The notes under the pieces were generated by a model, which was not told the origin of the DNA, did no database searches, and saw nothing but the letters and a program-made list of their open reading frames with translations. From the NCBI GenBank assembly GCA_001785355.1, contig MFTQ01000021.1:4033-68032 (forward strand): a stretch of DNA of 64,000 bases. Direction: 5' to 3'. Of this stretch, positions 1 to 64,000 are shown piece by piece (positions within the stretch are counted from its first letter, which is position 1; each line of letters opens with the position of its first letter). The DNA comes from Candidatus Nomurabacteria bacterium RIFCSPHIGHO2_01_FULL_41_71 (GTDB lineage Bacteria > Patescibacteriota > Minisyncoccia > Phycocordibacterales > UBA9973). The position numbers were made by a program, and so were the translations under genes.

Positions 1-1898
1 AAGTCCGAGAAGGTGAACCGTTTAGGAACAGAGAAGCGGTAATGTGTATTGTAAAACATTGGGGAAAAGATGAATATTTATGCCAAGAGTGGAAAGATTT
101 TTCAGGTGTTCGAACTCTTATATCTGGTGGTATAGAACCAGATGAAGATGTTGTTACCGCTGGCAAGCGTGAAATTTTAGAAGAGTCAGGTTTTTTGAAT
201 GCAAAGTTTATCAGGCAATTAGGTGGTTTTTCCTATGTAGAATTTTATCACCAAAGGAAGCAGACAAATATGCGAGCACGCTTCCGCTATCTTTATTTTG
301 AATTAGAAAATGGACAACGGGAAAAAATATCTGATAAAGAAAATAATCAACATCAATTTATCTGGAAAAAACAAAACGAAGTTGTGGATTTTTTAAACAT
401 TTCGGAAAAGGAAAGGATTTGGGAACTTTTTATTAATGGAAAAAAAGAAATTTTTACAGATGTTGGATATTTAGTAAATTCGGATAAGTTTGACGGTCTG
501 GATTCTAAAAAAGCAAAAAAAGAAATTGTAAAATTTATCGGTGCAAAGGAAAAAACAACCTTCAAACTTCGCGACTGGGTTTTTTCTAGGCAAAGGTACT
601 GGGGCGAGCCGATACCGCTCGTATTCTGTGAAAATTGTAGACGTCGGACGTCTCTGGAGACGTCCGACGTCTACAATGCGGGCTGGGTGCCAGTGCCGGA
701 TAAGGACTTGCCGGTTTTACTTCCCAAAGTAAAAACTTACAAGCCACGAGATGATGGCGAATCACCGCTCGCGGGGATGAAATCTTGGGTCAATGTGAAA
801 TGTCCGAAGTGTAAAGGTCCGGCCAGGAGGGAAACAGACACGATGCCGAATTGGGCAGGAAGCTCTTGGTATTTTTTGCGCTATACAGACCCAAAAAATA
901 AAAAAGAATTTGCATCACGGAAAAATCTGGAATATTGGACACCTGTGGATTGGTACAACGGGGGAATGGAGCACACTACTTTACACCTTTTATATTCTCG
1001 TTTTTGGCATAAATTTTTATATGATTTGAAGCTAGTGCCGACTATTGAGCCGTACGCGAAACGTACTTCGCATGGGATGATTTTGGCCGATGATGGGACA
1101 AAATTTTCAAAATCGAAAGGCAACGGAGTAGATCCGGATGATTTGGTAAAAACATACGGCGCAGACACTGTTCGTCTGTATGAAATGTTCATGGGGCCGT
1201 TTGATCAGGCGGTATCTTGGAGCACGGACAGCATGGTAGGACCGCGCAGATTTTTAGAGCGGGTGTGGCATATGTCAAGGACCGTCCTTGACAAACCTCA
1301 TCTCAGTCTTCTCCTGAAAGGAGAGGAGAAAGGGAACCCCTTCCCCTTTCAGGGGAAGGCGGGGGATGAGGTTGAACGCCTGTTGCATAAAACAATTAAG
1401 AAAGTATCGGAAGACATTGAAGCTATGCGTTTCAACACAGCAATTTCTACGCTCATGATTTTTGTGAATGAAATTGCTAAATTTGATTCTATCTCGCGGG
1501 ATGTTTACGAAAGATTTCTAAGGCTTCTGGCTCCGTTTGCTCCGCACATCACAGAAGAACTATGGAAAAATATTCACCTACCTCAAACCCCTTCCGAAGG
1601 AAGGGGCAGAACCGGGGCCAAATCTCTCTCCTTTGGGGAGGGCTCGGTAGAGGTGAAGTCAATTCATTTGAGTGAGTGGCCGAAATGGGACCCGAATTTG
1701 ATCAAAGACGAAGAGGCAAAGATTGTAATACAGGTAAACGGAAAAGTGAGAGCTGAAATTATGGTTAAGACAGACGAGGACGAAGAAACTATTAAACATC
1801 AAGTGTTGAATAGCGGGATTGTTTCTAAATACACCGTTGGCAAAGACCTCAAAAAAATGATTTATGTCAAGCACAGACTTATCAACATCGTGATTTAG
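1..1898 (+). CDS. leuS: Leucyl-tRNA synthetase, 5'-truncated by the window edge (frame open from nt 3). Unexpected Nudix-hydrolase box near the visible N-terminus
   Basis: LeuRS motifs: FKLRDWVFSRQRYWGEPIP, CENC...CPKC zinc knuckle, KFSKSK (KMSKS), GADTVRLY, anticodon-binding C-terminus. Nudix box GGIEPDEDVVTAGKREILEESGF at aa 29-51 of the visible frame. Several in-frame GC-rich palindromes. Confidence 0.85.
   Translation, partial: VREGEPFRNREAVMCIVKHWGKDEYLCQEWKDFSGVRTLISGGIEPDEDVVTAGKREILEESGFLNAKFIRQLGGFSYVEFYHQRKQTNMRARFRYLYFELENGQREKISDKENNQHQFIWKKQNEVVDFLNISEKERIWELFINGKKEIFTDVGYLVNSDKFDGLDSKKAKKEIVKFIGAKEKTTFKLRDWVFSRQRYWGEPIPLVFCENCRRRTSLETSDVYNAGWVPVPDKDLPVLLPKVKTYKPRDDGESPLAGMKSWVNVKCPKCKGPARRETDTMPNWAGSSWYFLRYTDPKNKKEFASRKNLEYWTPVDWYNGGMEHTTLHLLYSRFWHKFLYDLKLVPTIEPYAKRTSHGMILADDGTKFSKSKGNGVDPDDLVKTYGADTVRLYEMFMGPFDQAVSWSTDSMVGPRRFLERVWHMSRTVLDKPHLSLLLKGEEKGNPFPFQGKAGDEVERLLHKTIKKVSEDIEAMRFNTAISTLMIFVNEIAKFDSISRDVYERFLRLLAPFAPHITEELWKNIHLPQTPSEGRGRTGAKSLSFGEGSVEVKSIHLSEWPKWDPNLIKDEEAKIVIQVNGKVRAEIMVKTDEDEETIKHQVLNSGIVSKYTVGKDLKKMIYVKHRLINIVI
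637..674. repeat. 38-bp palindrome (18-bp arms, 2-nt centre) inside leuS, in-frame. Core GACGTCGGACGTC
   Basis: gtagacgtcggacgtctc-tg-gagacgtccgacgtctac read directly. Encodes extra RRRTSLETSDVY inside the LeuRS Zn knuckle. Confidence 0.9.
1274..1292. repeat. REP-like palindrome gtcaaggaccgtccttgac inside leuS. Same core as the REPs flanking the RAYT at 5764-6438
   Basis: Core aaggaccgtcctt shared with 5709-5737 and 6444-6472. Confidence 0.7.
1339..1359. repeat. GC-rich hairpin ccttcccct-ttc-aggggaagg inside leuS (in-frame)
   Basis: 9-bp perfect stem. One of a cluster of GC hairpins at 1296-1362 and 1588-1650 encoding low-complexity inserts. Confidence 0.7.
1588..1606. repeat. GC-rich hairpin ccccttcc-gaa-ggaagggg inside leuS (in-frame)
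   Basis: 8-bp perfect stem read directly. Confidence 0.7.
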
Positions 1899-1933
1899 TT
1901 TTTACTTGTATATTTGCAACGATATATAGTATA

Positions 1934-3976
1934 ATGAAAACCATGTGGTCAAATATTTTAGATCGAGTATCTTTTTTATCAATATTTTTAGCAATAATTT
2001 TATTACCGATTTTCTTTCTGCCTTTTACCGGGATACCGATTGAAATTTCAAAAGGATTGCTTTTGGTGGTTGGAATTTCTATTTCACTTATTTTCTGGAC
2101 GATATCCAGGTTTTCGGTGGGCAGGGTAAATTTACCCCGTTCCCCGCTTATCTTCTCCGGCGCGGGAATTGTTTTAGCAGTGTTTTTGTCGGCTTTTTTC
2201 TCGGATGCGCCGGAGATGTCTTTTTTTGGCGTTATCTTTGACTTGGGTACATTTTGGTTTATGTTTGCGGCTTTCATGTTGATGCTTATTTCTTCCATGA
2301 TGGTAAAAGATTCCCAAAATGCTCGAATGCTCTTGTTTGGAGTTATTCTTTCTTCTGTCGTGGTGTCGGTCTTTCAGATTTTTAGGTTCTTCATGCCGGA
2401 AATTTTTTCGTTATCGGTTTTTGAAGGAAAAGCTGGCAATCTCGTTGGATCCTTGAACACCTTGGGGCTTTTAGCCGGTTTTTCCGCCCTAGCCTCTTTG
2501 TTTATTATTGAATTTTTTCCTATTACTAAGCGGATAAAATTTATTCTAGGGGCTTTTATTTTGATTTTCTTGTTTTTGGTTGCTTCCGTAAATTATATTC
2601 TTATTTGGGAGCTTCTGGGAATTTTTTCTTTGCTTATTTTTGTCTATAAAATCTCATTTTTTTCCAGGACTGAAGAAGAAGAAAAAAAGTCTTATTTTCC
2701 AGCTTTTTCTTTTGGAGTATTCATAGTATCGCTTTTATTTTTTATTTCCGGGCAGTTTATAGGGAGTTTCTTGCCCCAAAAGCTTGCTCTTTCCAATACG
2801 GAAGTGAGTCCTTCCATAAGCGGGACTTTCGCGATTATGAAAGAATCTCTAAAAGAAAATCCCGTATTCGGCGTTGGACCCAATAAATTCGGAGAAGCTT
2901 GGGCCATACATAAATCTCTACCCATAAACTCTACCATTTTTTGGGATGTTTTTTTTACTTCCGGGTCCGGGATTTTGCCAACCTTCGCTTCTACTACCGG
3001 AGGGCTTGGCATTTTGTCTTGGCTTGTTTTTTTAGGATTTTTCTTTGTTGAAGGAGTGAAGTCACTTTTTGTAACTATAAAGCAAAACATGAATCGCGAA
3101 GCAGGCATTTTCTTTCTATTATCCTTGTATTTGTTTTCGGCTTGCTTCTTTTATTCCGCGGGCTTGGTGATATTCCTGCTAGCTTTTGCTTTTACCGGAG
3201 TATTTATCGGGCTTTTGTCCAATCGTGAAAAGGGAGAATATCAAATATCGTTTTTAGATGATCACAGAAAAAGCTTTTTTTCCATTCTTTCTTTGGTTGT
3301 GATAATGATAGCTTCCGCGACCGTTGCCTTTAAGTATATAGAGCGTTTCGCTTCCGTTCCGCATTTCCGTAAGTCGGTGCAGACTTCTTCCGTAACTGAA
3401 GCGGAAGCTTCCATAGTTAAAGCTTTGTCACTCTACAACAATGACCTATATTTGAGGACTTATGCTCAGATTTTTCTTGTAAAACTGAATTCTCTTTTGA
3501 GCGAGAATCCATCCGGACTTTCTGATGCGCAAAAGGCGGATTTACAGAAAATGTTCGATCAGGCCGTGCTTGGAGCTTCAGGGGCAATTGCATACAATCC
3601 TAAAAATTATCTGAATCATCAATCCTTGGGCAATGTATATAGTGTGGCGGGGACCCTAGGGGTGGCGAATGCTTATCCAAAAGCGATAGAATCTTTTATG
3701 GCCGCTTCTGACTTAAATCCGCTTAATCCGCGCCTCAAACTTGCCATAGCTCAAATAAATCTTTCCAATAAAAATCAAGAAGAAGCGAAAAAATTCGCGA
3801 ATGAAGCTTTATCTTTGAAGCCGGACTATATTGATGCCATATTGATGCTCTCTCAAGTGGCGAGGGCGGGGGGCGACAGCAAATCGGCTCTTTCTTATGC
3901 TGAACAGGCGCTGTCTCTTTCTCCATCAAACCAGGATCTTTTGAAATATGTGGATTCGCTTAAGGCTGGAAACTAA
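1934..3976 (+). CDS. Polytopic membrane protein with C-terminal TPR repeats (O-antigen ligase/Wzy-like family, tentative)
   Basis: About 10 predicted TM helices, then TPR-like repeats in the last ~200 aa. Confidence 0.45.
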   Translation: MKTMWSNILDRVSFLSIFLAIILLPIFFLPFTGIPIEISKGLLLVVGISISLIFWTISRFSVGRVNLPRSPLIFSGAGIVLAVFLSAFFSDAPEMSFFGVIFDLGTFWFMFAAFMLMLISSMMVKDSQNARMLLFGVILSSVVVSVFQIFRFFMPEIFSLSVFEGKAGNLVGSLNTLGLLAGFSALASLFIIEFFPITKRIKFILGAFILIFLFLVASVNYILIWELLGIFSLLIFVYKISFFSRTEEEEKKSYFPAFSFGVFIVSLLFFISGQFIGSFLPQKLALSNTEVSPSISGTFAIMKESLKENPVFGVGPNKFGEAWAIHKSLPINSTIFWDVFFTSGSGILPTFASTTGGLGILSWLVFLGFFFVEGVKSLFVTIKQNMNREAGIFFLLSLYLFSACFFYSAGLVIFLLAFAFTGVFIGLLSNREKGEYQISFLDDHRKSFFSILSLVVIMIASATVAFKYIERFASVPHFRKSVQTSSVTEAEASIVKALSLYNNDLYLRTYAQIFLVKLNSLLSENPSGLSDAQKADLQKMFDQAVLGASGAIAYNPKNYLNHQSLGNVYSVAGTLGVANAYPKAIESFMAASDLNPLNPRLKLAIAQINLSNKNQEEAKKFANEALSLKPDYIDAILMLSQVARAGGDSKSALSYAEQALSLSPSNQDLLKYVDSLKAGN

Positions 3977-3988
3977 AATGATGGTTGA

Positions 3989-5680
3989 ATGGAAAAGATT
4001 TTCAAGATTTTTGGCAAAGAGTACGAAAATATAAATCAAGCTGCTATTCTCCTGGGGGGTTTTGCTCTTCTCTCTCAGATATTGGGACTTCTTCGGGATC
4101 GTTTACTTGCGCATTTTGTCGGTCCTTCCGCTTCGCTTGATATTTATTATGCGGCTTTCAGGATTCCGGATCTTATCTTCATATCTATTGCATCTCTGGC
4201 CTCTATCACCGTCATTATACCGTTCTTGCAGGAAAAAATGTCTAGTCGTTCAGGCGATGCTTCGATGACGGAGGAGGCGCGAAAATTCCTGAATGATATT
4301 TTTTCGGTGTTTTTTTCGGTGATTATTCTGGTATCGATCTTTGTTTTTTTTCTTATGCCCTATCTTTCTTTTTTTATTGCGCCCGGTTTTACTCCGGAGA
4401 ATCAAGCGCGAGTGATAGAGCTTTCCCGCATTATGCTTCTTTCTCCCATTCTTTTGGGATTATCCAATCTTTTTGGCGCTATTACCCAGATGAATCGCAG
4501 ATTTTTTATTTATGCCCTAAGTCCCATTTTTTATAATCTGGGTATAATCGCCGGTATTTTGTTTTTATATTCTATTTTTGGTTTGCGGGGGCTTGCTTTT
4601 GGAGTGAGTTTGGGAGCTCTAATGCATTTTTTAATTCAAGCTTTTGCTTCTTTCAAATTTGGTTTTTTTCCAAAATTTTCAATTTCTATCAATTTTCAAG
4701 ATATCAGAAAGGCGGTTTTTATTTCCCTACCGAGAACATTGGGGCTATCTGCAAACAACATAGCGCTGATTTTCATTGTGGCTATGGCATCTTTTCTCAA
4801 AAGTGGCTCTATTTCGGTTTTTAATTTATCCTTTAATCTTCAGTCCGTTCCTCTCAATATTGTCGGTATATCCTACGCAGTAGCGGCTTTTCCCACCCTG
4901 GTTAAATCTTTTACTGGCGGGAAAAACAATGAATTTAAAGATCATTTAAAGAGGGCGGGCCGGGCTATTGTATTCTGGTCTATTCCTATCACTTTCATCT
5001 TTATCGTTGCGCGAGCGCAGATTGTGCGGGTGATTCTGGGCTCGCCTTCTTTTTCATGGGAGAATACCAGGCTGGTGGCCGCCTCTCTCGCTATTTTTTC
5101 CGTATCTATTCTGGCGCAGGGTATGGTCGCTCTTTTATCTCGGGCTCATTATGCCAAAGGCAATACCAGACGCCCGCTTGTGGTAAATCTGGTGTCGTCG
5201 ACGGTTATGATATTTTTATCTTATATTCTTTTAAGTTTATTCGAGTCTTGGCCGCTTTTCCGGCACTTTATAGAGTCTATTCTCAAGGTATCGGATATTC
5301 CAGGCACCGCAGTCTTAATGCTTCCGCTGGCTTATGCCCTGGGTACTATATTAAATTTCATCATTCATCTCTACTTTGCCAAGAAAGAGTTTATGGATGG
5401 AGAATCTTTCATATCGAAAACTTTCTTTCAGACACTGGGAGCTTCTTTTTTTATAGGAGTAATGGCGTATTTATCTCTGGGTGTTTTTTCCAATATTTTT
5501 GGCACTACCACCTTCTGGGGAATATTTCTTCAAGGGTTTTTCTCCGTTATATTGGGCATTCTTGCCGGAATAATGGTTTTGCGTTTGCTTGGGAATGAAG
5601 AACTGGAAGAGCTTTTCCGGACTTTCCGAACTAAATTCTGGCGCGCCCGTATTTTACCCCCTTCCCAAGAAGGGCTTTAA
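3989..5680 (+). CDS. murJ: Lipid II flippase MurJ/MviN
   Basis: N-terminal LLGGFALLSQILGLLRDRLLAHFVG...YYAAFRIPD signature; 14-TM architecture. Confidence 0.85.
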   Translation: MEKIFKIFGKEYENINQAAILLGGFALLSQILGLLRDRLLAHFVGPSASLDIYYAAFRIPDLIFISIASLASITVIIPFLQEKMSSRSGDASMTEEARKFLNDIFSVFFSVIILVSIFVFFLMPYLSFFIAPGFTPENQARVIELSRIMLLSPILLGLSNLFGAITQMNRRFFIYALSPIFYNLGIIAGILFLYSIFGLRGLAFGVSLGALMHFLIQAFASFKFGFFPKFSISINFQDIRKAVFISLPRTLGLSANNIALIFIVAMASFLKSGSISVFNLSFNLQSVPLNIVGISYAVAAFPTLVKSFTGGKNNEFKDHLKRAGRAIVFWSIPITFIFIVARAQIVRVILGSPSFSWENTRLVAASLAIFSVSILAQGMVALLSRAHYAKGNTRRPLVVNLVSSTVMIFLSYILLSLFESWPLFRHFIESILKVSDIPGTAVLMLPLAYALGTILNFIIHLYFAKKEFMDGESFISKTFFQTLGASFFIGVMAYLSLGVFSNIFGTTTFWGIFLQGFFSVILGILAGIMVLRLLGNEELEELFRTFRTKFWRARILPPSQEGL

Positions 5681-5708
5681 AATTAAGCAAGAATTAAGCA
5701 AGGACCGG

Positions 5709-5737
5709 AATTAAGCAAGGACCGTCCTTGCTTAATT
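5709..5737. repeat. REP palindrome aattaagcaagga-ccg-tccttgcttaatt upstream of RAYT-1, preceded by partial copies (5681-5708)
   Basis: 13-bp arms read directly; inverted copy at 6444-6472 downstream of the gene. Confidence 0.85.
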
Positions 5738-5763
5738 GAAATATACAATATATAATATCATGT

Positions 5764-6438
5764 ATGTTACGCAAGGATCCATTTATCACCGGCGAATATT
5801 ATCATCTTTATAATCGTGGTATAGATAAAAGAGTAATATTCAAATCAAAAAAAGACTACGAGCGATTTATCATGCTTTTATATATTGCGAATACACAAAC
5901 AGAATCTTTTCGTTTGGATAATTTAATAAATCAACAGCATAAAACATTTAACGAAATTCTGGTATTAGATAGGGGTGAATTAATCATTTCTATTGGTGCA
6001 TGGTCTCTCATGACAAATCATTTTCATTTAATAGTAAGACAAGAAATCGATGGAGGAATTACTAAATTTATGAGAAAATTGGGGACAGGATACTCTATGT
6101 TTTTTAATATTAAATACCAAAGAACAGGTGCCTTGTTTGGCGGATTATTCAAATCAAAATTAATTGGAGTTGATGATAATTATATGCGACAATTATTCGG
6201 ATATATTCATATTAATCCCTTGGAAATAAAATTTCCTGATTGGCAAAAGCAAATCAAAAAACCTTTTAGTGAGATGAAAAAATTTCTTAGATTATATAAG
6301 TATTCCAGTTATCCCGATTATATTGAAGAGGATAGAGTAGAAAAAAATATATTAAATGCCAAAAATTTTCCTAAGTATTTTAATAATGCAAAATCCTTTA
6401 AAGATTTTATGGATGAATATTTCATCGAAAATAATTAA
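5764..6438 (+). CDS. IS200-like/REP-associated tyrosine transposase (RAYT) paralog 1
   Basis: GEYYHLYNRG N-terminus, HxH motif NHFHLIV, Y1-transposase fold hallmarks; flanked by cognate REP hairpins. Confidence 0.75.
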   Translation: MLRKDPFITGEYYHLYNRGIDKRVIFKSKKDYERFIMLLYIANTQTESFRLDNLINQQHKTFNEILVLDRGELIISIGAWSLMTNHFHLIVRQEIDGGITKFMRKLGTGYSMFFNIKYQRTGALFGGLFKSKLIGVDDNYMRQLFGYIHINPLEIKFPDWQKQIKKPFSEMKKFLRLYKYSSYPDYIEEDRVEKNILNAKNFPKYFNNAKSFKDFMDEYFIENN

Positions 6439-6443
6439 GCAAA

Positions 6444-6472
6444 AATTAAGCAAGGACGGTCCTTGCTTAATT
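6444..6472. repeat. REP palindrome (same family as 5709-5737) downstream of RAYT-1
   Basis: aattaagcaaggacggtccttgcttaatt. Confidence 0.85.
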
Positions 6473-6540
6473 TAAAGAGGGGCTTTAAAATTGCGATTTT
6501 TATGGTATCATTTAGTTAAGTCCGCCATGCGGGCTGTTTT

Positions 6541-8301
6541 ATGTTTAATTTAAAGGATTCAATTTCATATATATGGCCAATAATCTCAAAATATAAAAGG
6601 TCTTTTTTCTTTATTTATATTTTGTTTATTTCTAGACCACTTTTATCTAATACTATTGTTCCAATTTTCTACAAAAAAATTATAGATTTAGTTGTTACTC
6701 CAGGTGTTGATAAGTCGTTATTAACAAATTCACTTTTTAAATATGTTGCCATGATTGCTGTATCTTTTGCTATGGCTAATATTTTTATGCGCTGGGGGCA
6801 ATTTCTCGTTACTAGATTTCAATCTAGTGTCATGAAAAATTTAATGGATTTAACTTTTTCTAAACTACAAAATCACTCGTACACATTTTTTGCCGACAGT
6901 TTTTCTGGATCATTGGTAAATAAATCAAAAAAGTTTGTTAAATCGTTTGAAACCGTACACGATATCATTCTTGATAATTTTTGGCAACCATTTATTGCCT
7001 TTTTGTCTATTTTTATAGTGTTTTTTATACAATCTTATCCTATTGCACTGGTCTTTTTTGTAGTTTATCTTTTGTATTTCTTAATTATAATTTCTATGTC
7101 TAAAAAAACAATACAAGCGTATATAGAAAAAGCACAGGCCGATTCAAAAGTTACAGGATACATAGCTGATGCCTTGGTAAATATCTTAGCCACTAAAGCA
7201 TCTTCTGCATCTGCAAGAGAAATTGAAAGTTTTAAGATTGTAACAGCCGAAGAAGATTTTTTACGTTTTAGGGCATGGAATATGGCCAATAAACAACAAA
7301 TTGTGCAATCAATTCTTATTGTTTTTGTTCAAGTTTTCTGTGTATTCTTGGCTGTAGAACTTTGGATTTCTGGTAAAATAACAGCCGGTATGTTTTTACT
7401 AATTCAAAGTTATTCTATAACTCTTGGTAATTATTTTTGGGATTTAGGTAGATCAATGATTAGATTTACTGAAGCAACATCAGATATGAAAGAAATGATT
7501 GATATATTTAAAAAAGTTCCAGATGTACTTGATCCAGAAAAACCAGAGATTTTAAAGATAAAAGATGGAAACTTAGAGTTAAAAGATGTTTCCTTTAATT
7601 ATCTTAATGGTACTGAGGTATTAAATAATTTTTCACTTAAAATTAATAAAGGAGAAAAAGTTGGATTGGTGGGTCATTCCGGTTCTGGAAAATCAACTAT
7701 TACTAAACTCTTAATGCGTTTTGTTGATATATCTGAAGGGGAAATTTTAATTGACGGACAAAACATCAAAAATATAACCCAAGATGATTTAAGAAAAAAT
7801 ATCTCATATATTTCCCAGGAACCTATTTTGTTTCATAGAAGTATAAGAGACAATATTGCTTATAGTAAACCAGAAGCAAATGAAGAACAAATTATAGAGT
7901 CCTCTAAGGCGGCTCACGCAGACGAGTTTATTTCAAGATTAATTATGGGGTACAATACTTTTGTTGGTGAAAGAGGAGTTAAACTCTCCGGCGGAGAGAG
8001 ACAGAGGGTGGCTATAGCGAGAGCAATGTTAAAAGATGCACCAATTCTTATTCTTGATGAAGCGACAAGTTCGTTAGATAGTATTAGCGAGTCTTATATT
8101 CAGGACGCCTTTAATGAGTTAATGAAAGGCAAGACAGCAATAGTGATAGCTCATAGATTGTCCACCGTGCAAAAAATGGACAGGATTATAGTGCTTGATA
8201 AGGGGAAGATAGTGGAAGAAGGAACCCATAAAGAGCTTTTGACCAGAAACGGCTTTTATGCGGATTTATGGAATCATCAAACGGGCGGATTTCTGGAATA
8301 A
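6541..8301 (+). CDS. ABC exporter, fused permease + ATP-binding domain (MsbA-like)
   Basis: 6-TM N-terminal half; Walker A GHSGSGKST, signature LSGGERQRVAIARA, Walker B ILILDEATS. Confidence 0.8.
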   Translation: MFNLKDSISYIWPIISKYKRSFFFIYILFISRPLLSNTIVPIFYKKIIDLVVTPGVDKSLLTNSLFKYVAMIAVSFAMANIFMRWGQFLVTRFQSSVMKNLMDLTFSKLQNHSYTFFADSFSGSLVNKSKKFVKSFETVHDIILDNFWQPFIAFLSIFIVFFIQSYPIALVFFVVYLLYFLIIISMSKKTIQAYIEKAQADSKVTGYIADALVNILATKASSASAREIESFKIVTAEEDFLRFRAWNMANKQQIVQSILIVFVQVFCVFLAVELWISGKITAGMFLLIQSYSITLGNYFWDLGRSMIRFTEATSDMKEMIDIFKKVPDVLDPEKPEILKIKDGNLELKDVSFNYLNGTEVLNNFSLKINKGEKVGLVGHSGSGKSTITKLLMRFVDISEGEILIDGQNIKNITQDDLRKNISYISQEPILFHRSIRDNIAYSKPEANEEQIIESSKAAHADEFISRLIMGYNTFVGERGVKLSGGERQRVAIARAMLKDAPILILDEATSSLDSISESYIQDAFNELMKGKTAIVIAHRLSTVQKMDRIIVLDKGKIVEEGTHKELLTRNGFYADLWNHQTGGFLE

Positions 8302-8305
8302 ATAT

Positions 8306-10165
8306 ATGACAGACTTAAAATACATTCGAAATTTTAGTATCATTGCGCATATAGACCACGGCAAGTCTACCTTAGCAGATCGGATGTTGGAAATCACCCA
8401 TACTATTGAAGCGCGAAAAATGCGCGATCAAATACTTGACTCTATGGAACTTGAGCGCGAGCGGGGAATCACCATCAAGATGCAACCTGTTCGCATGGAA
8501 TATACAAACTTAGTACTCGGAGTACTAAGACTTAGTACTCCGAGTACTAAGACTAAATATATCTTAAATCTGATAGATACCCCGGGGCATATTGATTTTT
8601 CTTACGAGGTTTCCAGAGCGCTCAAGGCCGTGGAAGGTTCTATTTTATTGGTGGATTGCACCCAAGGAGTGCAGGCTCAGACTCTTACTACCCTTACCAT
8701 GGCCAGGGAAGGCGGACTTCGTATTATTCCGGTACTTTCTAAGATTGATTCTCCGCTTGCTCGAATAGAGGAAGTGAAAGAAGAAGTTAAACAGCTTTTA
8801 GGTTGTGGTGATGAGGAAGTGCTTTTGGTTTCTGGTAAGACCGGAGAAGGAGTGGAAAATCTGCTTCGTGAAGTAATAAAGCGTGTGCCGACACCTCGAG
8901 AAGATTATTCAGGAGACAATGTTTTACGCGCTCTTGTTTTCGATTTTAAGTATTCTAATCACAAAGGGGTAATAGTATTTGTGCGTATTCTGGATGGGGA
9001 AGTGAAGAAAGGAGATAACCTTCTCTTTTTGGTATCGGGAGAAAAATTTTCTTCTCTTGAAGTCGGAGTATTTACTCCGGAAGAAGTTTCTGCTGAATCA
9101 CTTTCATCCGGAGAAGTGGGATATATAGTAACTGGTATCAAGAGGCCGGGTATTGCTTCTGTCGGAGATACGATTACCATGTCCAAGAATCCTCTGCCCA
9201 CTCTTCCGGGATACATGAAGGCTATGCCGGTAGTATGGGCTTCCGTTTTTCCTGAAGATGCGGATGATTTCATAGAGTTAAAATTATCCTTAGGTAAGCT
9301 GAAGCTGTCTGATTCCGCTTTTTCTTATGAAGAAGAATCAAGCGGTTCACTCGGCCGGGGTTTCCGATGTGGATTTCTCGGGATGCTTCATTTAGAGATA
9401 ATTACCGAGAGGCTAAAACGTGAATTTGGACTAGAGCTTGTTATTACTACCCCCTCCATCACTTATGAAGTGGTAAAAAAGTCCTTTATAGGACAAGCAG
9501 GCAAAAGGGAGAAAATTTATTCCCCATACTTTTTCCCGGATGATGGCAGTGTTGAATCCGTATATGAACCATGGGTAAAAGCGCAAATAATCAGCCCCGC
9601 CGGATATTTGGGCGGTATTATGCAGCTTTTGTTCGAGCATGAAGCGGAAGTGGGCGAGACGCATAATTTTGGAGATAACAGATCGTCTATCTTGGTGGAA
9701 ATGCCGCTTCGGGAATTAATGCGCAATTTTTTCGACGAATTAAAAAGTATTTCCTCCGGTTATGCATCTATTTCTTATAAGCTTGGAGAGATGCGGAAGG
9801 CGGATGTGACCAGACTGGATATTCTGGTGGCTGACGAAGTGGTACCGGCATTTTCCAGGGTTGTGTCGAAAAAAAGAGTGGAAGAGGAAGCGGAGAAGGC
9901 AGTGGAGAAATTATATGGCCTTCTTCCTCGACAGATGTTTACTCTGAAGATTCAGGGAAGGGCTCTGGGGCGAATTATTTCTTCCCGCACTATTTCCGGT
10001 ATGAAGAAGGATGTAACCGCGCACATGTATGGAGGCGATATCACTCGTAAGATGAAACTTAGAGAAAAGCAAAAAAAAGGCAAAAAGAAAATGAAAGAAC
10101 GTGGGCGAGTAAATATTCCCCAAGATGTGTTTCTTAAAATGATGCGGTCGGGCAGAATTAACTAA
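8306..10165 (+). CDS. lepA: Elongation factor 4 (LepA)
   Basis: NFSIIAHIDHGKSTLADR G1 motif, DTPGHIDF, LepA C-terminal domain. Start moved to MTDLKYIRNF. Confidence 0.9.
   Translation: MTDLKYIRNFSIIAHIDHGKSTLADRMLEITHTIEARKMRDQILDSMELERERGITIKMQPVRMEYTNLVLGVLRLSTPSTKTKYILNLIDTPGHIDFSYEVSRALKAVEGSILLVDCTQGVQAQTLTTLTMAREGGLRIIPVLSKIDSPLARIEEVKEEVKQLLGCGDEEVLLVSGKTGEGVENLLREVIKRVPTPREDYSGDNVLRALVFDFKYSNHKGVIVFVRILDGEVKKGDNLLFLVSGEKFSSLEVGVFTPEEVSAESLSSGEVGYIVTGIKRPGIASVGDTITMSKNPLPTLPGYMKAMPVVWASVFPEDADDFIELKLSLGKLKLSDSAFSYEEESSGSLGRGFRCGFLGMLHLEIITERLKREFGLELVITTPSITYEVVKKSFIGQAGKREKIYSPYFFPDDGSVESVYEPWVKAQIISPAGYLGGIMQLLFEHEAEVGETHNFGDNRSSILVEMPLRELMRNFFDELKSISSGYASISYKLGEMRKADVTRLDILVADEVVPAFSRVVSKKRVEEEAEKAVEKLYGLLPRQMFTLKIQGRALGRIISSRTISGMKKDVTAHMYGGDITRKMKLREKQKKGKKKMKERGRVNIPQDVFLKMMRSGRIN
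8509..8551. repeat. 43-bp palindrome (two 21-bp AGTACT-containing units that are reverse complements of each other) inserted in-frame in lepA
   Basis: cttagtactcggagtactaag-a-cttagtactccgagtactaag. Adds ~14 aa (VLGVLRLSTPSTKT) between G1 and DTPGH. Confidence 0.85.
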
Positions 10166-10313
10166 TCAAAGTATGGACGACTATTGTGGAGAGAAGATGG
10201 GGGAATATAAAAGTATCATGCTTATTATTACCAGAATGGATATGGTTGCGAAAATCCACTGAATTTTCTTTTGATGTTTTTTATTAAAAAGCATACAATG
10301 ATAATATCATATC

Positions 10314-10691
10314 ATGAGAAATTTTCAAGAGAAAAAAAAATTGAAGAAAATACTGGGATCTCCCGCTGTTCTTATTGTGTTTTTTGTCTTTCTTGTGTTT
10401 TTTGTCTGGGTGGTAATTCGCTTTTTGGGGAAACTTTTTGAAACTTCAAAAAATAGAGAAATTGCTGAAAGCCGGGTGGTTGAGTTGAGAGAAGCTAGGG
10501 AATATTTCTTCTCGCAAATTGAAAATCTAAAAACCGAAAAAGGCATTGAGGAGAATCTTCGAGAAAAATTTCCGGTGGTGAAAGACGGCGAGGGGTTGAT
10601 CGTGGTAGTGGATGAAAAAAATTCGGAAAAAACAAAAGATGAAAAAAGTCAAAACGGGTTTCTCTTTTTTATAAAAAATTGGTTCAAATAG
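10314..10691 (+). CDS. Small membrane-anchored coiled-coil protein (FtsB/DivIC-like septum formation initiator, tentative)
   Basis: Single N-terminal TM followed by coiled-coil region. Confidence 0.35.
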   Translation: MRNFQEKKKLKKILGSPAVLIVFFVFLVFFVWVVIRFLGKLFETSKNREIAESRVVELREAREYFFSQIENLKTEKGIEENLREKFPVVKDGEGLIVVVDEKNSEKTKDEKSQNGFLFFIKNWFK

Positions 10692-10701
10692 GATTTTTTT
10701 G

Positions 10702-12318
10702 TTACACTATGCAAAAGCGGGATTGGTTTAGTGGTAGAATGCGACCTTCCCAAGGTTGAGACAGGAGTTCGATTCTCCTATCCCGCACCATAAACGAACT
10801 AGACGGTTTTTTAGAAGCTGAAATGCGGGACGCGCGAAGCGCGTCCCAAGGATTCCCGCCGAATTTCCCAAACGAATTCAGAATTTTTGGCGCGCTGGCG
10901 CGCACTAATTTTTCGCCAAGAAGCAGGTTCGAGCCAAAGATTTCTTTGGCACAGACCTTTTTCGCAAAAAGGTCTGTATCCTGTGCGATTCCATTCAGGT
11001 TTTGTGCGACTTTTAGCCAATCGAGTAGCGGTTCGAGCCAATCATTGTGCTTGTGTGAAAGAGAGGTCATTTCTTCTTCGAGCGACTTCTTTTGCAAAAT
11101 CAATTTTGCTTTTTCTACACGATAGGTTTCCTTTTCAATATCTTGGTCAAGGTAAGTATTCAGAAGTCGCTCTAACTTTTGTGAAATGACAGATATTTTG
11201 GTTTCTTTCTCTTTCACACTAGCACCCACGGATTGGGCGGAGTTTTTGAAATCAGCTCGTGCCATTTTTTCCAGTTCCTCCGCCCAATCTCGTGGCAAAG
11301 AAACTTTTTGAATTAGGGATGATAACTGGCGATTAAGTTCTTCTTCCCGAATACAAGGTTGAGAACATTTTACATTTTTGTTTTTCTTTGTGCAGTGATA
11401 ATAAGTGTAATTATGCACATTTCCGTTCTTCTGCTTCTTAACCTTGTATTCGCCAGTTATCATCATTCCACATTCGGTGCAAGATAATAACCCGCAAAAT
11501 GGTTGAGGTTCATTTTTAGATTTTCGTTCGGGTTGTCCGCGGAGTTTCATCACTTTTTGCACCGAATCAAAAAGTTTCTTTGAAATGATTGGCTCGTGCT
11601 TGCCTTCGTGCAATTCTCCCGCATAGTTGAAAAGTCCAGTATAAAAAGGGTTTGAAAGAATAAAAGTCGCACGAGTTTTGTGGATTCTCTTTCCACCTCT
11701 CGAAACGATTCCGTTTTTCGCCAAAAAGTTTGAAATATCTTCCAGTCGTTGATTTCCTTTCGCGTATCTCTCAAAAGCCAAGCGGATAATTTTCGCTTTC
11801 TTCTTTTCCACTACAATCGTTTTTGTTCTACTGTCGTTGATATATCCCAAAGGAGCTTGGCTTGGAAATATTCCCATTCTCACTTTTTGGCGAAGACCTC
11901 GTTTCGTATTTTCTGAAAGAGAATCCACATAGTATTTGCTTTGGACAAATGCCATAGAGAGTGAAAATTTCCCTTGCGGAGTATTCTCAAACCAGTGCGA
12001 AGGGAATTTCATGCTCGCAAGTTTTCCGATGTCGAGTAAGTAGATAATTTGTCCGCCATCCACCGAATTACGGGCTAGACGATCGGGATGCCAACTGACG
12101 ATACCATTTGCCTCACCTCGTTCAATGCGCTTCAGCATTTGCCCGAAAATAGGTCTGCCGGGAATTTTCGCAGATTGTTTTTCGATAAATTCCTCAATGA
12201 CCTCTAAGTTTTGCTCTCGGGCAAATGCCCGCAATTCGGTGAGTTGAGCGTCAATACTCAAAACTTGTTTGTCTTCGACATCGGTGCTCTTGCGAGCATA
12301 CAAAAAGAATTTTTGCAT
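10702..12318 (-). CDS. Large serine recombinase (resolvase/invertase catalytic domain + recombinase domain + Zn-ribbon). 3' end reads antisense through IR-A and tRNA-Gly
   Basis: YARKSTDVEDKQVLSIDAQ catalytic-Ser motif at N-terminus, CTECG...CTKKNKNVKC zinc ribbon, coiled-coil. True stop uncertain because the ORF runs through a GC-rich repeat. Confidence 0.85.
   Translation of the reverse strand: MQKFFLYARKSTDVEDKQVLSIDAQLTELRAFAREQNLEVIEEFIEKQSAKIPGRPIFGQMLKRIERGEANGIVSWHPDRLARNSVDGGQIIYLLDIGKLASMKFPSHWFENTPQGKFSLSMAFVQSKYYVDSLSENTKRGLRQKVRMGIFPSQAPLGYINDSRTKTIVVEKKKAKIIRLAFERYAKGNQRLEDISNFLAKNGIVSRGGKRIHKTRATFILSNPFYTGLFNYAGELHEGKHEPIISKKLFDSVQKVMKLRGQPERKSKNEPQPFCGLLSCTECGMMITGEYKVKKQKNGNVHNYTYYHCTKKNKNVKCSQPCIREEELNRQLSSLIQKVSLPRDWAEELEKMARADFKNSAQSVGASVKEKETKISVISQKLERLLNTYLDQDIEKETYRVEKAKLILQKKSLEEEMTSLSHKHNDWLEPLLDWLKVAQNLNGIAQDTDLFAKKVCAKEIFGSNLLLGEKLVRASAPKILNSFGKFGGNPWDALRASRISASKKPSSSFMVRDRRIELLSQPWEGRILPLNQSRFCIV
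10717..10790 (+). tRNA. tRNA-Gly (anticodon CCC), CCA encoded
   Basis: Cloverleaf folded by hand: acceptor GCGGGAT/ATCCCGC, anticodon loop TTCCCAA, T-arm AGGAG-TTCGATT-CTCCT. Confidence 0.85.
10785..10878. repeat. IR-A: 94-bp perfect inverted repeat, begins in the tRNA-Gly 3' end. Partner at 12545-12638
   Basis: Reverse complement of 10785-10878 equals 12545-12638 base for base. Similarity continues imperfectly ~55 bp further (10879-10935 vs 12481-12544). Confidence 0.9.
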
Positions 12319-12336
12319 ATATTTTTCTTAAAGCGA

Positions 12337-12393
12337 AAATGGCTATTTTAGGTTGAAATCCTAACGTTAGTTAGAAAACTAAAATAGCCATTT
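12337..12393. promoter_or_regulatory. 57-bp perfectly symmetric site (15-bp arms + central 10-bp palindrome ctaacgttag with CG centre) 19 bp upstream of the recombinase start. Candidate recombination site or operator
   Basis: aaatggctattttag-gttgaaatc-ctaacgttag-ttagaaaa-ctaaaatagccattt read directly. Confidence 0.4.
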
Positions 12394-12544
12394 CCGCCAA
12401 CTAACTGATAATGGATTTCAACACAGTTAGTATAGCAAAAATTCTTTTTGTATCCAAAGCAAATACTTTGAATTTGTATCGCACGGGATTTCGAACCTGC
12501 TTCTTGGCGAAAAAACAGTGCGCATCGCCGAAGGCGGTGCTCCA

Positions 12545-12638
12545 AATTCGTTTGGGAAATTCGGCGGGAATCCTTGGGACGCGCTTCGCGCGTCCCGCAT
12601 TTCAGCTTCTAAAAAACCGTCTAGTTCGTTTATGGTGC
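12545..12638. repeat. IR-A': inverted partner of IR-A, contains inverted copy of tRNA-Gly 3' end (ggtgc)
   Basis: See IR-A. Confidence 0.9.
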
Positions 12639-12958
12639 GTTTATTCTACCAAATCAGAACCTATTTTCAAAATCTGTAATCAATGGAGTTCCCCGCGCGC
12701 TACGCGCCTCTGTGCAAAGCACAGAGCTTTCCAAAGTGGAAAGTGCGGGGAACGCAACATCTCCGAACGGCTCAAATGCCAGTAAGTGAGCCGTTCAGTA
12801 AAATGGACGAAGTTTTGCAAAAACTATTTTCTGGGGAAAGGATTTTGCAAAACTTCGGCTAGTGTTTTTGAAATTCGGCGGGCATGCAAATTCCCCGCGC
12901 GGAGGAGGGGTCTGGGGAGGAATCCGCGCGGGCTTTGGATTTTGTTGGGCGGATGGGC
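12635..12958. repeat. IR-B: 324-bp perfect inverted repeat, GC-rich. Partner at 14801-15124
   Basis: Reverse complement equals 14801-15124. Generates identical 57-aa phantom N-termini on ORFs 12786 (+) and 14973 (-). Confidence 0.9.
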
Positions 12959-13010
12959 CACCTTTACTTTTTTAATCAAAAAATCTAGTATATTTTATGG
13001 AGGTGTTGAA

Positions 13011-13397
13011 TTGAAGACTTTCCTGAAGAAAGTCCTGCGATTCAGCATCGCAGGAGGTACCGGAGTTCTCAGCGGCTACGTGGCCCTGTATTCCCTCACC
13101 GAGTTTGTTGGGTGGTGGTATATATGGTCAGCTTTTGTGGCCTTCGTTCTTAACACTGGAGTGACTTTTTACCTCCAGAGGTTCTGGACGTTCAAAAACG
13201 AGAGCCTCAAACCTTTCAGCCCGAAGCAGTTTATCATGTACTCGATGATGACAGCTAGCTTCGTTGGCTCGAATATCATACTGCTTTACCTCTTAGTGGA
13301 GTACGTACATCTCCACTACATGGTAGCGCAGGTGTGTCTGACGGCTCTTTTTTCGGTGTTTAGCTTCGTGCTGACACCTAAGATCTTCACTCGCTAG
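13011..13397 (+). CDS. GtrA-family small membrane protein (polyprenol-sugar flippase-like). TTG start after ggaggtg RBS
   Basis: ~128 aa, 4 TM, FSIAGGTGVLSGY...LNTGVTFYLQRFWTF typical of GtrA family. Upstream part of the 203-aa ORF lies in IR-B and is not credited. Confidence 0.6.
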   Translation: MKTFLKKVLRFSIAGGTGVLSGYVALYSLTEFVGWWYIWSAFVAFVLNTGVTFYLQRFWTFKNESLKPFSPKQFIMYSMMTASFVGSNIILLYLLVEYVHLHYMVAQVCLTALFSVFSFVLTPKIFTR

Positions 13398-13477
13398 AAT
13401 CGGCGTGCTCCGCAAGGACACGCCGATCGCTACTTCTAATAGAAAAAATACTCCAAAAATGATAAAATGAACTAGCT

Positions 13478-14131
13478 ATGGACTCAGAAACTCAAAGACA
13501 ACAAATTGGTAATTCCCTGAAAATAACCACAGAAATTTTTGGAAGTTGTAATGCGGATTACCGAATTCTTGGTTCTGTTTTGTTGGTTGCATATACCAAT
13601 AGAGTTTTTAGACGCATAAATGATGTTGATATTCTCCTAGATATAAAAACTAAAGATTGTGTATTCGAAAAACTAAAAAACAATGGTTTCCAATTTGAGC
13701 CAAAAAAAGTGGCTGGATTTTCTTGGATTGAAGCAAAAAAAGATCAACACTTAGGACTAACCTTTTTTCTTGTTGGTGAATTCAGAAAAGAGTATTTTAC
13801 TTGGCGTTTTATGAAATTTTTTGAACTAAGAATACGAGCTGAATATTTACATCCAACTGAATATAATTTTGAAAATGTAAAATTTATTGGCATTCCCATT
13901 TCGTCTGCTATTGCTGGGATTAGACAATCATTTCTTAATCCGAAAAGAAAAATGGATAAGCAAATTTTAGAAAATGAAGTCAATAAATCTAAAGTAAAAA
14001 TTTACAATAATATTTCTGTTTATATTTTTGGTGTAAAGCTTCCATATTTGTATGATTCATTTTCTTTTCTTTACAATATTTATGGCGGGATACGAGTTAT
14101 GTTTGGTAAAAAGTATGAGGCTTGGGATTAA
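13478..14131 (+). CDS. Pol-beta-superfamily nucleotidyltransferase-like protein
   Basis: ILGSVLLVAY...x10...DVDILLD matches the GS-x(9-13)-DxD NTase motif. No further family assignment possible by eye. Confidence 0.4.
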   Translation: MDSETQRQQIGNSLKITTEIFGSCNADYRILGSVLLVAYTNRVFRRINDVDILLDIKTKDCVFEKLKNNGFQFEPKKVAGFSWIEAKKDQHLGLTFFLVGEFRKEYFTWRFMKFFELRIRAEYLHPTEYNFENVKFIGIPISSAIAGIRQSFLNPKRKMDKQILENEVNKSKVKIYNNISVYIFGVKLPYLYDSFSFLYNIYGGIRVMFGKKYEAWD

Positions 14132-14138
14132 ATAATTT

Positions 14139-14747
14139 ATGATTACATGGATAATAATTTGGTTATTTTTTTGGACTAGCGCATTAGGTTTTACTAACTA
14201 TCTTTTTAAAAAACATGGGATTACTTATTACGAAAAATCTTGGCAACACACTATTTTTTTTATAATCCTCACACTAATCCTTTTTGTTGTTTATCAAAAT
14301 CAGTTTTTCGTATATTTTAATAATTTTTCCCTATATCATTTATTGATTATCCTGCTCTTATTTATACTGTGGCTTTCTGTCCCAACTCTTTATAAAAATG
14401 ATTATTATGCCAAAAAAGAAAGGTTTGGTTATCAGTTGCCAAAATTTTTTGAAATATTTTTCCAAGACATTTGCTTTTTAGGTGGCTTACTGACCTTTGG
14501 GATTTCTCCGACAATGTTTGGTTTGGTGTTTTTCGTCGTTCATATTCCAGCAGTATTTCTCCTTCCTAAAAAATTTGCCCTCCTGCCTATATTTGGTTCA
14601 CTTTTTGGAGGGCTAATTTTGGCCCATTTACAATCTCAAGGGATAATAGGATTTTTAGTCACATTATTTATACATTTATCATTTTGGGCTACTCTACACT
14701 ATGCTCTACAGAAAAATATTTTAGGCATTACTCCATTAAAAAGATAA
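14139..14747 (+). CDS. Polytopic membrane protein, unknown function (cargo of the IR-B cassette)
   Basis: 6-7 hydrophobic helices; very AT-rich relative to the flanking repeats. Confidence 0.4.
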   Translation: MITWIIIWLFFWTSALGFTNYLFKKHGITYYEKSWQHTIFFIILTLILFVVYQNQFFVYFNNFSLYHLLIILLLFILWLSVPTLYKNDYYAKKERFGYQLPKFFEIFFQDICFLGGLLTFGISPTMFGLVFFVVHIPAVFLLPKKFALLPIFGSLFGGLILAHLQSQGIIGFLVTLFIHLSFWATLHYALQKNILGITPLKR

Positions 14748-14800
14748 TATTTGTATCTCGGCTTTGCCGAGATTTCAATATTTGAATTTGATTTCTTAAT

Positions 14801-15124
14801 GCCCATCCGCCCAACAAAATCCAAAGCCCGCGCGGATTCCTCCCCAGACCCCTCCTCCGCGCGGGGAATTTGCATGCCCGCCGAATTTCAAAAACACTAG
14901 CCGAAGTTTTGCAAAATCCTTTCCCCAGAAAATAGTTTTTGCAAAACTTCGTCCATTTTACTGAACGGCTCACTTACTGGCATTTGAGCCGTTCGGAGAT
15001 GTTGCGTTCCCCGCACTTTCCACTTTGGAAAGCTCTGTGCTTTGCACAGAGGCGCGTAGCGCGCGGGGAACTCCATTGATTACAGATTTTGAAAATAGGT
15101 TCTGATTTGGTAGAATAAACGCAC
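14801..15124. repeat. IR-B': inverted partner of IR-B
   Basis: See IR-B. Confidence 0.9.
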
Positions 15125-15206
15125 TTTTTTTTGAATAAAGTGTGTCACACTTTCATGTTTATATTTAGTTTTGACTTTCAAAAAGCGTGGGAGTATAATA
15201 TGGAGT

Positions 15207-15440
15207 ATGCAACATGTAGAAATTTATTCGACCCCTTCTTGTCATTTTTGCCATATGGCCAAGGAATTTTTTAAAGAAAAAAACGTGCCATTTACGGATT
15301 ATGATGTGGCTTCCGATGTTTCAAAAAGGCAGGAAATGATGGAGAAGAGCGGACAGATGGGTGTTCCGGTTATCGTTATAGGAAATGAACTTGTGGTGGG
15401 CTTCAATAAGGCGCTTATCTCCAAACTGCTTGGGATTTAG
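15207..15440 (+). CDS. Glutaredoxin/NrdH-like small redox protein
   Basis: VEIYSTPSCHFCHMAKEFF...GVPVIVIG thioredoxin-fold CxxC protein. Start moved to MQHVEIY. TTGACT-17-TATAAT promoter-like hexamers at 15171-15199. Confidence 0.65.
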   Translation: MQHVEIYSTPSCHFCHMAKEFFKEKNVPFTDYDVASDVSKRQEMMEKSGQMGVPVIVIGNELVVGFNKALISKLLGI

Positions 15441-15445
15441 GCTAT

Positions 15446-15520
15446 GTCCTCGTAGTTAAACGGATATAACGACTCCGTCCTAAGGAGTAATTGTAGGTTC
15501 AATTCCTGCCGAGGACACCA
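15446..15520 (+). tRNA. tRNA-Arg (anticodon CCT), CCA encoded
   Basis: Acceptor GTCCTCG/CGAGGAC, anticodon loop GTCCTAA, T-arm GTAGG-TTCAATT-CCTGC. Confidence 0.8.
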
Positions 15521-15597
15521 CAACCAAACTTTTGCTTTTGTCAGAAGAATTTTCGCGCGCTTCACGAAGCGAAGCGTAAGGTGGGATAGAGTTAAAT

Positions 15598-15807
15598 TCA
15601 ATCCGGCGATTTTTCAAAAACAGGTTCGAGCCAAATAATATTGCCTTTTTCTAATTCGGTCATTTTCTCCTCCAACGACTTCTTGCGGGAGAGAAGCCCA
15701 GCCTTCTCTGCAAGGTACTCATCTTGCTCTATATCCTCGTCAATAGACCGGACTTGTTTGTCTTCAATATCGGTTGATTTGCGAGCGTATAAGAGGTATT
15801 TAAGCAT
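15598..15807 (-). pseudogene. Internally deleted remnant of a large serine recombinase (N-terminal 23 aa fused to ~45 aa of the C-terminal coiled-coil)
   Basis: MLKYLLYARKSTDIEDKQVRSID matches the rec-1 N-terminus. EKAGLLSRKKSLEEKMTELEKGNIIWLEP matches rec-1 EKAKLILQKKSLEEEMTSLSHKHNDWLEP. Upstream DNA (15580-15630) resembles the inner part of IR-A (caggttcgagccaaa). Confidence 0.75.
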
Positions 15808-15884
15808 CGGTGTATTATACCACCTTGCTTTAGATGTGTTAATCTAATATAATCTCATATATCTAATATAATAGATTATAAGAC

Positions 15885-16934
15885 ATGAATTACAATAAAC
15901 GAATTAAGAATATACCACAAAATCTATGGGTATTCATCAATCAAATTGATGAATTAAAAGGCCGATGGATTGGTGGAGCCGAAATAAATCCACAAGCACT
16001 TGGCCGATTAAAACGTTCCGTTTTGGTTACGTCGACTGGCGCCTCCACTCGTATTGAAGGAGCCAAACTTTCCGACGAAGATATTGAAAAAATGATGCGT
16101 GGACTTTCTATGCAAAAATTTGCCGACCGCGACAAGCAAGAAGTGCAAGGATATTATGAACTTCTTGAAAATGTATTTAACTCTTACAACAAGATACCAT
16201 TTTCAGAAAGTAGCATTCAACATCTTCATAAGGAAATTTTAAAATATGTTGAGAAAGATAAATTTCATCGCGGAGAATACAAAAAAACTGAAAACAGAGT
16301 TGAAATGGTAAATGAAGTGGGTCAATCTATAGGTATTTTATTTGATACCACACCTGCCTGGCTCACACCGAAAGAAATGCAAGAATTATTCGAATGGACT
16401 AAAAAATCTCTCTCTTTAAAAGAAATTCATCCATTAATAATTATTGGAAATTTTATTGTGGAATTTCTTAATATCCACCCATTTCAAGATGGCAATGGTA
16501 GACTTTCACGCGTTCTTACAAATTTATTAATGCTCCAAGCTGGTTACGCATACATGCCGTATGTCTCGCATGAGAAATTGATTGAAGATAATAAGGCGGA
16601 ATATTATGTAGCTCTTAGAAAAAGTCAGAAAACTTTAAAAACCGATAATCCGAATGTTGTGCCTTGGCTTGAATTCTTTTTCAATGTTCTGCTTACACAA
16701 GCAAAACAAGCAATTGAGTTGCTGTCAAAAGAAAATATTGATAAACTTCTTTCCCCCAAACAACTTTTAGTGTGGCTCCATCTTAGTAATGTTGGGGAAG
16801 CCACGCCTAGAGACATATCTTTAAAAACAAAAGTTGCTCGCCCAACCGTGTCTCAAGCACTCGATACTCTTTTGCGTCTCAAGAAAGTTGAACGTATTGG
16901 ACAAGGACGAACGACGAGGTATAGGAAAATATAA
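15885..16934 (+). CDS. Fic/DOC family protein (AMPylation-type) with C-terminal winged helix
   Basis: Canonical Fic motif HPFQDGNGRLSRVLTNLLMLQAGY. Confidence 0.85.
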   Translation: MNYNKRIKNIPQNLWVFINQIDELKGRWIGGAEINPQALGRLKRSVLVTSTGASTRIEGAKLSDEDIEKMMRGLSMQKFADRDKQEVQGYYELLENVFNSYNKIPFSESSIQHLHKEILKYVEKDKFHRGEYKKTENRVEMVNEVGQSIGILFDTTPAWLTPKEMQELFEWTKKSLSLKEIHPLIIIGNFIVEFLNIHPFQDGNGRLSRVLTNLLMLQAGYAYMPYVSHEKLIEDNKAEYYVALRKSQKTLKTDNPNVVPWLEFFFNVLLTQAKQAIELLSKENIDKLLSPKQLLVWLHLSNVGEATPRDISLKTKVARPTVSQALDTLLRLKKVERIGQGRTTRYRKI

Positions 16935-17007
16935 AATATGTATAACCACTCAGGAAAAACTGGCTCTAAGTGCTGGATTTGTATGAAATTTATGCTAATA
17001 TACCCAA

Positions 17008-17265
17008 ATGGATCCGGAATCCAAAAAGCTCTTGGAAGAGAATTTGAGGCTTTCGCAAGAGAATAATGTTATTTTGCTTAAGCTCAAGCGCTCGATGCAG
17101 GTAAGGCGTTTTGTGAGTATAATTTATTGGACACTCATTGTAGGCTCGGCAGTGGGGGCTTATTATTTCATCCAGCCCTACATAGATCAGATGGTAAACA
17201 TTTATGGCGGGGCCAAAGATGACCTCGAAAATTTCAACCAGCTTTTTCAGAATTTGAAAAATTAA
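17008..17265 (+). CDS. Small hypothetical protein with one TM segment
   Basis: ORF only. Confidence 0.3.
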   Translation: MDPESKKLLEENLRLSQENNVILLKLKRSMQVRRFVSIIYWTLIVGSAVGAYYFIQPYIDQMVNIYGGAKDDLENFNQLFQNLKN

Positions 17266-17279
17266 TAAGATAAAAGATT

Positions 17280-17355
17280 GCCTGGGTAGCTCAGTCAGTA
17301 GAGCATTCCCCTGAAGAGGGAAGGGTCGGCAGTGCGATCCTGCCCCCAGGCACCA
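17280..17355 (+). tRNA. tRNA-Phe (anticodon GAA), CCA encoded
   Basis: Acceptor GCCTGGG/CCCAGGC, anticodon stem TTCCC/GGGAA with loop CTGAAGA. Confidence 0.85.
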
Positions 17356-17364
17356 AATTTTAGT

Positions 17365-17865
17365 TTAAATAGACTTTACTCGGATGACATTTTTCTTGTC
17401 TTTGTCCACTTTCTGGAGCTTGATGGTAAGGAGTCCGTGTCTCTCCACCGCTTCTACTTCTTCAGGCTCTATTTCTTGAGGAAGAACGATGGTACGGGAA
17501 AATTTGCCCCAGTAAAGCTCTCTGACGAAATAATTATCTTCATCGACATTGCGATTTTCTCCACGCTTGCCCTGAATGGTAACCATGTCTCTCGCTATGG
17601 TAAGCTCTAGATCTTCCGGTTTTACTCCGGCCACCATGGCTTGGATTACGATATCGGATGCTGTCTGATATACATCTATAGTGAGTTCTGCTTCATCATT
17701 CTCTTCTTCAATCCAGTTGCCACCCCCTTGCCCGTTTTTCTTTTCCAGCTTGGTTACGTGCTTACTGGGAGAAACTTCTTCCGGCCCTTCTTCCAAGCGC
17801 ATTGTTCCGGTTAATTTTTCAAAAAAAGTTCTTTTTCTATTTTCTTTTTCCATAATTTTTTTCAA
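17365..17865 (-). CDS. Hsp20/alpha-crystallin small heat-shock protein
   Basis: ACD core ...GLLTIKLQK, AxxxNGVL-like region. Confidence 0.8.
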   Translation of the reverse strand: MKKIMEKENRKRTFFEKLTGTMRLEEGPEEVSPSKHVTKLEKKNGQGGGNWIEEENDEAELTIDVYQTASDIVIQAMVAGVKPEDLELTIARDMVTIQGKRGENRNVDEDNYFVRELYWGKFSRTIVLPQEIEPEEVEAVERHGLLTIKLQKVDKDKKNVIRVKSI

Positions 17866-18569
17866 TTATTATTAAGATCCATTCTTCTCAATTTCTCAAA
17901 AAGGAGGAATATAATTATAGCGCCTACCCACAAGAAGGAAAACACTTTCAAAAAATCCGCTCCTCCATTCTTCATTATAAAAAAATTAAAGGCGCTATGC
18001 AAGCCGATGGCAAGGATAATTCCAACTATAGTGTATAAAAATTTTCTGCGTCCGTCCATAAAGAAAGAAAGCCCCATACTCACGCCGATTACTCCGCTTG
18101 AGACGGTATGTAGCAAAGTAGATCCCAGGAAGCGCAAGTGCCCGGTAAGGAGCCCTACCGCTGTCTGACCCAGAGAGATTGGTTTTATCAGGAAAAGGGT
18201 GTTTTCCAGCGCGGCAAATCCTAAAGCCACGGTTATGAGATATATAGGCCAGTCTGTGGGTTCATCGGCCTGGCTGGTATTTGAAACGATGAAAAGAACC
18301 ATTAAGAATTTTATCAATTCCTCTACGCCGGCCCAGGCCACAAGTTCCCAACCATGAGGCAGGGAAAATCCTTGAACAACTTTCTGGACCGGCAGAACCA
18401 GCAAGACACTTGCCATACCCAGAAAGAAAACCATTGCGAGCAATCCTTTAGGCTCTGGATTTTTTCTGTCTTCCCGAAGCCAAAACCACAGCCACAGTAG
18501 GGAAGGGATAATACCAATCAAGAATGCGATTCCTATAATTTTTGGATTACCGATGTTTAGCATGGCCAT
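17862..18569 (-). CDS. PrsW-family intramembrane protease-like membrane protein
   Basis: GVEELIKF and FAALENTLF motifs typical of PrsW. Start moved to MAMLNIG (upstream ORF part overlaps valS). Confidence 0.5.
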   Translation of the reverse strand: MAMLNIGNPKIIGIAFLIGIIPSLLWLWFWLREDRKNPEPKGLLAMVFFLGMASVLLVLPVQKVVQGFSLPHGWELVAWAGVEELIKFLMVLFIVSNTSQADEPTDWPIYLITVALGFAALENTLFLIKPISLGQTAVGLLTGHLRFLGSTLLHTVSSGVIGVSMGLSFFMDGRRKFLYTIVGIILAIGLHSAFNFFIMKNGGADFLKVFSFLWVGAIIIFLLFEKLRRMDLNNN

Positions 18570-20707
18570 TTTTCCGCTATTAATAAATTTTTTTGGTCGG
18601 GCCTGTCTATCCCCGCCTGTCCGGCAGGCGGGGATGAGGCAGACATCATTGACCAAATTTCTTCGGTGACAAAAGGCGTAAAGGGATGGAGTATTTTCAG
18701 GCAATCTTGCCAGATGGGTAAAAGCGATTTTTTCATATCATCGTCTTTTTTGCTTTGCTCGATTATTTCATCCGCAAATTTGTGCCAGATGTAATGATAA
18801 ATTTTTTCGCTTGCCAGATAAAAACGATAATTTTCCATATCGGCGGTTATGTCTTTTTTGATATTTTCAAATTCTTCTATGACATTCTTTTTTGTTTCTG
18901 ATTCCCCACTTTTTTGATTCTCCAGCACGAACCGGGTAATGTTCCAGATTTTATTGGCGAAGTTTTTATATCCGCGGATTTTATCTTCCGATAGGGCGAG
19001 GGAAGTGCCCGGGGTATTGCCGACTATCATGGCTATGCGAAAAGCATCGGTTCCGTATTTTTCCGTGAGTGTCATCGGATCGATAACATTTCCTTTGCTT
19101 TTTGACATCTTTTGAGCTTTTGGGTCGAGTACCATTCCATGCAGATAAACTATATTGAAAGGAACTTTCCCAGTCATATAAAGCCCGAGCATTATCATTC
19201 TGGATACCCAGAAAAATATAATGTCCCCTCCGGTTTCCATTATACTGGTGGGATAAAATGCGGCGTAATCTTTTTGGTCCGGGTAGCCTAGCGATAAATA
19301 CGGCCACTGGCCGGAAGAAAACCAAGTATCGAAGGTATCCTTGTCTTTGAGAACTTTACCCCCGCATTTGTCGCAGGCGGATATTGTGTCTTCCAGGTCC
19401 GCCATTCCGTGCCCGCAGGCTTGACATATCTTGGCCGGTATCGGTATGCCCCAGACTATCTGTCTTGAAATATTCCAGTCAATAATTTTTTCGAGCCAGT
19501 GAATCGAGATTTTCTGATAATGATCCGGAATGTATTTTATTTTTCCGTCTTTTATATTTTCAAGCGCTTTTTTAGCCAGCGGCTTCATTTTTATAAACCA
19601 TTGACTTTTAATTTGCGGTTCGATAAGGGTTCCGCATTTATAGCAGGTTCGGACGATATGTTTGTAATTTTCGTCGATTTTTTCCACCAAACCTTTGCTT
19701 TTTAATTTTTCAATTATGAGAGGCCTGGCTTTATTTATATGTGTGCCGGCGAATTCTCCCGCGATTGGCAGTAATTTCCCGGTTTCATCAATGATCTGCT
19801 CCTTGTCCAGTCCGTGCCTGTCCGCAATCTCAAAATCAGCCGTATCGTGCCAAGGGGTGATAGTCATGACACCAGTGCCAAATTCCATATCGATCGCCTC
19901 GTCTTTTACTATAGTAGCGGTGATGGGGCCGTTAATCCACTCAAGTTTTATCTTTTGTCCGTTTTTATAATCAGCGTATCTTTTATCATCCGGATGCATA
20001 ACCACGTATTTGTCTCCGAATTTCGTCTCCGGTCTGGCTGTGCCGATGACGAATGGCCCGTATTTTAGATAGTAAAAGCTGTCCGTCCTTTCTTCGTCTT
20101 TTATTTCCAAATCAGAAAAGGATATCCGATGTTTCGGGCACCAGCTTACTATCTTCTCTCCGCGATAGGCCATTCCATCGTCGTATAGTTTTTTAAAACT
20201 TTGGCGAACTTTTTCCACTATATCTTTATCTAAAGTGAATTTTTCGCGAGACCAGTCGCAAGAAGCGCCCATTTTTTTGATTTGATTTTTTATGTTGGAT
20301 GAATTGTCGAGAGTAAAATCTAGGATTTCTTTATACAAATTATCTGGGTTCATGTCGAATCTGCTCCGGCCTTCTTTTTCCAATTTTTTTTCGTAAACAA
20401 CTTGTGTTTCAAAACCGGCATGGTCAAGTCCGGGTAGCCAAAGAGTCTTGAATCCTCTCATTCGCTTGTAGCGTATCATTACGTCTTCAATGGTCATTAC
20501 CAGGCCGTGGCCGGCATGCAGAGATCCGTTGGCGTTGACCGGAGGCATGATGATGGAAAATGATTTTCCAAAGTTTAGGTTCGTATCCGGCGAGTGTGTC
20601 CAAGGCGCGCCGGTTTCGGGCTGAAAAAATCCGCTTTCTTCCCAGAGTTTGTAGATGCGCCCTTCTGTTTTTTTAGGGTCGTAGGGCTTGAGTAGCTTTG
20701 GGTCCAT
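18557..20707 (-). CDS. valS: Valyl-tRNA synthetase (short form without C-terminal coiled-coil)
   Basis: HAGH-type HIGH region (SLHAGHGL), KMSKSKGN, ValRS editing/CP1 region. Confidence 0.9.
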   Translation of the reverse strand: MDPKLLKPYDPKKTEGRIYKLWEESGFFQPETGAPWTHSPDTNLNFGKSFSIIMPPVNANGSLHAGHGLVMTIEDVMIRYKRMRGFKTLWLPGLDHAGFETQVVYEKKLEKEGRSRFDMNPDNLYKEILDFTLDNSSNIKNQIKKMGASCDWSREKFTLDKDIVEKVRQSFKKLYDDGMAYRGEKIVSWCPKHRISFSDLEIKDEERTDSFYYLKYGPFVIGTARPETKFGDKYVVMHPDDKRYADYKNGQKIKLEWINGPITATIVKDEAIDMEFGTGVMTITPWHDTADFEIADRHGLDKEQIIDETGKLLPIAGEFAGTHINKARPLIIEKLKSKGLVEKIDENYKHIVRTCYKCGTLIEPQIKSQWFIKMKPLAKKALENIKDGKIKYIPDHYQKISIHWLEKIIDWNISRQIVWGIPIPAKICQACGHGMADLEDTISACDKCGGKVLKDKDTFDTWFSSGQWPYLSLGYPDQKDYAAFYPTSIMETGGDIIFFWVSRMIMLGLYMTGKVPFNIVYLHGMVLDPKAQKMSKSKGNVIDPMTLTEKYGTDAFRIAMIVGNTPGTSLALSEDKIRGYKNFANKIWNITRFVLENQKSGESETKKNVIEEFENIKKDITADMENYRFYLASEKIYHYIWHKFADEIIEQSKKDDDMKKSLLPIWQDCLKILHPFTPFVTEEIWSMMSASSPPAGQAGIDRPDQKNLLIAEKWPC
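18609..18635. repeat. GC-rich palindrome atccccgcctg-tccgg-caggcggggat inside the valS 3' end, overlapping the prsW-like start
   Basis: 11-bp perfect arms; encodes SSPPAGQAGIDRP tail of ValRS. Confidence 0.8.
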
Positions 20708-20724
20708 GTTCGAATAATATCATA

Positions 20725-21786
20725 TTAAAGCTTTAAATTGCCAGTTGCCTTGATACTGCTTAAGTTCGGCGTTTTCTTTTTATTTTTTATGTAATTTAAA
20801 TATCCCGCGATGCCGATCATGATGGAATTATCTCCCGATAGTCCCTTTGGTGGAAAAAATAATTTTACTTTGTTTTTTGTTATTTTTTTTATTTCCCTCT
20901 GCAGGTGCGCGTTCCCGGCCACTCCGCCGGCGACGATAAGAGTTTTAATTTTGTATTTTTCCATAGCCTTTCCGGTTTTATAAACCAGGCATTCTACAGC
21001 GGCGTTTTCGAATTCGAGCGCTATTTGCGCTTTTGTTTTTTCATCCAGTTTTCCTATTTTTTTTATTAAATAAAAAACAGCCGTTTTTAATCCTGCGAAA
21101 GAAAAATTAAAATTAGGAGATTTCAACATTGGTCTCGGCAGTTTAATTTTTAATTCGTAATTTTTAATTCGTAATTTTTCGGCTAAGGCCGAAATATGGG
21201 GTCCGCCGGGGTAGGGGAGTTCGAGCATCCGGGCGACTTTGTCAAAGGCTTCACCGACCGCGTCGTCCAAAGTTTCGCCGATGATTTTATAATTCATCCA
21301 CTTTTTTATCAAAACCAGTTGCGTGTGTCCGCCGGATACAAGCAGTGAAAGTATTGGGAATTTTATATCAGGAATTTTGAATTTTCCTTTGCTTTTCCCG
21401 AATATGGACAGCACATGTCCCTCCATATGATTCACGGGAATAACCGGCACACCCCATTTTTTGGCCAATTTTTTCGCGAACAAAATCCCCTCCCAAAGGC
21501 ACATCTCCAGACCTGGGCCATAAGTGACGGCGATGAGGTTCACAGGCTTATGTTTTTTGCTTAGCTTGGTCTCTTTTAAACTTTTTTCGAGTAGTATCGG
21601 CAGATTTTTTATGTGCTCCCGCTTGGCAAGCGCCGGATACACTCCGCCGTAGGGTATATGGGTTTTTATCTGTGAATTTGAACAGTTTGCCAGTATTTTG
21701 AACTCGGCATTTTTTATTCCTCCTGTCGCCTCTATTATACTAATACAAGTGTCGTCGCAAGAAGTTTCAATCGAAAGGATTTTCAT
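20725..21786 (-). CDS. tsaD: tRNA N6-adenosine threonylcarbamoyltransferase TsaD
   Basis: Kae1/TsaD family: SIETSCDDT, VNHMEGH metal motif. Confidence 0.9.
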   Translation of the reverse strand: MKILSIETSCDDTCISIIEATGGIKNAEFKILANCSNSQIKTHIPYGGVYPALAKREHIKNLPILLEKSLKETKLSKKHKPVNLIAVTYGPGLEMCLWEGILFAKKLAKKWGVPVIPVNHMEGHVLSIFGKSKGKFKIPDIKFPILSLLVSGGHTQLVLIKKWMNYKIIGETLDDAVGEAFDKVARMLELPYPGGPHISALAEKLRIKNYELKIKLPRPMLKSPNFNFSFAGLKTAVFYLIKKIGKLDEKTKAQIALEFENAAVECLVYKTGKAMEKYKIKTLIVAGGVAGNAHLQREIKKITKNKVKLFFPPKGLSGDNSIMIGIAGYLNYIKNKKKTPNLSSIKATGNLKL

Positions 21787-21788
21787 TG

Positions 21789-21860
21789 TGCGCGGTGAGG
21801 GGATTGAACCCCCGGCCTACCCCACGTCAAGGGGTCGCTCTACCGCTGAGCTAACCGCGC
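21789..21860 (-). tRNA. tRNA-Val (anticodon GAC), no CCA encoded
   Basis: Minus-strand fold: acceptor GCGCGGT/ACCGCGC, anticodon stem ACCCC/GGGGT with loop TTGACGT, T-arm GGGGG-TTCAATC-CCCTC. Confidence 0.8.
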
Positions 21861-21869
21861 TTAGATCCT

Positions 21870-23090
21870 TTATATCATTTTTTCCTCTATTCTTTCAAGC
21901 GCGACGATGAAAGTGCTCATGCGGAAAGTCGTTTTCAATTCTTTTGACTTTTTCAATATTTTCTCCGAATTTTCTTCGAGCATCTTTTTCAATTTATCGA
22001 AAACTTCCTTTTCGCTCCAGTGCTCTTTTTTCAGATTCTGCTCCCATTCGAAATACGACACTATCACCCCGCCGGAGTTTACCAAAATATCCGGTACTAT
22101 CGGCACATCCCTTTTAAATAGAATTTCATCTGCTTCCGGAGTAGTGGGGCCGTTGGCAAGTTCCAGCACCACTTTGGCTTTTATTTTCTCCGCATTTGTT
22201 TCATTTATTTGGTTTTCCAAAGCCGCCGGAATGAGGAGATCACATTCGATTTCAAGTAGTTCCATATTTGAAATATTTTTTGCGCCGGAAAATCCGGATA
22301 GGGTTCCGGTCGATTTTTTGTGTTCCAGGAGTTTATCCATATCTAAACCCAGAGGATTGTAGACTCCGCCTTTCGAATCCGAAATGGCTACCACTTTATG
22401 TCCGGCTCGGCTAAAGACAACTCCGGCGAAAGATCCGGCGTTCCCAAATCCTTGTATGGCTACCGCGCATTTCTCCGGCAACCCTAATTCTTTCTTGAAT
22501 TTTTCAAACACGTAAAAAGCTCCTTGCGCCGTGGAAGTATTTCTTCCCTCCGAGCCTCCTTTGTCTATAGGCTTGCCGGTTATTACTGCCTTGGTTTTGT
22601 CTCCGGTGATTTTCTCAAATTCATCCGCTATCCAAGCCATGATCTCCGGAGTGGTGTTGACATCCGGGGCCGGCACGTCTTTGCGCGGACCCAGTACATC
22701 CGCCAATCTTCTCACCCATCCGCGAGAAAGCCTCTCCAGTTCTCCTTTCGAAAGATTTTTCGGATCGACTGTTACGCCTCCCTTGCCTCCGCCCATGGGA
22801 ATACCGGCGGCCGCGCATTTGAGAGTCATCCAGAAAGCAAGGGCCTTGATTTCATTTATGTCGGTGTCCGGATGATAGCGGATGCCTCCTTTATACGGAC
22901 CAAGCGTGTTATTGTATTCCACTCTGTATCCTTCGAAGATTTTTATAGAGCCATCGTCCATTTCAACCGGTATGGATATTCTGATATCTCTGTCTGGCAC
23001 CTTCATTCTAGAAATAAAAGCATGACCAAAATTACCGGCCCTAGCGGCTTGGTCGAGCTGACTCATGGCGTTGTCGAACGGATTTTTCAT
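21870..23090 (-). CDS. gdh: Glutamate (Glu/Leu/Phe/Val) dehydrogenase
   Basis: GGGKGG catalytic lysine region, NAD(P)-binding GFGNAGS. Confidence 0.9.
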   Translation of the reverse strand: MKNPFDNAMSQLDQAARAGNFGHAFISRMKVPDRDIRISIPVEMDDGSIKIFEGYRVEYNNTLGPYKGGIRYHPDTDINEIKALAFWMTLKCAAAGIPMGGGKGGVTVDPKNLSKGELERLSRGWVRRLADVLGPRKDVPAPDVNTTPEIMAWIADEFEKITGDKTKAVITGKPIDKGGSEGRNTSTAQGAFYVFEKFKKELGLPEKCAVAIQGFGNAGSFAGVVFSRAGHKVVAISDSKGGVYNPLGLDMDKLLEHKKSTGTLSGFSGAKNISNMELLEIECDLLIPAALENQINETNAEKIKAKVVLELANGPTTPEADEILFKRDVPIVPDILVNSGGVIVSYFEWEQNLKKEHWSEKEVFDKLKKMLEENSEKILKKSKELKTTFRMSTFIVALERIEEKMI

Positions 23091-23101
23091 AATAGCCGCA
23101 A

Positions 23102-23860
23102 TTATACCTCAAATTTCTCCAGCGTCTCAAGCTCTTCTTTTGAATTTGCTCCCAATCCTTCGCGCGGGTCTATATCAAAAGATTCTATTTTTTCTCCCTC
23201 CAAAATGGCTACCCTTATGAGATCCGTGAGATAGTATTCTTTCTGGGCATTGTCGGTTTTTAAATCTTTGATTTTTTTCCACAGCCACTTTGCTTCGAAG
23301 CACAAATATATGGGATTTACTTCGGTTATATTTTTTTCTTCTTCTTTCAGATCCTTCACCTGCACATCGCGCAATATTTCTCCATTTTTATCTCTGACAA
23401 TTCTGGAGAAGTTGTTGTAAAAGAACACTCGCCAGTCTTTGAAATCAGAGAGATAAATAGTAGCCATGGTTATTTTTGTTTTCGATGCCAAGTGTCTCCG
23501 GGCAAGATCCTTGATAGTTTTTTCGTTCACATAAGGATGATCGCTTGGGAGAATCAAAACATGCTCCGCTTTGTCTTGCATGAATTTTTGCGCGCTCATG
23601 ACCGCATGTCCGGTGCCTTCCTGTTTTTCTTGCACGACATAATCATATTTCTCTCCGAGCCTTTCCATGATTTTTTTCTTTTTGTGTCCGACTACGATTA
23701 TCGGCCTGTCGTCAACGCCGGATTTATGAATCGCTTCCAAGACATATCCGATCATGGGCTTGCCGCGGACCTGCGCCAGAGCCTTGGGAAGATCGCTTCT
23801 CATTCTTTTACCCAAACCGGCAGCCAGAACCAGAATTCTGATTTTTTCCTTGTTTATCAT
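23102..23860 (-). CDS. Sugar-phosphate nucleotidyltransferase (NTP_transferase fold)
   Basis: ILAAGLGKRMRSDLPKAL N-terminal signature. Start moved to MINKEK. Confidence 0.6.
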   Translation of the reverse strand: MINKEKIRILVLAAGLGKRMRSDLPKALAQVRGKPMIGYVLEAIHKSGVDDRPIIVVGHKKKKIMERLGEKYDYVVQEKQEGTGHAVMSAQKFMQDKAEHVLILPSDHPYVNEKTIKDLARRHLASKTKITMATIYLSDFKDWRVFFYNNFSRIVRDKNGEILRDVQVKDLKEEEKNITEVNPIYLCFEAKWLWKKIKDLKTDNAQKEYYLTDLIRVAILEGEKIESFDIDPREGLGANSKEELETLEKFEV

Positions 23861-23879
23861 TTTGTTATATAATACACAT

Positions 23880-24347
23880 ATGTCGAGAAAAGGAAAGGCA
23901 AAGAAAACAAAAAAAGTGGTCATGGTCAGCGGAGGTTTTGACCCAGTTCATATTGGTCATGTGCGATTATTTAAAGAGGCTAAAAAGTTGGGCGACGAAC
24001 TCGTGGTGGTCGTCAATAACGACAATTGGCTTAAGTTTAAAAAAGGATATACTTTTATGTCTGACGCGGACCGCAAAGAAATTATAGAATCATTTAGACC
24101 GGTTGATAAAGTTGTTTTGACTGTTCATAAACCGGATACAAATGACATAACAGTTTGCCGTGAGCTTGAATTAATCCGACCACATATCTTTGCCAATGGG
24201 GGAGACCGCAAAGAAAATGTCCCAGTTCCGGAATATGAAGTTTGCAAAAGGCTCGGCATACAAATGGTTTTTAATGTTGGTCACGGTGGCAAGGTGCGGT
24301 CTTCGTCTGAATTGGTGAAACAAGCTAAGAAGAGAAAAGTTAAGTGA
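23880..24347 (+). CDS. Cytidylyl/adenylyltransferase-like small nucleotidyltransferase (HIGH family)
   Basis: VMVSGGFDPVHIGHVRLF signature. Start moved to MSRKG; divergent from the previous gene with a 19-bp gap. Confidence 0.6.
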   Translation: MSRKGKAKKTKKVVMVSGGFDPVHIGHVRLFKEAKKLGDELVVVVNNDNWLKFKKGYTFMSDADRKEIIESFRPVDKVVLTVHKPDTNDITVCRELELIRPHIFANGGDRKENVPVPEYEVCKRLGIQMVFNVGHGGKVRSSSELVKQAKKRKVK

Positions 24348-24359
24348 TATAATAGAAAT

Positions 24360-25127
24360 ATGAAATCATTAAATCAGATGACTAAAGAAGATTTGAAAGA
24401 AATTAAAATGATTGTTTTTGATGTTGATGGTGTAATCGTTCCCAGAGGAACAAAAATAAAACAGGTAGGCAATACTACAACCCTACAAACAAAAATAATC
24501 GCACCGAAACAAATAGAACAAATAAAAGAATTATACAGAAAAGGATTTTTGATAAATATTAGTTCCGGTAGAGGACTTTATATGTTGCAAGAAATGTTTA
24601 GAGAAATTTTACCTTTTGTTAGTTTAACTTATGAATGTGGTAGTGCGACATGGTATAAAGGAAAAATCCACCAGCACATTAATAGTTTTGAACGTTTACA
24701 AGATGTATTTTTTAAATTGAAACGAATAGCTTTTAAGAATAAGAATGTTAGAGGCTTTGAACCGAAAGAGTTTATTATCACTGTTCATTGCAAAAAGAAA
24801 GATCAAAAGATTGAAGAAACAGTACAGAAAGAGCGTGGTCTTTGTACTCATTGGAATGGTGAAGCCTATGATGTTTTGATTAAAAAAGATCAGACTAAAG
24901 CACTTGGTTTACAAAAAGTAATGAAGATTTTCAAATTAAAGAAGCAAAATGTTATGGCGATAGGGGATAATTATAACGACCATGAATTATTGCAAGCCAG
25001 TGGAACACCTATTTCAGCTGATAAAACTAAGATTCAAGGTAAATTTTATGTGTCACTTCAGGGTGAATTTCTTCCGGCTGATATGCTAATGCAGAAAATA
25101 TTATTATTAAAAGGAAATAAGGTATAA
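24360..25127 (+). CDS. HAD-superfamily hydrolase (sugar-phosphatase-like)
   Basis: IVFDVDGVI motif I and GDNYNDHELL motif IV. Confidence 0.5.
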   Translation: MKSLNQMTKEDLKEIKMIVFDVDGVIVPRGTKIKQVGNTTTLQTKIIAPKQIEQIKELYRKGFLINISSGRGLYMLQEMFREILPFVSLTYECGSATWYKGKIHQHINSFERLQDVFFKLKRIAFKNKNVRGFEPKEFIITVHCKKKDQKIEETVQKERGLCTHWNGEAYDVLIKKDQTKALGLQKVMKIFKLKKQNVMAIGDNYNDHELLQASGTPISADKTKIQGKFYVSLQGEFLPADMLMQKILLLKGNKV

Positions 25128-25136
25128 TTAAATCGT

Positions 25137-25487
25137 ATGAAAGAATTCAAGCCTTTTACAATTGAACGTCCGTGGGGCACTTTCAGACAGCTGACCCACA
25201 ATAGTCTTTCGACTGTAAAACTTCACAGAATTAAACCGGGAGAAAAAACCAGCTGGCAGAGCCACACTAGGCGCTCGGAATTTTGGCATATTGTGGAAGG
25301 TAGCGGTATAATACGCGTAGAAGACAAGGAATACAATGTTGTTTCCGGTGACGAATATGATGCTCCGGTTGGCGCCAAGCATCGTTGGATTGCCGGAGAG
25401 TCTGGTTTGGTATTGATTGAAATAGCTATCGGAGACTTTGACGAAGAAGATATAACTCGTTATGAAGATAAATATGGCCGCGCTTAA
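25137..25487 (+). CDS. Cupin-domain protein (mannose-6-phosphate isomerase type II C-terminal-like)
   Basis: Cupin motifs G(X)5HxH-like: SWQSHTRRSEFWHIVEG...GAKHRW. Confidence 0.5.
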   Translation: MKEFKPFTIERPWGTFRQLTHNSLSTVKLHRIKPGEKTSWQSHTRRSEFWHIVEGSGIIRVEDKEYNVVSGDEYDAPVGAKHRWIAGESGLVLIEIAIGDFDEEDITRYEDKYGRA

Positions 25488-26610
25488 AAAAATAAAAGAA
25501 AAAATTAAAAAGAAGACAAAAAGCGCCTCTCTAAAAAAGAAGCCTGTCAAAAAGCAGGTACGCAGGAAAAGCGCAGACAGAAAAAGCAAATTAAAACTTA
25601 GCAGATCTCCGGGTAATCCCATTATTGAACCGGGAGCAAATTCTTGGGAATCCAAAGCCGCTTTCAATCCTACCGCTCTCTATCACGATGGCAAAGTGCA
25701 TGTCATTTACCGAGCCATCGGGGAGGGTGATGTCTCCGTACTTGGCTATGCTTCAAGCGAAGACGGAATAAATTTTACTTTGCGGTCGCCAGAGCCTGTT
25801 TTTACGCATGGCGGGCGCATTCCGACTTACGCGAATTTTAACAAGTTTTCCGTTCCGCGCATTGACTATATTTCCGGCGGGGGTTGGGGTGGCGGATGCG
25901 AAGATCCCAGGCTTACCAAGCTCGGAGATACCGCTTATATGATTTATACCGCTTTCGACGGCTGGGGATCCGTCAGACTTACCCTGACTTCCGTATCTCT
26001 GGATGACTTTGTTTCCGGGCGCTGGAATTGGCGGAGGCCAGTATTTATTTCTCCGCCCGGCGAAATTCATAAAAATTGGGTTATTTTCCCCGAAAAGATA
26101 AATGATAAATATGCCATTCTCCACAGCATTTCTCCAAAAATCATGGTGGATTATTTCAGATCTCTGGATGAGCTCGATGGCAAAAATTTTATTTACAGCG
26201 TTCATCAGGGCAGTCTCCTGTGGCAGGCGAGAGACAGGCTTGTGCGAGGCGTAGGACCCGCTCCGATAAAGACCAAGTTTGGCTGGCTAATTTTATATCA
26301 TAAAATGGAAAAGCACGATTCTCACAGATACAAGCTTTGGGCGATGATCTTGGACGCAAAAAATCCGGAGAAAATCTTGCATGTTTCCAAACACCCCATT
26401 CTTGAGCCGGATCTGTGGTATGAGAATGAGGGATATAAGGGTGGGGTGGTGTATTCTTGCGGAGCGGTGGTGAAAGATGGAAACTTGTTCGTGTATTATG
26501 GCGGAGCGGACAAAGTCTCTTGCGTGGCGCAGACCCGCTTGGATGAATTTTTAAAAGAACTTGTAAGTTCCGGGGTGCCGGCATTAAAAAATAAAAAAGT
26601 AAAAGTCTGA
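25462..26610 (+). CDS. GH130-family glycoside phosphorylase/hydrolase with lysine-rich N-terminal tail
   Basis: GCEDPRLT and YMIYTAFDG motifs typical of GH130 (beta-mannoside phosphorylases). Confidence 0.7.
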   Translation: MKINMAALKKIKEKIKKKTKSASLKKKPVKKQVRRKSADRKSKLKLSRSPGNPIIEPGANSWESKAAFNPTALYHDGKVHVIYRAIGEGDVSVLGYASSEDGINFTLRSPEPVFTHGGRIPTYANFNKFSVPRIDYISGGGWGGGCEDPRLTKLGDTAYMIYTAFDGWGSVRLTLTSVSLDDFVSGRWNWRRPVFISPPGEIHKNWVIFPEKINDKYAILHSISPKIMVDYFRSLDELDGKNFIYSVHQGSLLWQARDRLVRGVGPAPIKTKFGWLILYHKMEKHDSHRYKLWAMILDAKNPEKILHVSKHPILEPDLWYENEGYKGGVVYSCGAVVKDGNLFVYYGGADKVSCVAQTRLDEFLKELVSSGVPALKNKKVKV

Positions 26611-26611
26611 T

Positions 26612-28567
26612 ATGTTCGTCGTAAACAGATCTCACCACAATCCCATTCTTGTGCCTGATCGAGACCATTACTGGGAAGCGTATGCGACTTTCAATATGAG
26701 CGTGATTAAAAAAGGCGCGATATTTTTCGGCATCTACCGGGCTGTGTCCGCGCCGGATCATCTTCGCACTCCGGAACAAATCTCTATTATTGGCATAGGC
26801 AAGAGCAAGGACGGAGCGCACTTTGAAGATCGAGCACCCTTTATCGTTCCCACGGAAGAATGGGAAAAGTATGGCTGTGAAGATCCGCGCATAACTTACT
26901 TTGAAGGACAATACTATATTTTCTATACCGCTCTTTCGAAGTATCCCTTCGAGTCGGACGGTATTAAAGTCGCTGTCGCCGTGTCTTCGGATTTAAAGAA
27001 AATTCAAGAAAGGCATCCGGTAACGCCTTTCAATGCCAAAGCGATGTCACTTTTTTCGGAGCGTATCAATGGCAAGATTACCGCGATTCTTACAACCAAC
27101 ACTGACACTCCCCCCGCGAGGATTGCTTTGGCACAGGTTGATAGAATGGAAGAATTTTGGGATCCTGCTTTCTGGGAAAAGTGGTATGCCAATATAGACA
27201 AATATACCATTGACTTGAGAAGGGACCCTTTGGATCATGTCGAAGCGGGCGCTCCTCCCGTTAAAACTCCGCATGGGTGGCTCATCCTCTACTCTCATAT
27301 TCAAAATTATTTCTCCGGCGGAAACCCGGATCGCGTGTTCGGGATTGAGGCGGTGATTTTGGATTTGAATGATCCGTTCAAGGTTGTAGGGAGCACCCGC
27401 GGTCCGGTGCTGGTGCCGAGAGAGCCCTATGAACTTCTGGGACATGTGTCGAATGTGGTTTTCCCATCCGGATCAATTTTAAAAAAGTCTTCTCGGTCGG
27501 CCACCGGTGATACCCTTCTTATATATTACGGCGCTACCGACATGACTGTGTGCGTAGCTTCCGTAAACCTGGATGATCTTCTGGAAACCATCCGTCCGGA
27601 GACTAACTCGCGTCTGTGTTTCAAACGTTTTGCCAAAAACCCCGTTATTATACCGAACTCGAAGCATGCCTGGGAAGCGAAAGCGACTTTTAATCCCGCG
27701 GCTCTGCGTCTTGGACGGACTACTCACATATTATATCGAGCTCTTTCGGACGACAATGTCTCCAGTATCGGGTACGCATCTAGTAAAGATGGATTTAATG
27801 TGGGCAAGCGGGAGATAAATCCGATATATATCCCGAAAGAAAATTTTGAGATAAAAAAAGTAGCTGAAGGAAATTCCGGTTGTGAAGACCCGCGTATAAC
27901 CAAGATCGGCAAAACCATTTACATGTGCTACACGGCTTTCGATGGCATCGGTCCGCCTCGAGTCGCCATTACTTCCATTAAAGAGCGCGATTTTCTAGTG
28001 AAAAATTGGAAATGGGAGAAGCCGGTCCTTATAACTCCGGAGGGTTTCGATGACAAGGATACCTGTATTTTTCCTCAGAAAATAAACGGAGAATATTTTA
28101 TTTTACATCGGGTAGAGAATGAAATGTGCGGAGATTATTTCAAGACGCTTGATTTCAGAAAAGAGACGGTCAAGAAATGCATTCGGATTATCGGCCCGAG
28201 GATCAACACCTGGGACAGCGCCAAGGTGGGCATCTGCGCTCCTCCGATAAAGACCAAGTATGGCTGGCTACTCCTGTATCACGGAGTTTCCAAGAGTCAT
28301 AATACATATCGGATAGGAGCTGTTCTGCTTGATCTGAAAGATCCGGCTATCGTGCTCTCGCGCACCGCCGACCCGATATTCGAGCCGATGGAGATATATG
28401 AGAGGGAGGGGATCGTAAACAACGTCATCTTCCCGTGCGGAATGGTTGAAAAGGACGGCCTGCTTTTTATATATTACGGAGGCGCGGACAAAGTGGTCGG
28501 AGTGGCGACCATGGAGCTCAATCTTCTTATGCGGACTTTGACCAGAAATCTCCGCCCAAAGAAATAG
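26612..28567 (+). CDS. Tandem double GH130-domain protein
   Basis: Two repeats each carrying GCEDPRIT...Y(I/M)(F/C)YTA(L/F)...GYASS and C-terminal YYGGADK motifs. Confidence 0.7.
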   Translation: MFVVNRSHHNPILVPDRDHYWEAYATFNMSVIKKGAIFFGIYRAVSAPDHLRTPEQISIIGIGKSKDGAHFEDRAPFIVPTEEWEKYGCEDPRITYFEGQYYIFYTALSKYPFESDGIKVAVAVSSDLKKIQERHPVTPFNAKAMSLFSERINGKITAILTTNTDTPPARIALAQVDRMEEFWDPAFWEKWYANIDKYTIDLRRDPLDHVEAGAPPVKTPHGWLILYSHIQNYFSGGNPDRVFGIEAVILDLNDPFKVVGSTRGPVLVPREPYELLGHVSNVVFPSGSILKKSSRSATGDTLLIYYGATDMTVCVASVNLDDLLETIRPETNSRLCFKRFAKNPVIIPNSKHAWEAKATFNPAALRLGRTTHILYRALSDDNVSSIGYASSKDGFNVGKREINPIYIPKENFEIKKVAEGNSGCEDPRITKIGKTIYMCYTAFDGIGPPRVAITSIKERDFLVKNWKWEKPVLITPEGFDDKDTCIFPQKINGEYFILHRVENEMCGDYFKTLDFRKETVKKCIRIIGPRINTWDSAKVGICAPPIKTKYGWLLLYHGVSKSHNTYRIGAVLLDLKDPAIVLSRTADPIFEPMEIYEREGIVNNVIFPCGMVEKDGLLFIYYGGADKVVGVATMELNLLMRTLTRNLRPKK

Positions 28568-28674
28568 GATTTGTGTTTTTAAAACAGATTTCTTTAGGTG
28601 AACCCAAGAGTTGGCTTTCCGAACTCATAAAAGAATCTCAAGGGATAAAATTAAGTATATCAGAATTACAAAGT

Positions 28675-29214
28675 TTAGCTTTCCTTGCCGTCTAGCCCTT
28701 CTCCTAGAGTGATTTTCCCCAAAGCTGGATTAAAACTAACAGTTCCTAAATCGGTCTCTACTTTTGTTTTATCTTTTATCTCCATTTCCTTATCAACATT
28801 TAATTTCAAACCTGTGATACTGCCTCCGGAGCGGGAATCTTTTATGGCTATATCTACCGGTTTTTCAAAAATCTTCTGCACAGAATCATCGGAGGTTCGG
28901 CCATCCAATCCAGTAATGTCTCCTTCTGCCACAACATTAGAAATTAAAATTTTCAGGCCCGGTTCTACATTACTGATGTCTTCTCCATTCAGTTTATTAT
29001 CAATGGCAATGACCAACTCCAAAACTTTCTCCAAAGAGAGTTTCTGGCGCTCTATTTCAATAGCTTCTTTTGAGCCGACTAATACTCCATATAGAGCATC
29101 AAGGCCCGGCGCAAGGCCCAGTAATTTCTCAATAGCATTTTTATTGCGAATAGATTTTTCTCGCTTTTTTAGCTCAATTTCAATTTGTTTTTCTATATCT
29201 TCTTTTGTCTTCAT
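28675..29214 (-). CDS. Hypothetical coiled-coil protein (island cargo)
   Basis: ORF only. Confidence 0.3.
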   Translation of the reverse strand: MKTKEDIEKQIEIELKKREKSIRNKNAIEKLLGLAPGLDALYGVLVGSKEAIEIERQKLSLEKVLELVIAIDNKLNGEDISNVEPGLKILISNVVAEGDITGLDGRTSDDSVQKIFEKPVDIAIKDSRSGGSITGLKLNVDKEMEIKDKTKVETDLGTVSFNPALGKITLGEGLDGKES

Positions 29215-29254
29215 TTTTCTAGTTTAGCATTAACAGAAATAAAGTCATTCTTGG

Positions 29255-29878
29255 CTAAAATTTTTCAATAAATAATTCACCTACTATCTTTGTGGTGTTT
29301 TTTTCTCCACCTAATTCAAAACACCAATGAGGGCGGTCATTGATCCCAATTATGGATAGATTTTTTATCCAAAAATCAGCTGGTTTTTCAAGGGTCATTA
29401 TTGCTTTTATAGAGGTCTTAAACTTGCCCTTATTTTCAAGAGGAAAAACTAATGGCTTATTTTGTAAAAAGTAAGTCAAAGCACCGGCAATGGTTTTCCA
29501 ATTTTCATGATTGCTAAAAAGTTCCATGTTAAGGTCGTTTTCTTGAAAAAGAGAAGCTAGTTCTTTTCTTAAAGAATTTAAGCCAATTATTTTTGATATT
29601 TCACCATGCAGAGCTCTTGCATCAGATTTCCAGTATTTGGATAAAGCATTAGTTATATCGCGAAAAATCGCCAATCGCATGTCTGAAGGCCGGTCTAATT
29701 TTGTATGCACTATCCAGTCGCTATAGAATTCTATGGTTTTATATTTTGAAATGTCTGGGTGATTTTCAATTAAGTGTCGCGCTTGAACCATAAGGAAAAT
29801 GATGTCTTGTTTTTCTATATAACCGCCTCGTTCTGAAACCCTACTAAACCATTCCTTTATGTGATCTTTTGTAGTCAT
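29255..29878 (-). CDS. Hypothetical protein (island cargo)
   Basis: ORF only. Confidence 0.3.
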   Translation of the reverse strand: MTTKDHIKEWFSRVSERGGYIEKQDIIFLMVQARHLIENHPDISKYKTIEFYSDWIVHTKLDRPSDMRLAIFRDITNALSKYWKSDARALHGEISKIIGLNSLRKELASLFQENDLNMELFSNHENWKTIAGALTYFLQNKPLVFPLENKGKFKTSIKAIMTLEKPADFWIKNLSIIGINDRPHWCFELGGEKNTTKIVGELFIEKF

Positions 29879-29894
29879 AATAAAAATCTTTGAA

Positions 29895-30353
29895 TTACCC
29901 TATAATTTTATATTTTGCTTTTGCTTTTACTCCAAGTCGCCTATTTTGTATGTAATAGAAATCTATTATTCTGTCATTGTATGCTTCTTTGAGGATTGTT
30001 TTTACCTGTTCAGGTTCTTTGAGTATTTGTTGGTTAGTAAAACGAACAAACAAAACGCCTTTCCTTTTTCTTCCTATTTCCTGTTCTCGTTCAAAATCTT
30101 TTATTTGTTGATTTGTGTTATTGTGATATTCCCCGTCTATTTCAAAAATCATTTTTATTCTTGGGATGTAAAAGTCCATAATACGCACACTGCCTTTTTT
30201 CCTGCTAGTTATCATGCCTTTTTGGAAACGAAATGGTATATTCAGTTCTTCTAAAAATCCCTTAAATATAAGTTCTGCAGTGGTTGGATTATTTTTCAAT
30301 CTATACTGTGCCCAGAGTAATTTTGAAACAGGGCTTCTTGTTTTATTGTTCAT
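29895..30353 (-). CDS. DUF559/Vsr-like endonuclease-fold protein
   Basis: DFYIP...IFEIDGEYH...RKRKGVLFVRF pattern typical of DUF559 (restriction-endonuclease-like fold). Confidence 0.6.
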   Translation of the reverse strand: MNNKTRSPVSKLLWAQYRLKNNPTTAELIFKGFLEELNIPFRFQKGMITSRKKGSVRIMDFYIPRIKMIFEIDGEYHNNTNQQIKDFEREQEIGRKRKGVLFVRFTNQQILKEPEQVKTILKEAYNDRIIDFYYIQNRRLGVKAKAKYKIIG

Positions 30354-30361
30354 TTGTTTAA

Positions 30362-31720
30362 TTAAAAAGGTATTTCAAAGTCGTCATCATCTTCATTTTC
30401 TGCTTCTGCCCATATCTTAATTAGATTATTTTTAATATCTTCCTTTTTAGAAGGTTCAATAGAGTTAATTTCTTCCCTAGCTTCTTTTGAAAGTGATTTT
30501 AGTCCCTCATCTTGTTCCTTAATTTCACTGCTTATCTTTAGAGACATTTCATTCAAACCCATTAACTTGATCCCAGAAAGTGAACGCACGCGAGATAAAG
30601 CAACATAACCCATTCCCTCCGCAAATGCTTTGCTCAAGTCAATTTCAGCATAATCAAGCGTCATTCCTTGACTCTTGTGGACCGTAATAGCCCAAGCAAG
30701 ACGAAGCGGAATCTGACTGATTCCGGCTAGAACAATATCATCTTCTTCAAATTCCCAACTGGTTGGACTTGCAATGATGTTGCCATTGCGGGTTTTAACA
30801 ATGGGATAATTGCTATCCTTATCAAAATCAATGACCATACCTAAAGTTCCATTTACATACCCACGATCAAAATTGTTTTTTACAAACATTACCAAAGCCC
30901 CCTTTTTTACTTCTAAAGTTTCAGGGGCCAAGCAATCATCCTTTAGAATTTTTACTAAATCAGATTCTCCCCAAGATGTCATTTTGTAGAAGTTGGGAGG
31001 TTCGTCTATTTGCGCAAGTTCAAAAGCATTGATGGCATCAACATCTGCATTGTGGGTATAGAGTTTTGTCGGTTTCAGTATTCCCTCAATGTTTTTTTGA
31101 TACCTTTCCATCAGGTGGCTAAATGTTTCTTTATTAACAGCATCTTCTCGTATGGAATTTAGAATTGCTAAAAAGCGCAAATCTTCTTGACGATACTGTT
31201 TTTCTAAATAACAGACAGTAAATCTTGCTCTATGCCAAGCATTTGAAGCAAAAATAAATTCTGGTTTAGGTTCTCCTTTTTTGTAAACCGGAGGAAGCTG
31301 AAAAAGGTCTCCACTCAATACAACTTGAAGCCCTCCAAATGCAGATTCATTTTTTCTAATAGAGCGACAAACTTTTTCCACAAGGTCAATTACTCTTGCT
31401 TCCAACATTGAAACTTCATCAATTATGAGAACTTTGGCTTTCAATACTCGCGCTTGTATATTTTGACTATTAATAATTTTATAGAAATCTTTATTTTCAA
31501 GAGTTTTCTTCTTTCCAACACCAGACCACGAATGAATTGTTCGTCCGTTCATGTGAGTCGCGGCAATACCCGTGCTAGCAGTCACCGCAACGGGAATTCT
31601 GTTCTTTTTTAGATAAGCAATGTAGGAATTTAGAACATATGTTTTTCCACTCCCGGCTGGTCCAGTAAGAAAAACATTATGCCCCATCTTCAATACATCA
31701 AGGGTTTCTTCTTGGGTCAT
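30362..31720 (-). CDS. PIF1-like/RecD-like SF1 DNA helicase
   Basis: Walker A LTGPAGSGKTY, ASTGIAA, VLSGDLFQLPPV, C-terminal AITVHKSQGMT. Confidence 0.75.
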   Translation of the reverse strand: MTQEETLDVLKMGHNVFLTGPAGSGKTYVLNSYIAYLKKNRIPVAVTASTGIAATHMNGRTIHSWSGVGKKKTLENKDFYKIINSQNIQARVLKAKVLIIDEVSMLEARVIDLVEKVCRSIRKNESAFGGLQVVLSGDLFQLPPVYKKGEPKPEFIFASNAWHRARFTVCYLEKQYRQEDLRFLAILNSIREDAVNKETFSHLMERYQKNIEGILKPTKLYTHNADVDAINAFELAQIDEPPNFYKMTSWGESDLVKILKDDCLAPETLEVKKGALVMFVKNNFDRGYVNGTLGMVIDFDKDSNYPIVKTRNGNIIASPTSWEFEEDDIVLAGISQIPLRLAWAITVHKSQGMTLDYAEIDLSKAFAEGMGYVALSRVRSLSGIKLMGLNEMSLKISSEIKEQDEGLKSLSKEAREEINSIEPSKKEDIKNNLIKIWAEAENEDDDDFEIPF

Positions 31721-31724
31721 ATAA

Positions 31725-33998
31725 TCATTTACTTTTAGCTGGAATGATATTTTCTTGATCGTTCAACTTTATTATTACTGGTTGTCTCAACATAAGACCC
31801 TTACCAATTCCAATAGCGTGTCTTTCCTCAAGAGTAGAGAGTGTATCTGCGTAGTCACGGCCGATATAATTTTCTAAGAAAGTTTTACCAGTATCATCAA
31901 ATACACGAAGAGCAAAAATTGTATTACATTGGTTTAATATACTCTTACTAACATTTGCTGTTCTTTGGGTAATAATCAAACTTCCCAAACCGAATTTTCT
32001 TCCTTGCAAAATAACCTTAGCGATTCCATTTGTTGCACCTTCGTCTCCTTTATTTGCAACGGAATTCCATTCTGGAACAAGTGAGTGAGCTTCTTCAAAT
32101 ACTAGCAGGTATTTAGCATCTTTTGACTGACCTTTTGCTTTTGCGTTTTCAAGGATAATCTCTGATATTATTCTTGTTTTTTCCACCAGAGAAAGGTCGG
32201 CCATTGGTGCTTGATCTTGCCAATCATTTTGGCCCGCTCCCACTTTCTTCGGTTTTACATCGTTAGTTTGTTTGCTTACATCATAATCTTCTGGATTTAT
32301 TATTAAGAGCCGGTCACCATTGTCAAAAAAAGCATTGAGTAATTCAGTTATTTTTTGCCTAAAATTCCCATGATTTCCGCCACGATGCACATCTTTATTT
32401 ATTGTCGTATAGTTGGTTGATAACTCGGATATTAAATCTTTATCGGAAAGCACTACAGGAGAACAACCATAACCTGTCAGCGCATCAAAGTATTCTCCTG
32501 TAATATCAAAACAAACAACTTTTGCTTCAGTGCCACTTAAAACTTTTTGTATGAGTTCAAAAGTCAGACATGATTTTCCTATGCCTAAAATTCCAAGAAC
32601 AGCTGTATTGTGAGTCACAACAGAGTTGATGTCTTTCAATGGTATTTCATAATCAGTATTTGGAAGATGTCCAATTGATTCCTTTGCGCACTTTCTTTTT
32701 TGTTCATCGGTCATTTTTGGATTATTTATAAAGAATAGTGGAGAATAAACGGAGGGAACCCATCTACTAACATCAAGAATTTTTGTTGCTTTGTCATAGT
32801 TTCCCAATTTCCGAGCCACGCCAACAACGAATCCATGAGAGTCAAAATTCTCAAGATGTTCTTCTTTTGTATTCCCGTTTATAACTTGATATAAAGTTTC
32901 TTTTCCATAAATTTCTGTTTTCAAAACAAAACCCTCTGATATTTGTTTTTCCTTTTCATCAACATTGCCGATAATAGAAAAATTTATAGTGCTGATATTG
33001 GAACCCGTTGTGACATATCCAATAAATGTATTCCTTTCTTTATATAAAGTGTTGTCGTTTATTTTCTTCCTTTCTTCTTCCGGCAAGGATGTCAATTCAA
33101 TTGAATATGCGCAGTTCTTTTGAGAAAAGATTGATTTGGGGTCGGAAATAATCTTCTTGGAACGAAGGTCAATTTTCACAGGCACACCTGTCTCGTCTCT
33201 TAACAAATAAATACTTAGCCATCTCTTACTAAGAAGATGTTTTTTATCAACAACCATACCAATTGAACCCACATTTTGACTTGTCTCAATTGCCACCAAG
33301 TCACCGTATTTTACATTGGGTGCTTGAGTATTTTTTTGTAAATCTATTTCAACTCTATAAAAAAATGGGTTTTCGCAACCGATTGCTGTTCCCAATTCTT
33401 CTGTTCCCTTTGGATTAAACAAATTAAATAATCCTATAGCTTTTTTGACAATCAATCCGCCTAAGTCAAAAAATACTAGGACTACCCAGAAAGCAATCGC
33501 GATTATGAAATTTAGGTAGTTATTGGGGATGGCAAAATAAGAATAACTAGCGGAAAGATAAACTATAGAAAATAAAACTTCTGCCTTACCTAATATTCCT
33601 ACGAGTTTATATGCCAATTGACTGGCCTTTTTTAATTTTTCCCTGTGAGTATCTTTCGTGGCAATACAAAAAATACTTCCTAAAAAAACTAACAGTGTAT
33701 AGCAAAGTATCGGTGTATATGCCCATAGAGCTGATTTATTTGATAAGCTAATCATTCCAGCAAGAACAGCGATTGAATTGGCTAGTGCGTCAGATGGTTT
33801 TGTAAAATATGTTTCTATCACATATTTACCTAAAACAATCATCAGTGCGCCGGAGAAAAACCATATAGTATTGTCGTTAGATGCTTTACCCAACAAAGAA
33901 TCAAAATCTCCACCTATTATTTTGTAAATAACAACAAGAGCTATAAAATATAGAGTAGCGACCAGCAATCTTTCTCGTTGTTTTAGGTCAAATTTCAT
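31725..33998 (-). CDS. Membrane-anchored FtsK/HerA-superfamily ATPase (DUF87-like). N-terminal ~6 TM helices
   Basis: Walker A GILGIGKS and LLVFEEAHSLVP (EEAH Walker-B variant of HerA/VirB4/T4CP-type ATPases). Hydrophobic N-terminal 200 aa. Confidence 0.6.
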   Translation of the reverse strand: MKFDLKQRERLLVATLYFIALVVIYKIIGGDFDSLLGKASNDNTIWFFSGALMIVLGKYVIETYFTKPSDALANSIAVLAGMISLSNKSALWAYTPILCYTLLVFLGSIFCIATKDTHREKLKKASQLAYKLVGILGKAEVLFSIVYLSASYSYFAIPNNYLNFIIAIAFWVVLVFFDLGGLIVKKAIGLFNLFNPKGTEELGTAIGCENPFFYRVEIDLQKNTQAPNVKYGDLVAIETSQNVGSIGMVVDKKHLLSKRWLSIYLLRDETGVPVKIDLRSKKIISDPKSIFSQKNCAYSIELTSLPEEERKKINDNTLYKERNTFIGYVTTGSNISTINFSIIGNVDEKEKQISEGFVLKTEIYGKETLYQVINGNTKEEHLENFDSHGFVVGVARKLGNYDKATKILDVSRWVPSVYSPLFFINNPKMTDEQKRKCAKESIGHLPNTDYEIPLKDINSVVTHNTAVLGILGIGKSCLTFELIQKVLSGTEAKVVCFDITGEYFDALTGYGCSPVVLSDKDLISELSTNYTTINKDVHRGGNHGNFRQKITELLNAFFDNGDRLLIINPEDYDVSKQTNDVKPKKVGAGQNDWQDQAPMADLSLVEKTRIISEIILENAKAKGQSKDAKYLLVFEEAHSLVPEWNSVANKGDEGATNGIAKVILQGRKFGLGSLIITQRTANVSKSILNQCNTIFALRVFDDTGKTFLENYIGRDYADTLSTLEERHAIGIGKGLMLRQPVIIKLNDQENIIPAKSK

Positions 33999-34070
33999 AA
34001 ATTATTTTTCTGCTATTATCAACTCAAAATACCATAAAAAAGATAAATAATCTATAGAAAATATAGCTAT

Positions 34071-34499
34071 CTATTTTAGAAAGAAGCTAGAGATAAACCA
34101 TATGGAATACAAGAAAAAAACACTATTCAAGACAGCGAGAGAAAGTATTGAGTAATTGAGAAATGATTTTCTGCTCGCTGTTTCTTTTCTAACTTTAAGA
34201 CAGAACCATAAGGCCAAAGTCCACAGCAAAGGAGGTAAGAAGTATGGCAAATCTAGAAGAAAGGTGGGCGAAAATCCAAAGTAGTGATCTTGACCCGTAT
34301 AGATTAACTGGCCGGAAAAGATGTGGAAGTATTTATCCGCAAGACCGGGAGTAATGATGAATATAAATACAGGTAAAACAGTAAGCAAAATACTAACGAG
34401 TAGATTCTTAAATTGTTTTTTATTTTCCATGTGATTGTCGTGTTCTTCTTGCAACACCTTTATAGTTAATTTTTTTAATTTTTCTATGTCTTCACTCAT
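34071..34499 (-). CDS. Membrane protein, unknown
   Basis: ORF with 3-4 TM. Confidence 0.35.
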   Translation of the reverse strand: MSEDIEKLKKLTIKVLQEEHDNHMENKKQFKNLLVSILLTVLPVFIFIITPGLADKYFHIFSGQLIYTGQDHYFGFSPTFLLDLPYFLPPLLWTLALWFCLKVRKETASRKSFLNYSILSLAVLNSVFFLYSIWFISSFFLK

Positions 34500-34607
34500 T
34501 TGGATAATTAGAATTATGGGGTAGCCATGTATCTAGCGCAAAGGGAAAAATTATTGCACTGATTAAGAGTAGAAGCACGATAATTTCCCACAGGTTCTGC
34601 GGAGGCC

Positions 34608-34811
34608 TCATGGCTTCTTTGTTATAGTTCGGTAAAGCCACACAAGACCACATATAAGCCCTAAAAGGGCCACTATGCTACCTATAACCTCAAAAAGCGG
34701 ATAACCTGCAATGCTTAAAACATACCCTCCTAAAAGCCCAGTGATGGCATTTCGGCCATAATCCTTGCGTGTCATTTGCTTGAATGACAAAAAGCGTTTT
34801 TTGTTTTCCAT
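34608..34811 (-). CDS. Small membrane protein, unknown
   Basis: ORF with 2 TM. Confidence 0.3.
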   Translation of the reverse strand: MENKKRFLSFKQMTRKDYGRNAITGLLGGYVLSIAGYPLFEVIGSIVALLGLICGLVWLYRTITKKP

Positions 34812-34858
34812 TTCGCGTGGTTTTTAATGCTAGTAATAGCGGAGTTGATAGCAAAAAT

Positions 34859-34960
34859 GGCTACACAAGACCGCGACAATTCCTTTCGGAACTGCCCTGC
34901 ACCCTTTCGGGCACAGACCACGCGAGTAGGCGGCTTGTGTAGCCGTTTTTACCCGCGTGG
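34859..34960 (+). ncRNA. Candidate structured RNA / cis-regulatory leader: GC-rich nested and alternative hairpins in an AT-rich intergenic region (strand not established)
   Basis: 11-bp stem ggctacacaag...cttgtgtagcc enclosing two UUCG-type hairpins. Competing ccacgcg...cgcgtgg stem followed by T-rich run; a second cgcgtggttttt copy at 34814. Confidence 0.25.
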
Positions 34961-35158
34961 ATTTATTTTCACCATGCCATTTTACCGGTTTAGGTGTTGT
35001 AATTTCATAGTAGCTCTTTTTTGACCTAAAAACAACACAACTTGCATACTAAATTTGGTATGCTACAATTAAAGTAATTGAATATGGAATGATAGATCGG
35101 CCACATGGTTTAATTGCAAGTTTTGCAGTTAAGTCGGCCGTTTTTTTATTTAATATAC

Positions 35159-35608
35159 ATGAAAATAAGGGTAATAAAAAAAGGAAATAGAGAAAAGCCA
35201 AAGGTGAAAATCATCAAGCGTTCTCCTACTTTCAAGCAATCCCGTGTTATTGCAATTGTGCGGGAAAATGCGGGAAAGGTGGGGAGTAAGGCAGAGGTCT
35301 TGAGGCAAGCAGGATATGGCCCGGACGCAGTGAATAATCCGGAAAGAGTTTTTAACTCTCCGGCTGTCAAAGAAGCGCTTGATCCGATTGTGAGAAAAAT
35401 GAGAGAAATTCGCACAAAAGTTTTAGATGCACTTGATGAGAAAGATTTCAGTAAAGAAAGTGCCTTCAACCTCACTATGATTTCCGGGATGCTGACGAAA
35501 GATTCCGAGCTGTTAGATGGGAGACCAACCTCAAGGGACGGCTACCAGATAACGGAATCGGAAAAAGAACACATAAGACGATTATTGGAAAAGAACAGAA
35601 AAAAATAG
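35159..35608 (+). CDS. Terminase small-subunit-like / HTH DNA-binding protein (tentative)
   Basis: PTFKQSRVIAIVRENAGKVGSKAEVLRQAGYGPDAV resembles the Terminase_2/P27 small-subunit HTH. Start moved to MKIRVIKK. Confidence 0.35.
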   Translation: MKIRVIKKGNREKPKVKIIKRSPTFKQSRVIAIVRENAGKVGSKAEVLRQAGYGPDAVNNPERVFNSPAVKEALDPIVRKMREIRTKVLDALDEKDFSKESAFNLTMISGMLTKDSELLDGRPTSRDGYQITESEKEHIRRLLEKNRKK

Positions 35609-35680
35609 CTAGAACAATATGAAAAAGATTTTTACAAAAGAATTAGTTCGGCCACAAGGACCATGACCCTCCGAAGCCCG

Positions 35681-35705
35681 CAAGACGGGCTTCGGGAATC
35701 TAATA
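35681..35705. repeat. REP-like hairpin ccgaagcccg-CAAGA-cgggcttcgg upstream of recombinase 2
   Basis: 10-bp perfect stem, CAAGA loop identical to the loop of the REP family around RAYT-2. Confidence 0.7.
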
Positions 35706-35822
35706 ATGGATTAAGTGGCAATAAAAAGTCATTTTATTCCTCGCAAGAAATACAAAACATCTCGGGTTTAGGAGATGTATTGCGCAGTATACGCGCTCGG
35801 CTTATAAGAGACGGGGTATCCC

Positions 35823-37583
35823 TTGATAAAGAGCGCAGGAAGATTTTGCTTAAAAGAAAAAAGTTGGCTATTATATAAGTATAATCACATGCGTAAGAAT
35901 AAAGATGAAAAACCTTATAAGAATGAGTATCTGATATACAATCGGAAAAGCACGGACGATCAAGATAACCAAAAAAACTCTATCTCATACCAAACGATTG
36001 AAGCAATTAAGTTTGCAAAAAGAGAAAAATTATCAATTGCAAAAGTTGATATTCAAGGATTTTGTAAGGGAGGAATAATAAGCGAAAAACATACTGGCTT
36101 CAAAGAAGACAATAAACTCACAATCGGCGCTGATGGCCGAAGCATACAATATCAAATTAACAGACCGAAATTTGAGCAGTTAGTCCATGCACTAATAAAT
36201 GGCGAATATAGAGGTGTCATATTTCTTTGTTGGGATAGAGCTAGCCGTAATAAAAATGACGACAACATTATACGCAAATTGATGAAATTTAATGATTTAG
36301 ATATTCGGTTCGTTCAAGCAAACTATGATCATACGAGTGCCGGAGAGCTACACATGGATGTTGATGGAATGTTTGCACAACACCACTCAAGGAATACTAG
36401 CGAGAAAGTAACAAATACAAACAGGAAGCTTCGTGCAGAAGGCGTATGCACCTATAAGGCCCCAATAGGATACTTAAACACTGGAGACCCTCGTAATAAA
36501 CCTTTTGATCCAGAGCGTGCTTCGTTGGTCAAACAACTATTTGAAAAATATGCAGAAGACACATGGAGTTTAGCTGACCTTGCCCGTTGGGCAAACGATA
36601 ATGGTTTGACCATGCGACCTGTTCGCCGAAAAAGAACTACCGAAGAAATGCTTCGTGATGAGGAAGTAAAAATTGAGCCGGTTGCCCGTCCTATTACTTT
36701 CAATCATATCCACAAGATACTTACTAACTTATTCTATATTGGAAAGGTGTTGGGGAATAATGGAGTGTATGTGAAAAGTATTAGTCATGAGGCGCTTGTT
36801 GAAGAAGATTTATTTTATAGGGTGCAGGGTCTTTTGAATAAGAAAAGAGTCAGCGTTCATTACAAAAATAAACTTTATTTCGCTTACAGAGGACTTATAC
36901 GCTGTGGTCATTGTGAGCGTGTGTATACTCCTTACAAAAATAAAATCAAACAAAAAGAGTATTACGGAGCGCGTTGTATGAAAAATTGCATTAACACAAA
37001 AAGAAACATTGATGTTGATTTTATTGAGCAAAAAGTCGGTGCAATCATGTTTAATCTTTCTTTTACCAAAGAAGAAAAAGCTGACATTGACAGCCAAGTG
37101 CGAGATGAAGTTTCTACACTTGAAGACAAGCGCGTAGCTCAAATTAAGGCCATTGATCAAGAGAAGAAAAAACTCAACGAGGATTTATCATACTTGCGTA
37201 AGAATAAACTTACCTTGCTCAAAAATGGCGTTTACACTGGACAGGATTATCTCAATGAAGAATCCGATATAGCAAAAAAACTTGAAAACCTCCGAGAGCA
37301 AGAGAAGTCAAATAATGTTTCAATGCAGGAAGTGGTCAAAGATGTGGTATTTCTTTCCGAACTTCTAGAAGACGCGTATCTGTATTACACTTTGGCAAAT
37401 CCCACAGAAAAACAACAAATTATTACAAAAGTATTTTCCGAACTTTTACTATCCGGAGAAACCTTGAATTATAAGTGTAGAAATGGATTTAAGGTGTTTG
37501 AAAACAAAAAATCTCTCTTATGTGACCCTGCGGGGAGTCGAACCCCGGTTAACGGATTGAAAACCCGTTGTCCTAACCATTAG
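35823..37583 (+). CDS. Large serine recombinase (integrase) 2. 3' end reads antisense through tRNA-Glu
   Basis: YLIYNRKSTDDQDNQKNSISYQ catalytic-Ser motif, recombinase domain, CGHCERVY...CMKNC zinc ribbon, long coiled-coil. Confidence 0.85.
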   Translation: MIKSAGRFCLKEKSWLLYKYNHMRKNKDEKPYKNEYLIYNRKSTDDQDNQKNSISYQTIEAIKFAKREKLSIAKVDIQGFCKGGIISEKHTGFKEDNKLTIGADGRSIQYQINRPKFEQLVHALINGEYRGVIFLCWDRASRNKNDDNIIRKLMKFNDLDIRFVQANYDHTSAGELHMDVDGMFAQHHSRNTSEKVTNTNRKLRAEGVCTYKAPIGYLNTGDPRNKPFDPERASLVKQLFEKYAEDTWSLADLARWANDNGLTMRPVRRKRTTEEMLRDEEVKIEPVARPITFNHIHKILTNLFYIGKVLGNNGVYVKSISHEALVEEDLFYRVQGLLNKKRVSVHYKNKLYFAYRGLIRCGHCERVYTPYKNKIKQKEYYGARCMKNCINTKRNIDVDFIEQKVGAIMFNLSFTKEEKADIDSQVRDEVSTLEDKRVAQIKAIDQEKKKLNEDLSYLRKNKLTLLKNGVYTGQDYLNEESDIAKKLENLREQEKSNNVSMQEVVKDVVFLSELLEDAYLYYTLANPTEKQQIITKVFSELLLSGETLNYKCRNGFKVFENKKSLLCDPAGSRTPVNGLKTRCPNH

Positions 37584-37593
37584 ACGACAGGGC
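37522..37593 (-). tRNA. tRNA-Glu (anticodon TTC), no CCA
   Basis: Minus-strand fold: acceptor GGCCCTG/CAGGGTC (one GT pair), anticodon stem ACGGG/TCCGT with loop TTTTCAA, T-arm CGGGG-TTCGACT-CCCCG. Confidence 0.75.
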
Positions 37594-37654
37594 CATGGCG
37601 GTATAGTAGCTCATTTTTGAAAAATTCGCAAAAAATGCTATAATCCGTCCGCGT

Positions 37655-37873
37655 ATGTTAAGAAATAAAGTAACAATGTTATACCTTGCCAAGAATATTT
37701 CCGTCGTCATCGGTCTGGTTTTGATCTGGCGAGGGATATGGTATGTTTTGGACGGATTGGATAAATTAATTTTTGACGGTAGTCATATCTGGAGCGCTTT
37801 TGGCGGGATCATTCTCGGGTTGATTATCTTATATCTGCCGGATAAGGATTTGAAGGAAATTGAAAAATTATAA
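37655..37873 (+). CDS. Small membrane protein, unknown
   Basis: ORF with 2 TM. Confidence 0.3.
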   Translation: MLRNKVTMLYLAKNISVVIGLVLIWRGIWYVLDGLDKLIFDGSHIWSAFGGIILGLIILYLPDKDLKEIEKL

Positions 37874-37895
37874 TAAACTTGTCCGGTGCAAAGGC

Positions 37896-37977
37896 GGAGG
37901 GTTCGCCTAATGGTATGGCACTGGTTTCGAAAACCAGCGGGAGAAATCCCTTACAGGTTCAAGTCCTGTACCCTCCG
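37896..37977 (+). tRNA. tRNA-Ser (anticodon CGA), long variable arm, no CCA
   Basis: Acceptor GGAGGGT/ACCCTCC, anticodon stem CTGGT/ACCAG with loop TTCGAAA, T-arm ACAGG-TTCAAGT-CCTGT. Confidence 0.8.
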
Positions 37978-38000
37978 CTTTCGTACGGGATTGAGAAAAT

Positions 38001-38447
38001 ATGACAACAAAAAATATTTCAAAAAAGAAAATCAGAGAAACCGCACTTAAATATCTTGCAGGCAATAGGTTGATGATTTTGGCAACTGCCAATAAGGGCA
38101 AACCTTGGGCGGCCACGGTTTTCTTCGCTTATGATAAAGAATTTAATTTATATTTTTTCTCGAGGCCGGAGACAAAGCATTGTAAGCATATAGAGAAAAA
38201 TTCCAATGTGGCAGTGGCGATAAGCCATGACTGGGGCGAGCCCGGTTTTATCAAAGGTTTTCAGATGGTTGGTCAGGCGAGGCGGGTTTCTAAAACAGAT
38301 TACAAGCGTCTTTACGCGTTTTTTCGCAAGCGTTTTTCATGGGCGGACGAATCCCTTAACCATGTTTTGTATCAAATTAAACCTGCGGAAGTTTACCATA
38401 TCAACCAGAAAGTTTTTGGTCATTTTTATCGGGTGCGGGTTTTATAA
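38001..38447 (+). CDS. Pyridoxamine 5'-phosphate oxidase-like FMN-binding split-barrel protein
   Basis: LMILATANKGKPWAATVFFAY...NSNVAVAIS pattern of the PNPOx-like family. Confidence 0.55.
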   Translation: MTTKNISKKKIRETALKYLAGNRLMILATANKGKPWAATVFFAYDKEFNLYFFSRPETKHCKHIEKNSNVAVAISHDWGEPGFIKGFQMVGQARRVSKTDYKRLYAFFRKRFSWADESLNHVLYQIKPAEVYHINQKVFGHFYRVRVL

Positions 38448-38530
38448 AATTTTGACGATACCACAATAGCAACGACCGTAGCCATTATGGTATTAAAGAA
38501 ATAAATTTCGAATAAAAGATTTAAACTTCA

Positions 38531-39514
38531 TTACCTCGCGTGCAAGTAAAGATAAATATCTTCAAGCGCACGGACGGCATCGCCAGCCGCTATATTATTC
38601 TGGTGATAGAGCACGTTCGTGCAGTCTCCGGCGGCCCAGATACCCGGCACGTCAGTCTTGCCGGTGGATGGTTCAATTTTTATCCTGCCGATCTCGTCTA
38701 GGGAGAGTATATCTTTTACAAAATTGGTATTCGGAATCTGTCCGATCTCCACGAAAATTCCAGAAACTTTAAGTTCTTTTTCTTCGTCAGTTTTTTTATT
38801 TTTATATATTAATCCCTCTACGAATTTTTCACCTCTTACCTCCAGAATATCGGCATTTTTTATTACACTCATTTTCGGATTTTTTAAAACTTTTTCCACT
38901 GTAATTTCATCCGCTCGAAAAGTGTCGCTTCTGTTTATAAGCGTCACCGACTTGCAATACGCGAGTAGTTGGGCGGCTGTTTCAAAGCCCGCATTTCCGC
39001 CTCCTATGACCGCCACATCCATATCCGCAAAGAGTGGTCCATCGCAGGAAGCGCAGTAGGTAAGGCCCTTGTGTTCTAGTCGATCCGCGTTCTTGGCTTC
39101 GAGTTTTCTTCTGGCCGACCCGGTTGCCACCAGCACGGTCTTGGTTTCGAATTCTTCTCCTGTTTCTGTTTTTATCAGGAAGATTCTTTTGGACATTTCA
39201 GACGTTGGACGTCCGGTATTCGGATGTCCAACGTCTGAAACATCAGTCACTTTGGTTTCTTTCACTTCAAGTGTTTGCCCGCTTCCCGTATTAGCCATCA
39301 CGTGTTTCCTTAAATTTTCCGCCAGTTCAGCTCCGGAGAGGGAGGTGGTGCCGATCCAATTGTATACCTGTTCGGATACCACTGACTGCCCGCCCCATTC
39401 GGAGACGATAAGGAGGGTACGTAATTTTTTGCGCGCGGCATAAACCGCGGCGGCGGCTCCGGCGGGACCGCCGCCGATAATTATTAAATCGCATATCATA
39501 TTCACATTATACAC
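38531..39514 (-). CDS. trxB: Thioredoxin-disulfide reductase
   Basis: IIIGGGPAGAAAA FAD motif, redox-active CASCDG, NADPH GGGNAG motif. Confidence 0.85.
   Translation of the reverse strand: MYNVNMICDLIIIGGGPAGAAAAVYAARKKLRTLLIVSEWGGQSVVSEQVYNWIGTTSLSGAELAENLRKHVMANTGSGQTLEVKETKVTDVSDVGHPNTGRPTSEMSKRIFLIKTETGEEFETKTVLVATGSARRKLEAKNADRLEHKGLTYCASCDGPLFADMDVAVIGGGNAGFETAAQLLAYCKSVTLINRSDTFRADEITVEKVLKNPKMSVIKNADILEVRGEKFVEGLIYKNKKTDEEKELKVSGIFVEIGQIPNTNFVKDILSLDEIGRIKIEPSTGKTDVPGIWAAGDCTNVLYHQNNIAAGDAVRALEDIYLYLHAR
39196..39240. repeat. Imperfect 45-bp palindrome with GACGTTGGACGTCC core inserted in-frame in trxB
   Basis: tttcagacgttggacgtccgg-tat-tcggatgtccaacgtctgaaa. Encodes SDVGHPNTGRPTSEMS. 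Core nearly identical to the leuS palindrome at 637-674. Confidence 0.8.
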
Positions 39515-39525
39515 TATTTCGTAAA

Positions 39526-40713
39526 TTAGTTCTTCTTTCTCCTCAAAAATGCGGGCACTGCGCTCCAGTCGTCTCCGTCGTCTTCGATTATAATTTCTTC
39601 CTCTTTTTTCTTGTCTTCTTTTTTCATAAAATCGTTTCCACTTCCGATGTTGCTCTGAATCGTGTTATGTATTTCTTTTTTTGCTTGCCCCGCGTTGTCT
39701 TCTTTTAAAGTCGGTCCGCTCGAAACTGCGGAGAATAAACTCTTTCTGGATGTTTCACCCACGCCGAAACTGGTGGCAATGACAGTGACTTTGAGTTCTC
39801 CCTTTTTGAGTTTGTCGTCTCTGATGGTGCCGAAAATGACCTTCGCGTCCTTGTCTATGGATTCTGTTATTATTTTAGCGGCGTCTTGGATCTCGTGAAT
39901 GGTAATGTCGTCTCCGCCGGAGATAGCAAAAAGCACTCCTTTGGCTCCATTGATGGAGACCTCAAGAAGAGGAGAATTAATAGCCTGAAGCGCCGCCTTT
40001 TCGGCGCGCTTGTCTCCGGAAGAAAGGCCGATACCCATCAGGGCGGAGCCGGCGTCTTGCATGATGGCTCGGATATCCGCGAAGTCCACATTGATGATAC
40101 CCGGAGTGGTGATGAGGTCGGAGATGCCTTCTACCGCCTGGCGGAGTACATCGTCGCACTGGGCGAAAGCATCCTTGAAATTAGTATTTTTGTCCGCCAG
40201 CTGGAGAAGCTTGTCATTGGGGATGATAATAATGGCGTCCACTTCTTTGGCCAATTCCTCAATACCCTTTTCCGCTATCTTCATGCGATGAGCTCCTTCG
40301 AAGAAAAATGGCTTGGTGGTAACCGCGATGGTAAGAATGCCTTGCTCTCTAGCCGCTCGCGCCACTATCGGCGCCGCTCCCGTGCCGGTACCTCCGCCCA
40401 TTCCGCAGGCGATAAACACCATATCCGCCCCTTTCATTACATCCTGAATTTCTGATTTGGTTTCCTCGGCCGCCTTGCGTCCCACTTCCGGATTCATGCC
40501 GGCGCCGAGACCCTTGGTAAGATTTTTCCCTATGTGAATTTTCTTGTCGGCCAGAGAATGATGCAGATCTTGAGTATCGGTATTCATGCAGATAAACGAC
40601 ACCCCCTTGACTTTAGAGTTGATCATGTGGTTTACCGCATTCTTGCCTGATCCGCCTATTCCGAGCACTATTATTCTGGCAAAACTCTCTATCGCTTGGT
40701 TTACTTTTGGCAT
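39526..40713 (-). CDS. ftsZ: Cell division GTPase FtsZ
   Basis: GGGTGTG tubulin signature, T7 loop. Confidence 0.9.
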
Positions 40714-40797
40714 ATTTTCTTGATAAAATTAATCCGATTGGTATGTCGGGCTTGTATATGGGCATACTACCACTAGTCCGAAAAAAAGCAAACCCCA

Positions 40798-40818
40798 CTT
40801 GGAGGCAAGACCTCCAAG
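40798..40818. repeat. REP hairpin cttggagg-CAAGA-cctccaag (family cognate to RAYT-2), plus adjacent half-copy
   Basis: Copies also at 41272-41293 (inside RAYT-2 ORF) and 41496-41516. Confidence 0.85.
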
Positions 40819-40835
40819 TTCCCTCCAAGTTCGAA

Positions 40836-41480
40836 TTAATCAAATTCAAAGTTTTTGACCTCTTCCTTTCTATTACATGTAGTTTTCCAAGTTTCTAGTG
40901 CAAATTTCTCGTATTCTTTTTTGGATTTGAATTGGCCAAGAATCATAGATTTTTCACAAAAATTGATATTACTAGATTGGGTATATTCTATCCAACTTGA
41001 CATGTTTAACGATTTTTTAATTACCCCATTTTTGTCATAGTTGTTTAAATTTATATAAGCGCCAACTTGAAGTAAATACTCATTTGAATTTATGTGTTTA
41101 CTTTTAAATTTTCCCTGAAAGAGTGAACCCGATCTCTTATTTCTTTCGTTAAAATACATAGTGTAACCAGTTCCAAGTCGTTGCATAAATTTTTCCACTC
41201 CTTTTTCCACAAGGGGAGTGAGAAGAAAGTGATAATGATTAGGATTCAAACAGTAAGTTACAAATCTTACCAACTTGGAGGTCTTGCCTCCAAGTTGCTT
41301 TTCTTTTACAAAACTATTCTCATACAAACTACCAATGGGATTTTTAGTATTAAATTCTTTCATACTTTGAAAAAATCTTCCCAAATCTTTTTTATCGGAA
41401 AATATATTTCTTTTATCTACGCCCCTATTATAAATATGATAATACTCTCCTGGCAGGAAGGCCATTTTTCTCATAGACAT
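40836..41480 (-). CDS. IS200-like/RAYT-type tyrosine transposase paralog 2, inserted between ftsA and ftsZ
   Basis: GEYYHIYNRG, HYHFLLTP HxH motif. One REP copy inside the ORF encodes KQLGGKTSKLV in-frame. Confidence 0.7.
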   Translation of the reverse strand: MSMRKMAFLPGEYYHIYNRGVDKRNIFSDKKDLGRFFQSMKEFNTKNPIGSLYENSFVKEKQLGGKTSKLVRFVTYCLNPNHYHFLLTPLVEKGVEKFMQRLGTGYTMYFNERNKRSGSLFQGKFKSKHINSNEYLLQVGAYINLNNYDKNGVIKKSLNMSSWIEYTQSSNINFCEKSMILGQFKSKKEYEKFALETWKTTCNRKEEVKNFEFD

Positions 41481-41495
41481 ACCTAAATTATAGCA

Positions 41496-41516
41496 CTTGG
41501 AGGCAAGACCTCCAAG
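41496..41516. repeat. REP hairpin (RAYT-2 family) upstream of RAYT-2
   Basis: cttggaggcaagacctccaag. Confidence 0.85.
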
Positions 41517-41520
41517 TGGA

Positions 41521-42684
41521 TTAAGGCATCAGCTGTTTTAGTCCCGACTTCAGAGTTTTTTTTGTTTCTTTCCAGAATTGATGGAAAGAATTTCCGGAAT
41601 ATTCTTCTTTGCCTCGTACGGCTATTATAGTGCCTAGAGCGATGAACCAAGCCGGATCTCGAAGCTTGGTTTTAGCGTTGCCGAAAATTTCTGTTTCTCC
41701 TATTTTAGAAGGGAGCTTCAGCGCATCTTCGGCAAGTTCCACCAAGCGGGGGGTATTGGCGCCTCCGCCGATGAATACGATTCCGGCCGGCAAAAGCTCG
41801 GAACGTTTTATTTTTTTTAAATGATTTTCTAAAAGTTCAAAGATATCAGACAGACGAGCTTCTATTATTTCTTCCAGTTTTTTCTTTGAATATTCCTCGA
41901 TTAAGTTTCCAAGCTTCAAACTCTCCGCTGTTTCGAGGGGAATTTTCATACCGAGGGCTATATCGTTGGTAATGTCTTCTCCGCCTATCGAAAAAGTATG
42001 AATAGAGGAGAGCAATCCGTTTTCAAAAATAGAAATAGAGACTTTTTCCGCTCCGATATCCACCACCGCCGAACCCACCACTTTCTGTCTTTGCGAGAGG
42101 GCGATCATGCTTCCGGCTACTCCTCCCGGGACCACATCCACTGCTTCTATCCCGGCCTCCGCTACTGCGGCTAGCAGATCTTCCAGATGCACGGAAGAAT
42201 AAGTGACGAAAAGAGCCTTTGCTTCCAGCTTGTTTCCGCGCAAGCCCTCGAGTCTGCCGAGCACTTCTTTTCCGTCTAATCGGAAGGAAAGTGGCACCAC
42301 TTGAATTATTTTTTTGTTATTTAAATTAAGATTATCTTCACATTCATCCAACGCCTTGTTTACATCAAGGCTTGTGACTTCTCCATCGGATTTGGTGATA
42401 ATGGAGACTCCGGTCGAAACCACGCTTCGAAGAGTGGCGCCGGAGAGCGACACCAGAGCCCGCCTTATCTTAATGCCGCTTGATCTCTCCGCTATTTCTG
42501 CCGCCTTCTTTACCGAGGAGGCTATCTCTTCTATATTGATCACGTAGCCGTGCCTCATGCCAAAAGTGGGGCTTTCGCCCGCGCCGATTATTTTAGGATT
42601 TTGTTCTCCTTTGAGAAATTCCCCCACTACTATCCGGGTCATGGAGGAACCTACGTCTATTCCGATAGAAATATTTCTGGTCAT
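41521..42684 (-). CDS. ftsA: Cell division protein FtsA
   Basis: Actin-fold motifs IGIDVGSSMTRIVVGE, DIGAEKVSISI, FIGGGANTP. Confidence 0.9.
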   Translation of the reverse strand: MTRNISIGIDVGSSMTRIVVGEFLKGEQNPKIIGAGESPTFGMRHGYVINIEEIASSVKKAAEIAERSSGIKIRRALVSLSGATLRSVVSTGVSIITKSDGEVTSLDVNKALDECEDNLNLNNKKIIQVVPLSFRLDGKEVLGRLEGLRGNKLEAKALFVTYSSVHLEDLLAAVAEAGIEAVDVVPGGVAGSMIALSQRQKVVGSAVVDIGAEKVSISIFENGLLSSIHTFSIGGEDITNDIALGMKIPLETAESLKLGNLIEEYSKKKLEEIIEARLSDIFELLENHLKKIKRSELLPAGIVFIGGGANTPRLVELAEDALKLPSKIGETEIFGNAKTKLRDPAWFIALGTIIAVRGKEEYSGNSFHQFWKETKKTLKSGLKQLMP

Positions 42685-43072
42685 ATTTTTTTTCCGCTTT
42701 GTCCATTATACTGCCATGACGCATTCCTTTCAAATGAAGCATGCCGTGGATAACCAGAATGCCCAAGTGGAGGCCGAAAGTTTTTCCAAAACTTTCGGCC
42801 TCTTTCTTGATCACTGTTCCGCACAATATTATTTCACCTTCTTTTTTTTTAAGAGAAAAAGACAGCACGTTGGCGACTTTATCTTTTTTCCTGTATTTTT
42901 TGTTCAACTCCCGGGATTTTTTCTCATCCACGAAAGCTATCGATAAGGAGTAGTTTTCGCCCAAGATGTCGTTCTTTATAGCTGAAAATTGCAACCGAGG
43001 GATCCGGAGACGGGTCGTGTTTGTAGTGAAGAAACCGCCTTGCATTTTATCTGCGAGTCTGATGTCCGCCAC
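42593..43072 (-). CDS. ybeY: Endoribonuclease YbeY (with ~40-aa C-terminal extension overlapping ftsA start)
   Basis: HGMLHLKGMRHG metal-binding H-x3-H-x5-H motif. Confidence 0.7.
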   Translation of the reverse strand: MADIRLADKMQGGFFTTNTTRLRIPRLQFSAIKNDILGENYSLSIAFVDEKKSRELNKKYRKKDKVANVLSFSLKKKEGEIILCGTVIKKEAESFGKTFGLHLGILVIHGMLHLKGMRHGSIMDKAEKKYDQKYFYRNRRRFLHDPDSSGGISQRRTKS

Positions 43073-43295
43073 CGATCTTGCCGAGCTTCCTTAGGATTTC
43101 AATTTCTTTTCTTTTTTTGATTCTTTTCAGAGCACTTTTCTTAACTTTTAGCCTGGATTCTTTTCTTTCATTGTAGCGTGAACCCTTAATCTTGTGGATG
43201 ATGCCAGACTCTTGCACCCTGCGCGAAAAACGACGCAAGACGCTTGCGTTGTTTTCATTCGGATTTTTTTTGACTTCAATCACTGCTTTGGCCAT
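43047..43295 (-). CDS. rpsU: Ribosomal protein bS21
   Basis: Lys/Arg-rich 82-aa protein; VLRRFSRRVQESGII...KKSALKR pattern. Confidence 0.65.
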   Translation of the reverse strand: MAKAVIEVKKNPNENNASVLRRFSRRVQESGIIHKIKGSRYNERKESRLKVKKSALKRIKKRKEIEILRKLGKIGGGHQTRR

Positions 43296-43418
43296 ATTTT
43301 GTCCGCCGAAGCCTTGGCGAAGGCGGATGACTAGAGAATATCACAAAAATTATTTTTAGCAACCAGTTGGATTTGGATTTATTGACTTTCCGCTAAAAAA
43401 ATATAATAATTATTAATT

Positions 43419-43886
43419 ATGCAGCAAGTGGCGGACTATATAACCGAAGAGAAAAAACAGGAATTAGAAACGGAGCTTGCGGATTTGCGCGGTCCGAGAA
43501 GAAAAGAGATTTTAGAAGCTTTGCAGTATGCCAAATCTCTGGGTGACTTATCGGAGAACGCGGAATATCACCAAGCGAGGGAGGATCAGGGGAAACTCGA
43601 AGTCAGGATCCAAAAGATCGAACAAATTCTTCAGTCTGCCCAGGTAATTCAAAGTAAGGGCGGAAATATTATTCAAGTGGGATCGAAAGTAGTGGTGCAG
43701 AAAGCGGGAATGACCGAAGAGAAGATTTATGTGATAGTGGGTTCGGAGGAAGCCTCCATGGCTGAAGGAAAAATTTCCAATCGTTCTCCGTTCGGCGCGG
43801 CTATGTTCGGAAAAAAAAAGGGAGATAGGATATCCTTCGAGACTCCACGGGGAACGGTAAATTATAAAATAATAAAAGTGTCTTAA
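43419..43886 (+). CDS. greA: Transcription elongation factor GreA
   Basis: N-terminal coiled-coil with GDLSENAEY acidic tip, C-terminal FKBP-like domain. Confidence 0.85.
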   Translation: MQQVADYITEEKKQELETELADLRGPRRKEILEALQYAKSLGDLSENAEYHQAREDQGKLEVRIQKIEQILQSAQVIQSKGGNIIQVGSKVVVQKAGMTEEKIYVIVGSEEASMAEGKISNRSPFGAAMFGKKKGDRISFETPRGTVNYKIIKVS

Positions 43887-43908
43887 TCGCCCCTGGGGCG
43901 GAATAAAA

Positions 43909-45369
43909 ATGTCTTCACTCGACGAGATCAGGGACATCCGGATAAAAAAAATAAATCTGCTTCGAAAGGCGGGGATGGATCCGTATCCGGCGGATTCAAA
44001 AAGAGAAATTTCTTTAAAAGACGCGGTTGATAGTTTTGACAATTTAGAAAAAAATAGGAAAGAAAAATGGATTGCCGGACGCATCATGTCTATCCGTGGA
44101 CAGGGAGCAATAATTTTTTTCACTTTATACGACGGCACCGGCAGTTTCCAGGGAGTGCTCAAAAAGGACGTCTTGGGAGCCGAAAAACTCGATTTTTGGA
44201 ACGAAGTAGTCGACATTGGGGATTTCGTAGAAGTACGGGGAATTTTTTTTAAGACAAACAGGGGAGAAAAAACAATAGAAGCAAAAGACTGGCGCATGCT
44301 CTCAAAAAGTCTGCGGCCGCTTCCAGAGAAATGGCATGGACTCACAGACTCCGAAGAGAGATACAGAAAACGATATTTGGATATCTTGATGAATCCGGAG
44401 CTTAAGGAACTTTTCGAAAAGAAGGCAAAATTTTGGGATGTCACTCGGGAATTTATGAAGCAAAAAGGATTTCTGGAAGTAGAAACTCCGACACTTGAGA
44501 CGACTACCGGTGGCGCCGAAGCCACTCCTTTTAAGACTCACCATAATGATTATGATATGGATGTGTATTTAAGAATTTCTGTCGGCGAGCTTTGGCAGAA
44601 AAGGCTGATGGCTGGAGGATTTCCAAAAACCTTTGAAATCGGGAGAATATACAGGAACGAGGGTACTAGTCCGGAGCATGCGCAGGAATTTACAAATATG
44701 GAATTTTACTGGGGCTTTGCCAATTACAACGACGGTATGGCTCTAGTACGAGAGATGTATATTGAAATAGCCAAGAAAGTTTTTTGCACGACCAAATTCT
44801 CGAGTCACGGACACACTTTTGATCTGATGGATGAGTGGAAAGAAATAGATTATGTTTCAGAAATAAAAAATCGGACCGGGGTGGATGTTCTTTCCGCAGG
44901 CGAAAAAGATATGATGAAAAAATTAGACGAGCTTGGAGTGAAATATGAGGGTATGGGCAAAGAACGCTTGACGGATTCGCTCTGGAAGTATTGCCGAAAG
45001 CAAATATCCGGTCCGGCAATGCTTATTCATCATCCGACTCTAGTAGCCCCACTGTCAAAAATTAATCCCGCGAATCCGTTGACCACAGAAAGATTTCAGC
45101 CACTCATTGCAGGTAGCGAAGTAGGGAATGGATATTCGGAATTAAATGACCCCATAGATCAGCATGAACGTTTTGAAGTTCAGAGAAAGCTAATAGAAGC
45201 GGGGGATGAAGAGGCCATGATGCCGGATGACGAATTTGTGGAAATGCTCGAGTATGGTATGCCGCCTACTTGCGGATTCGGGTTTGGCGAGAGACTTTTT
45301 TCAATATTGTCAGATAAACCCCTTCGCGAAACTCAAATATTCCCGTTAATGAAGCCCAAGGAGAATTAA
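43909..45369 (+). CDS. lysS: Lysyl-tRNA synthetase, class II
   Basis: OB-fold N-domain, motif 2 FLEVETPTL...GGA.A.PF, motif 3 GFGFGERL. Confidence 0.9.
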   Translation: MSSLDEIRDIRIKKINLLRKAGMDPYPADSKREISLKDAVDSFDNLEKNRKEKWIAGRIMSIRGQGAIIFFTLYDGTGSFQGVLKKDVLGAEKLDFWNEVVDIGDFVEVRGIFFKTNRGEKTIEAKDWRMLSKSLRPLPEKWHGLTDSEERYRKRYLDILMNPELKELFEKKAKFWDVTREFMKQKGFLEVETPTLETTTGGAEATPFKTHHNDYDMDVYLRISVGELWQKRLMAGGFPKTFEIGRIYRNEGTSPEHAQEFTNMEFYWGFANYNDGMALVREMYIEIAKKVFCTTKFSSHGHTFDLMDEWKEIDYVSEIKNRTGVDVLSAGEKDMMKKLDELGVKYEGMGKERLTDSLWKYCRKQISGPAMLIHHPTLVAPLSKINPANPLTTERFQPLIAGSEVGNGYSELNDPIDQHERFEVQRKLIEAGDEEAMMPDDEFVEMLEYGMPPTCGFGFGERLFSILSDKPLRETQIFPLMKPKEN

Positions 45370-45389
45370 AAATAATTTAAATAATATTT

Positions 45390-45602
45390 ATGGAACAATC
45401 ATTTGGTAACAATGAATTAGAAAATAAAAAACCAACTCGAACAGTTGAGGAGCTGGAATCAATGATAGCAGTTATTGATGCAGAGATTGTTCGTGATGGT
45501 GAAAAAATTGATCCACATAAACTTGATAATCTGACTCGCGCCAAAGGTGTTTACTTGCGAGAATTAGCCAGATTAAAAGGCGAGATCATAAACAATGAAT
45601 GA
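45390..45602 (+). CDS. Small hypothetical protein
   Basis: ORF only. Confidence 0.3.
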   Translation: MEQSFGNNELENKKPTRTVEELESMIAVIDAEIVRDGEKIDPHKLDNLTRAKGVYLRELARLKGEIINNE

Positions 45603-45689
45603 AGGTATTACCAATTTTTCTTAATAAAAAATCTTCTCTAAATTTAAGACTCGCCTTGTCTCGGACAAGGTAAAATACAGGGCAAGCTA

Positions 45690-46082
45690 CTACTTGCGCC
45701 TAATAGCGAACACTTGAGGATTTGTTCTTCTTATTTCTTTTGTTTGATGGATTTGCCCCGGAAACATAGTATCAGATGTTTTCTCTTGTACGGCTTTGGG
45801 TTTTCTTTCAGTTCTGAGCACTTCTTTAGCTTTTTTTGAAATTTCATATTTTTCCTTGAGCTTATCTAAATCTATGCCGTAGACTTCGGCAATTTTCAGC
45901 AATTTTTCTTCGTCAGGGAGGTTTACACTACTTTCCCATCTTTCTAATGCAACTTGTGACACACTAAGTTGGGCCGCCAGGTTTTTTCTGCTTTTACCAG
46001 TTACGTTACGCTGTCTAGACAGCAAAACACCGAACTCGGAAATAAGCTCCTCATTTTGTGTTAAATCTATACCTTCTTTCAT
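45690..46082 (-). CDS. XRE-family helix-turn-helix transcriptional regulator
   Basis: LSRQRNVTGKSRKNLAAQLSVSQVALERWE HTH. Start moved to MKEGIDL. Confidence 0.5.
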   Translation of the reverse strand: MKEGIDLTQNEELISEFGVLLSRQRNVTGKSRKNLAAQLSVSQVALERWESSVNLPDEEKLLKIAEVYGIDLDKLKEKYEISKKAKEVLRTERKPKAVQEKTSDTMFPGQIHQTKEIRRTNPQVFAIRRK

Positions 46083-46141
46083 AATGTGTATTATAACAAA
46101 CTGTGCCTTTTGAGTTATCCACAGGCAAGACTTGCCAGAGC

Positions 46142-46163
46142 TTGCCAAAGCAAGGCTTTGGCA
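46142..46163. repeat. REP hairpin ttgccaaag-CAAGG-ctttggcaa (family cognate to RAYT-3)
   Basis: Copies at 46453-46478 (inside the RAYT-3 ORF) and 46881-46913 (14-bp arms). Confidence 0.85.
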
Positions 46164-46177
46164 GTAAACATGAGTGT

Positions 46178-46873
46178 ATGTCTATTCGAAAAATTCCATT
46201 TGTCCAGAGGGAGTTTTACCATATTTTTAGCAGGGGTAATAGTAAACAAGATATATTTTTAGATGATAAAGACAGGGAGCGTTTTACTCAGTTGCTGTAT
46301 CTTTGTAACTCTACAAAGAATGTGAATTACAGGGAAAATATTGTTAGGACTAATATAATCGCATGGGAGTTTGATAGGGGAGAAACAATTATTGCAATAG
46401 GCGCATGGGTTTTGATGTCTAATCATTTTCATCTCTATGTAACCCCAAAAAAGTTGCCAAAGCAAGGCTTTGGCAACTTTGAGAATAGCCTTACGGCATT
46501 CATGCATAAACTTCTTACTTCATATTCAAAATATTTTAATAAAAAATACAATAGAACAGGTAGTTTGTTTGAAAGTAAATTCAAATCTGTTCACATCAAG
46601 AGTGATCCTCAGGCGAAATATAATTTTTCATATATTCATTTGAATCCGATAAAATTAATTGACCGTAAATGGCGTGAGAATGGAATTAAGGATTTTAAAA
46701 AAGCTAAAAAGTTTTTGAAAGACTATAAATGGTCAAGTTATTTGGATTATAAAGGTGTCATTCGTCCGGAAAATAAGATTTTAGACAGAAAAAATTTTCT
46801 GGATTATTTTCAAAATATAAAGGATTTTGATTCTGAAATTCTTGAATGGCTTAAATTTGGGGAAGAAGAATAA
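46178..46873 (+). CDS. IS200-like/RAYT-type tyrosine transposase paralog 3
   Basis: REFYHIFSRG, SNHFHLYVTP. Internal REP encodes KKLPKQGFGNFE in-frame directly after the HxH motif. Start moved to MSIRK. Confidence 0.7.
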   Translation: MSIRKIPFVQREFYHIFSRGNSKQDIFLDDKDRERFTQLLYLCNSTKNVNYRENIVRTNIIAWEFDRGETIIAIGAWVLMSNHFHLYVTPKKLPKQGFGNFENSLTAFMHKLLTSYSKYFNKKYNRTGSLFESKFKSVHIKSDPQAKYNFSYIHLNPIKLIDRKWRENGIKDFKKAKKFLKDYKWSSYLDYKGVIRPENKILDRKNFLDYFQNIKDFDSEILEWLKFGEEE

Positions 46874-46880
46874 GGAATTA

Positions 46881-46913
46881 CCAAATTGCCAAAGCAAGGC
46901 TTTGGCAATTTGG
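46881..46913. repeat. REP hairpin (RAYT-3 family), extended 14-bp arms
   Basis: ccaaattgccaaag-caagg-ctttggcaatttgg. Confidence 0.85.
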
Positions 46914-46914
46914 T

Positions 46915-47225
46915 AAAAAAGACAAATAAATATGCCTCGAAAGTCGAAGACTTCGAGGCGCTTTTGGGCGATTGGAATCAATCGCCCGATTTGTACCGTG
47001 GGCCGGAAACTCTTTGCCTCGCCCGCGTCAAGAACGGGGCAAAAAGACCTTTCGCCGGACCTTGCACTCCGGCTCCCCCGGCTCCACGGTATTTTCGATA
47101 TTAACACAGATTTTTTCTTGATTAAAAAGTTATCCACACCCTTCGTTTGCAAGGGTTTCACGCCGTGGTTTATAATGCGTATCAAGTGGGAAAAAGTGGG
47201 AAAAATGGGGATAAGTAATTTTTAG
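46915..47225. other. GC-rich hairpin-dense non-coding region upstream of mraZ (candidate structured RNA or leader)
   Basis: Perfect 8-bp hairpins gcctcgaa...ttcgaggc and ggcgattg-gaat-caatcgcc; GC content far above the local average; gtgggaaaaa direct repeat. Confidence 0.2.
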
Positions 47226-47232
47226 AAAATTT

Positions 47233-47670
47233 ATGCTGATCGGAGAGTACATTCACACAATAGACGAGAAGAATCGGGTATCCTTGCCTTTTAAGTTTCG
47301 CAAAGAGATGGGCAGAAAAATTATTATCACCCCGGGGCTCGGTCGATGCTTGTTTGTTTTCACAAGCAAAGAATGGGAAAAAGTTGCTAAAAAACTTTCC
47401 GATTCGGATTCCGATTTATCTTTTTTAAAAGCAGACCAGCGAAGTTTTAACAGATATATGTTTGGTCGAGCGGCGGAAGTGGAAGTGGATTCGATCGGGC
47501 GGATACTGATACCGGAATTTTTGCAGGAAGGGATACGGCTTCGGGACAAGGCGGCGATCATCGGGGTATCCGACAGGGTAGAGGTTTGGAACGAAAAAGC
47601 ATGGTCGGAGCAGAAGCAAAAAGTTGCCAAAGAAGCGGAGCGGTTAGCGGAGAAGCTTGGAAATGCATAA
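47233..47670 (+). CDS. mraZ: Transcriptional regulator MraZ
   Basis: Duplicated DxxxR SpoVT/AbrB-like halves; position at head of dcw cluster. Confidence 0.85.
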   Translation: MLIGEYIHTIDEKNRVSLPFKFRKEMGRKIIITPGLGRCLFVFTSKEWEKVAKKLSDSDSDLSFLKADQRSFNRYMFGRAAEVEVDSIGRILIPEFLQEGIRLRDKAAIIGVSDRVEVWNEKAWSEQKQKVAKEAERLAEKLGNA

Positions 47671-48526
47671 GACAGTTCTTTTAAATGAAACAATAGATGG
47701 CCTTGATCTGAAAGAAGATTCAGTGGTGCTTGATGCCACATTCGGCGGTGGAGGACACTCGGCAGAAATTTTGAAAAGATTTCCCGAGGTAAAAATCATA
47801 GCTTTAGATCAAGATGCAAGTGTATGGAAGTCTCAGCCGGGAATTTCTTTTCATAACAAGAACTTCAGAAATTTAGATGAAGTATTGAAAAAGGAAGGAA
47901 AAGAAAAAGTTGACGGAATTATTTTTGATTTAGGCTTGAGCTCCGATCAGCTGGAAAATTCCGGACGGGGATTTTCTTTCATGAAGGACGAGCCGCTCTT
48001 CATGACCATGAAAGAAAATCCCCGTCCGGAAGATCTCACCGCCCGGGAGATTGTAAACGATTGGGACGAACAAAATCTCGCGGATATCATCTATGGTTTT
48101 GGCGAAGAAAGATATGGCAGAAGGATCGCCGGAGCGATCGCGCAAGCGAGAAAACAGAAACCGATTGAAACCACTTTTGATTTGGTGGGGATTATCAAAA
48201 GAGCGGTGCCGGCGCGATACAGAGAAGGGAGACTGCACTTTGCCACCAAGACCTTCCAGGCAATCCGCATAGCGGTAAACGACGAGCTCGAGGCGCTTCG
48301 AGAGGGGCTCAAAGTAGGTTTTGAATCTCTTCGATCGGGGGGCAGGATGGCGGTCATAAGCTTTCACAGTCTGGAAGACAGGATTACAAAGAGATTTTTT
48401 AAAGATAAACAGAAAGCAGGAGAGGCGATTTTAATAAACAAAAAGCCCATTGTGGCCAAAAGAGAAGAAATAAAAAATAATCCAAGATCAAGAAGCGCGA
48501 AATTGAGAATAATTCAAAAACAATGA
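47657..48526 (+). CDS. rsmH: 16S rRNA (cytosine1402-N4)-methyltransferase RsmH
   Basis: SAM motif DATFGGGGHS, FHSLEDR. Confidence 0.9.
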   Translation: MEMHKTVLLNETIDGLDLKEDSVVLDATFGGGGHSAEILKRFPEVKIIALDQDASVWKSQPGISFHNKNFRNLDEVLKKEGKEKVDGIIFDLGLSSDQLENSGRGFSFMKDEPLFMTMKENPRPEDLTAREIVNDWDEQNLADIIYGFGEERYGRRIAGAIAQARKQKPIETTFDLVGIIKRAVPARYREGRLHFATKTFQAIRIAVNDELEALREGLKVGFESLRSGGRMAVISFHSLEDRITKRFFKDKQKAGEAILINKKPIVAKREEIKNNPRSRSAKLRIIQKQ

Positions 48527-48891
48527 AACAAGCAGGTTTAAAACTAAAAATGTATGTGGAGAAAACCGATGTAATTAGAGACAGCGTTTTTTTCGGATAC
48601 ATTTTGCATGTTATGTTCGGAGCTTTTGGGGTCCTGGCTATCGCTTATGTGGTGATACTGGGAAATATGATATTCAATATTAACGAAAGGAAATCGCTCG
48701 AGAAGGAAGTGTCCACGCTTTCAAGCGAGGTGGGCGAACTGGAACTCGAATATCTCGCTCTTTCGAAGAAAGTGGATCTGGGGCTTTCCCGCACTCTCGG
48801 CTTTAAGGAAGCCAAGCCGGCTTTCGCCGCTCGCAAATCTCTCGGATTCGACACTTCTAATCTAACTACGGAGCCGGACAATGAGATCTAG
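48523..48891 (+). CDS. ftsL: FtsL-like cell-division protein (TM + coiled coil)
   Basis: Position between rsmH and ftsI; single TM + leucine-zipper-like segment. Confidence 0.5.
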   Translation: MKQAGLKLKMYVEKTDVIRDSVFFGYILHVMFGAFGVLAIAYVVILGNMIFNINERKSLEKEVSTLSSEVGELELEYLALSKKVDLGLSRTLGFKEAKPAFAARKSLGFDTSNLTTEPDNEI

Positions 48892-50590
48892 TTTGTTTTG
48901 GAGAACAAGAATTTTGCTTTTTTTTATAATGTTGTTTTCTTTTATTCTTCTGTTTAAGCTTTTTCTGGTGCAAGTGGTTCATAATAGCTCATATTCCGAG
49001 AGGGCGGACAGGCAGTATGCCACTCCAGCTGAAAATATTTTTGAAAGAGGTACGATTTTTTTTACTAGCAAAGCGGACCAGCTTGTTTCCGCGGCTATGC
49101 AGATATCCGGATATAAATTGGCCGTCGATCCATCCAAGCTCTCCGATTGGGAAGACGCACATCAGAAGCTTTCCGTAATCAGAGAGATAAACAAAGATGA
49201 TTTCGCTTCCAAGGCGGCCAAGAAAAACGACCCTTATGAAGAAATAGCCAATCATCTCTCCAAAGAGGAAGCGGATGCGGTATCCGCTCTTAAAATCCCT
49301 GGCGTAAATATTTTTAAAGAGAAATGGAGATTTTATCCCGGAGACAATCTTGCTTCTCACGCACTCGGGTTCGTGGGATATAAGGGAGACGAGCTTTCCG
49401 GCCGATATGGGCTGGAGAGGCAATATAATACGACGCTCTCCAGAAATAAAAATAATCCTTATGTGAATTTTTTTGCGGAAGTTTTTTCCAATATAAACGA
49501 AGTTTTATTCGAAGAAGAGAGTAGGGAAGGAAATGTAATAACGACTATTGAACCGTCGGTGCAGAGTTTATTAGAAGAAAAGCTAAAAGAAACAGGAGAG
49601 AAATACCAGACGGATTCGATAGGCGGAATCATCATGAATCCGAAAAACGGCTCGATCTACGCGCTCGGAGTGAAGCCTGATTTTAATCTCAATACTTTTT
49701 CCAAAGTAGAAAAAATTTCCATCTTTTCGAATCCTTTGGTGGAGAATGTGCTTGAATTCGGATCAGTGGTGAAGCCTTTGGTAATGGCGGCCGCTCTAAA
49801 CGAAGGAGTGATTGCTCCGGAAACCAAATATGAAGACAGGGGATCTGTCTGGGTGGAAAAAAAAGAAATTTTCAACTTCGACAAGAAAGCCCGCGGGGTG
49901 GTCAATATGCAGGAAGTGCTAAATCAGTCTCTCAATACCGGCATGGTTTTCGTTTATCAAAAACTTGGCAAAAAAAATCTCAAGGATTATCTCCTTTCTT
50001 ATGGCATCAAAGATAAGACCGGCATCGATCTTCCCAATGAAACCTCCGGATTGGTTTCCAATCTGGAAAGCCCAAGAGACATAGAATTCGCGAACGCTTC
50101 TTTCGGACAGGGGATCGCTCTTACTCCGATTGGCATGCTACGAGCCCTTGCTTCTCTTTCAAATGGAGGAAAGCTGGTGGTTCCGCATCTGGTGCGGGAG
50201 ATCAGATATGCGGATGGCACCTCTAAAAAAATGGAATATGAGACTCTGCCTACGAAAATTTCCACGGAAACTTCCGCTAAAATTACCGAAATGTTGGTCG
50301 GAGTGATGGATAAGGCGATCAAAGGAGGAACTGAAAGATTTGAACGCTTTAGCGTGGCGGTGAAAACCGGCACAGCTCAAGTTGCCAATGCGGAAGCCGG
50401 AGGATACTATAAGGACAGGCATACCCATTCATTTTTCGGATATTTTCCGGCGTATGATCCGGAATTCATAGTGTTTTTGTATGCGGTCAATCCAAAGGGA
50501 GTGGAATACGCGGCCACCACTTGGGCAGATCCATTTCTGGATATCACCAAGTTTCTGCTGAATTATTATGAAGTGCCTCCGGATCGGTAA
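48881..50590 (+). CDS. ftsI: Peptidoglycan D,D-transpeptidase FtsI / class B PBP
   Basis: SVVKP (SxxK), SLNT (SxN), KTGTA (KTG) motifs. Confidence 0.85.
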   Translation: MRSSLFWRTRILLFFIMLFSFILLFKLFLVQVVHNSSYSERADRQYATPAENIFERGTIFFTSKADQLVSAAMQISGYKLAVDPSKLSDWEDAHQKLSVIREINKDDFASKAAKKNDPYEEIANHLSKEEADAVSALKIPGVNIFKEKWRFYPGDNLASHALGFVGYKGDELSGRYGLERQYNTTLSRNKNNPYVNFFAEVFSNINEVLFEEESREGNVITTIEPSVQSLLEEKLKETGEKYQTDSIGGIIMNPKNGSIYALGVKPDFNLNTFSKVEKISIFSNPLVENVLEFGSVVKPLVMAAALNEGVIAPETKYEDRGSVWVEKKEIFNFDKKARGVVNMQEVLNQSLNTGMVFVYQKLGKKNLKDYLLSYGIKDKTGIDLPNETSGLVSNLESPRDIEFANASFGQGIALTPIGMLRALASLSNGGKLVVPHLVREIRYADGTSKKMEYETLPTKISTETSAKITEMLVGVMDKAIKGGTERFERFSVAVKTGTAQVANAEAGGYYKDRHTHSFFGYFPAYDPEFIVFLYAVNPKGVEYAATTWADPFLDITKFLLNYYEVPPDR

Positions 50591-50604
50591 AATAAATAAA
50601 CGAA

Positions 50605-51924
50605 GTGAAAACATTTTTCAAAAAAATAATAATTTATATTCTGCAAGTGGAATCCAGGCTTGTGATTGCCAAGTATAAGCCGAAAATCATTGCCATCACC
50701 GGCTCGGTAGGCAAGACTTCCACCAAGGATGCGATTTATGCGGTGATTTCCAAGGTTTCGCATGTTCGTAAAAGCGAGAAAAGTTATAACAGTGAAGTGG
50801 GTCTTCCGCTTACTATTCTCGGAGTGTCGAACGGATGGAACAATCCGGTGCTCTGGATTCGGAATGTCTTGCGGGGGATGTGGTTGTATTTGTCTCCGCA
50901 TAAGTATCCAAAATGGCTGGTACTGGAGGTCGGAGTGGGGAAAACCGGAGACATGAAACGCACGGCGTCCTGGCTCAAGACGGATGCAGTGGTCATCACC
51001 ACTATAGGAGATACCCCGGCTCATATAGAATTTTTCAATTCCCGCAGGCATTTGATAGAGGAAAAAAGCGGGCTTATAAAAACTTTAAAAAAAGACGGCG
51101 TCTTGGCGCTGAATGCGGATGATGAATCGGTGCTCGCGCTTGGAGAAAAGACTAAAAATAGGGTTATGACTTTCGGCTTTGGAGAGAAGGCGGAGGTGCG
51201 GGGAAGTCAGCTTAGTATTTCTTACAATGAAAAGAATATTCCGGACGGAATAATTTTTCGAGTGGATGAAGGGGGAGCGAGCCTGCCGGTTTCCGTGGAA
51301 GGAGTTTTCGGCAAAAATCACGTATACGCCGCGCTTGCCGCTCTCACTTTGGCTTCGGAGTTGAAACTCAATATGCTTTCCGCTATCTCCGCGCTTAAAA
51401 ATTACGATGTTCCCCCGGGCCGAATGCGCCTGCTTGCGGGCATCAACAATGCTCTCATAATAGATGATACTTACAATTCTTCTCCTTTCGCTTGCGAGTC
51501 CGCTCTTAAAACTCTGGGGGAAATAAGATATGACGACCCCTCGGCTTCATTCGGGATCAAAAGAAAGATTGCCGTCCTGGGCGACATGCTTGAGCTTGGC
51601 AAGCATACTAGTGATGCGCACAAAAATATCGGTAGAATAGCCAGAGAAAACGCAGACGCGCTTGTAGTAGTCGGCCAGAGAGCGCAGGCTATAAAAGAAG
51701 GCGCGATGGAAGCAGGAATGGATAAAGAAAAAGTTTTTGAGTTCGTGAATTCGCAAAAAGCCGGAAATTTCTTAAAGACTTTTATTCGCTCTGGCGATTT
51801 GGTGCTCGTCAAAGGTTCTCAAACCATGCGTATGGAGCGCGCCGTGGAAGCGATACTCGCGGATCGTGGGAACAAAGAAAAACTCCTCGTTCGTCAAGAC
51901 AGCGAATGGTTGGCAAAGGAGTAG
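50605..51924 (+). CDS. murF: UDP-MurNAc-tripeptide--D-alanyl-D-alanine ligase MurF
   Basis: Mur ligase P-loop IAITGSVGKTSTKD; dcw position after ftsI. Confidence 0.8.
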   Translation: MKTFFKKIIIYILQVESRLVIAKYKPKIIAITGSVGKTSTKDAIYAVISKVSHVRKSEKSYNSEVGLPLTILGVSNGWNNPVLWIRNVLRGMWLYLSPHKYPKWLVLEVGVGKTGDMKRTASWLKTDAVVITTIGDTPAHIEFFNSRRHLIEEKSGLIKTLKKDGVLALNADDESVLALGEKTKNRVMTFGFGEKAEVRGSQLSISYNEKNIPDGIIFRVDEGGASLPVSVEGVFGKNHVYAALAALTLASELKLNMLSAISALKNYDVPPGRMRLLAGINNALIIDDTYNSSPFACESALKTLGEIRYDDPSASFGIKRKIAVLGDMLELGKHTSDAHKNIGRIARENADALVVVGQRAQAIKEGAMEAGMDKEKVFEFVNSQKAGNFLKTFIRSGDLVLVKGSQTMRMERAVEAILADRGNKEKLLVRQDSEWLAKE

Positions 51925-51993
51925 AAGCAAAGCATCCCTTAGAGCGAAAAGCAAAATTGTTGGCTTATGCGCCATGGCTCCGATTTATCGCGG

Positions 51994-52065
51994 TGACCCT
52001 ACTGGGGATCGCACCCAGATTTAAAGCTTGAGAAGCTTTTGTCCTAACTATTAGACGATAGGGCC
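51994..52065 (-). tRNA. tRNA-Glu (anticodon CTC), no CCA
   Basis: Minus-strand fold: acceptor GGCCCTA/TAGGGTC, anticodon stem AAAGC/GCTTT with loop TTCTCAA. D-arm nearly identical to the tRNA-Glu at 37522-37593. Confidence 0.75.
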
Positions 52066-52066
52066 A

Positions 52067-53650
52067 ATGAGAAAAATATATCACACAAATATGATATACT
52101 CAAAGCGCGAAAGCATGCCGGATTTTATAAATTATAAAATTCAAAAAATAATTTCCAAGAACAGCTTTGTGTTTCTAGTTTTTGTTTGCGCGGTTTTATT
52201 CGCCTACGGAAATATCTTATTCGGAGATTTTGTTTTCGATGACAATATTTTTATCGAAAACAACGCTCAAATTCGTTCGCCTTCAAATGTGGAAGAGATA
52301 TATTCTTCCAGCACCACGGCTGGTTCGGGGCTTTTGAACGACAATTTTTATCGTCCCAACCAACAACTTATTTATACTCTGCTTTACACCTTCTTCGGCT
52401 TTTCGCCTTCTTTCTTTCATCTGGCGCCATTGTTGTTTCATATTTTTAACGGTTTTCTGATTTTCTTATTATTCTCCCGACTTGGAATTTCTCGGCGCGC
52501 TTCGTTTTTAGGATCTTTACTGTTTCTTCTTCATCCCATTCTCACCCAGGCGGTAAGCTACATATCCGGACTTTCGGAGCCCCTGGTCGTCTCCACCATT
52601 CTCGGCGCGCTTCTTATTTTTCTCAAAACTTTCGAATCGGACGAGAAATTTTACAAATGGCTTCTGTTGGGCGCACTGGTTTTTTTTATCGGCCTTTTTT
52701 CCAAAGAAAGCCAAGTTGTTTCCCTGGGCCTGATGGGACTTGTTTTGATTTTTAAATGGTCTCGGCAAGAAGTGGAAGATTTTTTCAAGCCGATTTTATT
52801 TATTTTGTTCTTGTCCGCCATTTTTTCCTTCTTTCTTTATATTCGCATAAATTTTCTCAATTTTACCGGTGTCATGGGTCTTACCGGAGACATCAATCCA
52901 TATACGGAGAATATCTGGCTTCGTATTTCCACCTTTGTTCACATTTTGCCGGAATATTTTAAAATGATTCTTTTTCCTTTGCATTTGCATTACGAGAGAC
53001 CCTATATTTTTTATGATTCATACACCGAGACGCAGTCCATTTTCAGTTTAATTTTTCTGATTTTCGGCTTTTTGGCGTCAATTTTTTTAGTTTTTAAGAA
53101 AAGGCCGGAGTTATTTTTTGGTTTCTTTTGGTTTCTCGGCGCGCTTCTCCCTGTCTCCGGCGTCATTCCGGTTAATTCCATATATCTCGAACACTGGCTG
53201 TATATGCCCATTATTGGAATGATATTTTTTCTTTGTTATATATTTGACAATCTTGGTGAAAAATCAAAAAATATTATTATCATTTTTCTTTTCTTTATAT
53301 TTCTCTTGTTTTCTTTCCGCATTATGGCGCGGAATGCCGAATGGGGAGACCCGGTCAGATTTTATAAAAATGAAATACGATATACGAAAAATTCCGCCCG
53401 TATTTACAACAATCTGGCTATGGAGCTTGCCGATAGGAACGATTGCGTATCGGCTATTCCGAATTATGAGATGGCCATAGCCGTAAATGACGCATATCCT
53501 CAGACTCATCACAATCTGGCCCGATGCCTGCAAGTTATGGGTATGCAGAAAGAAGCAGAAAGAGAATACATGGAGGCTCTTAGGATCGAGCCGAATTTTC
53601 GTTACAGCCTGGAAGCCCTTAAGAATCTGCGTTCTATTCTAGAGCCTTAG
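52067..53650 (+). CDS. Polytopic membrane protein with C-terminal TPR repeats (TMTC/DUF1736-like putative glycosyltransferase, tentative)
   Basis: 10+ TM helices, FVFDDNIFIENN acidic loop motif, TPR-like C-terminal 120 aa. Confidence 0.4.
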   Translation: MRKIYHTNMIYSKRESMPDFINYKIQKIISKNSFVFLVFVCAVLFAYGNILFGDFVFDDNIFIENNAQIRSPSNVEEIYSSSTTAGSGLLNDNFYRPNQQLIYTLLYTFFGFSPSFFHLAPLLFHIFNGFLIFLLFSRLGISRRASFLGSLLFLLHPILTQAVSYISGLSEPLVVSTILGALLIFLKTFESDEKFYKWLLLGALVFFIGLFSKESQVVSLGLMGLVLIFKWSRQEVEDFFKPILFILFLSAIFSFFLYIRINFLNFTGVMGLTGDINPYTENIWLRISTFVHILPEYFKMILFPLHLHYERPYIFYDSYTETQSIFSLIFLIFGFLASIFLVFKKRPELFFGFFWFLGALLPVSGVIPVNSIYLEHWLYMPIIGMIFFLCYIFDNLGEKSKNIIIIFLFFIFLLFSFRIMARNAEWGDPVRFYKNEIRYTKNSARIYNNLAMELADRNDCVSAIPNYEMAIAVNDAYPQTHHNLARCLQVMGMQKEAEREYMEALRIEPNFRYSLEALKNLRSILEP

Positions 53651-54692
53651 GTTTATCAATTTCCAAAAGAGAAATATCCGGAGAAGAACCCGCAATTCTT
53701 AGCACGTCTTTGTCAATTTTTTTCAATTCTTTATTTGAAGCGTTGTAATGATTCACAGCTGTGCCGAGAGCGTTGCCCAGTTTGCCGTGATACTCGTCAT
53801 AGCTTTTCAAATGCCTGCCCAGATCTTCCACTTTTTTAATAATTTCTTTGGCGGACTCTTCTATCTGAAGCGCCTTGAGTCCTTGGAGGACTGTTTGCAA
53901 GTATGCCAGAAAAGAAGTCGGGGAGGTGATAATCACTTTATATTTGCCGGCCGCGCGCTGGATCAGATTTTCATTCTGATTGTCTTTATTGTCCGACGTT
54001 AATGCGCCTACTTTATTGGTTAGTAAGTCATAGTAAATAGCTTCATGGGGGATAAACATAAAAGCAAAATCAGTTGTGTTTTGTGCGGGTTGGATATATT
54101 TTGCCGTTTCAGTAATTCTATTTTTTAAGTCATTTACAAAAACTGTTTCTAATTTTTTCTTTTCCGCCAGGTCTCTTTCTTCCGCCATTTTATTGTAATT
54201 CTCCAGCGAGAATTTAGAATCAATCGGGATGATTTTATCTTTCACGAATACCACCGCGTCCACAATCGTGCCATCCGGGAAAGGGTATTGCATCTGGTAG
54301 CTCCCGGGCGGAAGCACGTTTTTCAATACTGTCTCAAGGTAATATTCTCCGAGGATTCCGCGTTGTTTCGGATTTTTCAAAATATTCTCCAAGCTTTGGA
54401 GTTGGTCGGCGAAGGAGATAACTTGCTTGTTGGTTTCGTCGAGGCGGGTGAGGCGCTCCGTCACATCGCGAATTATTTTATTTGATTCACTGGAATGAAA
54501 CTGCAAACTGTCCCGCACCTGTTTATGCGACTCGCCGATTTTGTTATCTATTGTGCGGGCAAGCTCGTTTAGCTGTTGCAGTATCAACTGTAGCCCGAGA
54601 TCGTCTTTCTTTTCTTCTTTCTTGCTCTTCAAGAAAAAATACACAACCAAGCCTCCGCCAATCACCGCTAAAATTATCCAAATGATTTGCAT
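53634..54692 (-). CDS. rmuC: DNA recombination protein RmuC
   Basis: N-terminal TM, long coiled-coil, C-terminal RmuC nuclease-like domain. Confidence 0.75.
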   Translation of the reverse strand: MQIIWIILAVIGGGLVVYFFLKSKKEEKKDDLGLQLILQQLNELARTIDNKIGESHKQVRDSLQFHSSESNKIIRDVTERLTRLDETNKQVISFADQLQSLENILKNPKQRGILGEYYLETVLKNVLPPGSYQMQYPFPDGTIVDAVVFVKDKIIPIDSKFSLENYNKMAEERDLAEKKKLETVFVNDLKNRITETAKYIQPAQNTTDFAFMFIPHEAIYYDLLTNKVGALTSDNKDNQNENLIQRAAGKYKVIITSPTSFLAYLQTVLQGLKALQIEESAKEIIKKVEDLGRHLKSYDEYHGKLGNALGTAVNHYNASNKELKKIDKDVLRIAGSSPDISLLEIDKPKALE

Positions 54693-54991
54693 GAGTCAAT
54701 TCTACCATCTAAAACCAAATTATCCGAGCCCTTGACAAAGCGATATATATATATATTAGTTTTTTTTATTGAAAGGAGGGAGCATGAAACTCCCATTGGT
54801 AGTGGCCTTGGCGATAAAAAAGGGGGGTTGGACGGAGAAAGCAATAGAAGCCCGTCCAACCCAAAGCGCAAAGTCGTTAAGACTTCTTTGAAGACCCTGG
54901 CGGCTTTTTTAATTTCACCAAAATATAAAATACAAAATTACCGAACTCTACCGATCGAAAAAGTTAGGTAATTTATTTTTTCGGAAAAAAT

Positions 54992-55717
54992 TTATTTATT
55001 TAGATAATGCTTCAGGGTATAAATCCAGTCTTCGTCTATGCCGTCGCCGTTTAGTTTTTGTTCCAGGAGCCACTCCAGGTAGCCGCGGTCTATCTTCATC
55101 ACTTCTTCGATCCTTTTGCCGTTGTGCTTTCCGAATTTGAAAGTGTGGAGAAGGGAAGGATGCGAGGAGATTTCCATCATTTTTTCTATAATCTCTTCCT
55201 CGTCGGCATTCTCGCCCAATTCTTTTTGCATTTTATTTTTGAGCCTTTCAAAAAGTTTTTCTAAAACCAACACGTCGCCGAGGGCATCGTGAGCGGTGGC
55301 TTCTATTTCTATTTCAAGCAAGTATCGCAAGTATTGCAAATTATATTTTTCTATTTTTTCTTCTTTATCCAAATATCTCGCAAGGCGTAGAGTGCAGATG
55401 AATTTTTTTGGCTCTATATTTTCTTTCTTGATCATCAAGAGGTCAAAAGGCGCATTATGAGCCACAACAACAGCTTTTTCATCCTCAAAAAGTTTCTTGA
55501 TTTTTTTCAAGTCGCCGCTTTGGGCAAAAGACGGTTTATCAGTCACTATTTTGTTGGTGATGTGATGCACGGCCGAAGCTTCGGGCGGAATTTTAATAGG
55601 GGGTTTGTAAAGTCCAATAAAATTCTCACTGTTTGTTTTATAGGCGATCTGGCAAAAGAAATCTTTGTCCGTATTGCCGGTGGTTTCGGTGTCGAAAAAT
55701 ATTAATTTATACGGCAT
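54992..55717 (-). CDS. DnaQ-like 3'-5' exonuclease (DEDDh)
   Basis: Exo I FFDTETTG, Exo II HNAPFDLLM, Exo III HDALGDV. Confidence 0.75.
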   Translation of the reverse strand: MPYKLIFFDTETTGNTDKDFFCQIAYKTNSENFIGLYKPPIKIPPEASAVHHITNKIVTDKPSFAQSGDLKKIKKLFEDEKAVVVAHNAPFDLLMIKKENIEPKKFICTLRLARYLDKEEKIEKYNLQYLRYLLEIEIEATAHDALGDVLVLEKLFERLKNKMQKELGENADEEEIIEKMMEISSHPSLLHTFKFGKHNGKRIEEVMKIDRGYLEWLLEQKLNGDGIDEDWIYTLKHYLNK

Positions 55718-55777
55718 AGTGCTATTTTAGCACATTTCTGTTATAATTCATCCAGAAATGATAATATTTCTTCTTAA

Positions 55778-56227
55778 ATGCTTCACGAACAAATAAAAAA
55801 TGGAATAAAAGAAGCGATGCTGGCTAAGGACGCGTTACGGCTCAAGGTTTATCGGGCTATGTCTGCGGCGTTTACCAATGAATTGGTAGCTAAAGGAAAA
55901 AAGCCACAGGATGTACTCACGGACGAAGAGGCGTTAGCGGTAGTGGGAAAGCTGGCAAAACAGAGAAAGGATTCGATCGGAGAATTCCGAAAGGGAGGCA
56001 GAGAGGATTTGGTGGTCGAAGAAGAAGCAGAGCTTGAAATACTTGAGACATATTTGCCCAAAATGATGGAGAGAAGTGAGGTGGAGAGTCTGGCTAGAAA
56101 GAAGAAAGAAGAACTTGACATTACGGATTCTTCAAAAAAGGGCATACTCATGTTCGCTCTTATGAAGGATTTGAAAGGCAGGGCGGACGGCGCTATGGTA
56201 AAGGAAGCGGTGGATTCACTTTTTTAA
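55778..56227 (+). CDS. GatB/YqeY-domain protein
   Basis: Family pattern ...LRLKVYRAMSAAF...ETYLP. Confidence 0.75.
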   Translation: MLHEQIKNGIKEAMLAKDALRLKVYRAMSAAFTNELVAKGKKPQDVLTDEEALAVVGKLAKQRKDSIGEFRKGGREDLVVEEEAELEILETYLPKMMERSEVESLARKKKEELDITDSSKKGILMFALMKDLKGRADGAMVKEAVDSLF

Positions 56228-56237
56228 AATATTTAAA

Positions 56238-57125
56238 ATGCAAAAAAAGAAATTAATCACGCACAATGGCTCTTTTCACACTGATGATGTTTTTGCCTGT
56301 GCGGCGTTTATGCTTCTTCTTGATCGCAAGGGAGATCAGTATGAAGTAGTGCGTACTCGAGAGGAGAAACTGATCGAAGAAGGGGATTATGTTTTTGATG
56401 TTGGAGGAATCTACGATGAAGCTAAAAACAGATTTGACCATCATCAGCGGGGCGGCGCTGGTAAAAGGGCAAATGGTATCGAATATGCTTCTTTTGGTTT
56501 GGTTTGGAAAAAATTCGGAAAGGAATTGTGTGAATCAAACAAAGCGGCGGATATTGTGGAGAAAAAGCTGGTATCTCCGGTGGATGCGCACGATAACGGG
56601 TTAGACCTTGTGGAAAACAAGCATGAAGTGTCTCCGTATCTTATCCAACATGCGTTCCTCGCCACGGAAGCTACCTGGAGAGAGGGCTTAATTAATGATG
56701 AAATGTTTCAAAAAAGCGTTTCCATCGCCAAGGAAATCCTCTCCAGGGAAATTATTCAGGCGAAAGACTTGCTTCTTGCCGAAGAAGCAGTCGTCGAAAA
56801 TTACAAAAGCAGTCCGGACAAAAGAGTGATTGTTTTGGATCGGAATTATCCCTATGATATTCTCGGCACTTTTCCGGAGCCGCTTTTCGTAATTTATTTC
56901 AAAGAAAGCAGTAACAATTGGCACATCAAAGCCGTAAGAGAGAATCCGAAAATATTCAAGAACAGAAAGAATTTTCCCTCGGCTTGGGCTGGACTTCGGG
57001 ATGAAGAATTGCAAGAAACTACAAAAGTAGCGGATGCGGTGTTTTGCCATCGGGGATTATTTTTGGCGGTAGCTAAGTCCAAGGAAGGGGCTGTAAAATT
57101 GGCGCAGATTACGGTAGAATTCTAA
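56238..57125 (+). CDS. MYG1/UPF0160-family metal-dependent hydrolase
   Basis: THNGSFHTDDVFACA N-terminal signature. Confidence 0.7.
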   Translation: MQKKKLITHNGSFHTDDVFACAAFMLLLDRKGDQYEVVRTREEKLIEEGDYVFDVGGIYDEAKNRFDHHQRGGAGKRANGIEYASFGLVWKKFGKELCESNKAADIVEKKLVSPVDAHDNGLDLVENKHEVSPYLIQHAFLATEATWREGLINDEMFQKSVSIAKEILSREIIQAKDLLLAEEAVVENYKSSPDKRVIVLDRNYPYDILGTFPEPLFVIYFKESSNNWHIKAVRENPKIFKNRKNFPSAWAGLRDEELQETTKVADAVFCHRGLFLAVAKSKEGAVKLAQITVEF

Positions 57126-57127
57126 AA

Positions 57128-58123
57128 ATGTCTTTTATTGATGAAATAACTTTTGAAGCTTCTGCCGGGCGAGGAGGTGACGGAGTGGTGCGTTGGCGTC
57201 AGGAGAAATTTATACCCAAGGGCGGACCTGCCGGAGGCGATGGTGGCCGGGGAGGAGATTTTTATGTGCAGGCGGTACGGGATGCGCATATTTTATCAAA
57301 ATATAAAGCTCAGAAAAATTTCTCTGCCGGACGGGGAGAAGATGGAGGTAGCGCAAGTCTTCATGGCAGGAAGGGGGAAGATTTTATACTTGATTTGCCG
57401 GTGGGATCTGTTGTCACCAATCTGGAGACGGATGAGATATGGCGATTCAAAAAAGAAGACGAGCGAATATTGCTCCTTCGCGGTGGTCACGGCGGATGGG
57501 GCAATGAGCATTTTAAGCGTTCCGACAATACCACGCCAAAAGAATGGCGTCCGGGAGGCGAGGGTGAGAAGGCGAATTTTCGAATCGAACTTGAGCTTTT
57601 TGCCGATGTCGGGTTGATTGGACTTCCCAATGCCGGCAAGTCGTCGCTTCTTAATGTCCTTACCAACGCGCGTTCCAAAGTGGGGGATTATCCTTTTACT
57701 ACCCTGGATCCTAATTTGGGAAATTTCTATGGATACATTATTGCCGATATTCCGGGACTGATCGAAGGCGCGTCTGAAGGCAAGGGTCTCGGTATTAAAT
57801 TTCTGCGTCACATCAAACGCACAAAGATACTCGCGCATTTAGTTTCTTTCGAGAATGCGAATATGCTAAAAACTTACAAAGAAATTCGAAGAGAATTGAA
57901 AAAATACGATAAAAAATTTAATTTGAACGAAGATGAATTGTCTTTTAAAAAAGAAATCGTTATCCTGACTAAAAGTGATGTGGCAGAAAATCCAAAAATT
58001 ATCGCCAAAAAGACGAAAGAATTTCAAAAAATAACAAAAAATGTTTTTGCAATTTCTCTTTTTGACGATAAAGCAATAAAGAAATTTAGAGATGAATTAA
58101 TAAAGATTTTAAAGAAAAGCTAA
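57128..58123 (+). CDS. obg: GTPase Obg
   Basis: Gly-rich Obg fold GGDGGRGGD, G1 GLPNAGKSS, G3 DIPG. Confidence 0.9.
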   Translation: MSFIDEITFEASAGRGGDGVVRWRQEKFIPKGGPAGGDGGRGGDFYVQAVRDAHILSKYKAQKNFSAGRGEDGGSASLHGRKGEDFILDLPVGSVVTNLETDEIWRFKKEDERILLLRGGHGGWGNEHFKRSDNTTPKEWRPGGEGEKANFRIELELFADVGLIGLPNAGKSSLLNVLTNARSKVGDYPFTTLDPNLGNFYGYIIADIPGLIEGASEGKGLGIKFLRHIKRTKILAHLVSFENANMLKTYKEIRRELKKYDKKFNLNEDELSFKKEIVILTKSDVAENPKIIAKKTKEFQKITKNVFAISLFDDKAIKKFRDELIKILKKS

Positions 58124-58179
58124 TCCCCTTGTTTACTATAATTACCATATGATAAAATCAGTAAACATTTAATAAAAAA

Positions 58180-58746
58180 ATGAAAGGCAAAATCTTATAT
58201 CAAATTTTGGATTTTATTGAAGATACCAGTCTAAGTATGATTGATATCAATATGGCGATTTTAAGCGCAGGATACGGCGCAAGTATGGGGGAAATAGACC
58301 GAAAATATGAATACTTGGCTCAAAGGAGAGATGCCTATAAAATGAATCGCGACAAAAAAAGACATTTGCAAATTTATCTTTCAAAATTAAAGAGCGAAGG
58401 ATTAATAACGGAAAATTCTTTAAACAAAATCACGCTTTCTTTAGAAGGAAAGAAAAAGCTGAATTTATTAAAAAAGAGAAAAATTTTGAATAAAAATTCT
58501 TACAAAAAGGAAAAAGGAGACCGGATGATTATAGTGAGTTATGATATTCCCGTGTTTTTTAATAAAGAAAGAGCGATTTTGAGAGATATATTACGACGTT
58601 TGGGTTTTAATATAGTCCACAAAAGTGTTTGGATAGGAAAGGTAAAATTGCCAAAAGAATTTATTTTAGCTGTAGGAGAGTTGGGTATTCATGAGTTTAT
58701 AGAAATATTGGAAGTGACAAAGAATGGCAGTTTGAAATCAATTTGA
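58180..58746 (+). CDS. PaaX-like regulator: N-terminal wHTH + C-terminal Cas2/VapD-like domain (tentative)
   Basis: C-terminal MIIVSYDIP...ERAILRDILRRLGFNIVHKSVW resembles the Cas2/PaaX_C pattern. No cas genes nearby. Confidence 0.35.
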   Translation: MKGKILYQILDFIEDTSLSMIDINMAILSAGYGASMGEIDRKYEYLAQRRDAYKMNRDKKRHLQIYLSKLKSEGLITENSLNKITLSLEGKKKLNLLKKRKILNKNSYKKEKGDRMIIVSYDIPVFFNKERAILRDILRRLGFNIVHKSVWIGKVKLPKEFILAVGELGIHEFIEILEVTKNGSLKSI

Positions 58747-58857
58747 ATTGTTTACCATAATTATCATATGGTAAAGATGGTAAACAATAGACAAATTGAA
58801 TATTTTTTTGTTAGAATATACTCGAAAACATTTATATCAGATTTTGAAAAGCAATAT

Positions 58858-60282
58858 ATGAATAAATATTTTTATACCATAGGACTTGAAATACATGCAC
58901 AGCTTTCGACGAATACGAAGATGTTTTGTTCGTGCAAGAATGACCCTAACGCAGAGAAACCAAATGTCAATATTTGTCCGATATGCATGGCTCATCCGGG
59001 GGCCCTGCCGGTACTTAACAAAAAAGCTATTGAAAATGTGATCAAAGTAGGTCTTGCCGTAGGCGGCAATATTGCGGATTTTACTGAATTTGACCGCAAG
59101 AATTACTTTTATCCGGATGTTCCTAAAGGCTATCAGATTTCTCAGTACAAGTATCCAATAGTGGCAGGCGGATATCTATCTGGTTTTGATATTACCAGAG
59201 TGCATCTCGAGGAAGATACCGCCAACAATAAGCATTTCGTCGATTATTCTTTGGTTGATTTTAATCGTTCGGGAGTTCCGCTTATGGAGCTTGTCACCGA
59301 GCCGTGCACTTTTCAAAGCGCCGAGAAAACTGCTGAGGGCGCTGTGCGCTTTGCCAAGGAGCTTCAGCTTATTCTCTGGTATCTTGGCGTATCGGAAGCG
59401 AATATGGAAAAAGGAGAGATGCGAGTGGAAGCGAATGTTTCAATTTCAAACGATTCCAAGAAATTTGGCACTAAAGTAGAAATAAAAAATTTAAATTCTT
59501 TTCGGAGCGCGGAACGGGCTATTTTTTACGAACTTATTCGTATGGAAGAACTCTTGGATGACGAAAAGGAGAGTAAAATAATTCAAGAAACTCGTGGCTG
59601 GGATGAAGCCAAACAGAAAACTTTTTCCCAAAGAAAAAAAGAGTCAAGTCAAGATTATAGATATTTTCCGGATCCGGATTTGCCGAAATTAAAATTACAT
59701 GAAGCGTTTGATTTAGAACAAATGAAAAAAGATTTGCCGGAACTGCCGAAGGTAAAGCGCGCGCGGTATGAAAAAGATTTTGGAATCAAAGATGAGGATA
59801 TCGAGATTTATATCAATGATCCTTTGCTTGGTGATTGGTTTGAAGGTATGGCAAAAATTTTAGGAAATAAAGAAAAAATTAAAATTGCTTCAAACTACAT
59901 TACCTCTGACTATATAGGTCTCAAGAAAGCCAACTTGAAAGTTAAGCTCCCAAGTGCTAAAAATTTTGCGGAATTGGTAAATCTAGTGGCAGAAAATAAA
60001 ATTTCTTCCCGCGCAACCAAAGATATTTTGGCGATGATTGTGGTGAATGACGAATCGCCACTTAAAATCGCCACAACGAAAGGATTGCTTCAAGAAAGCG
60101 ACACCGGAATTCTCAAGGTTGTCGCAGAGAGAATTATTAATGCCAATCCGAAAGCGGTAGCGGATTATAAAAGCGGCAAAGAAACCGCTCTTATGTCGCT
60201 TATCGGAGCTGTTATGAAAGAAACCAAGGGTAGCGCAAACCCTGCTGTCGCCAGGCAGATATTACTAGATTTATTAGGGTAA
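58858..60282 (+). CDS. gatB: Asp/Glu-tRNA(Asn/Gln) amidotransferase subunit B
   Basis: YFYTIGLEIHAQL N-terminus, C-terminal GatB/YqeY domain. Start moved to MNKYFY. Confidence 0.9.
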   Translation: MNKYFYTIGLEIHAQLSTNTKMFCSCKNDPNAEKPNVNICPICMAHPGALPVLNKKAIENVIKVGLAVGGNIADFTEFDRKNYFYPDVPKGYQISQYKYPIVAGGYLSGFDITRVHLEEDTANNKHFVDYSLVDFNRSGVPLMELVTEPCTFQSAEKTAEGAVRFAKELQLILWYLGVSEANMEKGEMRVEANVSISNDSKKFGTKVEIKNLNSFRSAERAIFYELIRMEELLDDEKESKIIQETRGWDEAKQKTFSQRKKESSQDYRYFPDPDLPKLKLHEAFDLEQMKKDLPELPKVKRARYEKDFGIKDEDIEIYINDPLLGDWFEGMAKILGNKEKIKIASNYITSDYIGLKKANLKVKLPSAKNFAELVNLVAENKISSRATKDILAMIVVNDESPLKIATTKGLLQESDTGILKVVAERIINANPKAVADYKSGKETALMSLIGAVMKETKGSANPAVARQILLDLLG

Positions 60283-60289
60283 AAAAATT

Positions 60290-61285
60290 ATGAATCAAGA
60301 AATTTTGATTAATACAGTTAAAAAATTAATAACGTCTCCGAAAGGAATTTTGGCAATAGATGAGAGTTTGGGTACATGCCGGGGTCGCTTTGAGAAGCTC
60401 AGCGTGCCATTTACGGAAGAAAAGCGTCGTGAATACCGAGAACTCCTTATCACAGCTCCAGGTATTGAACAATACATCAGTGGCTATATTCTTGTTGATG
60501 AAACCGCTTTTCAAAAAACCAAAGCAGTCGTGCCTTTTACCGATGTTTTAATAAAAAAAGGAATATGTGTCGGCATTACGGCATATACTGGATATGCGCC
60601 TTTTAATGGGACAGAAGAAAAAGTAACCGAAGGTCTAAATAATTTTTCGGATCGCATCAAAGAATACAAAAAACTTGGAGCAAGCTTTTCCAAATGGCGA
60701 GAGATGATAAGAATCGGGCAAAATATTCCGACTGAAAATTTTTTGAACGAGAACGCCAAGCGCATGGCCGAATATGCCCTAATCTGCCAGAGAGAAGAAA
60801 TTGTGCCATTTGTAGAACCGGAAATAATGATCGACGGCGATCATTCCATAGAAAAATGCTATGAAATAACCGCGCGTAACCTAGATGTTGTATTTTCTGA
60901 ATTAAAATCAGCCGGTGTGTATATACCGGGAATAATTTTGAAAACCAGCATGGTGCTTTCAGGTAAAAACGCGCAAAATCGGGCAGATTCAGGGAAAGTG
61001 GCGGAAATGACAATAAGGATTTTAAAGAAACATGTGCCAAAGGATATAGGCGGAATTGTGTTTTTATCCGGCGGGCAAACTGATGAAGAAGCGGTAAATA
61101 ATTTAAATGCCATGAATAAAATTCCTAACTTACCTTGGCGTTTAACTTTCTCTTATGGTCGCGCAATTCAAAATCCCGCGCTTCAAAGTTGGGCGAAAAA
61201 TCCAGAAGATGTCTCAGGCGCGCAAAAACTTCTTCTTGAGGCTGCACGAAATAACAGTCTTGCTTCCATAGGAGAATACAAATAA
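60290..61285 (+). CDS. Fructose-bisphosphate aldolase, class I
   Basis: GILAIDESLGT Schiff-base family N-terminus, LSGG. Confidence 0.75.
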   Translation: MNQEILINTVKKLITSPKGILAIDESLGTCRGRFEKLSVPFTEEKRREYRELLITAPGIEQYISGYILVDETAFQKTKAVVPFTDVLIKKGICVGITAYTGYAPFNGTEEKVTEGLNNFSDRIKEYKKLGASFSKWREMIRIGQNIPTENFLNENAKRMAEYALICQREEIVPFVEPEIMIDGDHSIEKCYEITARNLDVVFSELKSAGVYIPGIILKTSMVLSGKNAQNRADSGKVAEMTIRILKKHVPKDIGGIVFLSGGQTDEEAVNNLNAMNKIPNLPWRLTFSYGRAIQNPALQSWAKNPEDVSGAQKLLLEAARNNSLASIGEYK

Positions 61286-61332
61286 AACAGTGTTCCAATA
61301 TTCTATAGAATTATAGAATAGATAAAATTTTT

Positions 61333-63078
61333 ATGAAAGAAGAAATCAAAAAATTTTTTAAGGGAGATTTGGAAAGTGAGCGGGAGATACTTGAAAAGTA
61401 TTCACATGACGCGAGTCTTTTAATGGTACGGCCTAAATTGGTTTTATTTCCAAAAGATTCCGAAGATGTGAAAAACTTAGTTAAGTGGGTGGGAGACAAT
61501 TGTGTTAGGCAAGACCTAGCACAAAAGTATGGGAAACTTTCCATTACGCCGCGTTGTGCGGGTACGGACATGTCCGGCGGGGCTATCGGGGAATCTATAA
61601 TTTTAGATTTCACCAGATATATGAATCATCTGGTGAAGTTTATGGATGATATTCCACAGGCGTCCAGAAAGCAAAAGACGTCTCCCCAAAATTCTTCCGC
61701 TTTTGGAGAGAAGTCTTTTACGATTACTGTCCAGCCGGGAATGTTTTATCGGGATTTTGAGAAAATTACGTTAGAAAAAGGATTAATTTTGCCCTGTTAT
61801 ACGGCTTCCAAGAGTCTAAACGCCATGGGCGGGATGTATGGCAATAATTCTGCCGGCGAACGTACCCTTAAATATGGCAAAACGGAAGATTATATTTTAT
61901 CAGCCAAGATAGTTTTCGCGGACGGGATTGAGAGGGTTGTAAAGTCTTTTGCCCTAAATGAGATTTCAAAACAAGAAGAAATTTATAAAAAAACTTATGA
62001 ACTAATCAGACAGAATGAAGAAGAGATAAAAAGGGCAAGGCCGAACGTGCACAAAAATTCGGCCGGTTATAGCGTATGGAATGTCATCCGCCTAAAAAAT
62101 TCTTCTCTTGTTTTTGACTTAAATAAACTTTTAGTCGGCTCGCAGGGGACATTGGGGATTGTGACGGAGATCACCTTCAAATTAGTTTCCCAGACGAAGC
62201 ACTCCAAGCTGGTAGTTATATTTATGAATGATCTTGCTCCGCTTGGCGGTTTGGTGGATGAAATTTTAGCTCTTTCTCCGGAGACGCTGGAGGCCTATGA
62301 CGACAAGACTATGCGCCTGGCCGTGAAATTTTTCCCTGATTTTTTAAAAAATAAAGGATTTATCGGGATGCTTGAATTAATGCGGTCATTTCTTCCGGAA
62401 TTTGGAATGATGCTTGTTTCCGGATTTCCAAAATTAATATTACTTGCCGAATTTGCCGGTCAAAGTGAAAATGATGTGCAAAAAAAATGTCTAGAATTAA
62501 AAAATAAAATCAAGGGTTTCAAACTCAAAATTCATATCACCAAAGACGAAAACGAAGCGAATAAATATTGGAATATTCGGCGGGAGAGCTTTGCTCTTTT
62601 GCGCAAGCATGTGCGTGGCATGCGCACAGCTCCTTTTATAGACGATATAATCGTACGACCGGAATTCTTGCCGAAGTTTTTGCCGGAGCTAAATTCTATT
62701 TTAAAAAAGTATGATCTGATCTACACCTTGGCGGGACACGCCGGAGACGGAAATTTCCATATTATTCCCCTGATGGATTTCTCTCGACCGGATACGAGCA
62801 GGATAATTTTAGAACTTTCCGACAAGGTATATGATCTAGTGCTTCGCTATCACGGCTCGATTACCGCCGAACACAACGATGGCCTGATTCGCACTCCGTA
62901 TTTGAATAAAATGTATTCTCCCGCCATGCTTCAAATTTTCAAAAAAATAAAAGAAATCTTTGATCCGAAAAATATTTTTAACCCCGGCAAGAAAATTCCA
63001 ACTCAAAATCAAGGTGGTACTAAAGAATACATAACAAAGCATATTGCGGCAGAACACAAAATTACACACAGAGTTTAG
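61333..63078 (+). CDS. FAD-binding oxidoreductase (FAD_binding_4 / GlcD-D-lactate dehydrogenase-like)
   Basis: PCMH-type FAD-binding domain, C-terminal FAD-oxidase_C. Confidence 0.65.
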   Translation: MKEEIKKFFKGDLESEREILEKYSHDASLLMVRPKLVLFPKDSEDVKNLVKWVGDNCVRQDLAQKYGKLSITPRCAGTDMSGGAIGESIILDFTRYMNHLVKFMDDIPQASRKQKTSPQNSSAFGEKSFTITVQPGMFYRDFEKITLEKGLILPCYTASKSLNAMGGMYGNNSAGERTLKYGKTEDYILSAKIVFADGIERVVKSFALNEISKQEEIYKKTYELIRQNEEEIKRARPNVHKNSAGYSVWNVIRLKNSSLVFDLNKLLVGSQGTLGIVTEITFKLVSQTKHSKLVVIFMNDLAPLGGLVDEILALSPETLEAYDDKTMRLAVKFFPDFLKNKGFIGMLELMRSFLPEFGMMLVSGFPKLILLAEFAGQSENDVQKKCLELKNKIKGFKLKIHITKDENEANKYWNIRRESFALLRKHVRGMRTAPFIDDIIVRPEFLPKFLPELNSILKKYDLIYTLAGHAGDGNFHIIPLMDFSRPDTSRIILELSDKVYDLVLRYHGSITAEHNDGLIRTPYLNKMYSPAMLQIFKKIKEIFDPKNIFNPGKKIPTQNQGGTKEYITKHIAAEHKITHRV

Positions 63079-63090
63079 CGTAAAACAACA

Positions 63091-63119
63091 GACTGGCTCG
63101 GCAACTCGCCGGGCCAGTC
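63091..63119 (+). terminator. Possible stem-loop terminator after the oxidoreductase gene (weak T-tract)
   Basis: gactggctcgg-caactcg-ccgggccagtc; a second hairpin atgtctac...gtagacat + TTTTTT at 63151-63195. Confidence 0.3.
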
Positions 63120-63233
63120 CGTCTATATTTAACTTTACTATGTCTACCGAATTAAACATATGTCTTTTTCAGTAGACATACTTTTTTGCTCCTCTCAATT
63201 TGCTTTTTGAGTGTTTTTGTATATAATGTTTCT

Positions 63234-63911
63234 ATGTTTTCAATCAAGGCTAAAAAGCGGGATTTGAATATAAAACCAAATATTTTGAGAAAATCCGGCG
63301 AGATCCCCGGAGTCTTTTATGGAGCCGGTAAAGCAAATACCGCGATTTCCATCGGTAATGTTGAATTCAAGAAAATCTGGAAGGAGGCCGGAGAATCTTC
63401 CGCAGTGAAAATTTCTTCCGGTAAAGACGAGATAGACGCGTTGATTCACGAAGTGCAGGTGGATCCCGTTTCCGGCGAGCCGATGCATGTAGATTTTCTA
63501 GCTATAGATATGACCAAGAAGATTAAAGTGAAAGTGGGACTTGTCTTCGAAGGAATATCGGAAGCGGTGAAGAGTGGGATGGGGAATCTGGTAAAAGTGC
63601 TTCACGAAATAGAAATTGAAGCTTTACCAAAAGATCTTCCGCACAATTTATTCGTAAATATTTCAAAGCTTGCCACCTTGGCGGACAATATTGTCGTATC
63701 CGATATAAAATTACCCTTCGGAGTGGGGGCGGTGACTAATGGCGGGGATATAGTGGCTTCCATCGTAGAACAAAAAGAAGAAAAAGAAGAAGAACCGGTT
63801 CCTGTTGATTTGTCTGCTATTGAAGTAGAAAAGAAAGGCAAGAAAGAAGAAGACGAAACTGATGCAAAAGAGACTACTTCGGAGAAAGAAGAAAAAGCTG
63901 AAAATAAATAA
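63234..63911 (+). CDS. rplY: Ribosomal protein bL25 (Ctc form, acidic C-terminal tail)
   Basis: MFSIKAKKR...GEIPGVFYG L25 N-domain. Start moved to MFSIKAK. Confidence 0.8.
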   Translation: MFSIKAKKRDLNIKPNILRKSGEIPGVFYGAGKANTAISIGNVEFKKIWKEAGESSAVKISSGKDEIDALIHEVQVDPVSGEPMHVDFLAIDMTKKIKVKVGLVFEGISEAVKSGMGNLVKVLHEIEIEALPKDLPHNLFVNISKLATLADNIVVSDIKLPFGVGAVTNGGDIVASIVEQKEEKEEEPVPVDLSAIEVEKKGKKEEDETDAKETTSEKEEKAENK

Positions 63912-64000
63912 ATTGTGATACAATTACGGTGATGGTACAGAAAACCATACTTTTTGTTGTATCGTTTGGGGTGTTTTTATTTGCCATTGTTGCTTGGGCA

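Follow-up and report, generated by a model that had tools for sequence, protein, structure and literature searches.

The window is the whole stretch of DNA analysed, 64,000 nucleotides from Candidatus Nomurabacteria bacterium RIFCSPHIGHO2_01_FULL_41_71. In it a tRNA-Gly gene is followed by a recombinase gene and by three further genes, referred to below as cargo, with one pair of long inverted repeats around the recombinase and another around the cargo. The features of this region are:

10717-10790, plus strand: tRNA-Gly(ccc), predicted integration target (ARAGORN, Rfam)
10784-10788, plus strand: predicted attL core CGCAC (sequence reading, junction comparison over 18 loci)
10784-10932, plus strand: IR-A, right-end (RE) arm, perfect to 10878
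12318->10702, minus strand: large serine recombinase (LSR), 538 aa, Pfam PF00239 + PF07508 + PF13408 (Resolvase, Recombinase, Zn_ribbon_recom)
12333-12354 / 12376-12397, minus strand: conserved hairpin in the LSR 5'-UTR (sequence)
12456->12429, minus strand: LSR promoter-like site (sequence)
12491-12639, plus strand: IR-A', left-end (LE) arm, perfect from 12545; inverted A cassette
12600-12680, minus strand: internal junction of B outer end, GTGCG and A' outer end (junction comparison)
12635-12958, plus strand: IR-B, proximal cargo arm, 324 nt, 100% identical to IR-B'
13011-13397, plus strand: cargo 1, GtrA-family small membrane protein, 128 aa
13478-14131, plus strand: cargo 2, nucleotidyltransferase-fold protein, 217 aa (profile and predicted-structure matches)
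14139-14747, plus strand: cargo 3, polytopic membrane protein, 202 aa
14748-14800, unstranded: conserved block of ~50 bp inside the distal arm, shared by six other loci in both position and orientation
14801-15124, plus strand: IR-B', distal cargo arm, with an outward promoter-like site (15089->15116) and predicted attR core CGCAC (15120-15124)
15125-15153, plus strand: flank F, a run of eight T and the hairpin AAAGTGTG-T-CACACTTT (sequence reading)
15446-16934, unstranded: second, decayed element of the same family, with tRNA-Arg(cct), a recombinase remnant and Fic/DOC cargo
15598-15807, minus strand: its internally deleted recombinase remnant (sequence)
15885-16934, unstranded: its Fic/DOC cargo gene (domain search)

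ARAGORN and Rfam for the tRNA, and the Pfam domains and reading frame for the minus-strand ORF, bore out the earlier note's description of a 538-aa recombinase that crosses IR-A and then the tRNA-Gly gene in antisense. IR-A is antisense to its last ~50 codons, the last ~30 are antisense to the tRNA, and the stop codon lies outside the element; the homologous ORFs run into the tRNA at 69 of 70 loci. The closest solved structures are those of the A118/LI and SPbeta integrases, and the block comprising the promoter-like site and the 5'-UTR hairpin (12333-12456) is invariant in the five loci of alignment A1. The perfect repeat around the recombinase does start within the tRNA 3' end, with which it shares only 7 nt (CGCACCA), and it measures 95 nt rather than the 94 first reported (10784-10878 / 12545-12639, 100% complementary); an imperfect continuation to 10932 / 12491 brings it to ~149 nt at 88%. 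The exact 324-nt repeats around the cargo stood as described, as did the direct fusion of IR-A' to IR-B, except that the overlap is 5 nt (GTGCG, 12635-12639) instead of 4. The repeats had been called GC-rich, which agrees with 46-51% GC in 200-nt windows of the arms against 40.2% for the whole window; the cargo had been called AT-rich, which holds for the second and third genes (27-30% GC) but not for the GtrA gene (~47%).

The GtrA gene probably starts at the TTG at 13011, preceded by GGAGG, so that the cargo genes all stop short of IR-B. Its family assignment was confirmed by profile search (PF04138, E=3e-18). The proposal that the second gene codes for a nucleotidyltransferase is supported by the match of its family profile to LnuA (4wh5/4fo1, E=1.4e-4) and by its AlphaFold model (pLDDT 85), whose predicted fold matches LnuA, ANT(2'') and FKRP. 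The third product, with ~6 hydrophobic segments, is a polytopic membrane protein as suggested; it gave no hit in Pfam and NCBIfam searches. A homologue of the second protein, 94% identical, is encoded beside a GT2 glycosyltransferase gene in another element. A role in cell-envelope glycans is plausible for this cargo, which constitutes a putative decoration set for such glycans or for teichoic acids. The comparison with phage gtr serotype-conversion cassettes is rejected: a GtrB-type GT2 gene, a recognisable GtrC and a phage context are all missing from the cassette, and GtrA is merely one of many cargo types. Related recombinase modules are paired with unrelated cargo, which in other copies includes restriction-modification systems, ArsR/ArsP and others.

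Our searches recovered 7,917 homologues of the recombinase, the best 120 of which are mostly 69-93% identical to it and, where a source is named, come from Parcubacteria/Patescibacteria. At all 72 loci with an assignable tRNA, the recombinase gene abuts the 3' end of the tRNA with its own 3' end. Over 20 different tRNA species are represented among them, and recombinases 90-97% identical to each other occur at different tRNAs. At least 18 further loci in Patescibacteria display a cargo repeat pair joined to an LSR repeat pair of 77-208 nt by an overlap of 3-10 nt. In 18 of these the recombinase always occupies the tRNA-side pair (in L101, the pair next to another B arm), and its orientation, judged against the tRNA and the B arm, is the same in 19 complete composites, namely the window, L085 and 17 loci with abutting pairs (a B arm replacing the tRNA in L101), with which ~8 incomplete contigs agree. 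We also recovered L092, a derivative that lacks the recombinase, and L101, a stack in tandem. The decayed element downstream in the window belongs to the same family, and its Fic gene shares 78% identity with a gene that lies immediately within a B arm of L110. Within an element the arms are 93-100% identical (89% for the extended arm in the window), with several loci at only 92-96%, whereas identity to the nearest other element is 57-96%, a difference that points to concerted evolution. The arms are kept identical across a family diverged by 10-40%, which refutes recent formation, one of the two options that the earlier note gave for the repeats.

The span from 10784 to 15124 (~4.34 kb) is bounded by two CGCAC repeats, the second a direct copy of the first, and the internal junction holds an inverted copy (GTGCG, 12635-12639). 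The tRNA is followed first by the A arm, the recombinase and the A' arm, then by the B arm, the cargo and the B' arm, and beyond these by the sequence that natively lay downstream of the tRNA. In core polarity the outer junctions read tRNA.c.A and B.c.F, and on the opposite strand the internal one reads B.c.A, a pattern obtained from 18 compared loci; the internal junction equals the predicted attP, i.e. the circle junction, in inverted orientation. Flank F is presumably the original downstream sequence of tRNA-Gly, and terminator hairpins also open the distal flanks at other loci. Since the direct repeat lies at the far end of the cargo, with a T-run and hairpin beyond it such as are found downstream of tRNA genes, the recombinase and cargo units together behave as a single insertion. 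In L026 a composite is placed exactly between tRNA-Val(tac) and tRNA-Arg(tct), a pair that is 24-64 nt apart in L008 and L020. The CCA is encoded in three of the seven tRNA genes of the window, two of which carry an element, and the last bases of tRNA-Gly, including its CCA, are probably element-derived. Hence, we posit that 10784-15124 represents a single integrated copy of an integrative element, modular in build and site-specific, which the LSR mobilises. We consider this reading probable and well supported, with mobility deduced from comparative anatomy, and it upholds the earlier idea that a mobile module associated with a recombinase has its anchor at tRNA-Gly.

The roles of the arms may be read from their conserved structure. 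Inward from the tRNA, IR-A displays hairpin H0, hairpin H1 (10827-10847, GAA loop) and hairpin H2 (10890-10903), the last being terminator-like with a T-run behind it, to 10913; H2 of IR-A' is a different allele. H1 shows compensatory changes in five of nine pairs, with 304 of 306 canonical cells. Its loop is predominantly GNA across the A arms, with UUCG terminator-hairpin loops on the tRNA-sense strand at some loci. At 53 of 72 loci a hairpin with a T-run occurs 105-128 nt from the tRNA end; counting every distance of 80 nt or more, the figure is 62 of 72. The asymmetry of G-U versus A-C pairs gave no assignment of the functional strand. These features suggest that the A arm is a covarying, functional three-hairpin cassette with a predicted terminator. 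In IR-B the outer ~45 nt comprise an att half-site and a promoter-like site, and the inner ~280 nt a chain of covarying GC-rich hairpins (module Ha, 28 pairs, 11 compensatory; modules Hb-Hc, 25 pairs, 10 compensatory), for which an Rfam search returned no match. The outer end carries a conserved 25-nt pattern (12647-12671), with no chance matches expected in the window, a tRNA-T-loop-like motif, and an outward promoter-like site (12670->12643, TTGAAA-16-TGgTAGAAT) directed into the recombinase module. The -10 profile drawn from 96 distinct B outer ends reads T A n A A T, with A4 in all 96, A5 in 91, T6 in 95 and position 3 free, T1 and A2 being fixed by the search pattern. From this consensus match we infer an outward extended -10 promoter, though the conserved promoter-like site could alternatively be a recombinase-binding site. 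The ~50-bp block recurs in L066, L026, L011, L032, L019 and L030, always on the distal side (7/7), and is part of the element framework, separate from the cargo.

We propose that the excised form would be a circle, whose attP would consist of the B outer end, the core and the A outer end. The LSR would recombine it with an attB made up of the tRNA acceptor/T-arm end and its downstream flank, with the crossover inside the 3-7 nt directly before the CCA, and the integrated element would give the tRNA its CCA and, through the A arm, a new trailer and terminator. The enzyme probably recognises the generic T-loop, and the short attP core would match the particular tRNA, which together would explain near-identical recombinases at different tRNAs. 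The inverted repeats, rather than being flip sites, would be functional cassettes present in duplicate, which gives each module its symmetry. The A arms, as outward-facing, one-way terminator or structured-RNA cassettes, would insulate the recombinase gene on both sides, from read-through out of the tRNA and from transcription of the B arm or cargo, and an A' transcript from the B-arm promoter would be an exact antisense match for the 3' end of the recombinase mRNA. The B arms would carry outward-firing promoters and a hairpin array around the cargo, and gene conversion would maintain arm identity. In favour of this reading, the GTTC of the B end is 27 nt away from the terminal A, as opposed to 23 nt in tRNAs, at 26 of 31 loci, a shift similar in size to the 5-bp offset between attP and attB of the LI integrase (PMC3783163). 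Certain features fit less readily. The element encodes no recombination directionality factor. Canonical LSR attP sites are quasi-palindromes, unlike the predicted B.c.A site, and the GTTC-like motif of the A half-site is only ~12 nt from the crossover. It also counts against this mechanism that two identical, inverted attP copies in the circle would lead one to expect both integration orientations, yet a single one is seen.

The anatomy might alternatively reflect two separate elements side by side, an IS-like A-recombinase-A' unit, inserting by its terminal inverted repeats between convergent tRNA-like ends, and, independent of it, a cargo cassette flanked by B arms, with ends that imitate the 3' ends of tRNAs and serve that unit as target. 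This is unlikely, even though it would accommodate the recombinase-less cargo cassette beside a tRNA in L092, recombinase units between two real convergent tRNAs (L002, L013, L016, L036, L045) or, in L101, between a pair of B ends, the presence of the recombinase unit alone on many ~1.8-2 kb contigs, and the single form, E-end.core.A, of all junctions. Among contigs showing the left-end arm boundary and the flank outside it, nearly all left ends meet a B-type end, the overlap being fixed at 3-10 nt; the tRNA-core direct repeat recurs at the far end of the cargo, followed by T-run and hairpin, so that the composite behaves as one insertion, as the placement in L026 also indicates; a perfect inverted repeat across the crossover would need the central dinucleotide to be palindromic, and no such dinucleotide is conserved; and the arms between two tRNAs are more diverged (81-88%), which fits secondary rearrangement. 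Programmed inversion, i.e. phase variation in which the serine recombinase, or RecA working at the long repeats, flips the recombinase segment, the cargo segment or both and would switch surface-modification genes, strikes us as quite improbable. Long perfect inverted repeats do flank both segments, serine recombinases include DNA invertases, the B arms contain outward promoter-like sites and the cargo concerns the cell surface. However, the orientation comparison of the 19 complete composites and ~8 incomplete contigs gave no sign of inversion, the distal block keeps its side at 7/7 loci, the cargo elsewhere is often restriction-modification, ArsR/ArsP and similar, and the 538-aa integrase-type LSR is a different enzyme type from the Hin/Gin invertases. 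Moreover, because the promoters lie within the repeats and fire outward, flipping the cargo would change nothing. The segments, earlier supposed to be invertible or exchangeable, thus appear exchangeable, in view of the varied cargo, but not invertible.

That the A/A' and B/B' hairpins of a single strand stack, after DNA uptake, into a nicked double-stranded attP that is then integrated is highly improbable. The two nested repeat pairs share a core and their stacked stems would give exactly B.c.A, the arms stay complementary despite sequence drift, GNA triloops, which are associated with stable DNA mini-hairpins, dominate H1, and Patescibacteria are thought to depend on natural transformation. 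Yet serine recombinases require duplex sites and make double-strand breaks, and none is known to act on folded single strands; the UUCG loops, T-runs and sigma-70-like promoter explain the arms at the level of RNA and transcription, and arm identities down to 92% are tolerated. Collapse or chimerism of the metagenome contig, or chimeras formed during amplification, could in principle have made the inverted duplications, both pairs being 100% identical in the window and the contigs of relatives often breaking within arms. The chance of such an artefact, which the earlier note had named as a possible refutation, is negligible: the same architecture recurs at the other loci in many samples, arm pairs of 92-99% with indels are incompatible with assembler reuse of one sequence, the junction overlap is far under any assembly k-mer, and covariation is seen inside the arms. 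We regard it as excluded given the 92-96% identities at several loci and the origin of the loci in assemblies that name their contigs in different ways (k141_, NODE_, scaffold_).

The integrative-element reading, taken as a whole, would probably apply to a large family, apparently not described before, which abounds in the ultra-small Patescibacteria (CPR) and targets the extreme 3' end of tRNA genes. Its cargo would be freely swapped between the B arms, and as the distal B end resembles a tRNA 3' end, further elements could stack on.

The two perfect inverted-repeat pairs, the tRNA-Gly gene and the 538-aa large serine recombinase (LSR) of the earlier note were all recovered (repeat finder, self-BLAST, ARAGORN, Rfam and domain search). 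The pairs and their coordinates stand, with two corrections: the repeat around the recombinase (IR-A) is 95 rather than 94 nt long, and it overlaps the repeat around the cargo (IR-B) by 5 rather than 4 nt.

Main features of the element in the window
10717-10790, tRNA-Gly(ccc) gene (ARAGORN and Rfam)
10784-10878 and 12545-12639, IR-A, 95 nt, 100% complementary (repeat finder and self-BLAST)
to 10932 and 12491, imperfect extension of IR-A, ~149 nt in total, 88%
12635-12958 and 14801-15124, IR-B, 324 nt, 100% complementary (repeat finder and self-BLAST)
12318->10702, minus strand, LSR ORF, 538 aa, with Resolvase, Recombinase and Zn_ribbon_recom domains
12670->12643, minus strand, outward promoter-like site in a B arm
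15089->15116, plus strand, outward promoter-like site in a B arm

The overlap of IR-A and IR-B is the pentamer GTGCG (12635-12639), which recurs as CGCAC at 10784-10788 and 15120-15124, and the LSR ORF runs across IR-A and then antisense through tRNA-Gly. The repeats had rightly been called GC-rich: in 200-nt windows the arms reach 46-51% GC against 40.2% for the whole window and 27-30% in part of the cargo. Unrelated to the element, the window also holds a LOOT RNA (Rfam RF03000) at 34875-34996 on the minus strand, scoring 66 bits against a gathering threshold of 46.

The enzyme is a member of the integrase-type LSR family, and all the domain features tested for were present. Its N-terminus, LYARKSTD, opens a resolvase catalytic domain with the Y-x-R-x-S motif (PF00239, E=6e-21, residues 5-149), followed by a recombinase domain (PF07508, E=2e-15) and a zinc ribbon (PF13408, E=1e-8). 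Residues 168-373 match the C-terminal domain of the A118/LI integrase, and no solved structures come nearer than those of the A118/LI and SPbeta integrases. The top NCBIfam models are CcrB, XisF and CcrA, every one under its cut-off. We found 7,917 homologues; the best 120 of these are mostly 69-93% identical, with Parcubacteria or Patescibacteria as their named sources, and many homologous recombinases sit on contigs of ~1.8-2 kb. The recombinase module consists of the recombinase ORF alone, the cargo differs between copies, and no directionality factor is encoded. A scan of viral contigs with the LSR returned no relatives, and hence gives no evidence of a phage carrier. Between the promoter-like site of the recombinase and its start codon lies a conserved, imperfect hairpin of ~65 nt (12333-12397), which covaries in comparison loci L001-L004 and may be a regulatory 5' UTR.

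For comparison, 84 loci were gathered by looking up recombinases and by scanning a single genome from each species, and 120 more by scanning metagenomes for a conserved 25-nt segment of IR-B. Wherever the tRNA could be assigned (72/72 loci), the 3' end of the recombinase gene abuts or overlaps the 3' end of the tRNA, with more than 20 tRNA species in use, and an inverted repeat of 51-208 nt surrounds the recombinase in ~60 loci. Both complete pairs occur abutting, with an overlap of 3-10 nt, in 18 loci, and in all 18 the cargo pair lies 5' of the recombinase; in L085 both pairs are present, but a 265-nt spacer separates them. Recombinases close to that of the window are found at other tRNAs, namely Gly-tcc (L005, 94% identical), Lys-ctt (L010, 97% over residues 1-432) and Leu-tag (L003, 90%), which is a sign of recent mobility and of tRNA ends being read generically. 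The comparison of junctions showed that the attP core always matches the tRNA in use.

Several loci depart from this layout. L092 is a recombinase-less derivative reduced to B arms of 45 nt and an A/A' mini-palindrome of 39 nt. In L101 a second composite (an LSR unit plus a cargo unit) is stacked on the outer end of another B arm; chromosomal sequence on its left rules out a circular form, leaving a tandem stack. A B arm also faces the recombinase 3' end in L123 and L162. The contig of L155 is exactly one cargo unit, but a repeat-bounded unit gives the same picture in an assembly graph, and we do not take it for a circle. The left end abuts a second, convergent tRNA in six loci. One of them, L015, has no detectable repeat; of the other five, L045 stands out with 97% arm identity, and four have more diverged arms (81-88%) or a short, 53-nt repeat. 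These loci are best explained as products of rearrangement between elements. In the window itself, a decayed second element of the family lies at tRNA-Arg(cct) (15446-16934), with an internally deleted recombinase remnant of 69 aa (15598-15807, minus strand) and a cargo gene combining Fic/DOC and winged-helix domains, a homologue of which (78% identity) stands just inside a B arm in L110. In L119 (106-240 and 6362-6496) and L124, the cargo-unit repeat extends ~70 nt past the core on both sides into another kind of outside arm (CACCACAAGAGTACTTCC...), which may represent a second type of partner module.

Oriented by the short att core c, the junctions read tRNA.c.A (attL), B.c.F (attR), where F is the flank beyond the distal arm B', and, in mid-element on the opposite strand, B.c.A. 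CGCAC stands accordingly at 10784 and 15120, and 17 further loci follow the same logic. F is unrelated between loci and usually starts as sequence downstream of tRNA genes normally does, in a T-run or terminator hairpin; in the window, it opens with a run of 8 T and a hairpin (15125-15153). The genes for tRNA-Val(tac) and tRNA-Arg(tct) stand 24-64 nt apart in L008 and L020, and in L026 a composite of 5 kb sits exactly between them, which is indirect evidence for an unoccupied site. Only three of the seven tRNA genes of the window encode CCA, those for tRNA-Gly(ccc), tRNA-Arg(cct) and tRNA-Phe(gaa), the first two of which carry elements; as CCA-encoding tRNAs are mostly occupied, the CCA at occupied sites appears to come from the element. 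The junction logic, the nature of F, L026 and the CCA pattern together indicate that the composite from CGCAC to CGCAC is a single insertion at the final bases of the tRNA, the crossover falling within the shared 3-7 nt. The fused A'/B junction then corresponds to the predicted attP of the excised circle, in inverted orientation. The earlier note had proposed looking in related genomes for an empty tRNA-Gly site; neither an empty tRNA-Gly(ccc) site nor a syntenic relative turned up among 210 fetched loci. In L009 the same LepA-tRNA-Gly locus is occupied by an element, and in L113 synteny is limited to the downstream side. The tRNA-Phe(gaa) gene may bear an old scar (CCAAATTTTAGTTTAAAT).

The two A arms, of which the right-end copy abuts tRNA-Gly and the left-end copy is A', are 93-100% identical within one element (31 elements with recombinase genes 10-40% apart), the extended A arm of the window being the exception at 89%, while the closest A arm from any other element is 57-96% identical (31 elements). 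Arms alike within and unlike between elements mark concerted evolution, not recent duplication. Thus, of the two readings offered earlier for the perfect repeats, recent formation falls away and homogenization is upheld. The first A-arm hairpin (H1) has compensatory changes in 5/9 pairs, canonical cells in 304/306, and loops that are predominantly GNA. A second GC-rich hairpin with a T-run follows 105-128 nt from the tRNA end in 53/72 loci, and in 62/72 its distance is 80 nt or more; it occurs as several covarying alleles, some with a UUCG loop on the tRNA-sense strand, and in the window reads GCGCGCTGGCGCGC and ACTAATTTTT (10890-10913). Counts of G-U versus A-C were uninformative as to the functional strand, which was judged from the identity of the loops (GNA, UUCG) and the T-run. 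The A arm thus looks like a structured trailer of ~125 nt plus a terminator; the right-end copy is read from the tRNA and overlaps the last ~50 recombinase codons in antisense.

The perfection of IR-A stops exactly where the terminator-hairpin alleles differ (10879-10932 versus 12491-12544). The right-end allele is GCGCGCTGGCGCGC, as in L018 and L034, and the left-end allele is GCACCGCCTTCGGCGATGC, close to those of L003 and L005; the hairpin is kept in both arms despite this difference. These differing alleles make the recombinase module a recombinant of two lineages. Both kinds of arm also share, at 86% identity, a 22-nt box (GTTT..GAAATTCGGCGGG.AT) at 10852-10873, 12550-12571, 12864-12885 and 14874-14895, with opposite polarity relative to the core in A and B arms, which may be a protein-binding site.

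The outer 39-45 nt of the B arm are conserved family-wide and score as an outward extended -10 promoter (TTGAAA-16-TGgTAGAAT). We scored the four hexamer positions that the search pattern had left unfixed: across 96 distinct B ends, position 3 is free, A4 occurs in 96/96, A5 in 91/96 and T6 in 95/96, which matches the classical -10 profile. The core begins 6 nt downstream of the -10 hexamer, and the spacer holds a T-loop-like GGTTCG. The distance from GTTC to the terminal A is 27 nt in the B arm and 23 nt in the adjoining tRNA, with an offset of +4 in 26 loci and +5 in 3. In the LI integrase, the motif for the zinc-ribbon domain is 5 bp further from the center in attP than in attB (PMC3783163); by analogy, the B outer end is plausibly a P-type and the tRNA a B-type half-site. 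In canonical LSR elements, attP is a quasi-palindrome of ~50 bp with two similar half-sites; here, the T-loop-like GTTC is at the expected distance in the B half-site, and the A half-site is dissimilar in register. A symmetric attP built by aligning GTTC motifs of B and A was discarded, since its center would fall 7-9 nt before the CCA, at odds with the interval to which the junctions confine the crossover. Likewise, excision between the two A-arm junctions was set aside: perfect inverted repeats need a palindromic central dinucleotide, and none is conserved.

The inner ~280 nt of the B arm form a chain of covarying hairpins with ~98% of cells canonical; module Ha has 28 pairs, 11 of them compensatory, and Hb-Hc has 25, with 10 compensatory. 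Neither arm matched Rfam 15 at the gathering threshold or at E<=1, where only tRNAs and chance-level miRNA appeared. The loop of the innermost hairpin (12886-12925 and 14834-14873) is a conserved run of G-tracts (GGAGGAGGGGTCTGGGGAGGAA) with G-quadruplex potential on one strand. A block of ~50 bp (14748-14800 in the window) stands just inside the distal arm in all 7 of the elements having it, with differing cargo.

The recombinase frame continues without a stop before the element end in 69/70 loci, ending in the antisense tRNA or beyond. Over the last 120 nt, only 20 of 68 distinct sequences are open in one of the other two frames and only 25 in the other. Read across the inverted junction copy, the same frame meets a stop after 15 B-arm-encoded codons (...MVR-LFYQIRTYFQNL-stop), the tail encoded by the B arm being ...MVRLFYQIRTYFQNL. 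As the frame crosses the core without a stop of its own, the C-terminus of the recombinase is set by sequence beyond the core. Mycobacteriophages BPs and Brujita have their att core inside the repressor ORF, use a tyrosine recombinase as integrase and truncate the gene in an integration-dependent manner. The likeness lies in an att core within an ORF and a C-terminus that differs between integrated and excised states; here, however, the ORF is that of the serine recombinase itself and a regulatory role is only a candidate.

Between the B arms of related elements we observed unrelated cargo, namely a type II restriction-modification system (L027), a type IIG enzyme (L053), ArsR-thioredoxin-ArsP (L038) and, in others, NYN, Schlafen/AlbA_2, S51 and trypsin-like peptidases, a pseudopilin, or an IS remnant with an aminotransferase and a split tRNA synthetase. 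The cargo is thus exchangeable, as had been surmised. In the window, profile searches bore out the GtrA-family protein (PF04138, E=3e-18). The proposed nucleotidyltransferase (217 aa) had no match in Pfam or NCBIfam and was identified only through its family profile, which matches the LnuA nucleotidyltransferase core (E=1.4e-4), and through a structure model (pLDDT 85) resembling LnuA, ANT(2'') and the ribitol-phosphate transferase FKRP. The third protein (202 aa) has ~6 hydrophobic segments and likewise matched no family in Pfam or NCBIfam. GC is uneven across this cargo (13000-14750), ~47% in the GtrA gene and 27-30% in the nucleotidyltransferase and membrane-protein genes, which suggests assembly from two sources. 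The mobile GtrA-family protein beside a tRNA gene, with an enzyme and a membrane protein, recalls the phage gtr (GtrA-GtrB-GtrC) serotype-conversion cassettes invoked earlier, which glucosylate O-antigen. That reading fails nevertheless: no GT2 domain, as in the bactoprenol glucosyltransferase GtrB, was found in any window cargo protein (Pfam, NCBIfam), the 202-aa protein, for want of a family match, is not recognizable as the serotype-specific membrane glucosyltransferase GtrC, the middle gene has a LicD/FKRP/LnuA-like nucleotidyltransferase fold, and the carrier is not a phage. The host group, the Patescibacteria, is reported to lack an outer membrane. In a composite at tRNA-Ser(gga), a 94%-identical copy of the nucleotidyltransferase accompanies a GT2 glycosyltransferase and a C39-like peptidase, making cell-envelope decoration a plausible function of the cargo. 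In L087-L090 (L087 6834-8181), a nucleotidyltransferase-fold gene and a 173-aa gene directly follow tRNA-Ser(tga), beside an HNH gene and without recombinase or repeats; this pair may be fossil cargo.

Perfect nested repeats could in principle be an artefact of assembly. This is excluded by the 18 like loci, by arm pairs that are often less than 100% identical and differ by indels (L011 94.8%, L018 95.4%, L032 92.5%), by the spread of loci over assemblies of differing contig-name styles (k141_, NODE_, scaffold_), and by L045, where a recombinase between two convergent tRNAs occurs in a complete chromosome record (CP060229); moreover, the junction overlap of 3-10 nt is far under any assembly k-mer. 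A serine recombinase gene beside DNA bracketed by inverted repeats also recalls the Hin/Gin/Pin switches, and the two segments had been thought possibly invertible. Those invertases, of ~190 aa, use 26-bp sites with an enhancer, and their segments coexist in both orientations; the 538-aa enzyme here is of the integrase type, its element has arms of 95-380 nt, and orientation does not vary. In 19 complete composites (the window, L085 and 17/18 abutting-pair loci), the recombinase gene reads toward the tRNA, with the B arm behind it; in the remaining abutting-pair locus, L101, another B arm takes the place of the tRNA at the recombinase 3' end. Another ~8 incomplete metagenome contigs with recombinase and B arm agree. 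A second orientation was thus absent from this comparison across loci, and the distal block keeps to the same side in 7/7. A flip of the cargo would, besides, change nothing, since the promoters lie inside the repeats and fire outward. Invertible segments thus find no support across these loci, inversion within a population being unlikely, and we reject a Hin-type inverton, whose invertase would be of ~190 aa with a C-terminal HTH. An IS607-type element, which would have a small serine recombinase with an N-terminal HTH and lack terminal inverted repeats, fares no better: its NCBIfam model matches only the catalytic domain of the LSR (24.6 bits against a cut-off of 110), and long terminal repeats are present.

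By its sequence anatomy, the Patescibacteria element works like an LSR integrative element. With A118/LI, SPbeta, phiC31, Bxb1, SCCmec CcrAB and Tn4451 TnpX it shares the enzyme domain set, a short identical core at both ends, and a tRNA-like motif whose distance from the core is 4-5 nt greater in the element site than in the target, similar to the offset of 5 bp between attP and attB. It differs in targeting the 3' ends of many different tRNA genes, in its size of ~3.5-8.5 kb without phage, conjugation or directionality-factor genes, in placing both modules inside long, concertedly evolving inverted repeats, in keeping an intact inverted attP copy when integrated, and in a recombinase ORF that lacks its own stop and crosses attL. 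A large LSR survey does not mention tRNA targets (PMC10083194). In life-style, it resembles tRNA-targeting cargo islands. The tycheposons of Prochlorococcus, 474 of 501 of which carry tRNA-associated tyrosine recombinases, each integrase being specific to one tRNA, are likewise small tRNA-adjacent elements with variable adaptive or defense cargo, tandem stacking (here L101) and decayed tRNA-side remnants (here at tRNA-Arg); they differ in having direct partial-tRNA repeats as ends and, often, replication modules, and nested inverted repeats are not described for them (bioRxiv 10.1101/2020.12.28.424599). Islander-type islands of tRNA and tmRNA genes also insert in the 3' part of a tRNA gene and restore its end, but with a tyrosine integrase, a 15-50 nt direct repeat of the tRNA fragment and a direct tRNA-like sequence at the far end, against a serine recombinase, a 3-7 nt core and an inverted one here (PMC4383910).

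Beyond the conserved anatomy, the concerted evolution of the arms, the junction logic, the variable cargo and the promoter- and terminator-like signals evident in these sequences, we posit that the LSR would catalyze attP x attB integration at the tRNA 3' end, crossing over within the shared core, so that the element would give the tRNA its CCA and terminator and its distal B end would be a regenerated landing site. Specificity may be split between a generic T-loop read by the protein and the 3-7 nt core of attP. On either side of the recombinase gene, the A arms would keep out inward transcription; the left copy, with the B-arm promoter driving it, would be antisense to the 3' end of the recombinase mRNA. 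The B arms would insulate the cargo and re-drive flanking genes, and gene conversion would maintain the identity of the arms.

A quite different possibility, to which we give very little credence, is that the nested repeats let one strand fold into two adjacent hairpins whose stacked stems make a double-stranded attP, and that the LSR integrates the folded strand. If true, a single strand taken up by natural transformation could integrate at any core-matching tRNA 3' end, as a serine-recombinase counterpart of CTXphi and integron attC recombination. Natural transformation is the main DNA entry route expected in ultra-small bacteria.

As an LSR integrative element, the composite appears to carry its own insulation, in the form of terminator cassettes, outward promoters and a regenerated tRNA-like end. 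In the literature we found no description of this element family or its nested-repeat architecture, nor, for such elements, of multi-tRNA targeting, built-in insulation or an att-crossing recombinase ORF. With closely related serine integrases at many tRNAs, a split specificity would be attractive for re-targetable integrases. The mobile elements of the Patescibacteria (CPR) are poorly known, and their tiny genomes have, to our knowledge, few classical vectors. Through the large family described here, genes for restriction-modification, metal resistance and envelope modification would pass between lineages, making it a main channel of gene flow in the Patescibacteria and a cause of rearrangements linked to tRNA genes.

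Follow-up and report, generated by a model that had tools for sequence, protein, structure and literature searches.

Putative large serine recombinase elements at tRNA 3′ ends in a Candidatus Nomurabacteria genome, with attP inside the recombinase gene

A 64,000-nucleotide stretch of contig MFTQ01000021.1 from Candidatus Nomurabacteria bacterium RIFCSPHIGHO2_01_FULL_41_71 (hereafter, the window) very probably carries two intact elements and one decayed element that integrate at the 3′ ends of tRNA genes by means of a large serine recombinase. In this account, which rests on sequence comparison, attP is located inside the recombinase open reading frame (ORF), the recombinase reads the T-loop of the target gene, and elements of the rec-1 family possess a second, inverted attP. 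The intact elements are element 1 (4.3 kb, at tRNA-Gly, with the recombinase gene rec-1) and element 2 (8.9 kb, at tRNA-Glu, with rec-2), and their features are summarized in Table 1. The host is an uncultured groundwater bacterium, and all of the sequences compared are metagenome assemblies.

ARAGORN predictions and ORF coordinates agreed with the claim, made in a sequence-only reading of this DNA, that both intact serine-recombinase genes end antisense in tRNA genes. The entire tRNA-Gly lies antisense within the rec-1 ORF (74 nt plus 5 further codons), and residues 513-538 of the protein are antisense tRNA-Gly. Homology to relatives stops at about residue 511-520, which corresponds to the junction. 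The rec-2 ORF shares 62 nt with tRNA-Glu, and its final 20 codons are antisense tRNA-Glu. The mechanical ORF of rec-2 starts at 35823 (35823-37583); the ATG at 35889, as called in L089, is the likely true start.

rec-1 scored above the Pfam cut-offs for Resolvase (75.5 bits), Recombinase, and Zn_ribbon_recom (35.5 bits). rec-2 was above those for Resolvase (37.7 bits) and Recombinase and below that for Zn_ribbon_recom (19.8 vs the cut-off of 25.3). In large serine recombinases, the zinc ribbon comes after the Recombinase domain and is interrupted by a coiled-coil. The YxRxS motif with the nucleophilic serine was found in the translations as YARKST (rec-1 and the remnant of the third element) and YNRKST (rec-2). 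In a PDB search, rec-1 aligned to the C-terminal domains of A118 integrase and to SPbeta integrase, and rec-2 gave zero matches. The best NCBIfam match of rec-1 was CcrB, at 126 bits against a family (equivalog) cut-off of 900, and its closest characterised relatives are A118 integrase and CcrB. The identity between rec-1 and rec-2 is only 24%, and by this comparison they represent two separate large-serine-recombinase families, with 7915 and 883 database relatives, respectively. The sequence-only reading had proposed a single family directed at different tRNA genes with a shared layout; the layout and the variety of targets held among relatives, as described below, but the single family did not. 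Neither protein sequence was present in an exact look-up of a protein collection, and the viral contigs searched contained no close relatives of rec-1.

Table 1 Features of the tRNA-associated elements in the window.
Feature	Position	Strand	Description	Basis
tRNA-Gly(CCC)	10717-10790	+	host gene, target of element 1 (attB B arm)	ARAGORN; Rfam agrees
rec-1	10702-12318	-	538 aa; CcrB/A118-like large serine recombinase	Pfam, NCBIfam, PDB
attL core CGCAC	10784-10788		tRNA positions 70-74; left boundary of element 1	junctions J1, J2, J3 vs empty site
Y arm	10784-10932		last ~50 native rec-1 codons, putative attP P′ arm; inverted repeat of 12491-12639	
rec-1 upstream region	12319-12490	-	hairpin of ~65 nt at 12333-12397 (I9)	
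Y′ arm	12491-12639	+	truncated inverted copy of the recombinase 3′ end; internal attP core at 12635-12639	
Z′ arm	12640-12958		putative attP P arm plus hairpin-rich extension; perfect inverted repeat of 14801-15119 (I1: 324 nt, 100%)	
U2 cargo	12959-14800		both orientations occur in the population	Pfam; inversion isomers L100-L109
U2 cargo gene, GtrA-family protein	about 12945-13397			Pfam
U2 cargo gene, 217-aa ORF	13478-14131			
U2 cargo gene, 202-aa membrane ORF	14139-14747			
Z arm and attR core	14801-15124		CGCAC at 15120-15124; right boundary of element 1	
tRNA-Arg(CCT)	15446-15520	+	target of the decayed third element	ARAGORN, Rfam
rec-1-family recombinase remnant	15480-15807	-	internally deleted; tail antisense into tRNA-Arg	
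attR core GTGA, far junction of element 2	28598-28601			window 28590-28605 vs empty site L091 5850-5885
Element 2	28602-37525		about 8.9 kb	comparison with empty site; Pfam
P arm of element 2	28602-28697	+	excised form would supply the native recombinase tail EPKSWLSELIKESQGIKLSISELQSLAFLAV and stop	
rec-2	35889-37583	+	large serine recombinase; 564 aa from ATG	Pfam
Core TCAC at tRNA-Glu	37522-37525		tRNA positions 71-74	
tRNA-Glu(UUC)	37522-37594	-	host gene, target of element 2	ARAGORN

Genomes without the insertion were found for both elements, as the sequence-only reading had suggested searching for, and attB and the cores were read off from them. In L081 and L085, tRNA-Gly ends in ATCCCGCAC joined to TTTTTTTTGAATAAAG with no element between them; in L081, the end of tRNA-Gly (...CCCGCAC) is followed by TTTTTTTT. 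In L091 and L094, a GH130 gene is followed by tRNA-Glu, again with no element. The flanks of these element-free alleles, which are sister contigs, were 100% identical to those of the occupied alleles, indicating that elements 1 and 2 are insertions. The cores were CGCAC for the rec-1 element and TCAC for the rec-2 element, and 3-10 nt long in 13 further elements. The earlier prediction that crossover takes place within the 3′ end of each recombinase gene was confirmed by the unoccupied alleles, and neither of the findings named in that reading as contradicting it turned up.

attL, attR, attB, and the reconstructed attP share an identical segment of 4-5 nt, which covers tRNA positions 72-74. 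This alignment places the crossover at the acceptor end, the discriminator, and the first C of CCA. The same logic of three junctions (J1, X/Y; J2, Z/Y; J3, Z/W) applied to the window and to 13 other genomes. With a crossover at positions 72-74, the element supplies the CCA end and the 3′ trailer only; accordingly, the encoded CA of the CCA in tRNA-Gly is element-derived. The tRNA body is host-encoded, and in the empty sites the tRNAs are present and the recombinases are gone. The notion that the elements carry or restore the tRNA thus applied to the CCA end and trailer but not to the tRNA body.

As the shared core lies at the tRNA end, each recombinase ORF contains attP, at a distance from the native stop of 12 codons in the rec-1 family and of about 32 in the rec-2 family. 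On integration, the ORF is joined to antisense tRNA sequence, so that the genes seem to end within tRNAs, and the compared junctions indicate that the native C-terminal tail is replaced by antisense-tRNA codons. Both forms of tail occur in the databases. Among 120 representatives of the rec-1 family, 79 tails were antisense tRNA and about 21 were of the attP form (LLYQxRTYFQN); among 120 relatives of rec-2, the corresponding numbers were about 74 and about 32 (WLSEL class).

The ORF of rec-1 relatives overlapped an antisense tRNA at 62 of the 66 assessable loci of other genomes, involving 11 tRNA types, which argues that the link is no chance event. We nevertheless weighed whether the overlap could be an accident of adjacency or annotation, or whether the tRNAs could be cargo. 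By our own estimate, an antisense tRNA fairly often remains open by chance in a given frame, with a probability of about 0.3 over 25 codons, (61/64)^25, and the position of the stop inside the tRNA differs from locus to locus, both of which are compatible with an accident. However, the recurrence of the layout, the end of the relatives' homology at the junction, and above all the empty alleles, which retain the tRNAs without the recombinases and already refute this reading, reduce its probability to practically nil.

The degraded third member that had been noticed beside tRNA-Arg was also recovered. It retains an N-terminal/coiled-coil piece of 69 aa (15598-15807, minus strand) and a frame-shifted continuation, FGSNLFLKN...VVVSSAGIEPTITP followed by a stop, that reaches 15480 inside tRNA-Arg(CCT). 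The remnant was also found in an allele without element 1.

Element 2 encodes ORFs of 179 and 207 aa, a DUF559/PvuRts1I-like nuclease, a PIF1 helicase, a DUF87 ATPase, ORFs of 142, 164, and 71 aa, and rec-2. An 18-nt direct repeat, ATAGTAGCTC[T/A]TTTTTGA (at 35007 and 37603), was considered as its att core, which would place tRNA-Glu inside the element. This candidate was rejected because the empty site L091 locates the far junction at 28598-28601 and identifies tRNA-Glu as a host gene. Elements of the rec-2 family share the tRNA layout and contain no inverted repeats.

A sequence resembling the T-loop adjoins the core in the element arms. In element 1, this T-loop mimic is GGTTCTGATTTGGTAGAATAAA, within the Z′ arm; in element 2, it is GAGTTCGGA, on the opposite strand of the P arm. 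The distance from the core to the GTTC of the Z arm exceeded that to the GTTC of the tRNA T-loop by exactly 4 nt at 23 of 28 loci and by 5 nt at 2 more; the shift of the rec-2 mimic is 5 nt. In the published model of the LI integrase, the zinc-ribbon-domain motif occupies positions 16-24 of the attP half-site, and in attB it is shifted 5 bp toward the centre (PMC3783163). In agreement with that rule, the outer motif of attP is further out than that of attB, in one arm only.

We propose that the tRNA T-arm (GGTTCGAnTC) may serve the recombinase as the outer motif in the attB half-site, the one assigned to the zinc-ribbon domain. The mimic of this motif in attP, which is shifted outward by 4 nt in the rec-1 family and by 5 nt in the rec-2 family, would then mark attP versus attB as in the A118/LI model. 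By this analogy, the zinc-ribbon domain would be the part bound to the T-arm motif. Since nearly all tRNAs have the T-loop and the N73-CCA end, close relatives could presumably retarget to many tRNAs via few changes of core bases. In the P′ arm (Y), the T-loop motif has no symmetric counterpart, and the B′ arm (W) is not conserved at all; therefore, the canonical model of a dimer on a pseudo-palindrome accounts for just one half of each site. Translation of the T-loop mimic yields the native tails LLYQVRTYF and WLSEL, whose conservation may therefore be purely a DNA-level effect. A switch of the C-terminal tail, which was considered as the main explanation, was down-weighted for this reason.

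The inverted-repeat architecture around rec-1, with a second and inverted attP, was absent from the sequence-only reading. The order of an integrated rec-1-family element is attL, recombinase, inverted intact attP, cargo, and attR, and the segment between attL and the inverted attP of element 1 contains rec-1 alone. In the loci aligned, rec-1-family elements appear always to keep this second attP between recombinase and cargo, resulting in two nested inverted repeats. At about 50 of about 55 assessable loci, the 3′ end of the recombinase gene had an inverted copy upstream of that gene, with 82-100% identity; a second repeat abutting the first at the core was seen at no fewer than 13 loci. In more than 30 elements, the ends of the inverted repeats coincided exactly with the cores. 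The Y′ arm of the window reads ...SSSFMVR/LFYQIRTYFQNL followed by a stop, running into Z′.

Such repeats might be produced by chimeric joins of integrated and circular forms during assembly, or by MDA fold-backs. The 100% identity of the window repeats and the many contig ends inside the repeat would be expected of artefacts, and one contig, L099, is clearly on a wrong or alternative branch. The range of repeat identities argues against artefacts, since imperfect arms (82-99%) with the same architecture occur in dozens of independent assemblies, including the closed chromosome CP060229 (L041). In addition, the inner part of the Y′ arm has diverged and is found nowhere else in the window, and each junction is spanned by several independent contigs. 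We therefore regard an artefactual origin as highly improbable.

Both orientations of the cargo were observed. The arrangement of the window was found in L100, L102, L103, and L109, and the inverted cargo in L101, L106, L107, and L108, with the other junction of the inverted isomer in L104 and L105 (99.9-100% identity in each case); the ratio of the isomers was about 1:1. At the same tRNA-Gly, L082 and L087 carry a diverged element with the recombinase oppositely oriented. None of the contigs compared showed the recombinase segment flipped at 100% identity. The flipped-recombinase junction gave 0 matches in a metagenome scan, as did the attL control, so the scanned collection is without the locus and the flip result is uninformative. 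Across relatives, the orientation of the recombinase segment was skewed about 4:1 toward the tRNA-fused form, which counts against a free flip-flop, as this would not yield such a skew. Recombinase cassettes between two convergent tRNAs were present in L032 and L041.

An excised circle, as we picture it, would carry two inverted attP-containing repeats in a form like the yeast 2-micron plasmid. L099 was considered as a 5.5-kb free circle, and this was withdrawn, as the contig can be seen to take an alternative branch of the graph; it is indecisive for a free circle because each circle junction also occurs in one integrated isomer. The cargo may flip by attP × attP recombination in the circular stage, or by RecA acting on the repeats. 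Recombination between two attP sites is on record for the A118 and CcrAB enzymes.

The contribution of host RecA deserves particular consideration. If RecA recombination and gene conversion produced the inversions and the perfect repeats, as in plastid inverted repeats, the recombinase would only integrate and excise. The Z arms, at 324 nt and 100% identity, are long enough, and the even isomer ratio is as expected. The identity of the Y arms peaks at the core and decays inward (I2, 95 nt at 100%; I3, 33 nt at 94%; unrelated beyond), resembling a conversion tract. On the other hand, this explanation accounts neither for the origin of the inverted attP nor for the coincidence of the outer repeat boundaries with the crossover core in every element, and the nearest characterised enzymes are on record as recombining attP with attP. 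We consider a RecA origin a serious possibility, at somewhat below even probability.

It is unlikely, in our judgement, that the recombinase is chiefly a DNA invertase operating a phase-variation switch for the cargo or for itself, with the tRNA link being secondary. The inverted repeats stopping exactly at the cores, the coexisting cargo orientations, and the natural occurrence of the recombinase in both orientations are in line with such a role, as is the cargo, which often consists of surface or restriction-modification genes, the typical phase-variable loci. However, presence/absence polymorphism at identical flanks denotes insertion or excision, and the rec-2 family has the tRNA layout without inverted repeats. 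The Z arms are identical, so each end of a flipped cargo meets the same sequence, and no promoter-in/promoter-out change is evident. Furthermore, Hin/Gin-type invertases are small serine recombinases with a C-terminal helix-turn-helix and inverted sites of ~26 bp, whereas the present enzymes are integrase-type large serine recombinases (538-564 aa) with att-type junctions at tRNA ends.

Within the preferred account of tRNA-3′-end integration, the role of the spare attP allows a bolder proposal. The rec-1-family elements could be self-contained tRNA-docking elements in which DNA rearrangement sets the state of the enzyme, through toggling tails, 2-micron-like flips, or tRNA-to-tRNA recombination; we rate this as speculative and rather improbable. 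With the inverted attP, the recombinase may toggle between the native C-terminus (attP form) and the tRNA-antisense one (attL form), or the circle may flip like 2-micron. If so, toggling or flipping would govern all three reactions (integration, excision, and inversion), with no need for a directionality factor. If the enzyme reads the universal T-arm and N73-CCA and leaves the other attB half unconstrained, further tRNA genes could become partners of the internal attP, and such recombination would drive tRNA-to-tRNA chromosome inversions in Patescibacteria.

Judged by published descriptions, the closest precedent appears to be the ssrA-specific genomic islands of Dehalococcoides with the recombinase DsiB (McMurdie et al. 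2011, PMC3146451). As with rec-1 and rec-2, the CcrB-like large serine recombinase of these islands (~540 aa) is encoded on the reverse strand beside a t(m)RNA 3′ end, with attL embedded in its gene, and the islands are likewise small, cargo-carrying, and non-conjugative. Their integration module holds a pseudo-tRNA (PMC3146451). The Dehalococcoides target is the tmRNA gene (ssrA) only, compared with the 11 tRNA types here, and the crossover was inferred to fall within the T-loop, at a direct repeat of 20 bp, compared with positions 72-74 and a core of 3-5 nt here. The companion small serine recombinase DsiA and the six-gene module of Dehalococcoides are absent from the present elements, and an inverted attP or inverted repeats are not described for the islands (PMC3146451).

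The A118/LI, SPbeta, Bxb1, and phiC31 integrases appear to share the domain set, and they share the short att cores and the outer attP motif 4-5 bp further out; the att sites of large serine recombinases have just a few bases in common, around a 2-bp crossover. Unlike in these phage-type integrases, here the recombinase ORF contains attP, the B′ arm is unconserved, and the P and P′ arms are not pseudo-palindromic. Phage-type large serine integrases are not known for targeting tRNA genes, and a survey of integrative elements from 2020 stated that the use of t(m)RNA genes by serine integrases was unreported and needed proof (PMC7192596).

SCCmec, too, has its integration site in the 3′ end of a conserved gene, and its cargo cassettes are small; unlike rec-1, it employs two recombinases (ccrA/ccrB), targets rlmH rather than a tRNA, and has no internal inverted site. 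The archaeal integrases of the SSV1 type and mycobacteriophage BPs have attP in the coding sequence of the element, and integration alters the protein. Those systems are tyrosine recombinases, and the SSV1 int gene is wholly split, whereas only the final 12-32 codons are exchanged here. The likeness to 2-micron (Flp/FRT) can be read as an architectural analogy and not as membership: the circular permutation of the rec-1 family would similarly have two long inverted repeats with an internal crossover site, two unique segments, and coexisting isomers, but Flp is a tyrosine recombinase and 2-micron replicates and partitions autonomously, in contrast to a serine recombinase and tRNA integration here.

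Tycheposons of Prochlorococcus are small cargo elements at tRNA genes, with a large serine recombinase in 27 of 937 (Hackl et al., bioRxiv 2020.12.28.424599). Most use tyrosine recombinases and many have replication genes; the parts of that preprint consulted describe neither the layout with attP in the ORF nor an inverted attP. In the present elements, the cargo is variable, including restriction-modification systems, arsenic-type permeases, and surface proteins. Replication genes were absent from the 13 cargo regions inspected, and no candidate was seen in the cargo for the recombination directionality factor by which large serine integrases reverse their otherwise unidirectional attP × attB reaction. 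Given these cargoes, the elements may be a main route of accessory-gene exchange in reduced genomes.

In the literature on Patescibacteria/CPR, of which our coverage is incomplete and proves no absence, we found nothing specific to these elements; the rec-1 family is huge and apparently undescribed. Nor did we find in the literature a description of an inverted spare attP with coexisting isomers for serine-recombinase elements. A family with thousands of members here targets tRNAs, with empty sites, attL, attR, and attP readable directly from the DNA. The apparent rule consists of a T-loop in attB, a mimic 4-5 bp further out in attP, and a 3-nt core tracking the discriminator base. It would represent a natural experiment on the discrimination of attP and attB, and could guide the retargeting of integrases to tRNA genes, which are present in every genome.

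An E-value search of window positions 10000-18000 against Rfam returned tRNAs and chance-level matches only, and the hairpin-rich Z arms matched no described RNA family. Hairpins resembling that at 12333-12397 were found in L082, L098, and L099. Contigs end inside the repeat, and therefore many Patescibacteria assemblies break beside tRNA genes.

Seven tRNA genes were predicted in the window by ARAGORN, and rec-1 and rec-2 were both identified as large serine recombinases by Pfam. The sequence-only reading had proposed that both genes end antisense inside tRNA genes, and its coordinates and description were correct: rec-1 spans tRNA-Gly, and rec-2 runs into tRNA-Glu. The rec-2 start codon is likely the ATG at 35889, giving 564 aa, as called in a sister contig. 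The degraded third member that had been placed beside tRNA-Arg was confirmed as a recombinase remnant, whose frame-shifted continuation runs antisense into tRNA-Arg. A gene for a Fic-domain protein with a C-terminal winged-helix domain directly adjoins this remnant and is also present in the allele lacking element 1, the insertion carrying rec-1; it may be surviving cargo of a dead tRNA-Arg element.

Table. Features of the two elements and their surroundings (window coordinates).
Feature	Position	Strand	Remarks
tRNA-Gly(CCC)	10717-10790	+	ARAGORN
tRNA-Arg(CCT)	15446-15520	+	ARAGORN
tRNA-Glu(UUC)	37522-37594	-	ARAGORN
rec-1 ORF	10702-12318	-	538 aa; antisense strand holds entire tRNA-Gly
rec-2 ORF	end at 37583	+	overlaps 62 nt of tRNA-Glu
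Recombinase remnant	15598-15807	-	69 aa; rec-1-like N-terminus joined to coiled-coil region
Element 1	10789-15124		4.3 kb; core CGCAC; empty-site comparison
Element 2	28602-37525		8.9 kb; core TCAC (tRNA strand); empty-site comparison
Y arms	10784-10932 and 12491-12639		inverted; 95 nt perfect, then 94%
Z arms	12635-12958 and 14801-15124		inverted; 324 nt, perfect
attP-form rec-1 ending	12491-12680		truncated inverted copy
attP-form rec-2 ending	28602-28697
TTTCCGAAC(T) copies	37353-37372, 37435-37448, 28615-28634
Cloverleaf-like junction	12682-12758 and 15001-15077	+ and -	second is mirror copy
G-loop hairpin	12895-12940		mirror in 14801-15124
Hairpin upstream of rec-1	12333-12397		~65 nt; 22-nt arms, 91% complementary
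Fic-domain gene	15885-16934	+
214-aa ORF	40836-41480	-	between ftsZ and ftsA
ABC-transporter gene	6541-8301

Contigs encoding exactly the same flanking host proteins as the window were searched for empty sites, which were found for both elements. In L081 and L085, which lack element 1, the glutaredoxin gene, tRNA-Arg and the remnant come immediately after LepA, a DivIC-like ORF and tRNA-Gly. This site, ...TTCGATTCTCCTATCCCGCAC joined to TTTTTTTTGAATAAAG, had been predicted from three window junctions prior to its discovery, and it aligned with the window at 100% on both sides with an overlap of 5 nt. In L091 and L094, the GH130 gene is followed directly by tRNA-Glu, and element 2 is absent. 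The attB of element 2 reads ...TTTAGGTGA joined to CCCTGCGGGG; in the window, ...TTTAGGTGA continues into ACCCAAGAG at the left junction (28590-28610) and ...CTTATGTGA into CCCTGCGGGG at the right junction (37515-37535). Each core spans the final bases of the acceptor stem together with the discriminator A and the first C of CCA, and alignment of the alleles places the insertion point at N72-C74 of the tRNA genes. The crossover falls inside the recombinase ORF, as had been claimed for the 3' end of each gene. The suggestion that the elements carry or restore the tRNA held only in part, since the empty-site comparison indicates that the tRNAs are host genes and that the elements replace only the sequence 3' of C74. 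Element 1 supplies the encoded CCA, which the empty allele lacks.

The ORFs run into tRNA genes because the crossover lies inside the recombinase ORF, so that the protein end is exchanged on integration. The predicted rec-1 protein continues from ...SSSFMVR into DRRIELLSQPWEGRILPLNQSRFCIV and a stop in the integrated form and into LFYQIRTYFQNL and a stop in the excised (attP) form; for rec-2, ...KKSLLC continues into DPAGSRTPVNGLKTRCPNH or EPKSWLSELIKESQGIKLSISELQSLAFLAV, respectively, each with a stop. Both attP-form endings are encoded in the window, and database relatives with either predicted tail class are numerous. Among 120 representatives of the rec-1 family, 79 carry antisense-T-loop peptides (GFEP, GIEPT, RIEL and others) and about 21 carry xLLYQ[VI]RTYFQN; the corresponding rec-2 family tails are CDPTGNRTP...CPNR (about 74/120) and DPTxWLSELL...SLDELR (about 32/120). 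The stop position within or past the tRNA differs between loci, so the tRNA-encoded tail is a by-product and not a designed peptide.

Database searches returned 7915 relatives of rec-1 (E < 1e-20) and 883 of rec-2. The closest rec-1 relatives are 70-93% identical, and those with a named source are mostly labelled Parcubacteria or Patescibacteria. We scanned the loci of rec-1 relatives, taking one genome per species; 80 loci were returned, most of them titled Patescibacteria or simply 'bacterium', and 66 were assessable. The recombinase ORF overlapped an antisense tRNA in 62 of the 66, with Leu (21), Val (11), Gly (6), Arg (6), Tyr (4), Ile (4), Glu (3), Lys (2), Ser (2), Asn (2) and Trp (1) as targets. 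The layout shared across many tRNAs is thus borne out within the rec-1 family, but rec-1 and rec-2 are only 24% identical, which does not fit the single recombinase family of the sequence-only reading; its finding is real and its interpretation essentially right. The core varies with the target and is usually CAC(CA), with TGCCA at tRNA-Trp, GAGCCA at tRNA-Asn, CCGCCA at tRNA-Ser and CTACCA at one tRNA-Glu. Three-way comparison of attL, internal attP and attR in 13 further genomes narrowed the obligatory identity to N72-N73-C74.

On the non-recombinase side of attP, 30 nt were conserved in all rec-1-family elements whatever tRNA was occupied: AAAATAGGTTC[G/T][G/A]A[T/C]TTGGTA.AATA.A, followed by CAC. 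This stretch holds a mimic of the T-loop. Its GTTC is displaced away from the shared core, relative to the GTTC of the real T-loop, by exactly 4 nt at 23 of the 28 loci that could be scored and by 5 nt at two more. In rec-2, the P arm ...ATGAGTTCGGAAAGCCAACTCTTGGGT and tRNA-Glu GGGGTTCGACTCCCCGCAGGG, each followed by TCAC, show a 5-nt shift, and the consensus protein tails of the rec-2 and rec-1 families likewise yield offsets of 5 and 4 nt, respectively. The A118/LI integrase model assigns the motif bound by the zinc-ribbon domain to attP half-site positions 16-24 and sets it 5 bp closer to the centre in attB (PMC3783163). A crossover at 72-74 would place T-loop G53-A58 at about positions 21-16 of the B arm (the tRNA side), with the mimic 4 nt farther out. 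We infer that the universal T-arm serves these enzymes as the outer motif of attB, presumably through recognition by the zinc-ribbon domain, which would explain near-identical recombinases on many different tRNAs. Integration would be an attP x attB reaction by the encoded recombinase, with the crossover dinucleotide within positions 72-74. Only half of each att site fits the canonical picture: the motif is not mirrored in the P' arm (recombinase 3' end), and the B' arm, beyond the tRNA, is unconstrained, with no conservation at all in the three-way comparison. Element 2 contains three copies of the motif TTTCCGAAC(T), the opposite-strand form of the mimic, which encodes (F/L)SEL: one lies in the P arm and two lie inside rec-2, 85 and 170 nt before the crossover. 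The extra copies could be accessory binding sites or merely a repeated peptide motif.

Two nested inverted repeats, Y (the rec-1 3'-end arm) and Z (the other att arm), frame rec-1 in the window, and the Z arm abuts the inverted Y copy with a 5-nt overlap equal to the core. The tRNA-Y junction corresponds to attL, the junction of Z with the far flank to attR, and the Z-Y junction on the other strand to an intact, inverted attP. The arrangement recurs across the rec-1 family. The Y repeat was found in about 50 of about 55 assessable loci (63-208 nt, 82-100% identity), always ending 3-6 nt inside the tRNA, and the Z repeat in at least 13 loci (100-380 nt), enclosing 1.6-5.2 kb of cargo. No flanking inverted repeats were found around rec-2 in the window. 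The outer repeat boundaries fall exactly on the core in every element, which argues that site-specific events define them. Assemblies break beside tRNA genes because many contigs stop within the upstream repeat arm. Imperfectly matching arms, support for each junction from several independent contigs, and the presence of the layout in a closed chromosome (L041, CP060229) exclude an assembly artefact. The circular intermediate would carry two attP sites; circularly permuted, the element would consist of a recombinase segment and a cargo segment set apart by two ~480-nt inverted repeats, with the crossover site in the middle of each. The yeast 2-micron plasmid has the same layout; here the recombinase is of the serine type.

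Cargo was present in both orientations among contigs from the same aquifer sample series that are 99.9-100% identical to the window. Four contigs (L100, L102, L103 and L109) match the window, with the 202-aa-ORF end of the cargo adjoining the junction of Z with the far flank. In L101, L106, L107 and L108 this flank leads via Z to the GtrA end, and in L104 and L105 the 202-aa end leads via Z, core and inverted Y to the rec-1 promoter side; together these contigs show cargo inversion isomers. At the same tRNA-Gly, L082 (six similar places) and L087 hold a 76-84% diverged relative whose recombinase is co-directional with the tRNA and whose truncated 3' fragment adjoins it; L098 shows the same flipped state at tRNA-Leu. 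The population therefore comprises the empty allele, element 1 in two cargo isomers, and another element whose recombinase is in the flipped state. The flipped recombinase segment of element 1 itself was not found, and two scans of the metagenome collection did not return even attL. The segments may flip by intramolecular attP x attP recombination, a reaction that the A118/LI integrase performs efficiently and that has been reported for CcrAB; of the characterised enzymes, these two are closest to rec-1. RecA acting on the 324-nt perfect repeats could flip them as well. The tRNA-fused form is in 4:1 excess among rec-1-family tails, which argues against free flip-flop of the recombinase segment.

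Other arrangements of the same parts were observed. In L032 (7748-9575), L041 (6420-9579), L011 and L012, recombinase cassettes are enclosed by two convergent tRNA genes (Val/Leu, Tyr/Leu) whose 3' ends face them, the expected product of internal attP x a second tRNA gene and a hint of tRNA-to-tRNA chromosomal inversions. In L074, a Woesebacteria contig, a 200-nt repeat (7458-7657 and 11514-11713, 99.5%) that is direct and not inverted flanks the recombinase cassette and tRNA-Leu. In L098 (9998-10474), the attP-form recombinase end is followed by only ~30 nt of P arm and then by a second, truncated inverted recombinase gene (402 nt, 86% identical), which is evidence that elements have accreted and decayed at a single site.

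On its own, a serine recombinase gene whose end lies antisense in a t(m)RNA gene is a known arrangement. By published description, the closest precedent is the Dehalococcoides ssrA islands, whose 540-aa CcrB-like serine recombinase is encoded on the reverse strand beside the tmRNA gene, with attL embedded in the recombinase gene (PMC3146451). Those islands differ in their tmRNA target, 20-bp repeat, T-loop crossover, partner recombinase and conserved module, and no inverted attP is described for them (PMC3146451); in parallel with the cloverleaf-like junction of the Z arms here, they carry a pseudo-tRNA. In a 2020 survey, 14 of 297 serine-integrase elements occupied t(m)RNA genes, a use that the survey described as unreported until then (PMC7192596), and a few Tycheposons carry large serine recombinases (bioRxiv 2020.12.28.424599). 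In a literature search of incomplete coverage, neither the Patescibacteria families nor the T-loop mimic nor the double-attP layout was found described. Three points go beyond the routine: the scale of the family in Patescibacteria, the 72-74 crossover with a T-loop mimic whose placement follows the spacing rule for attP and attB, and a conserved spare attP in inverted orientation, alongside inversion isomers that coexist.

The rec-1-family cargo is small and variable, with GtrA-like and unknown membrane proteins, a complete restriction-modification system, a large type IIG-like enzyme, ArsR with a permease, an AAA ATPase pair and peptidase S51. It held no replication, transfer or obvious directionality-factor genes, and viral contigs contained no close rec-1 relatives. 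Elements of the rec-2 family look unlike this: element 2 encodes a PIF1 helicase, a DUF87 ATPase and a PvuRts1I-like nuclease. An attP-form rec-2 relative lies on a 26.7-kb contig that also encodes a relaxase/replication protein, a primase, ArdC and a TrwB-like ATPase and is thus plasmid- or ICE-like.

Across elements, the Z arms share only the first ~38 nt, and the remainder is a mosaic of GC-rich hairpin modules. The cloverleaf-like four-way junction (~77 nt, 50-120 nt past the crossover), also present in L004, L015, L022, L026, L028 and L062, consists of an outer stem and three hairpins with UACG/GAA/UGAA-type loops. Across five sequences, pairing holds in 94% of cells, and in 10 of the 26 pairs both partners vary. 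Its covariance model matched both Z arms in six elements and one arm in a seventh, and it had no Rfam match; it would fall in the 3' UTR of the attP-form recombinase mRNA. A recurrent hairpin with the G-rich loop motif GGGG(T/G)NTGGGG(A/G), for example ccgcgcggaggaggggtctggggaggaatccgcgcgg, was also found in the Z arms of L015, L026, L028, L034, L055 and L077. The hairpin directly upstream of the rec-1 start codon has apparently compensatory variants upstream of relatives in L082, L098 and L099, and may be an operator or 5'-UTR structure controlling the recombinase.

Elsewhere in the window, the 214-aa ORF, whose counterparts in sister contigs have a weak Pfam match to Y1_Tnp (IS200/IS605-type, RAYT-like), is oddly placed for such a gene. 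Local G+C falls to 0.28-0.31 at 6001-8000 and 58001-59000, against about 0.40-0.45 elsewhere, and the first dip coincides with the ABC-transporter gene.

What the first reader, a model, noticed from the sequence alone, without database searches (positions are those of the whole stretch)
15446..17355. Degenerate sister element: tRNA-Arg + internally deleted recombinase + Fic protein, ending at tRNA-Phe
The 69-aa ORF at 15598-15807 fuses the first 23 residues of a rec-1-like recombinase (YARKSTDIEDKQVRSID) to ~45 residues of its C-terminal coiled-coil, an internal deletion of ~370 codons. DNA at 15580-15630 resembles the inner IR-A region. The adjacent intact gene is a canonical Fic protein (HPFQDGNGR). 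Together with element 1 this makes a tandem array of recombinase-borne cargo modules between tRNA-Gly and tRNA-Phe.
Basis: seen in the sequence. Interest (0 to 1): 0.55.

Follow-up and report, generated by a model that had tools for sequence, protein, structure and literature searches.

The report
Decayed recombinase element keeping a Fic gene
Next to a tRNA-Arg gene of a Nomurabacteria (CPR) genome lies the immobile wreck of a serine-recombinase mobile element that has lost its recombinase and most of its cargo but still keeps an intact, selected Fic (SoFic-like, probably anti-phage) gene; this is an ordinary fate for such elements.

Summary
ORF 15598-15807(-) joins residues 1-23 of a rec-1-like large serine recombinase (LSR) to its coiled-coil (rec-1 residues 390-433), a loss of 366 codons. 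The DNA from tRNA-Arg to the ORF is a homologue of element 1's IR-A arm. Fic is canonical.

In dozens of related species tRNA-Arg(CCT) sits about 20-60 bp from the 85-aa gene, and none of 80 species carries Fic there. Groundwater contigs (L177-L181, L097) carry a fuller version: tRNA end, IR-A, LSR, divergent Fic (95% aa), AEP-TOTE helicase and more cargo, then IR-A'. They are 89.7% identical in DNA to window 15740-16965.

The boundary is wrong. The relic ends at 16965, inside the eighth codon of a lost helicase gene. The 85-aa gene and tRNA-Phe are core genome.

The relic carries three deletions and has no inverted partner arm or attR. It is present in all 24 contigs of this population that carry the identical 85-aa protein, whereas element 1 is polymorphic. 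Fic is under strong purifying selection (dN/dS about 0.05) and matches the SoFic defence model.

Verdict: a new member of a known kind, a grounded integrative element with a retained defence gene. Interest is modest.

The parts
15446..15520 (+). tRNA-Arg(CCT), the integration target. It is intact, and the terminal CA of its CCA is probably supplied by the element.
   Evidence: ARAGORN; Rfam tRNA 59.7 bits. The junction ...GAGGACACCA|CAACCAAAC parallels element 1's ...CCCGCACCA|TAAACGAAC.
15516..15642 (.). Homologue of the IR-A arm (the element-side arm of attL). It contains the GC-rich hairpin 15552-15568 and ends at the GGTTCGAGCC motif.
   Evidence: nhmmer E 1.7e-27 with a profile that included this sequence as one of six rows; alignment A1 with element 1 and the L177/L179 arms; terminator-like hairpin on the - strand.
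15465..15638 (-). Out-of-frame relic of the LSR C-terminal tail. It reads antisense through the tRNA-Arg 3' half.
   Evidence: tblastn: P0127 residues 90-153, 53% identity, frame -2; P0128 residues 111-143, 76%; rec-1 residues 460-528.
15623..15634 (.). Single GGTTCGAGCCAA motif, the junction of deletion 2 (about 104 nt lost between two direct copies, causing a frameshift).
   Evidence: The motif occurs twice in rec-1 (10926 and 11030, family D7) and twice in L177. The three-way alignment A2 shows the gap. P0127 residues 62-89 are missing.
15598..15807 (-). 69-aa remnant ORF: LSR residues 1-23 (with YARKST, which carries the catalytic Ser) fused in frame to the coiled-coil segment. The junction of deletion 1 is at about 15738-15741.
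   Evidence: BLASTP; no Pfam domain; coil 76% identical to P0127; identical on 24 contigs.
15814..15842 (-). Sigma-70-like promoter of the former recombinase gene (TTAACA-17-TGnTATAAT).
   Evidence: Consensus scan, 11 of 12 matches. This is a consensus match only.
15824..15884 (+). Fic promoter region with the palindrome TAATCTAATATA / TATAATAGATTA (15840-15878). It is conserved upstream of Fic in every genomic context examined.
   Evidence: DNA homology with unrelated Fic loci begins at 15824-15841; upstream alignment of 24 loci; inverted repeat I6.
15885..16934 (+). Intact Fic gene (349 aa). It is class II-like (STRIEG inhibitory motif at 54-59, HPFQDGNGRLSR at 198-209) with a C-terminal winged-helix domain, and it is SoFic-like.
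   Evidence: Pfam Fic 9.5e-16 plus wHTH families; PADLOC SoFic 8.3e-42; PDB 8uqu 3.4e-33; dN/dS 0.05.
16942..16965 (+). Relic of the first 8 codons of an AEP-TOTE primase-helicase gene (ATG changed to ATA). The right end of the relic (deletion 3) is at 16965/16966.
   Evidence: 29 of 31 nt identical to L177 2652-2682. Homology stops at 16965, while L177 continues into a 709-aa AEP-TOTE/ResIII ORF.
16966..17007 (+). Native spacer and promoter of the core 85-aa gene. It is not part of the element.
   Evidence: Aligns with the tRNA-Arg-to-85-aa-gene spacers of L027, L022, L063 and L072.

Best explanation
Window ~15519-16965 is the fixed, immobile relic of an integrative element of the same LSR family as element 1.

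Origin (inferred from relatives). The element integrated at the 3' end of tRNA-Arg(CCT), with the recombinase gene converging on the tRNA and overlapping it. It carried a divergently transcribed defence module, Fic plus an AEP-TOTE primase-helicase, and probably more cargo.

Decay. The alignments show three deletions; their mechanisms are inferred.
1. Deletion 1 is an in-frame loss of LSR codons 24-389, probably at an ATTGAC (Ile-Asp) microhomology.
2. Deletion 2 is a loss of about 104 nt between two direct GGTTCGAGCCAA copies. It shifts the frame.
3. Deletion 3 removed everything from codon 9 of the helicase gene to the right end of the element, including IR-A', the IR-B arms and attR.

Consequence. 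With no recombinase and only one att-type arm, the relic cannot excise or invert.

What still works. The tRNA is intact. Fic keeps its own conserved promoter and palindrome and is under strong purifying selection. It most likely acts as an auto-inhibited AMP-transferase of the SoFic type, an abortive-infection toxin. Its winged-helix domain possibly represses its own promoter through the palindrome. All of this function is inferred. The 69-aa ORF is most likely a pseudogene product.
For: 1. It is an insertion.
- ValRS-PrsW-Hsp20-tRNAPhe-85aa-tRNAArg(CCT)-Grx-tRNAGly-DivIC-LepA is conserved in dozens of Paceibacteria species.
- The 85-aa gene lies 22-62 bp from tRNA-Arg in more than 10 of them.
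- None of 80 loci has Fic or an LSR at this position.

2. A fuller version exists.
- L177 reads: tRNA 3' end, IR-A (38-190), LSR(-), 75-bp spacer, Fic(+), AEP-TOTE helicase, DUF6155, Bles03, RecQ-like helicase, IR-A' (7719-7871; 153 nt, 84% complementary).
- Window 15740-16965 is 89.65% identical to L177 1459-2682.
- Other Fic copies also sit beside rec-1-like LSRs: L100, L109, L112, L129 and L131.

3. The left arm is homologous to IR-A of element 1 and of L177/L179.

4. The deletions are supported. No IR-A' or IR-B homologue exists in 15400-17400.

5. It is fixed.
- All contigs with the exact Fic (10 places shown of 23 read) and all with the exact 85-aa protein (24 contigs read) carry the 69-aa ORF plus Fic.
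- Element 1, by contrast, is absent in L001/L007.

6. Fic is functional. dN/dS is 0.05 with dS 0.43 against L177, and 0.05-0.08 against three other loci. The motifs are intact. It matches the SoFic model.

7. Such relics are common. C-terminal LSR fragments abut tRNA 3' ends in L191, L193 and L194.
Against: - No genome with a full-length LSR plus Fic at tRNA-Arg(CCT) itself was found. The fuller relative L177 sits at a different, unidentified tRNA.
- The L177 recombinase is frameshifted in 4 of 5 assemblies.
- The coil segment is only about 57% identical in DNA to L177, against 91% for Fic. The ancestor was therefore mosaic relative to L177, or the two halves have different histories.
- The right junction shows no recognisable attR or duplicated tRNA end, so the original right end cannot be placed to the base.
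- Expression and activity of Fic are untested.
- The remnant ORF keeps a strong consensus promoter and an open frame, which is not what long neutral decay would predict.
Confidence: 0.85

Rival explanations
1. Two-element chimera. The tRNA-proximal part (IR-A arm, coil and tail, closest to P0127/P0128-type LSRs) and the block of LSR N-terminus plus Fic (closest to L177) come from two different elements. They were joined by recombination at the ATTGAC microhomology. On this view Fic was never cargo of the element that integrated at tRNA-Arg.
For: - Identity to L177 is discontinuous: Fic 91%, post-Fic 93.5%, N-terminal piece 72%, coil about 57%.
- The coil is 76% identical in amino acids to P0127, against about 40% to L179 as estimated by eye, not computed.
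- The ~90% identity block ends exactly at the deletion junction, 15740.
Against: - With dS 0.43, unconstrained DNA is expected to be about 65-70% identical, so 72% (N-terminus) and about 57% (a gapped 127-nt alignment) are compatible with one ancestor and neutral decay of the pseudogene.
- C-terminal halves and att arms of LSRs are expected to diverge with target tRNA, while N-termini and cargo are shared.
- The divergent LSR-Fic arrangement with the same spacer length recurs in L177, L097, L100 and L109.
Confidence: 0.12
2. The 69-aa ORF is a functional micro-protein. The N-terminal 23 residues plus the LSR coiled-coil motif would be expressed from the retained recombinase promoter and would interfere with, or regulate, related recombinases such as rec-1 of element 1.
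For: - The frame is open across the junction.
- There is an 11/12 consensus promoter.
- The sequence is identical on 24 contigs.
- An independent in-frame N-terminus-to-coil fusion exists: P0126/L195, with its left breakpoint at the same Ser-Ile-Asp/Glu codon.
Against: - The in-frame junctions follow directly from microhomology between Ile-Asp/Glu codons in the same phase.
- The search with the 69-aa query can only find in-frame fusions, which is an ascertainment bias.
- No diverged orthologue exists on which to test selection.
- Deletion 2 truncates the protein right after the coil.
- No family of similar short proteins emerged. The other short hits are C-terminal fragments.
Confidence: 0.05
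3. Artefact or ancestral arrangement. Either the internal deletion is an assembly error, or Fic is an old core gene beside which a recombinase fragment landed.
For: Metagenome assemblies often break or mis-join at the repeats of these elements. Many contigs end at the inverted-repeat arms.
Against: - The same 69-aa ORF plus Fic arrangement occurs in independent ENA, JGI and NCBI assemblies from different samples.
- The region contains no repeat that could cause a mis-join.
- Fic is absent from this locus in all 80 related species, and elsewhere it occupies many unrelated contexts.
Confidence: 0.02

Closest known systems
Decayed ('grounded') integrative elements and prophage remnants beside tRNA genes, such as degenerate tycheposon remnants in Prochlorococcus tRNA islands (bioRxiv 10.1101/2020.12.28.424599; review PMC6379469)
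   Same: - Integration at a tRNA gene.
- A fragmented integrase left next to the tRNA.
- Cargo retained after loss of mobility.
- Neighbouring tRNA genes act as repeated landing sites, with different accessory genes in different species.
   Different: - The recombinase is a large serine recombinase, not the usual tyrosine integrase. In the tycheposon set only 27 of 937 elements have an LSR.
- No displaced tRNA fragment or direct repeat marks the far end.
- The host is a reduced-genome CPR bacterium.
Element 1 of the same window (10784-15124) and the L177-type element (Rifle groundwater contigs)
   Same: - Same LSR family: Resolvase + Recombinase + Zn_ribbon_recom + coiled-coil, with a tail read antisense through the tRNA.
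- Homologous IR-A arm next to the tRNA 3' end.
- The GGTTCGAGCC motif.
- The divergent cargo promoter.
   Different: - The sister lacks the catalytic, recombinase and zinc-ribbon domains, the inverted partner arm IR-A', the IR-B arms and attR.
- It is fixed, whereas element 1 shows an empty site in L001/L007 and a possible inversion isomer in L184.
Phage and ICE large serine integrases (phiC31, Bxb1, TP901-1, TnpX, CcrAB type; from general knowledge)
   Same: The intact relatives have the same domain architecture and, in element 1, short att cores: attB ..CCCGCAC|TTTT.. and attP ..AAACGCAC|CATAAAC.., which share only CGCAC.
   Different: - The targets are tRNA 3' ends.
- The arms are long inverted repeats (95-324 nt).
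- An inverted attP-like site lies inside the element.
- None of this remains functional in the sister.
SoFic, a single-gene Fic anti-phage defence (PADLOC model; PMC12249575)
   Same: Fic fold with a canonical HxFx(D/E)GNGRxxR motif, a C-terminal domain, and a match to the SoFic HMM at E 8.3e-42. SoFic is reported to cause abortive infection by AMPylation (PMC12249575).
   Different: - Only a distant sequence relative of the solved SoFic (PDB 3eqx/3zcn, E about 6e-6).
- In about a third of loci it is paired with an AEP-TOTE helicase.
- No AS1-like antitoxin was identified.
- Defence activity is untested.

Membership tests
Large serine recombinase (applied to the 69-aa ORF) | Complete N-terminal resolvase catalytic domain (PF00239) | tested here: not met
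   No Pfam hit. Only residues 1-23, including YARKST, remain.
Large serine recombinase (applied to the 69-aa ORF) | Recombinase domain (PF07508) and zinc beta-ribbon (PF13408) | tested here: not met
   Both are absent. They fall inside the deleted codons 24-389. rec-1 and the L179 LSR have both.
Large serine recombinase (applied to the 69-aa ORF) | Coiled-coil segment homologous to that of family members | tested here: met
   50% identity to rec-1 residues 390-433, E 2e-11; 76% to P0127. The ORF is therefore derived from the family but is not a functional member.
rec-1-type tRNA-3'-end LSR element (provisional family: element 1, L177, L112, L191/L193, L194) | LSR gene convergent with a tRNA gene and overlapping its 3' end in antisense | tested here: met
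   The tail relic 15638-15465 reads through tRNA-Arg. The same geometry is seen in element 1 and in L191, L193 and L194.
rec-1-type tRNA-3'-end LSR element (provisional family) | IR-A arm between the tRNA and the LSR 3' end | tested here: met
   nhmmer E 1.7e-27 at 15516-15642; the profile included this sequence as one of six rows. Alignment A1.
rec-1-type tRNA-3'-end LSR element (provisional family) | Inverted partner arm (IR-A') and distal arms or attR | tested here: not met
   Only one IR-A hit in the region. No similarity to IR-B. Homology to L177 stops at 16965.
rec-1-type tRNA-3'-end LSR element (provisional family) | Presence/absence polymorphism (mobility) | tested here: not met
   Present in all contigs with the exact Fic or the exact 85-aa protein. 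Absent only in other species.
Fic/DOC AMP-transferases | Catalytic motif HxFx(D/E)GNGRxxR within a Fic fold | tested here: met
   HPFQDGNGRLSR at residues 198-209; Pfam PF02661 9.5e-16; PDB Fido protein 8uqu 3.4e-33.
Fic/DOC AMP-transferases | Inhibitory helix motif (S/T)xxxE(G/N), with N-terminal placement defining class II (from general knowledge) | tested here: met
   STRIEG at residues 54-59, read from the translation. Only the motif was checked; no structure was modelled.
Fic/DOC AMP-transferases | AMPylation activity on a target protein | not testable with these tools
   Needs biochemistry.
SoFic anti-phage defence | Match to the SoFic profile | tested here: met
   PADLOC PDLC03963, E 8.3e-42, residues 44-346.
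SoFic anti-phage defence | Protection against phage by abortive infection | not testable with these tools
   Needs phage-challenge experiments. The host is uncultured.
tRNA-associated genomic island (Islander-type definition, PMC4383910) | Island bounded by the intact tRNA gene and a displaced tRNA fragment or direct repeat | tested here: not met
   No direct repeat of the tRNA-Arg 3' end between 15521 and 17300. By contrast, L028, L029, L076 and L085 show such duplicated tRNA-Arg ends.
tRNA-associated genomic island (Islander-type definition, PMC4383910) | Insertion at the tRNA 3' end relative to an empty site in relatives | tested here: met
   The gap is 1487 bp in the window, against spacers of 22-62 bp in L022, L024, L027, L031, L037, L042, L063, L072 and others.

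The most novel reading that the evidence does not exclude
The relic may not be entirely dead. The in-frame 69-aa fusion of the LSR N-terminus to its coiled-coil motif, still behind a near-consensus promoter, could be a domesticated decoy. It would bind the coiled-coil of related recombinases, such as rec-1 (50% identical in that motif) or incoming elements, and so modulate their integration, excision or inversion. That would be a recombinase-derived immunity or directionality factor. An independent fusion with the same left breakpoint (P0126/L195) would then reflect convergent selection rather than a microhomology hotspot.
Probability: 0.05. Interest if true: 0.6.

Novelty: new member of a known kind. 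Interest (0 to 1): 0.33.

Why it matters
- The relic is a clean, datable example of how a reduced-genome CPR bacterium gains an accessory gene, probably for defence. The gene arrives on a serine-recombinase element at a tRNA 3' end, and the element then decays until only the selected gene remains.
- Together with element 1 and the L177-type contigs it gives three stages of one element family: active and polymorphic, frameshifted, and wrecked.
- It shows that the tRNA-Gly and tRNA-Arg genes in a widely conserved Paceibacteria synteny block are recurrent landing sites.
- The sister adds little that is conceptually new. Its main practical value is as comparative material for defining the att arms and cargo repertoire of this LSR family.

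Tried and rejected
1. A word-indexed homologue search with the 69-aa ORF returned only itself.
2. The first three Fic homologue contexts (P0010, P0026, P0067) showed no recombinase. This briefly suggested that Fic was not cargo. The 80-locus metagenome scan overturned that view.
3. I suspected a site-specific right end, because AEP-TOTE is cut within its first 0-8 codons in the window, L098, L101 and L116. I rejected this as unproven: other loci are cut at codons 36, 43, 57 and 175.
4. I looked for an attR-like core or a duplicated tRNA-Arg end at the right junction and found none.
5. The conserved sequence upstream of many Fic copies was tested as an RNA gene. Rfam at gathering threshold and ARAGORN found nothing. 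By eye it looks like a 3' tRNA-Ser fragment.
6. I tried to compare Fic conservation with housekeeping genes of the same genomes. No shared genes exist between those loci and the window, so horizontal transfer of Fic is suggested but not shown. ValRS is at most 72% identical in the nearest species, while Fic reaches 88% in other genomes.
7. TOTE literature search: the library held nothing relevant.
8. No structure prediction was run, because it would not change the verdict.
Full report
**The observation**

ARAGORN and Rfam place tRNA-Arg(CCT) at 15446-15520(+) and tRNA-Phe(GAA) at 17280-17355(+). The 69-aa ORF at 15598-15807(-) reads MLKYLLYARKSTDIEDKQVRSIDEDIEQDEYLAEKAGLLSRKKSLEEKMTELEKGNIIWLEPVFEKSPD.

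Against the 538-aa recombinase of element 1 (rec-1; 10702-12318, -; Pfam Resolvase + Recombinase + Zn_ribbon_recom), BLASTP gives two separate matches:
- N-terminus to N-terminus, E 3e-10.
- Residues 22-65 to rec-1 390-433, 50% identity, E 2e-11.

The ORF is therefore an in-frame fusion that lacks rec-1 residues 24-389. The ORF has no Pfam domain. DNA identity to rec-1 is only 63-74%, so this is a diverged family member and not a recent copy.

The rec-1 tail (residues 460-528) matches 15638-15465 in another frame and runs antisense through tRNA-Arg. Closer relatives came from an exhaustive HMMER search and make this clear:
- P0127 matches the coil at 76% identity in frame -1. Its residues 90-153 match at 53% in frame -2.
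- P0128 residues 111-143 match at 76%.

The missing piece lies between two direct copies of GGTTCGAGCCAA. Both copies are present in rec-1 (10926, 11030) and in L177, but only one is present here, at 15623 (family D7; alignment A2). This second deletion of about 104 nt shifts the frame and explains why the ORF stops just after WLEP.

The stretch 15516-15642 is homologous to the IR-A arm that lies between the tRNA and the recombinase 3' end in element 1 and in other elements (alignment A1; nhmmer E 1.7e-27). This sequence was one of the six rows used to build that profile, so the E-value is partly circular. An independent but weaker blastn match supports the same point (15609-15635 to 10908-10938, 84% over 31 nt).

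The junction ...GAGGACACCA|CAACCAAAC mirrors element 1's ...CCCGCACCA|TAAACGAAC.

**It is an insertion, and it does not reach tRNA-Phe**

A ValRS-anchored scan of one genome per species returned 80 loci. The order ValRS-PrsW-Hsp20-tRNAPhe-85aa-tRNAArg(CCT)-Grx-tRNAGly-DivIC-LepA recurs in dozens of them.
- In L022, L024, L027, L031, L037, L042, L063, L072 and others, tRNA-Arg lies 22-62 bp from the 85-aa gene.
- None of the 80 loci has Fic or a recombinase at this position.

The window's 1487-bp gap is therefore lineage-specific, and the 85-aa gene and tRNA-Phe are core genome. Window 16966-17007 aligns with the native spacers, which have the form tRNA ... TTTGATTTTT ... TTTTGCTAKTAT ... ATG.

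Other species carry other accessory genes at the same slot: GGDEF, a SAM methyltransferase, a histidine phosphatase and a GNAT. Some show inserts of 130-200 bp that end in a duplicated tRNA-Arg 3' end (L028, L029, L076, L085). The site is a recurrent landing place.

**A fuller version with Fic exists**

The organism is a Candidatus Nomurabacteria bacterium from Rifle groundwater. The first three Fic homologue contexts had no recombinase. A metagenome scan with Fic then returned 80 loci, and several have a rec-1-like LSR beside Fic: L097, L100, L109, L112, L129 and L131.

The closest Fic (95% aa, P0122) lies on contigs L177-L181. L177 reads:
- partial tRNA 3' end;
- IR-A (38-190);
- LSR(-);
- 75-bp spacer;
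- Fic(+);
- a 709-aa AEP-TOTE primase/ResIII helicase (Pfam 9e-80);
- DUF6155, Bles03 and a RecQ/DpdF-like helicase;
- IR-A' (7719-7871; 153 nt, 84% complementary);
- IR-B-like sequence.

The LSR is an uninterrupted 428-aa ORF up to the contig end in L179. In L177, L180, L181 and L097 it is frameshifted.

Window 15740-16965 aligns to L177 1459-2682 at 89.65%. By segment:

| Segment | Identity to L177 |
|---|---|
| LSR N-terminal piece | 72% |
| Spacer | 79.5% |
| Fic | 91.3% |
| 31 nt after Fic | 93.5% |

Those last 31 nt contain the first eight codons of the AEP-TOTE gene, with ATG changed to ATA (16942-16965). Homology stops at 16965, while L177 continues into the helicase. This is the third deletion. 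It removed the rest of the cargo and the whole right end.

In 29 of 86 Fic loci AEP-TOTE follows Fic directly. Truncated relics occur at various codons. Fic plus AEP-TOTE is thus a recurrent two-gene module that often loses the helicase.

**Status in the population**

All contigs that encode the exact Fic (10 places shown, from 23 contigs read) and the exact 85-aa protein (24 contigs read) carry the 69-aa ORF plus Fic. The sources are independent ENA, JGI and NCBI assemblies.

Element 1 is different. It is absent in L001/L007, where tRNA-Gly is followed directly by the Grx promoter. That comparison gives attB ..CCCGCAC|TTTTTTTT.., attL, attR and an internal inverted attP-like site. The sister is therefore fixed and element 1 is still polymorphic. 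With no recombinase, no inverted partner arm and no attR, the sister cannot move by itself.

**What still works**

Fic is intact.
- HPFQDGNGRLSR lies at residues 198-209 and the inhibitory-helix motif STRIEG at 54-59.
- It has a C-terminal winged-helix domain.
- Its best solved relative is 8uqu.
- It matches the PADLOC SoFic model at 8.3e-42. SoFic is reported to cause abortive infection by AMPylation (PMC12249575).
- dN/dS is 0.05 against L177 (dS 0.43) and 0.05-0.08 against three other loci.

A promoter region with the palindrome TAATCTAATATA/TATAATAGATTA (15840-15878) is conserved upstream of Fic in every context examined. DNA homology with unrelated Fic loci begins at about 15824. Autoregulation through the winged helix is an inference.

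The former recombinase promoter scores 11 of 12, so the 69-aa ORF may still be transcribed.

**How the deletions arose (inferred)**

The first junction lies between Ile-Asp codons. The N-terminal side reads ...RSID and the coil side of relatives reads ...YID-EDIE, which suggests an ATTGAC microhomology.

An independent case exists. P0126 on L195 is a 159-aa in-frame fusion derived from an L193-type LSR at tRNA-Arg(TCT). Its junction lies in a CCATYGAR microhomology (SIE/AIE). The shared left breakpoint looks like a microhomology hotspot. The in-frame outcome follows from the codon phase and from the way the search finds such fusions.

C-terminal LSR relics abutting tRNA 3' ends are common on long contigs: L191, L193 and L194.

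**Comparison and verdict**

The sister works like any grounded integrative element. The tRNA target is intact, the integrase is fragmented and one selected cargo gene is retained. Comparable cases are the degenerate tycheposon remnants (bioRxiv 10.1101/2020.12.28.424599) and grounded prophages (PMC6379469).

It differs in two ways. The recombinase is an LSR, and the family has unusual inverted-repeat arms. Neither feature is functional here.

An unresolved point is whether the ancestor was a single element or a recombinant of two. The coil is about 57% identical in DNA to L177, yet it is 76% identical in amino acids to P0127.

The right boundary and the 'tandem array' wording are not. Novelty: a new member of a known kind. 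Interest is modest.

Noticed in passing
window 10784-15124; L001 9160-9330; L184: Element 1 is polymorphic. L001/L007 show the empty site, with tRNA-Gly ..CCCGCAC|TTTTTTTTGAATAAAG.. The window has attL at ~10788, attR at ~15124 and an inverted attP-like site at ~12635, where the IR-A' and IR-B arms abut. L184 carries the IR-B-flanked cargo (GtrA, 217-aa and 202-aa genes) in the opposite orientation. However, a k141 assembly cannot phase a 324-nt repeat.
   Followed up: partly
L017-L096 (e.g. L020, L023, L025, L034, L061, L071, L093): Within an otherwise conserved gene order, the single tRNA-Arg(CCT) gene, and likewise tRNA-Gly(CCC), flips orientation between species. Where tRNA-Arg is flipped, the larger insertions lie on its 3' side (L023, L025: about 2 kb).
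   Followed up: partly
L028 15880-16090, L029 12575-12775, L076 9558-9738, L085 3380-3576: Inserts of 130-200 bp after tRNA-Arg end in a duplicated tRNA-Arg 3' end and contain an inverted T-arm-like piece. They look like att footprints of elements that have otherwise vanished.
   Followed up: no
window 15840-15878 and 24 other Fic loci: A palindromic promoter region (AATCTAATAT...ATATTAGATT) is almost invariant upstream of this Fic family in all genomic contexts. It may be an operator for the protein's own winged-helix domain.
   Followed up: partly
L099, L103, L108, L109, L115, L118-L122, L126-L132, L177 etc.: In 29 of 86 loci Fic is followed at +8 nt by an AEP-TOTE primase/ResIII helicase gene. 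Several loci keep only 0-175 codons of it. In L098, L101 and L116 the stump is joined directly to the 3' end of a tRNA on the opposite strand.
   Followed up: partly
L195 (P0126); L193: An independent in-frame internal deletion of a related LSR joins the N-terminal 24 aa to the coil and tail. Its left breakpoint is at the same Ser-Ile-Asp/Glu codon as in the window, at a CCATYGAR microhomology.
   Followed up: yes
window 10702-10790; L191 5400-5472; L193 5637-5709; L194 5386-5459: In this LSR family the ORF regularly runs antisense through the 3' part of the target tRNA gene. The last ~10-25 codons are therefore dictated by tRNA sequence (SAGIEP-like peptides).
   Followed up: partly
window 35925-37367: A second, distant LSR (23.5% identity to rec-1) lies next to tRNA-Glu(TTC) and tRNA-Ser(CGA). 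A counterpart occurs in L043 beside tRNA-Glu.
   Followed up: no
L017 6048-6737, L021 14056-14679, L072 5471-6130, L076 9816-10471, L096 15590-16228: A gene of about 207-229 aa with an HTH-like N-terminus (it appears split into two ORFs in L076) recurs on the 5' side of tRNA-Arg, between it and Grx. It has no Pfam match (only L021 was scanned). It may be another mobile gene, perhaps of homing-endonuclease type.
   Followed up: partly
L099 11028-11362, L107 6452-6835, L112 8007-8374, L113 5759-6011: Inverted pairs of tRNA-Ser genes (GCT and an odd 'ACT' copy) lie near Fic. In L112 the GCT copy is followed by an IR-A-like arm and an LSR.
   Followed up: partly
More than 40 distinct Fic clusters are at least 85% identical to the window's Fic. 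The nearest species representative has ValRS at only 72%. This suggests horizontal spread or unusually strong constraint. It could not be tested, because the Fic loci share no housekeeping genes with the window.
   Followed up: partly
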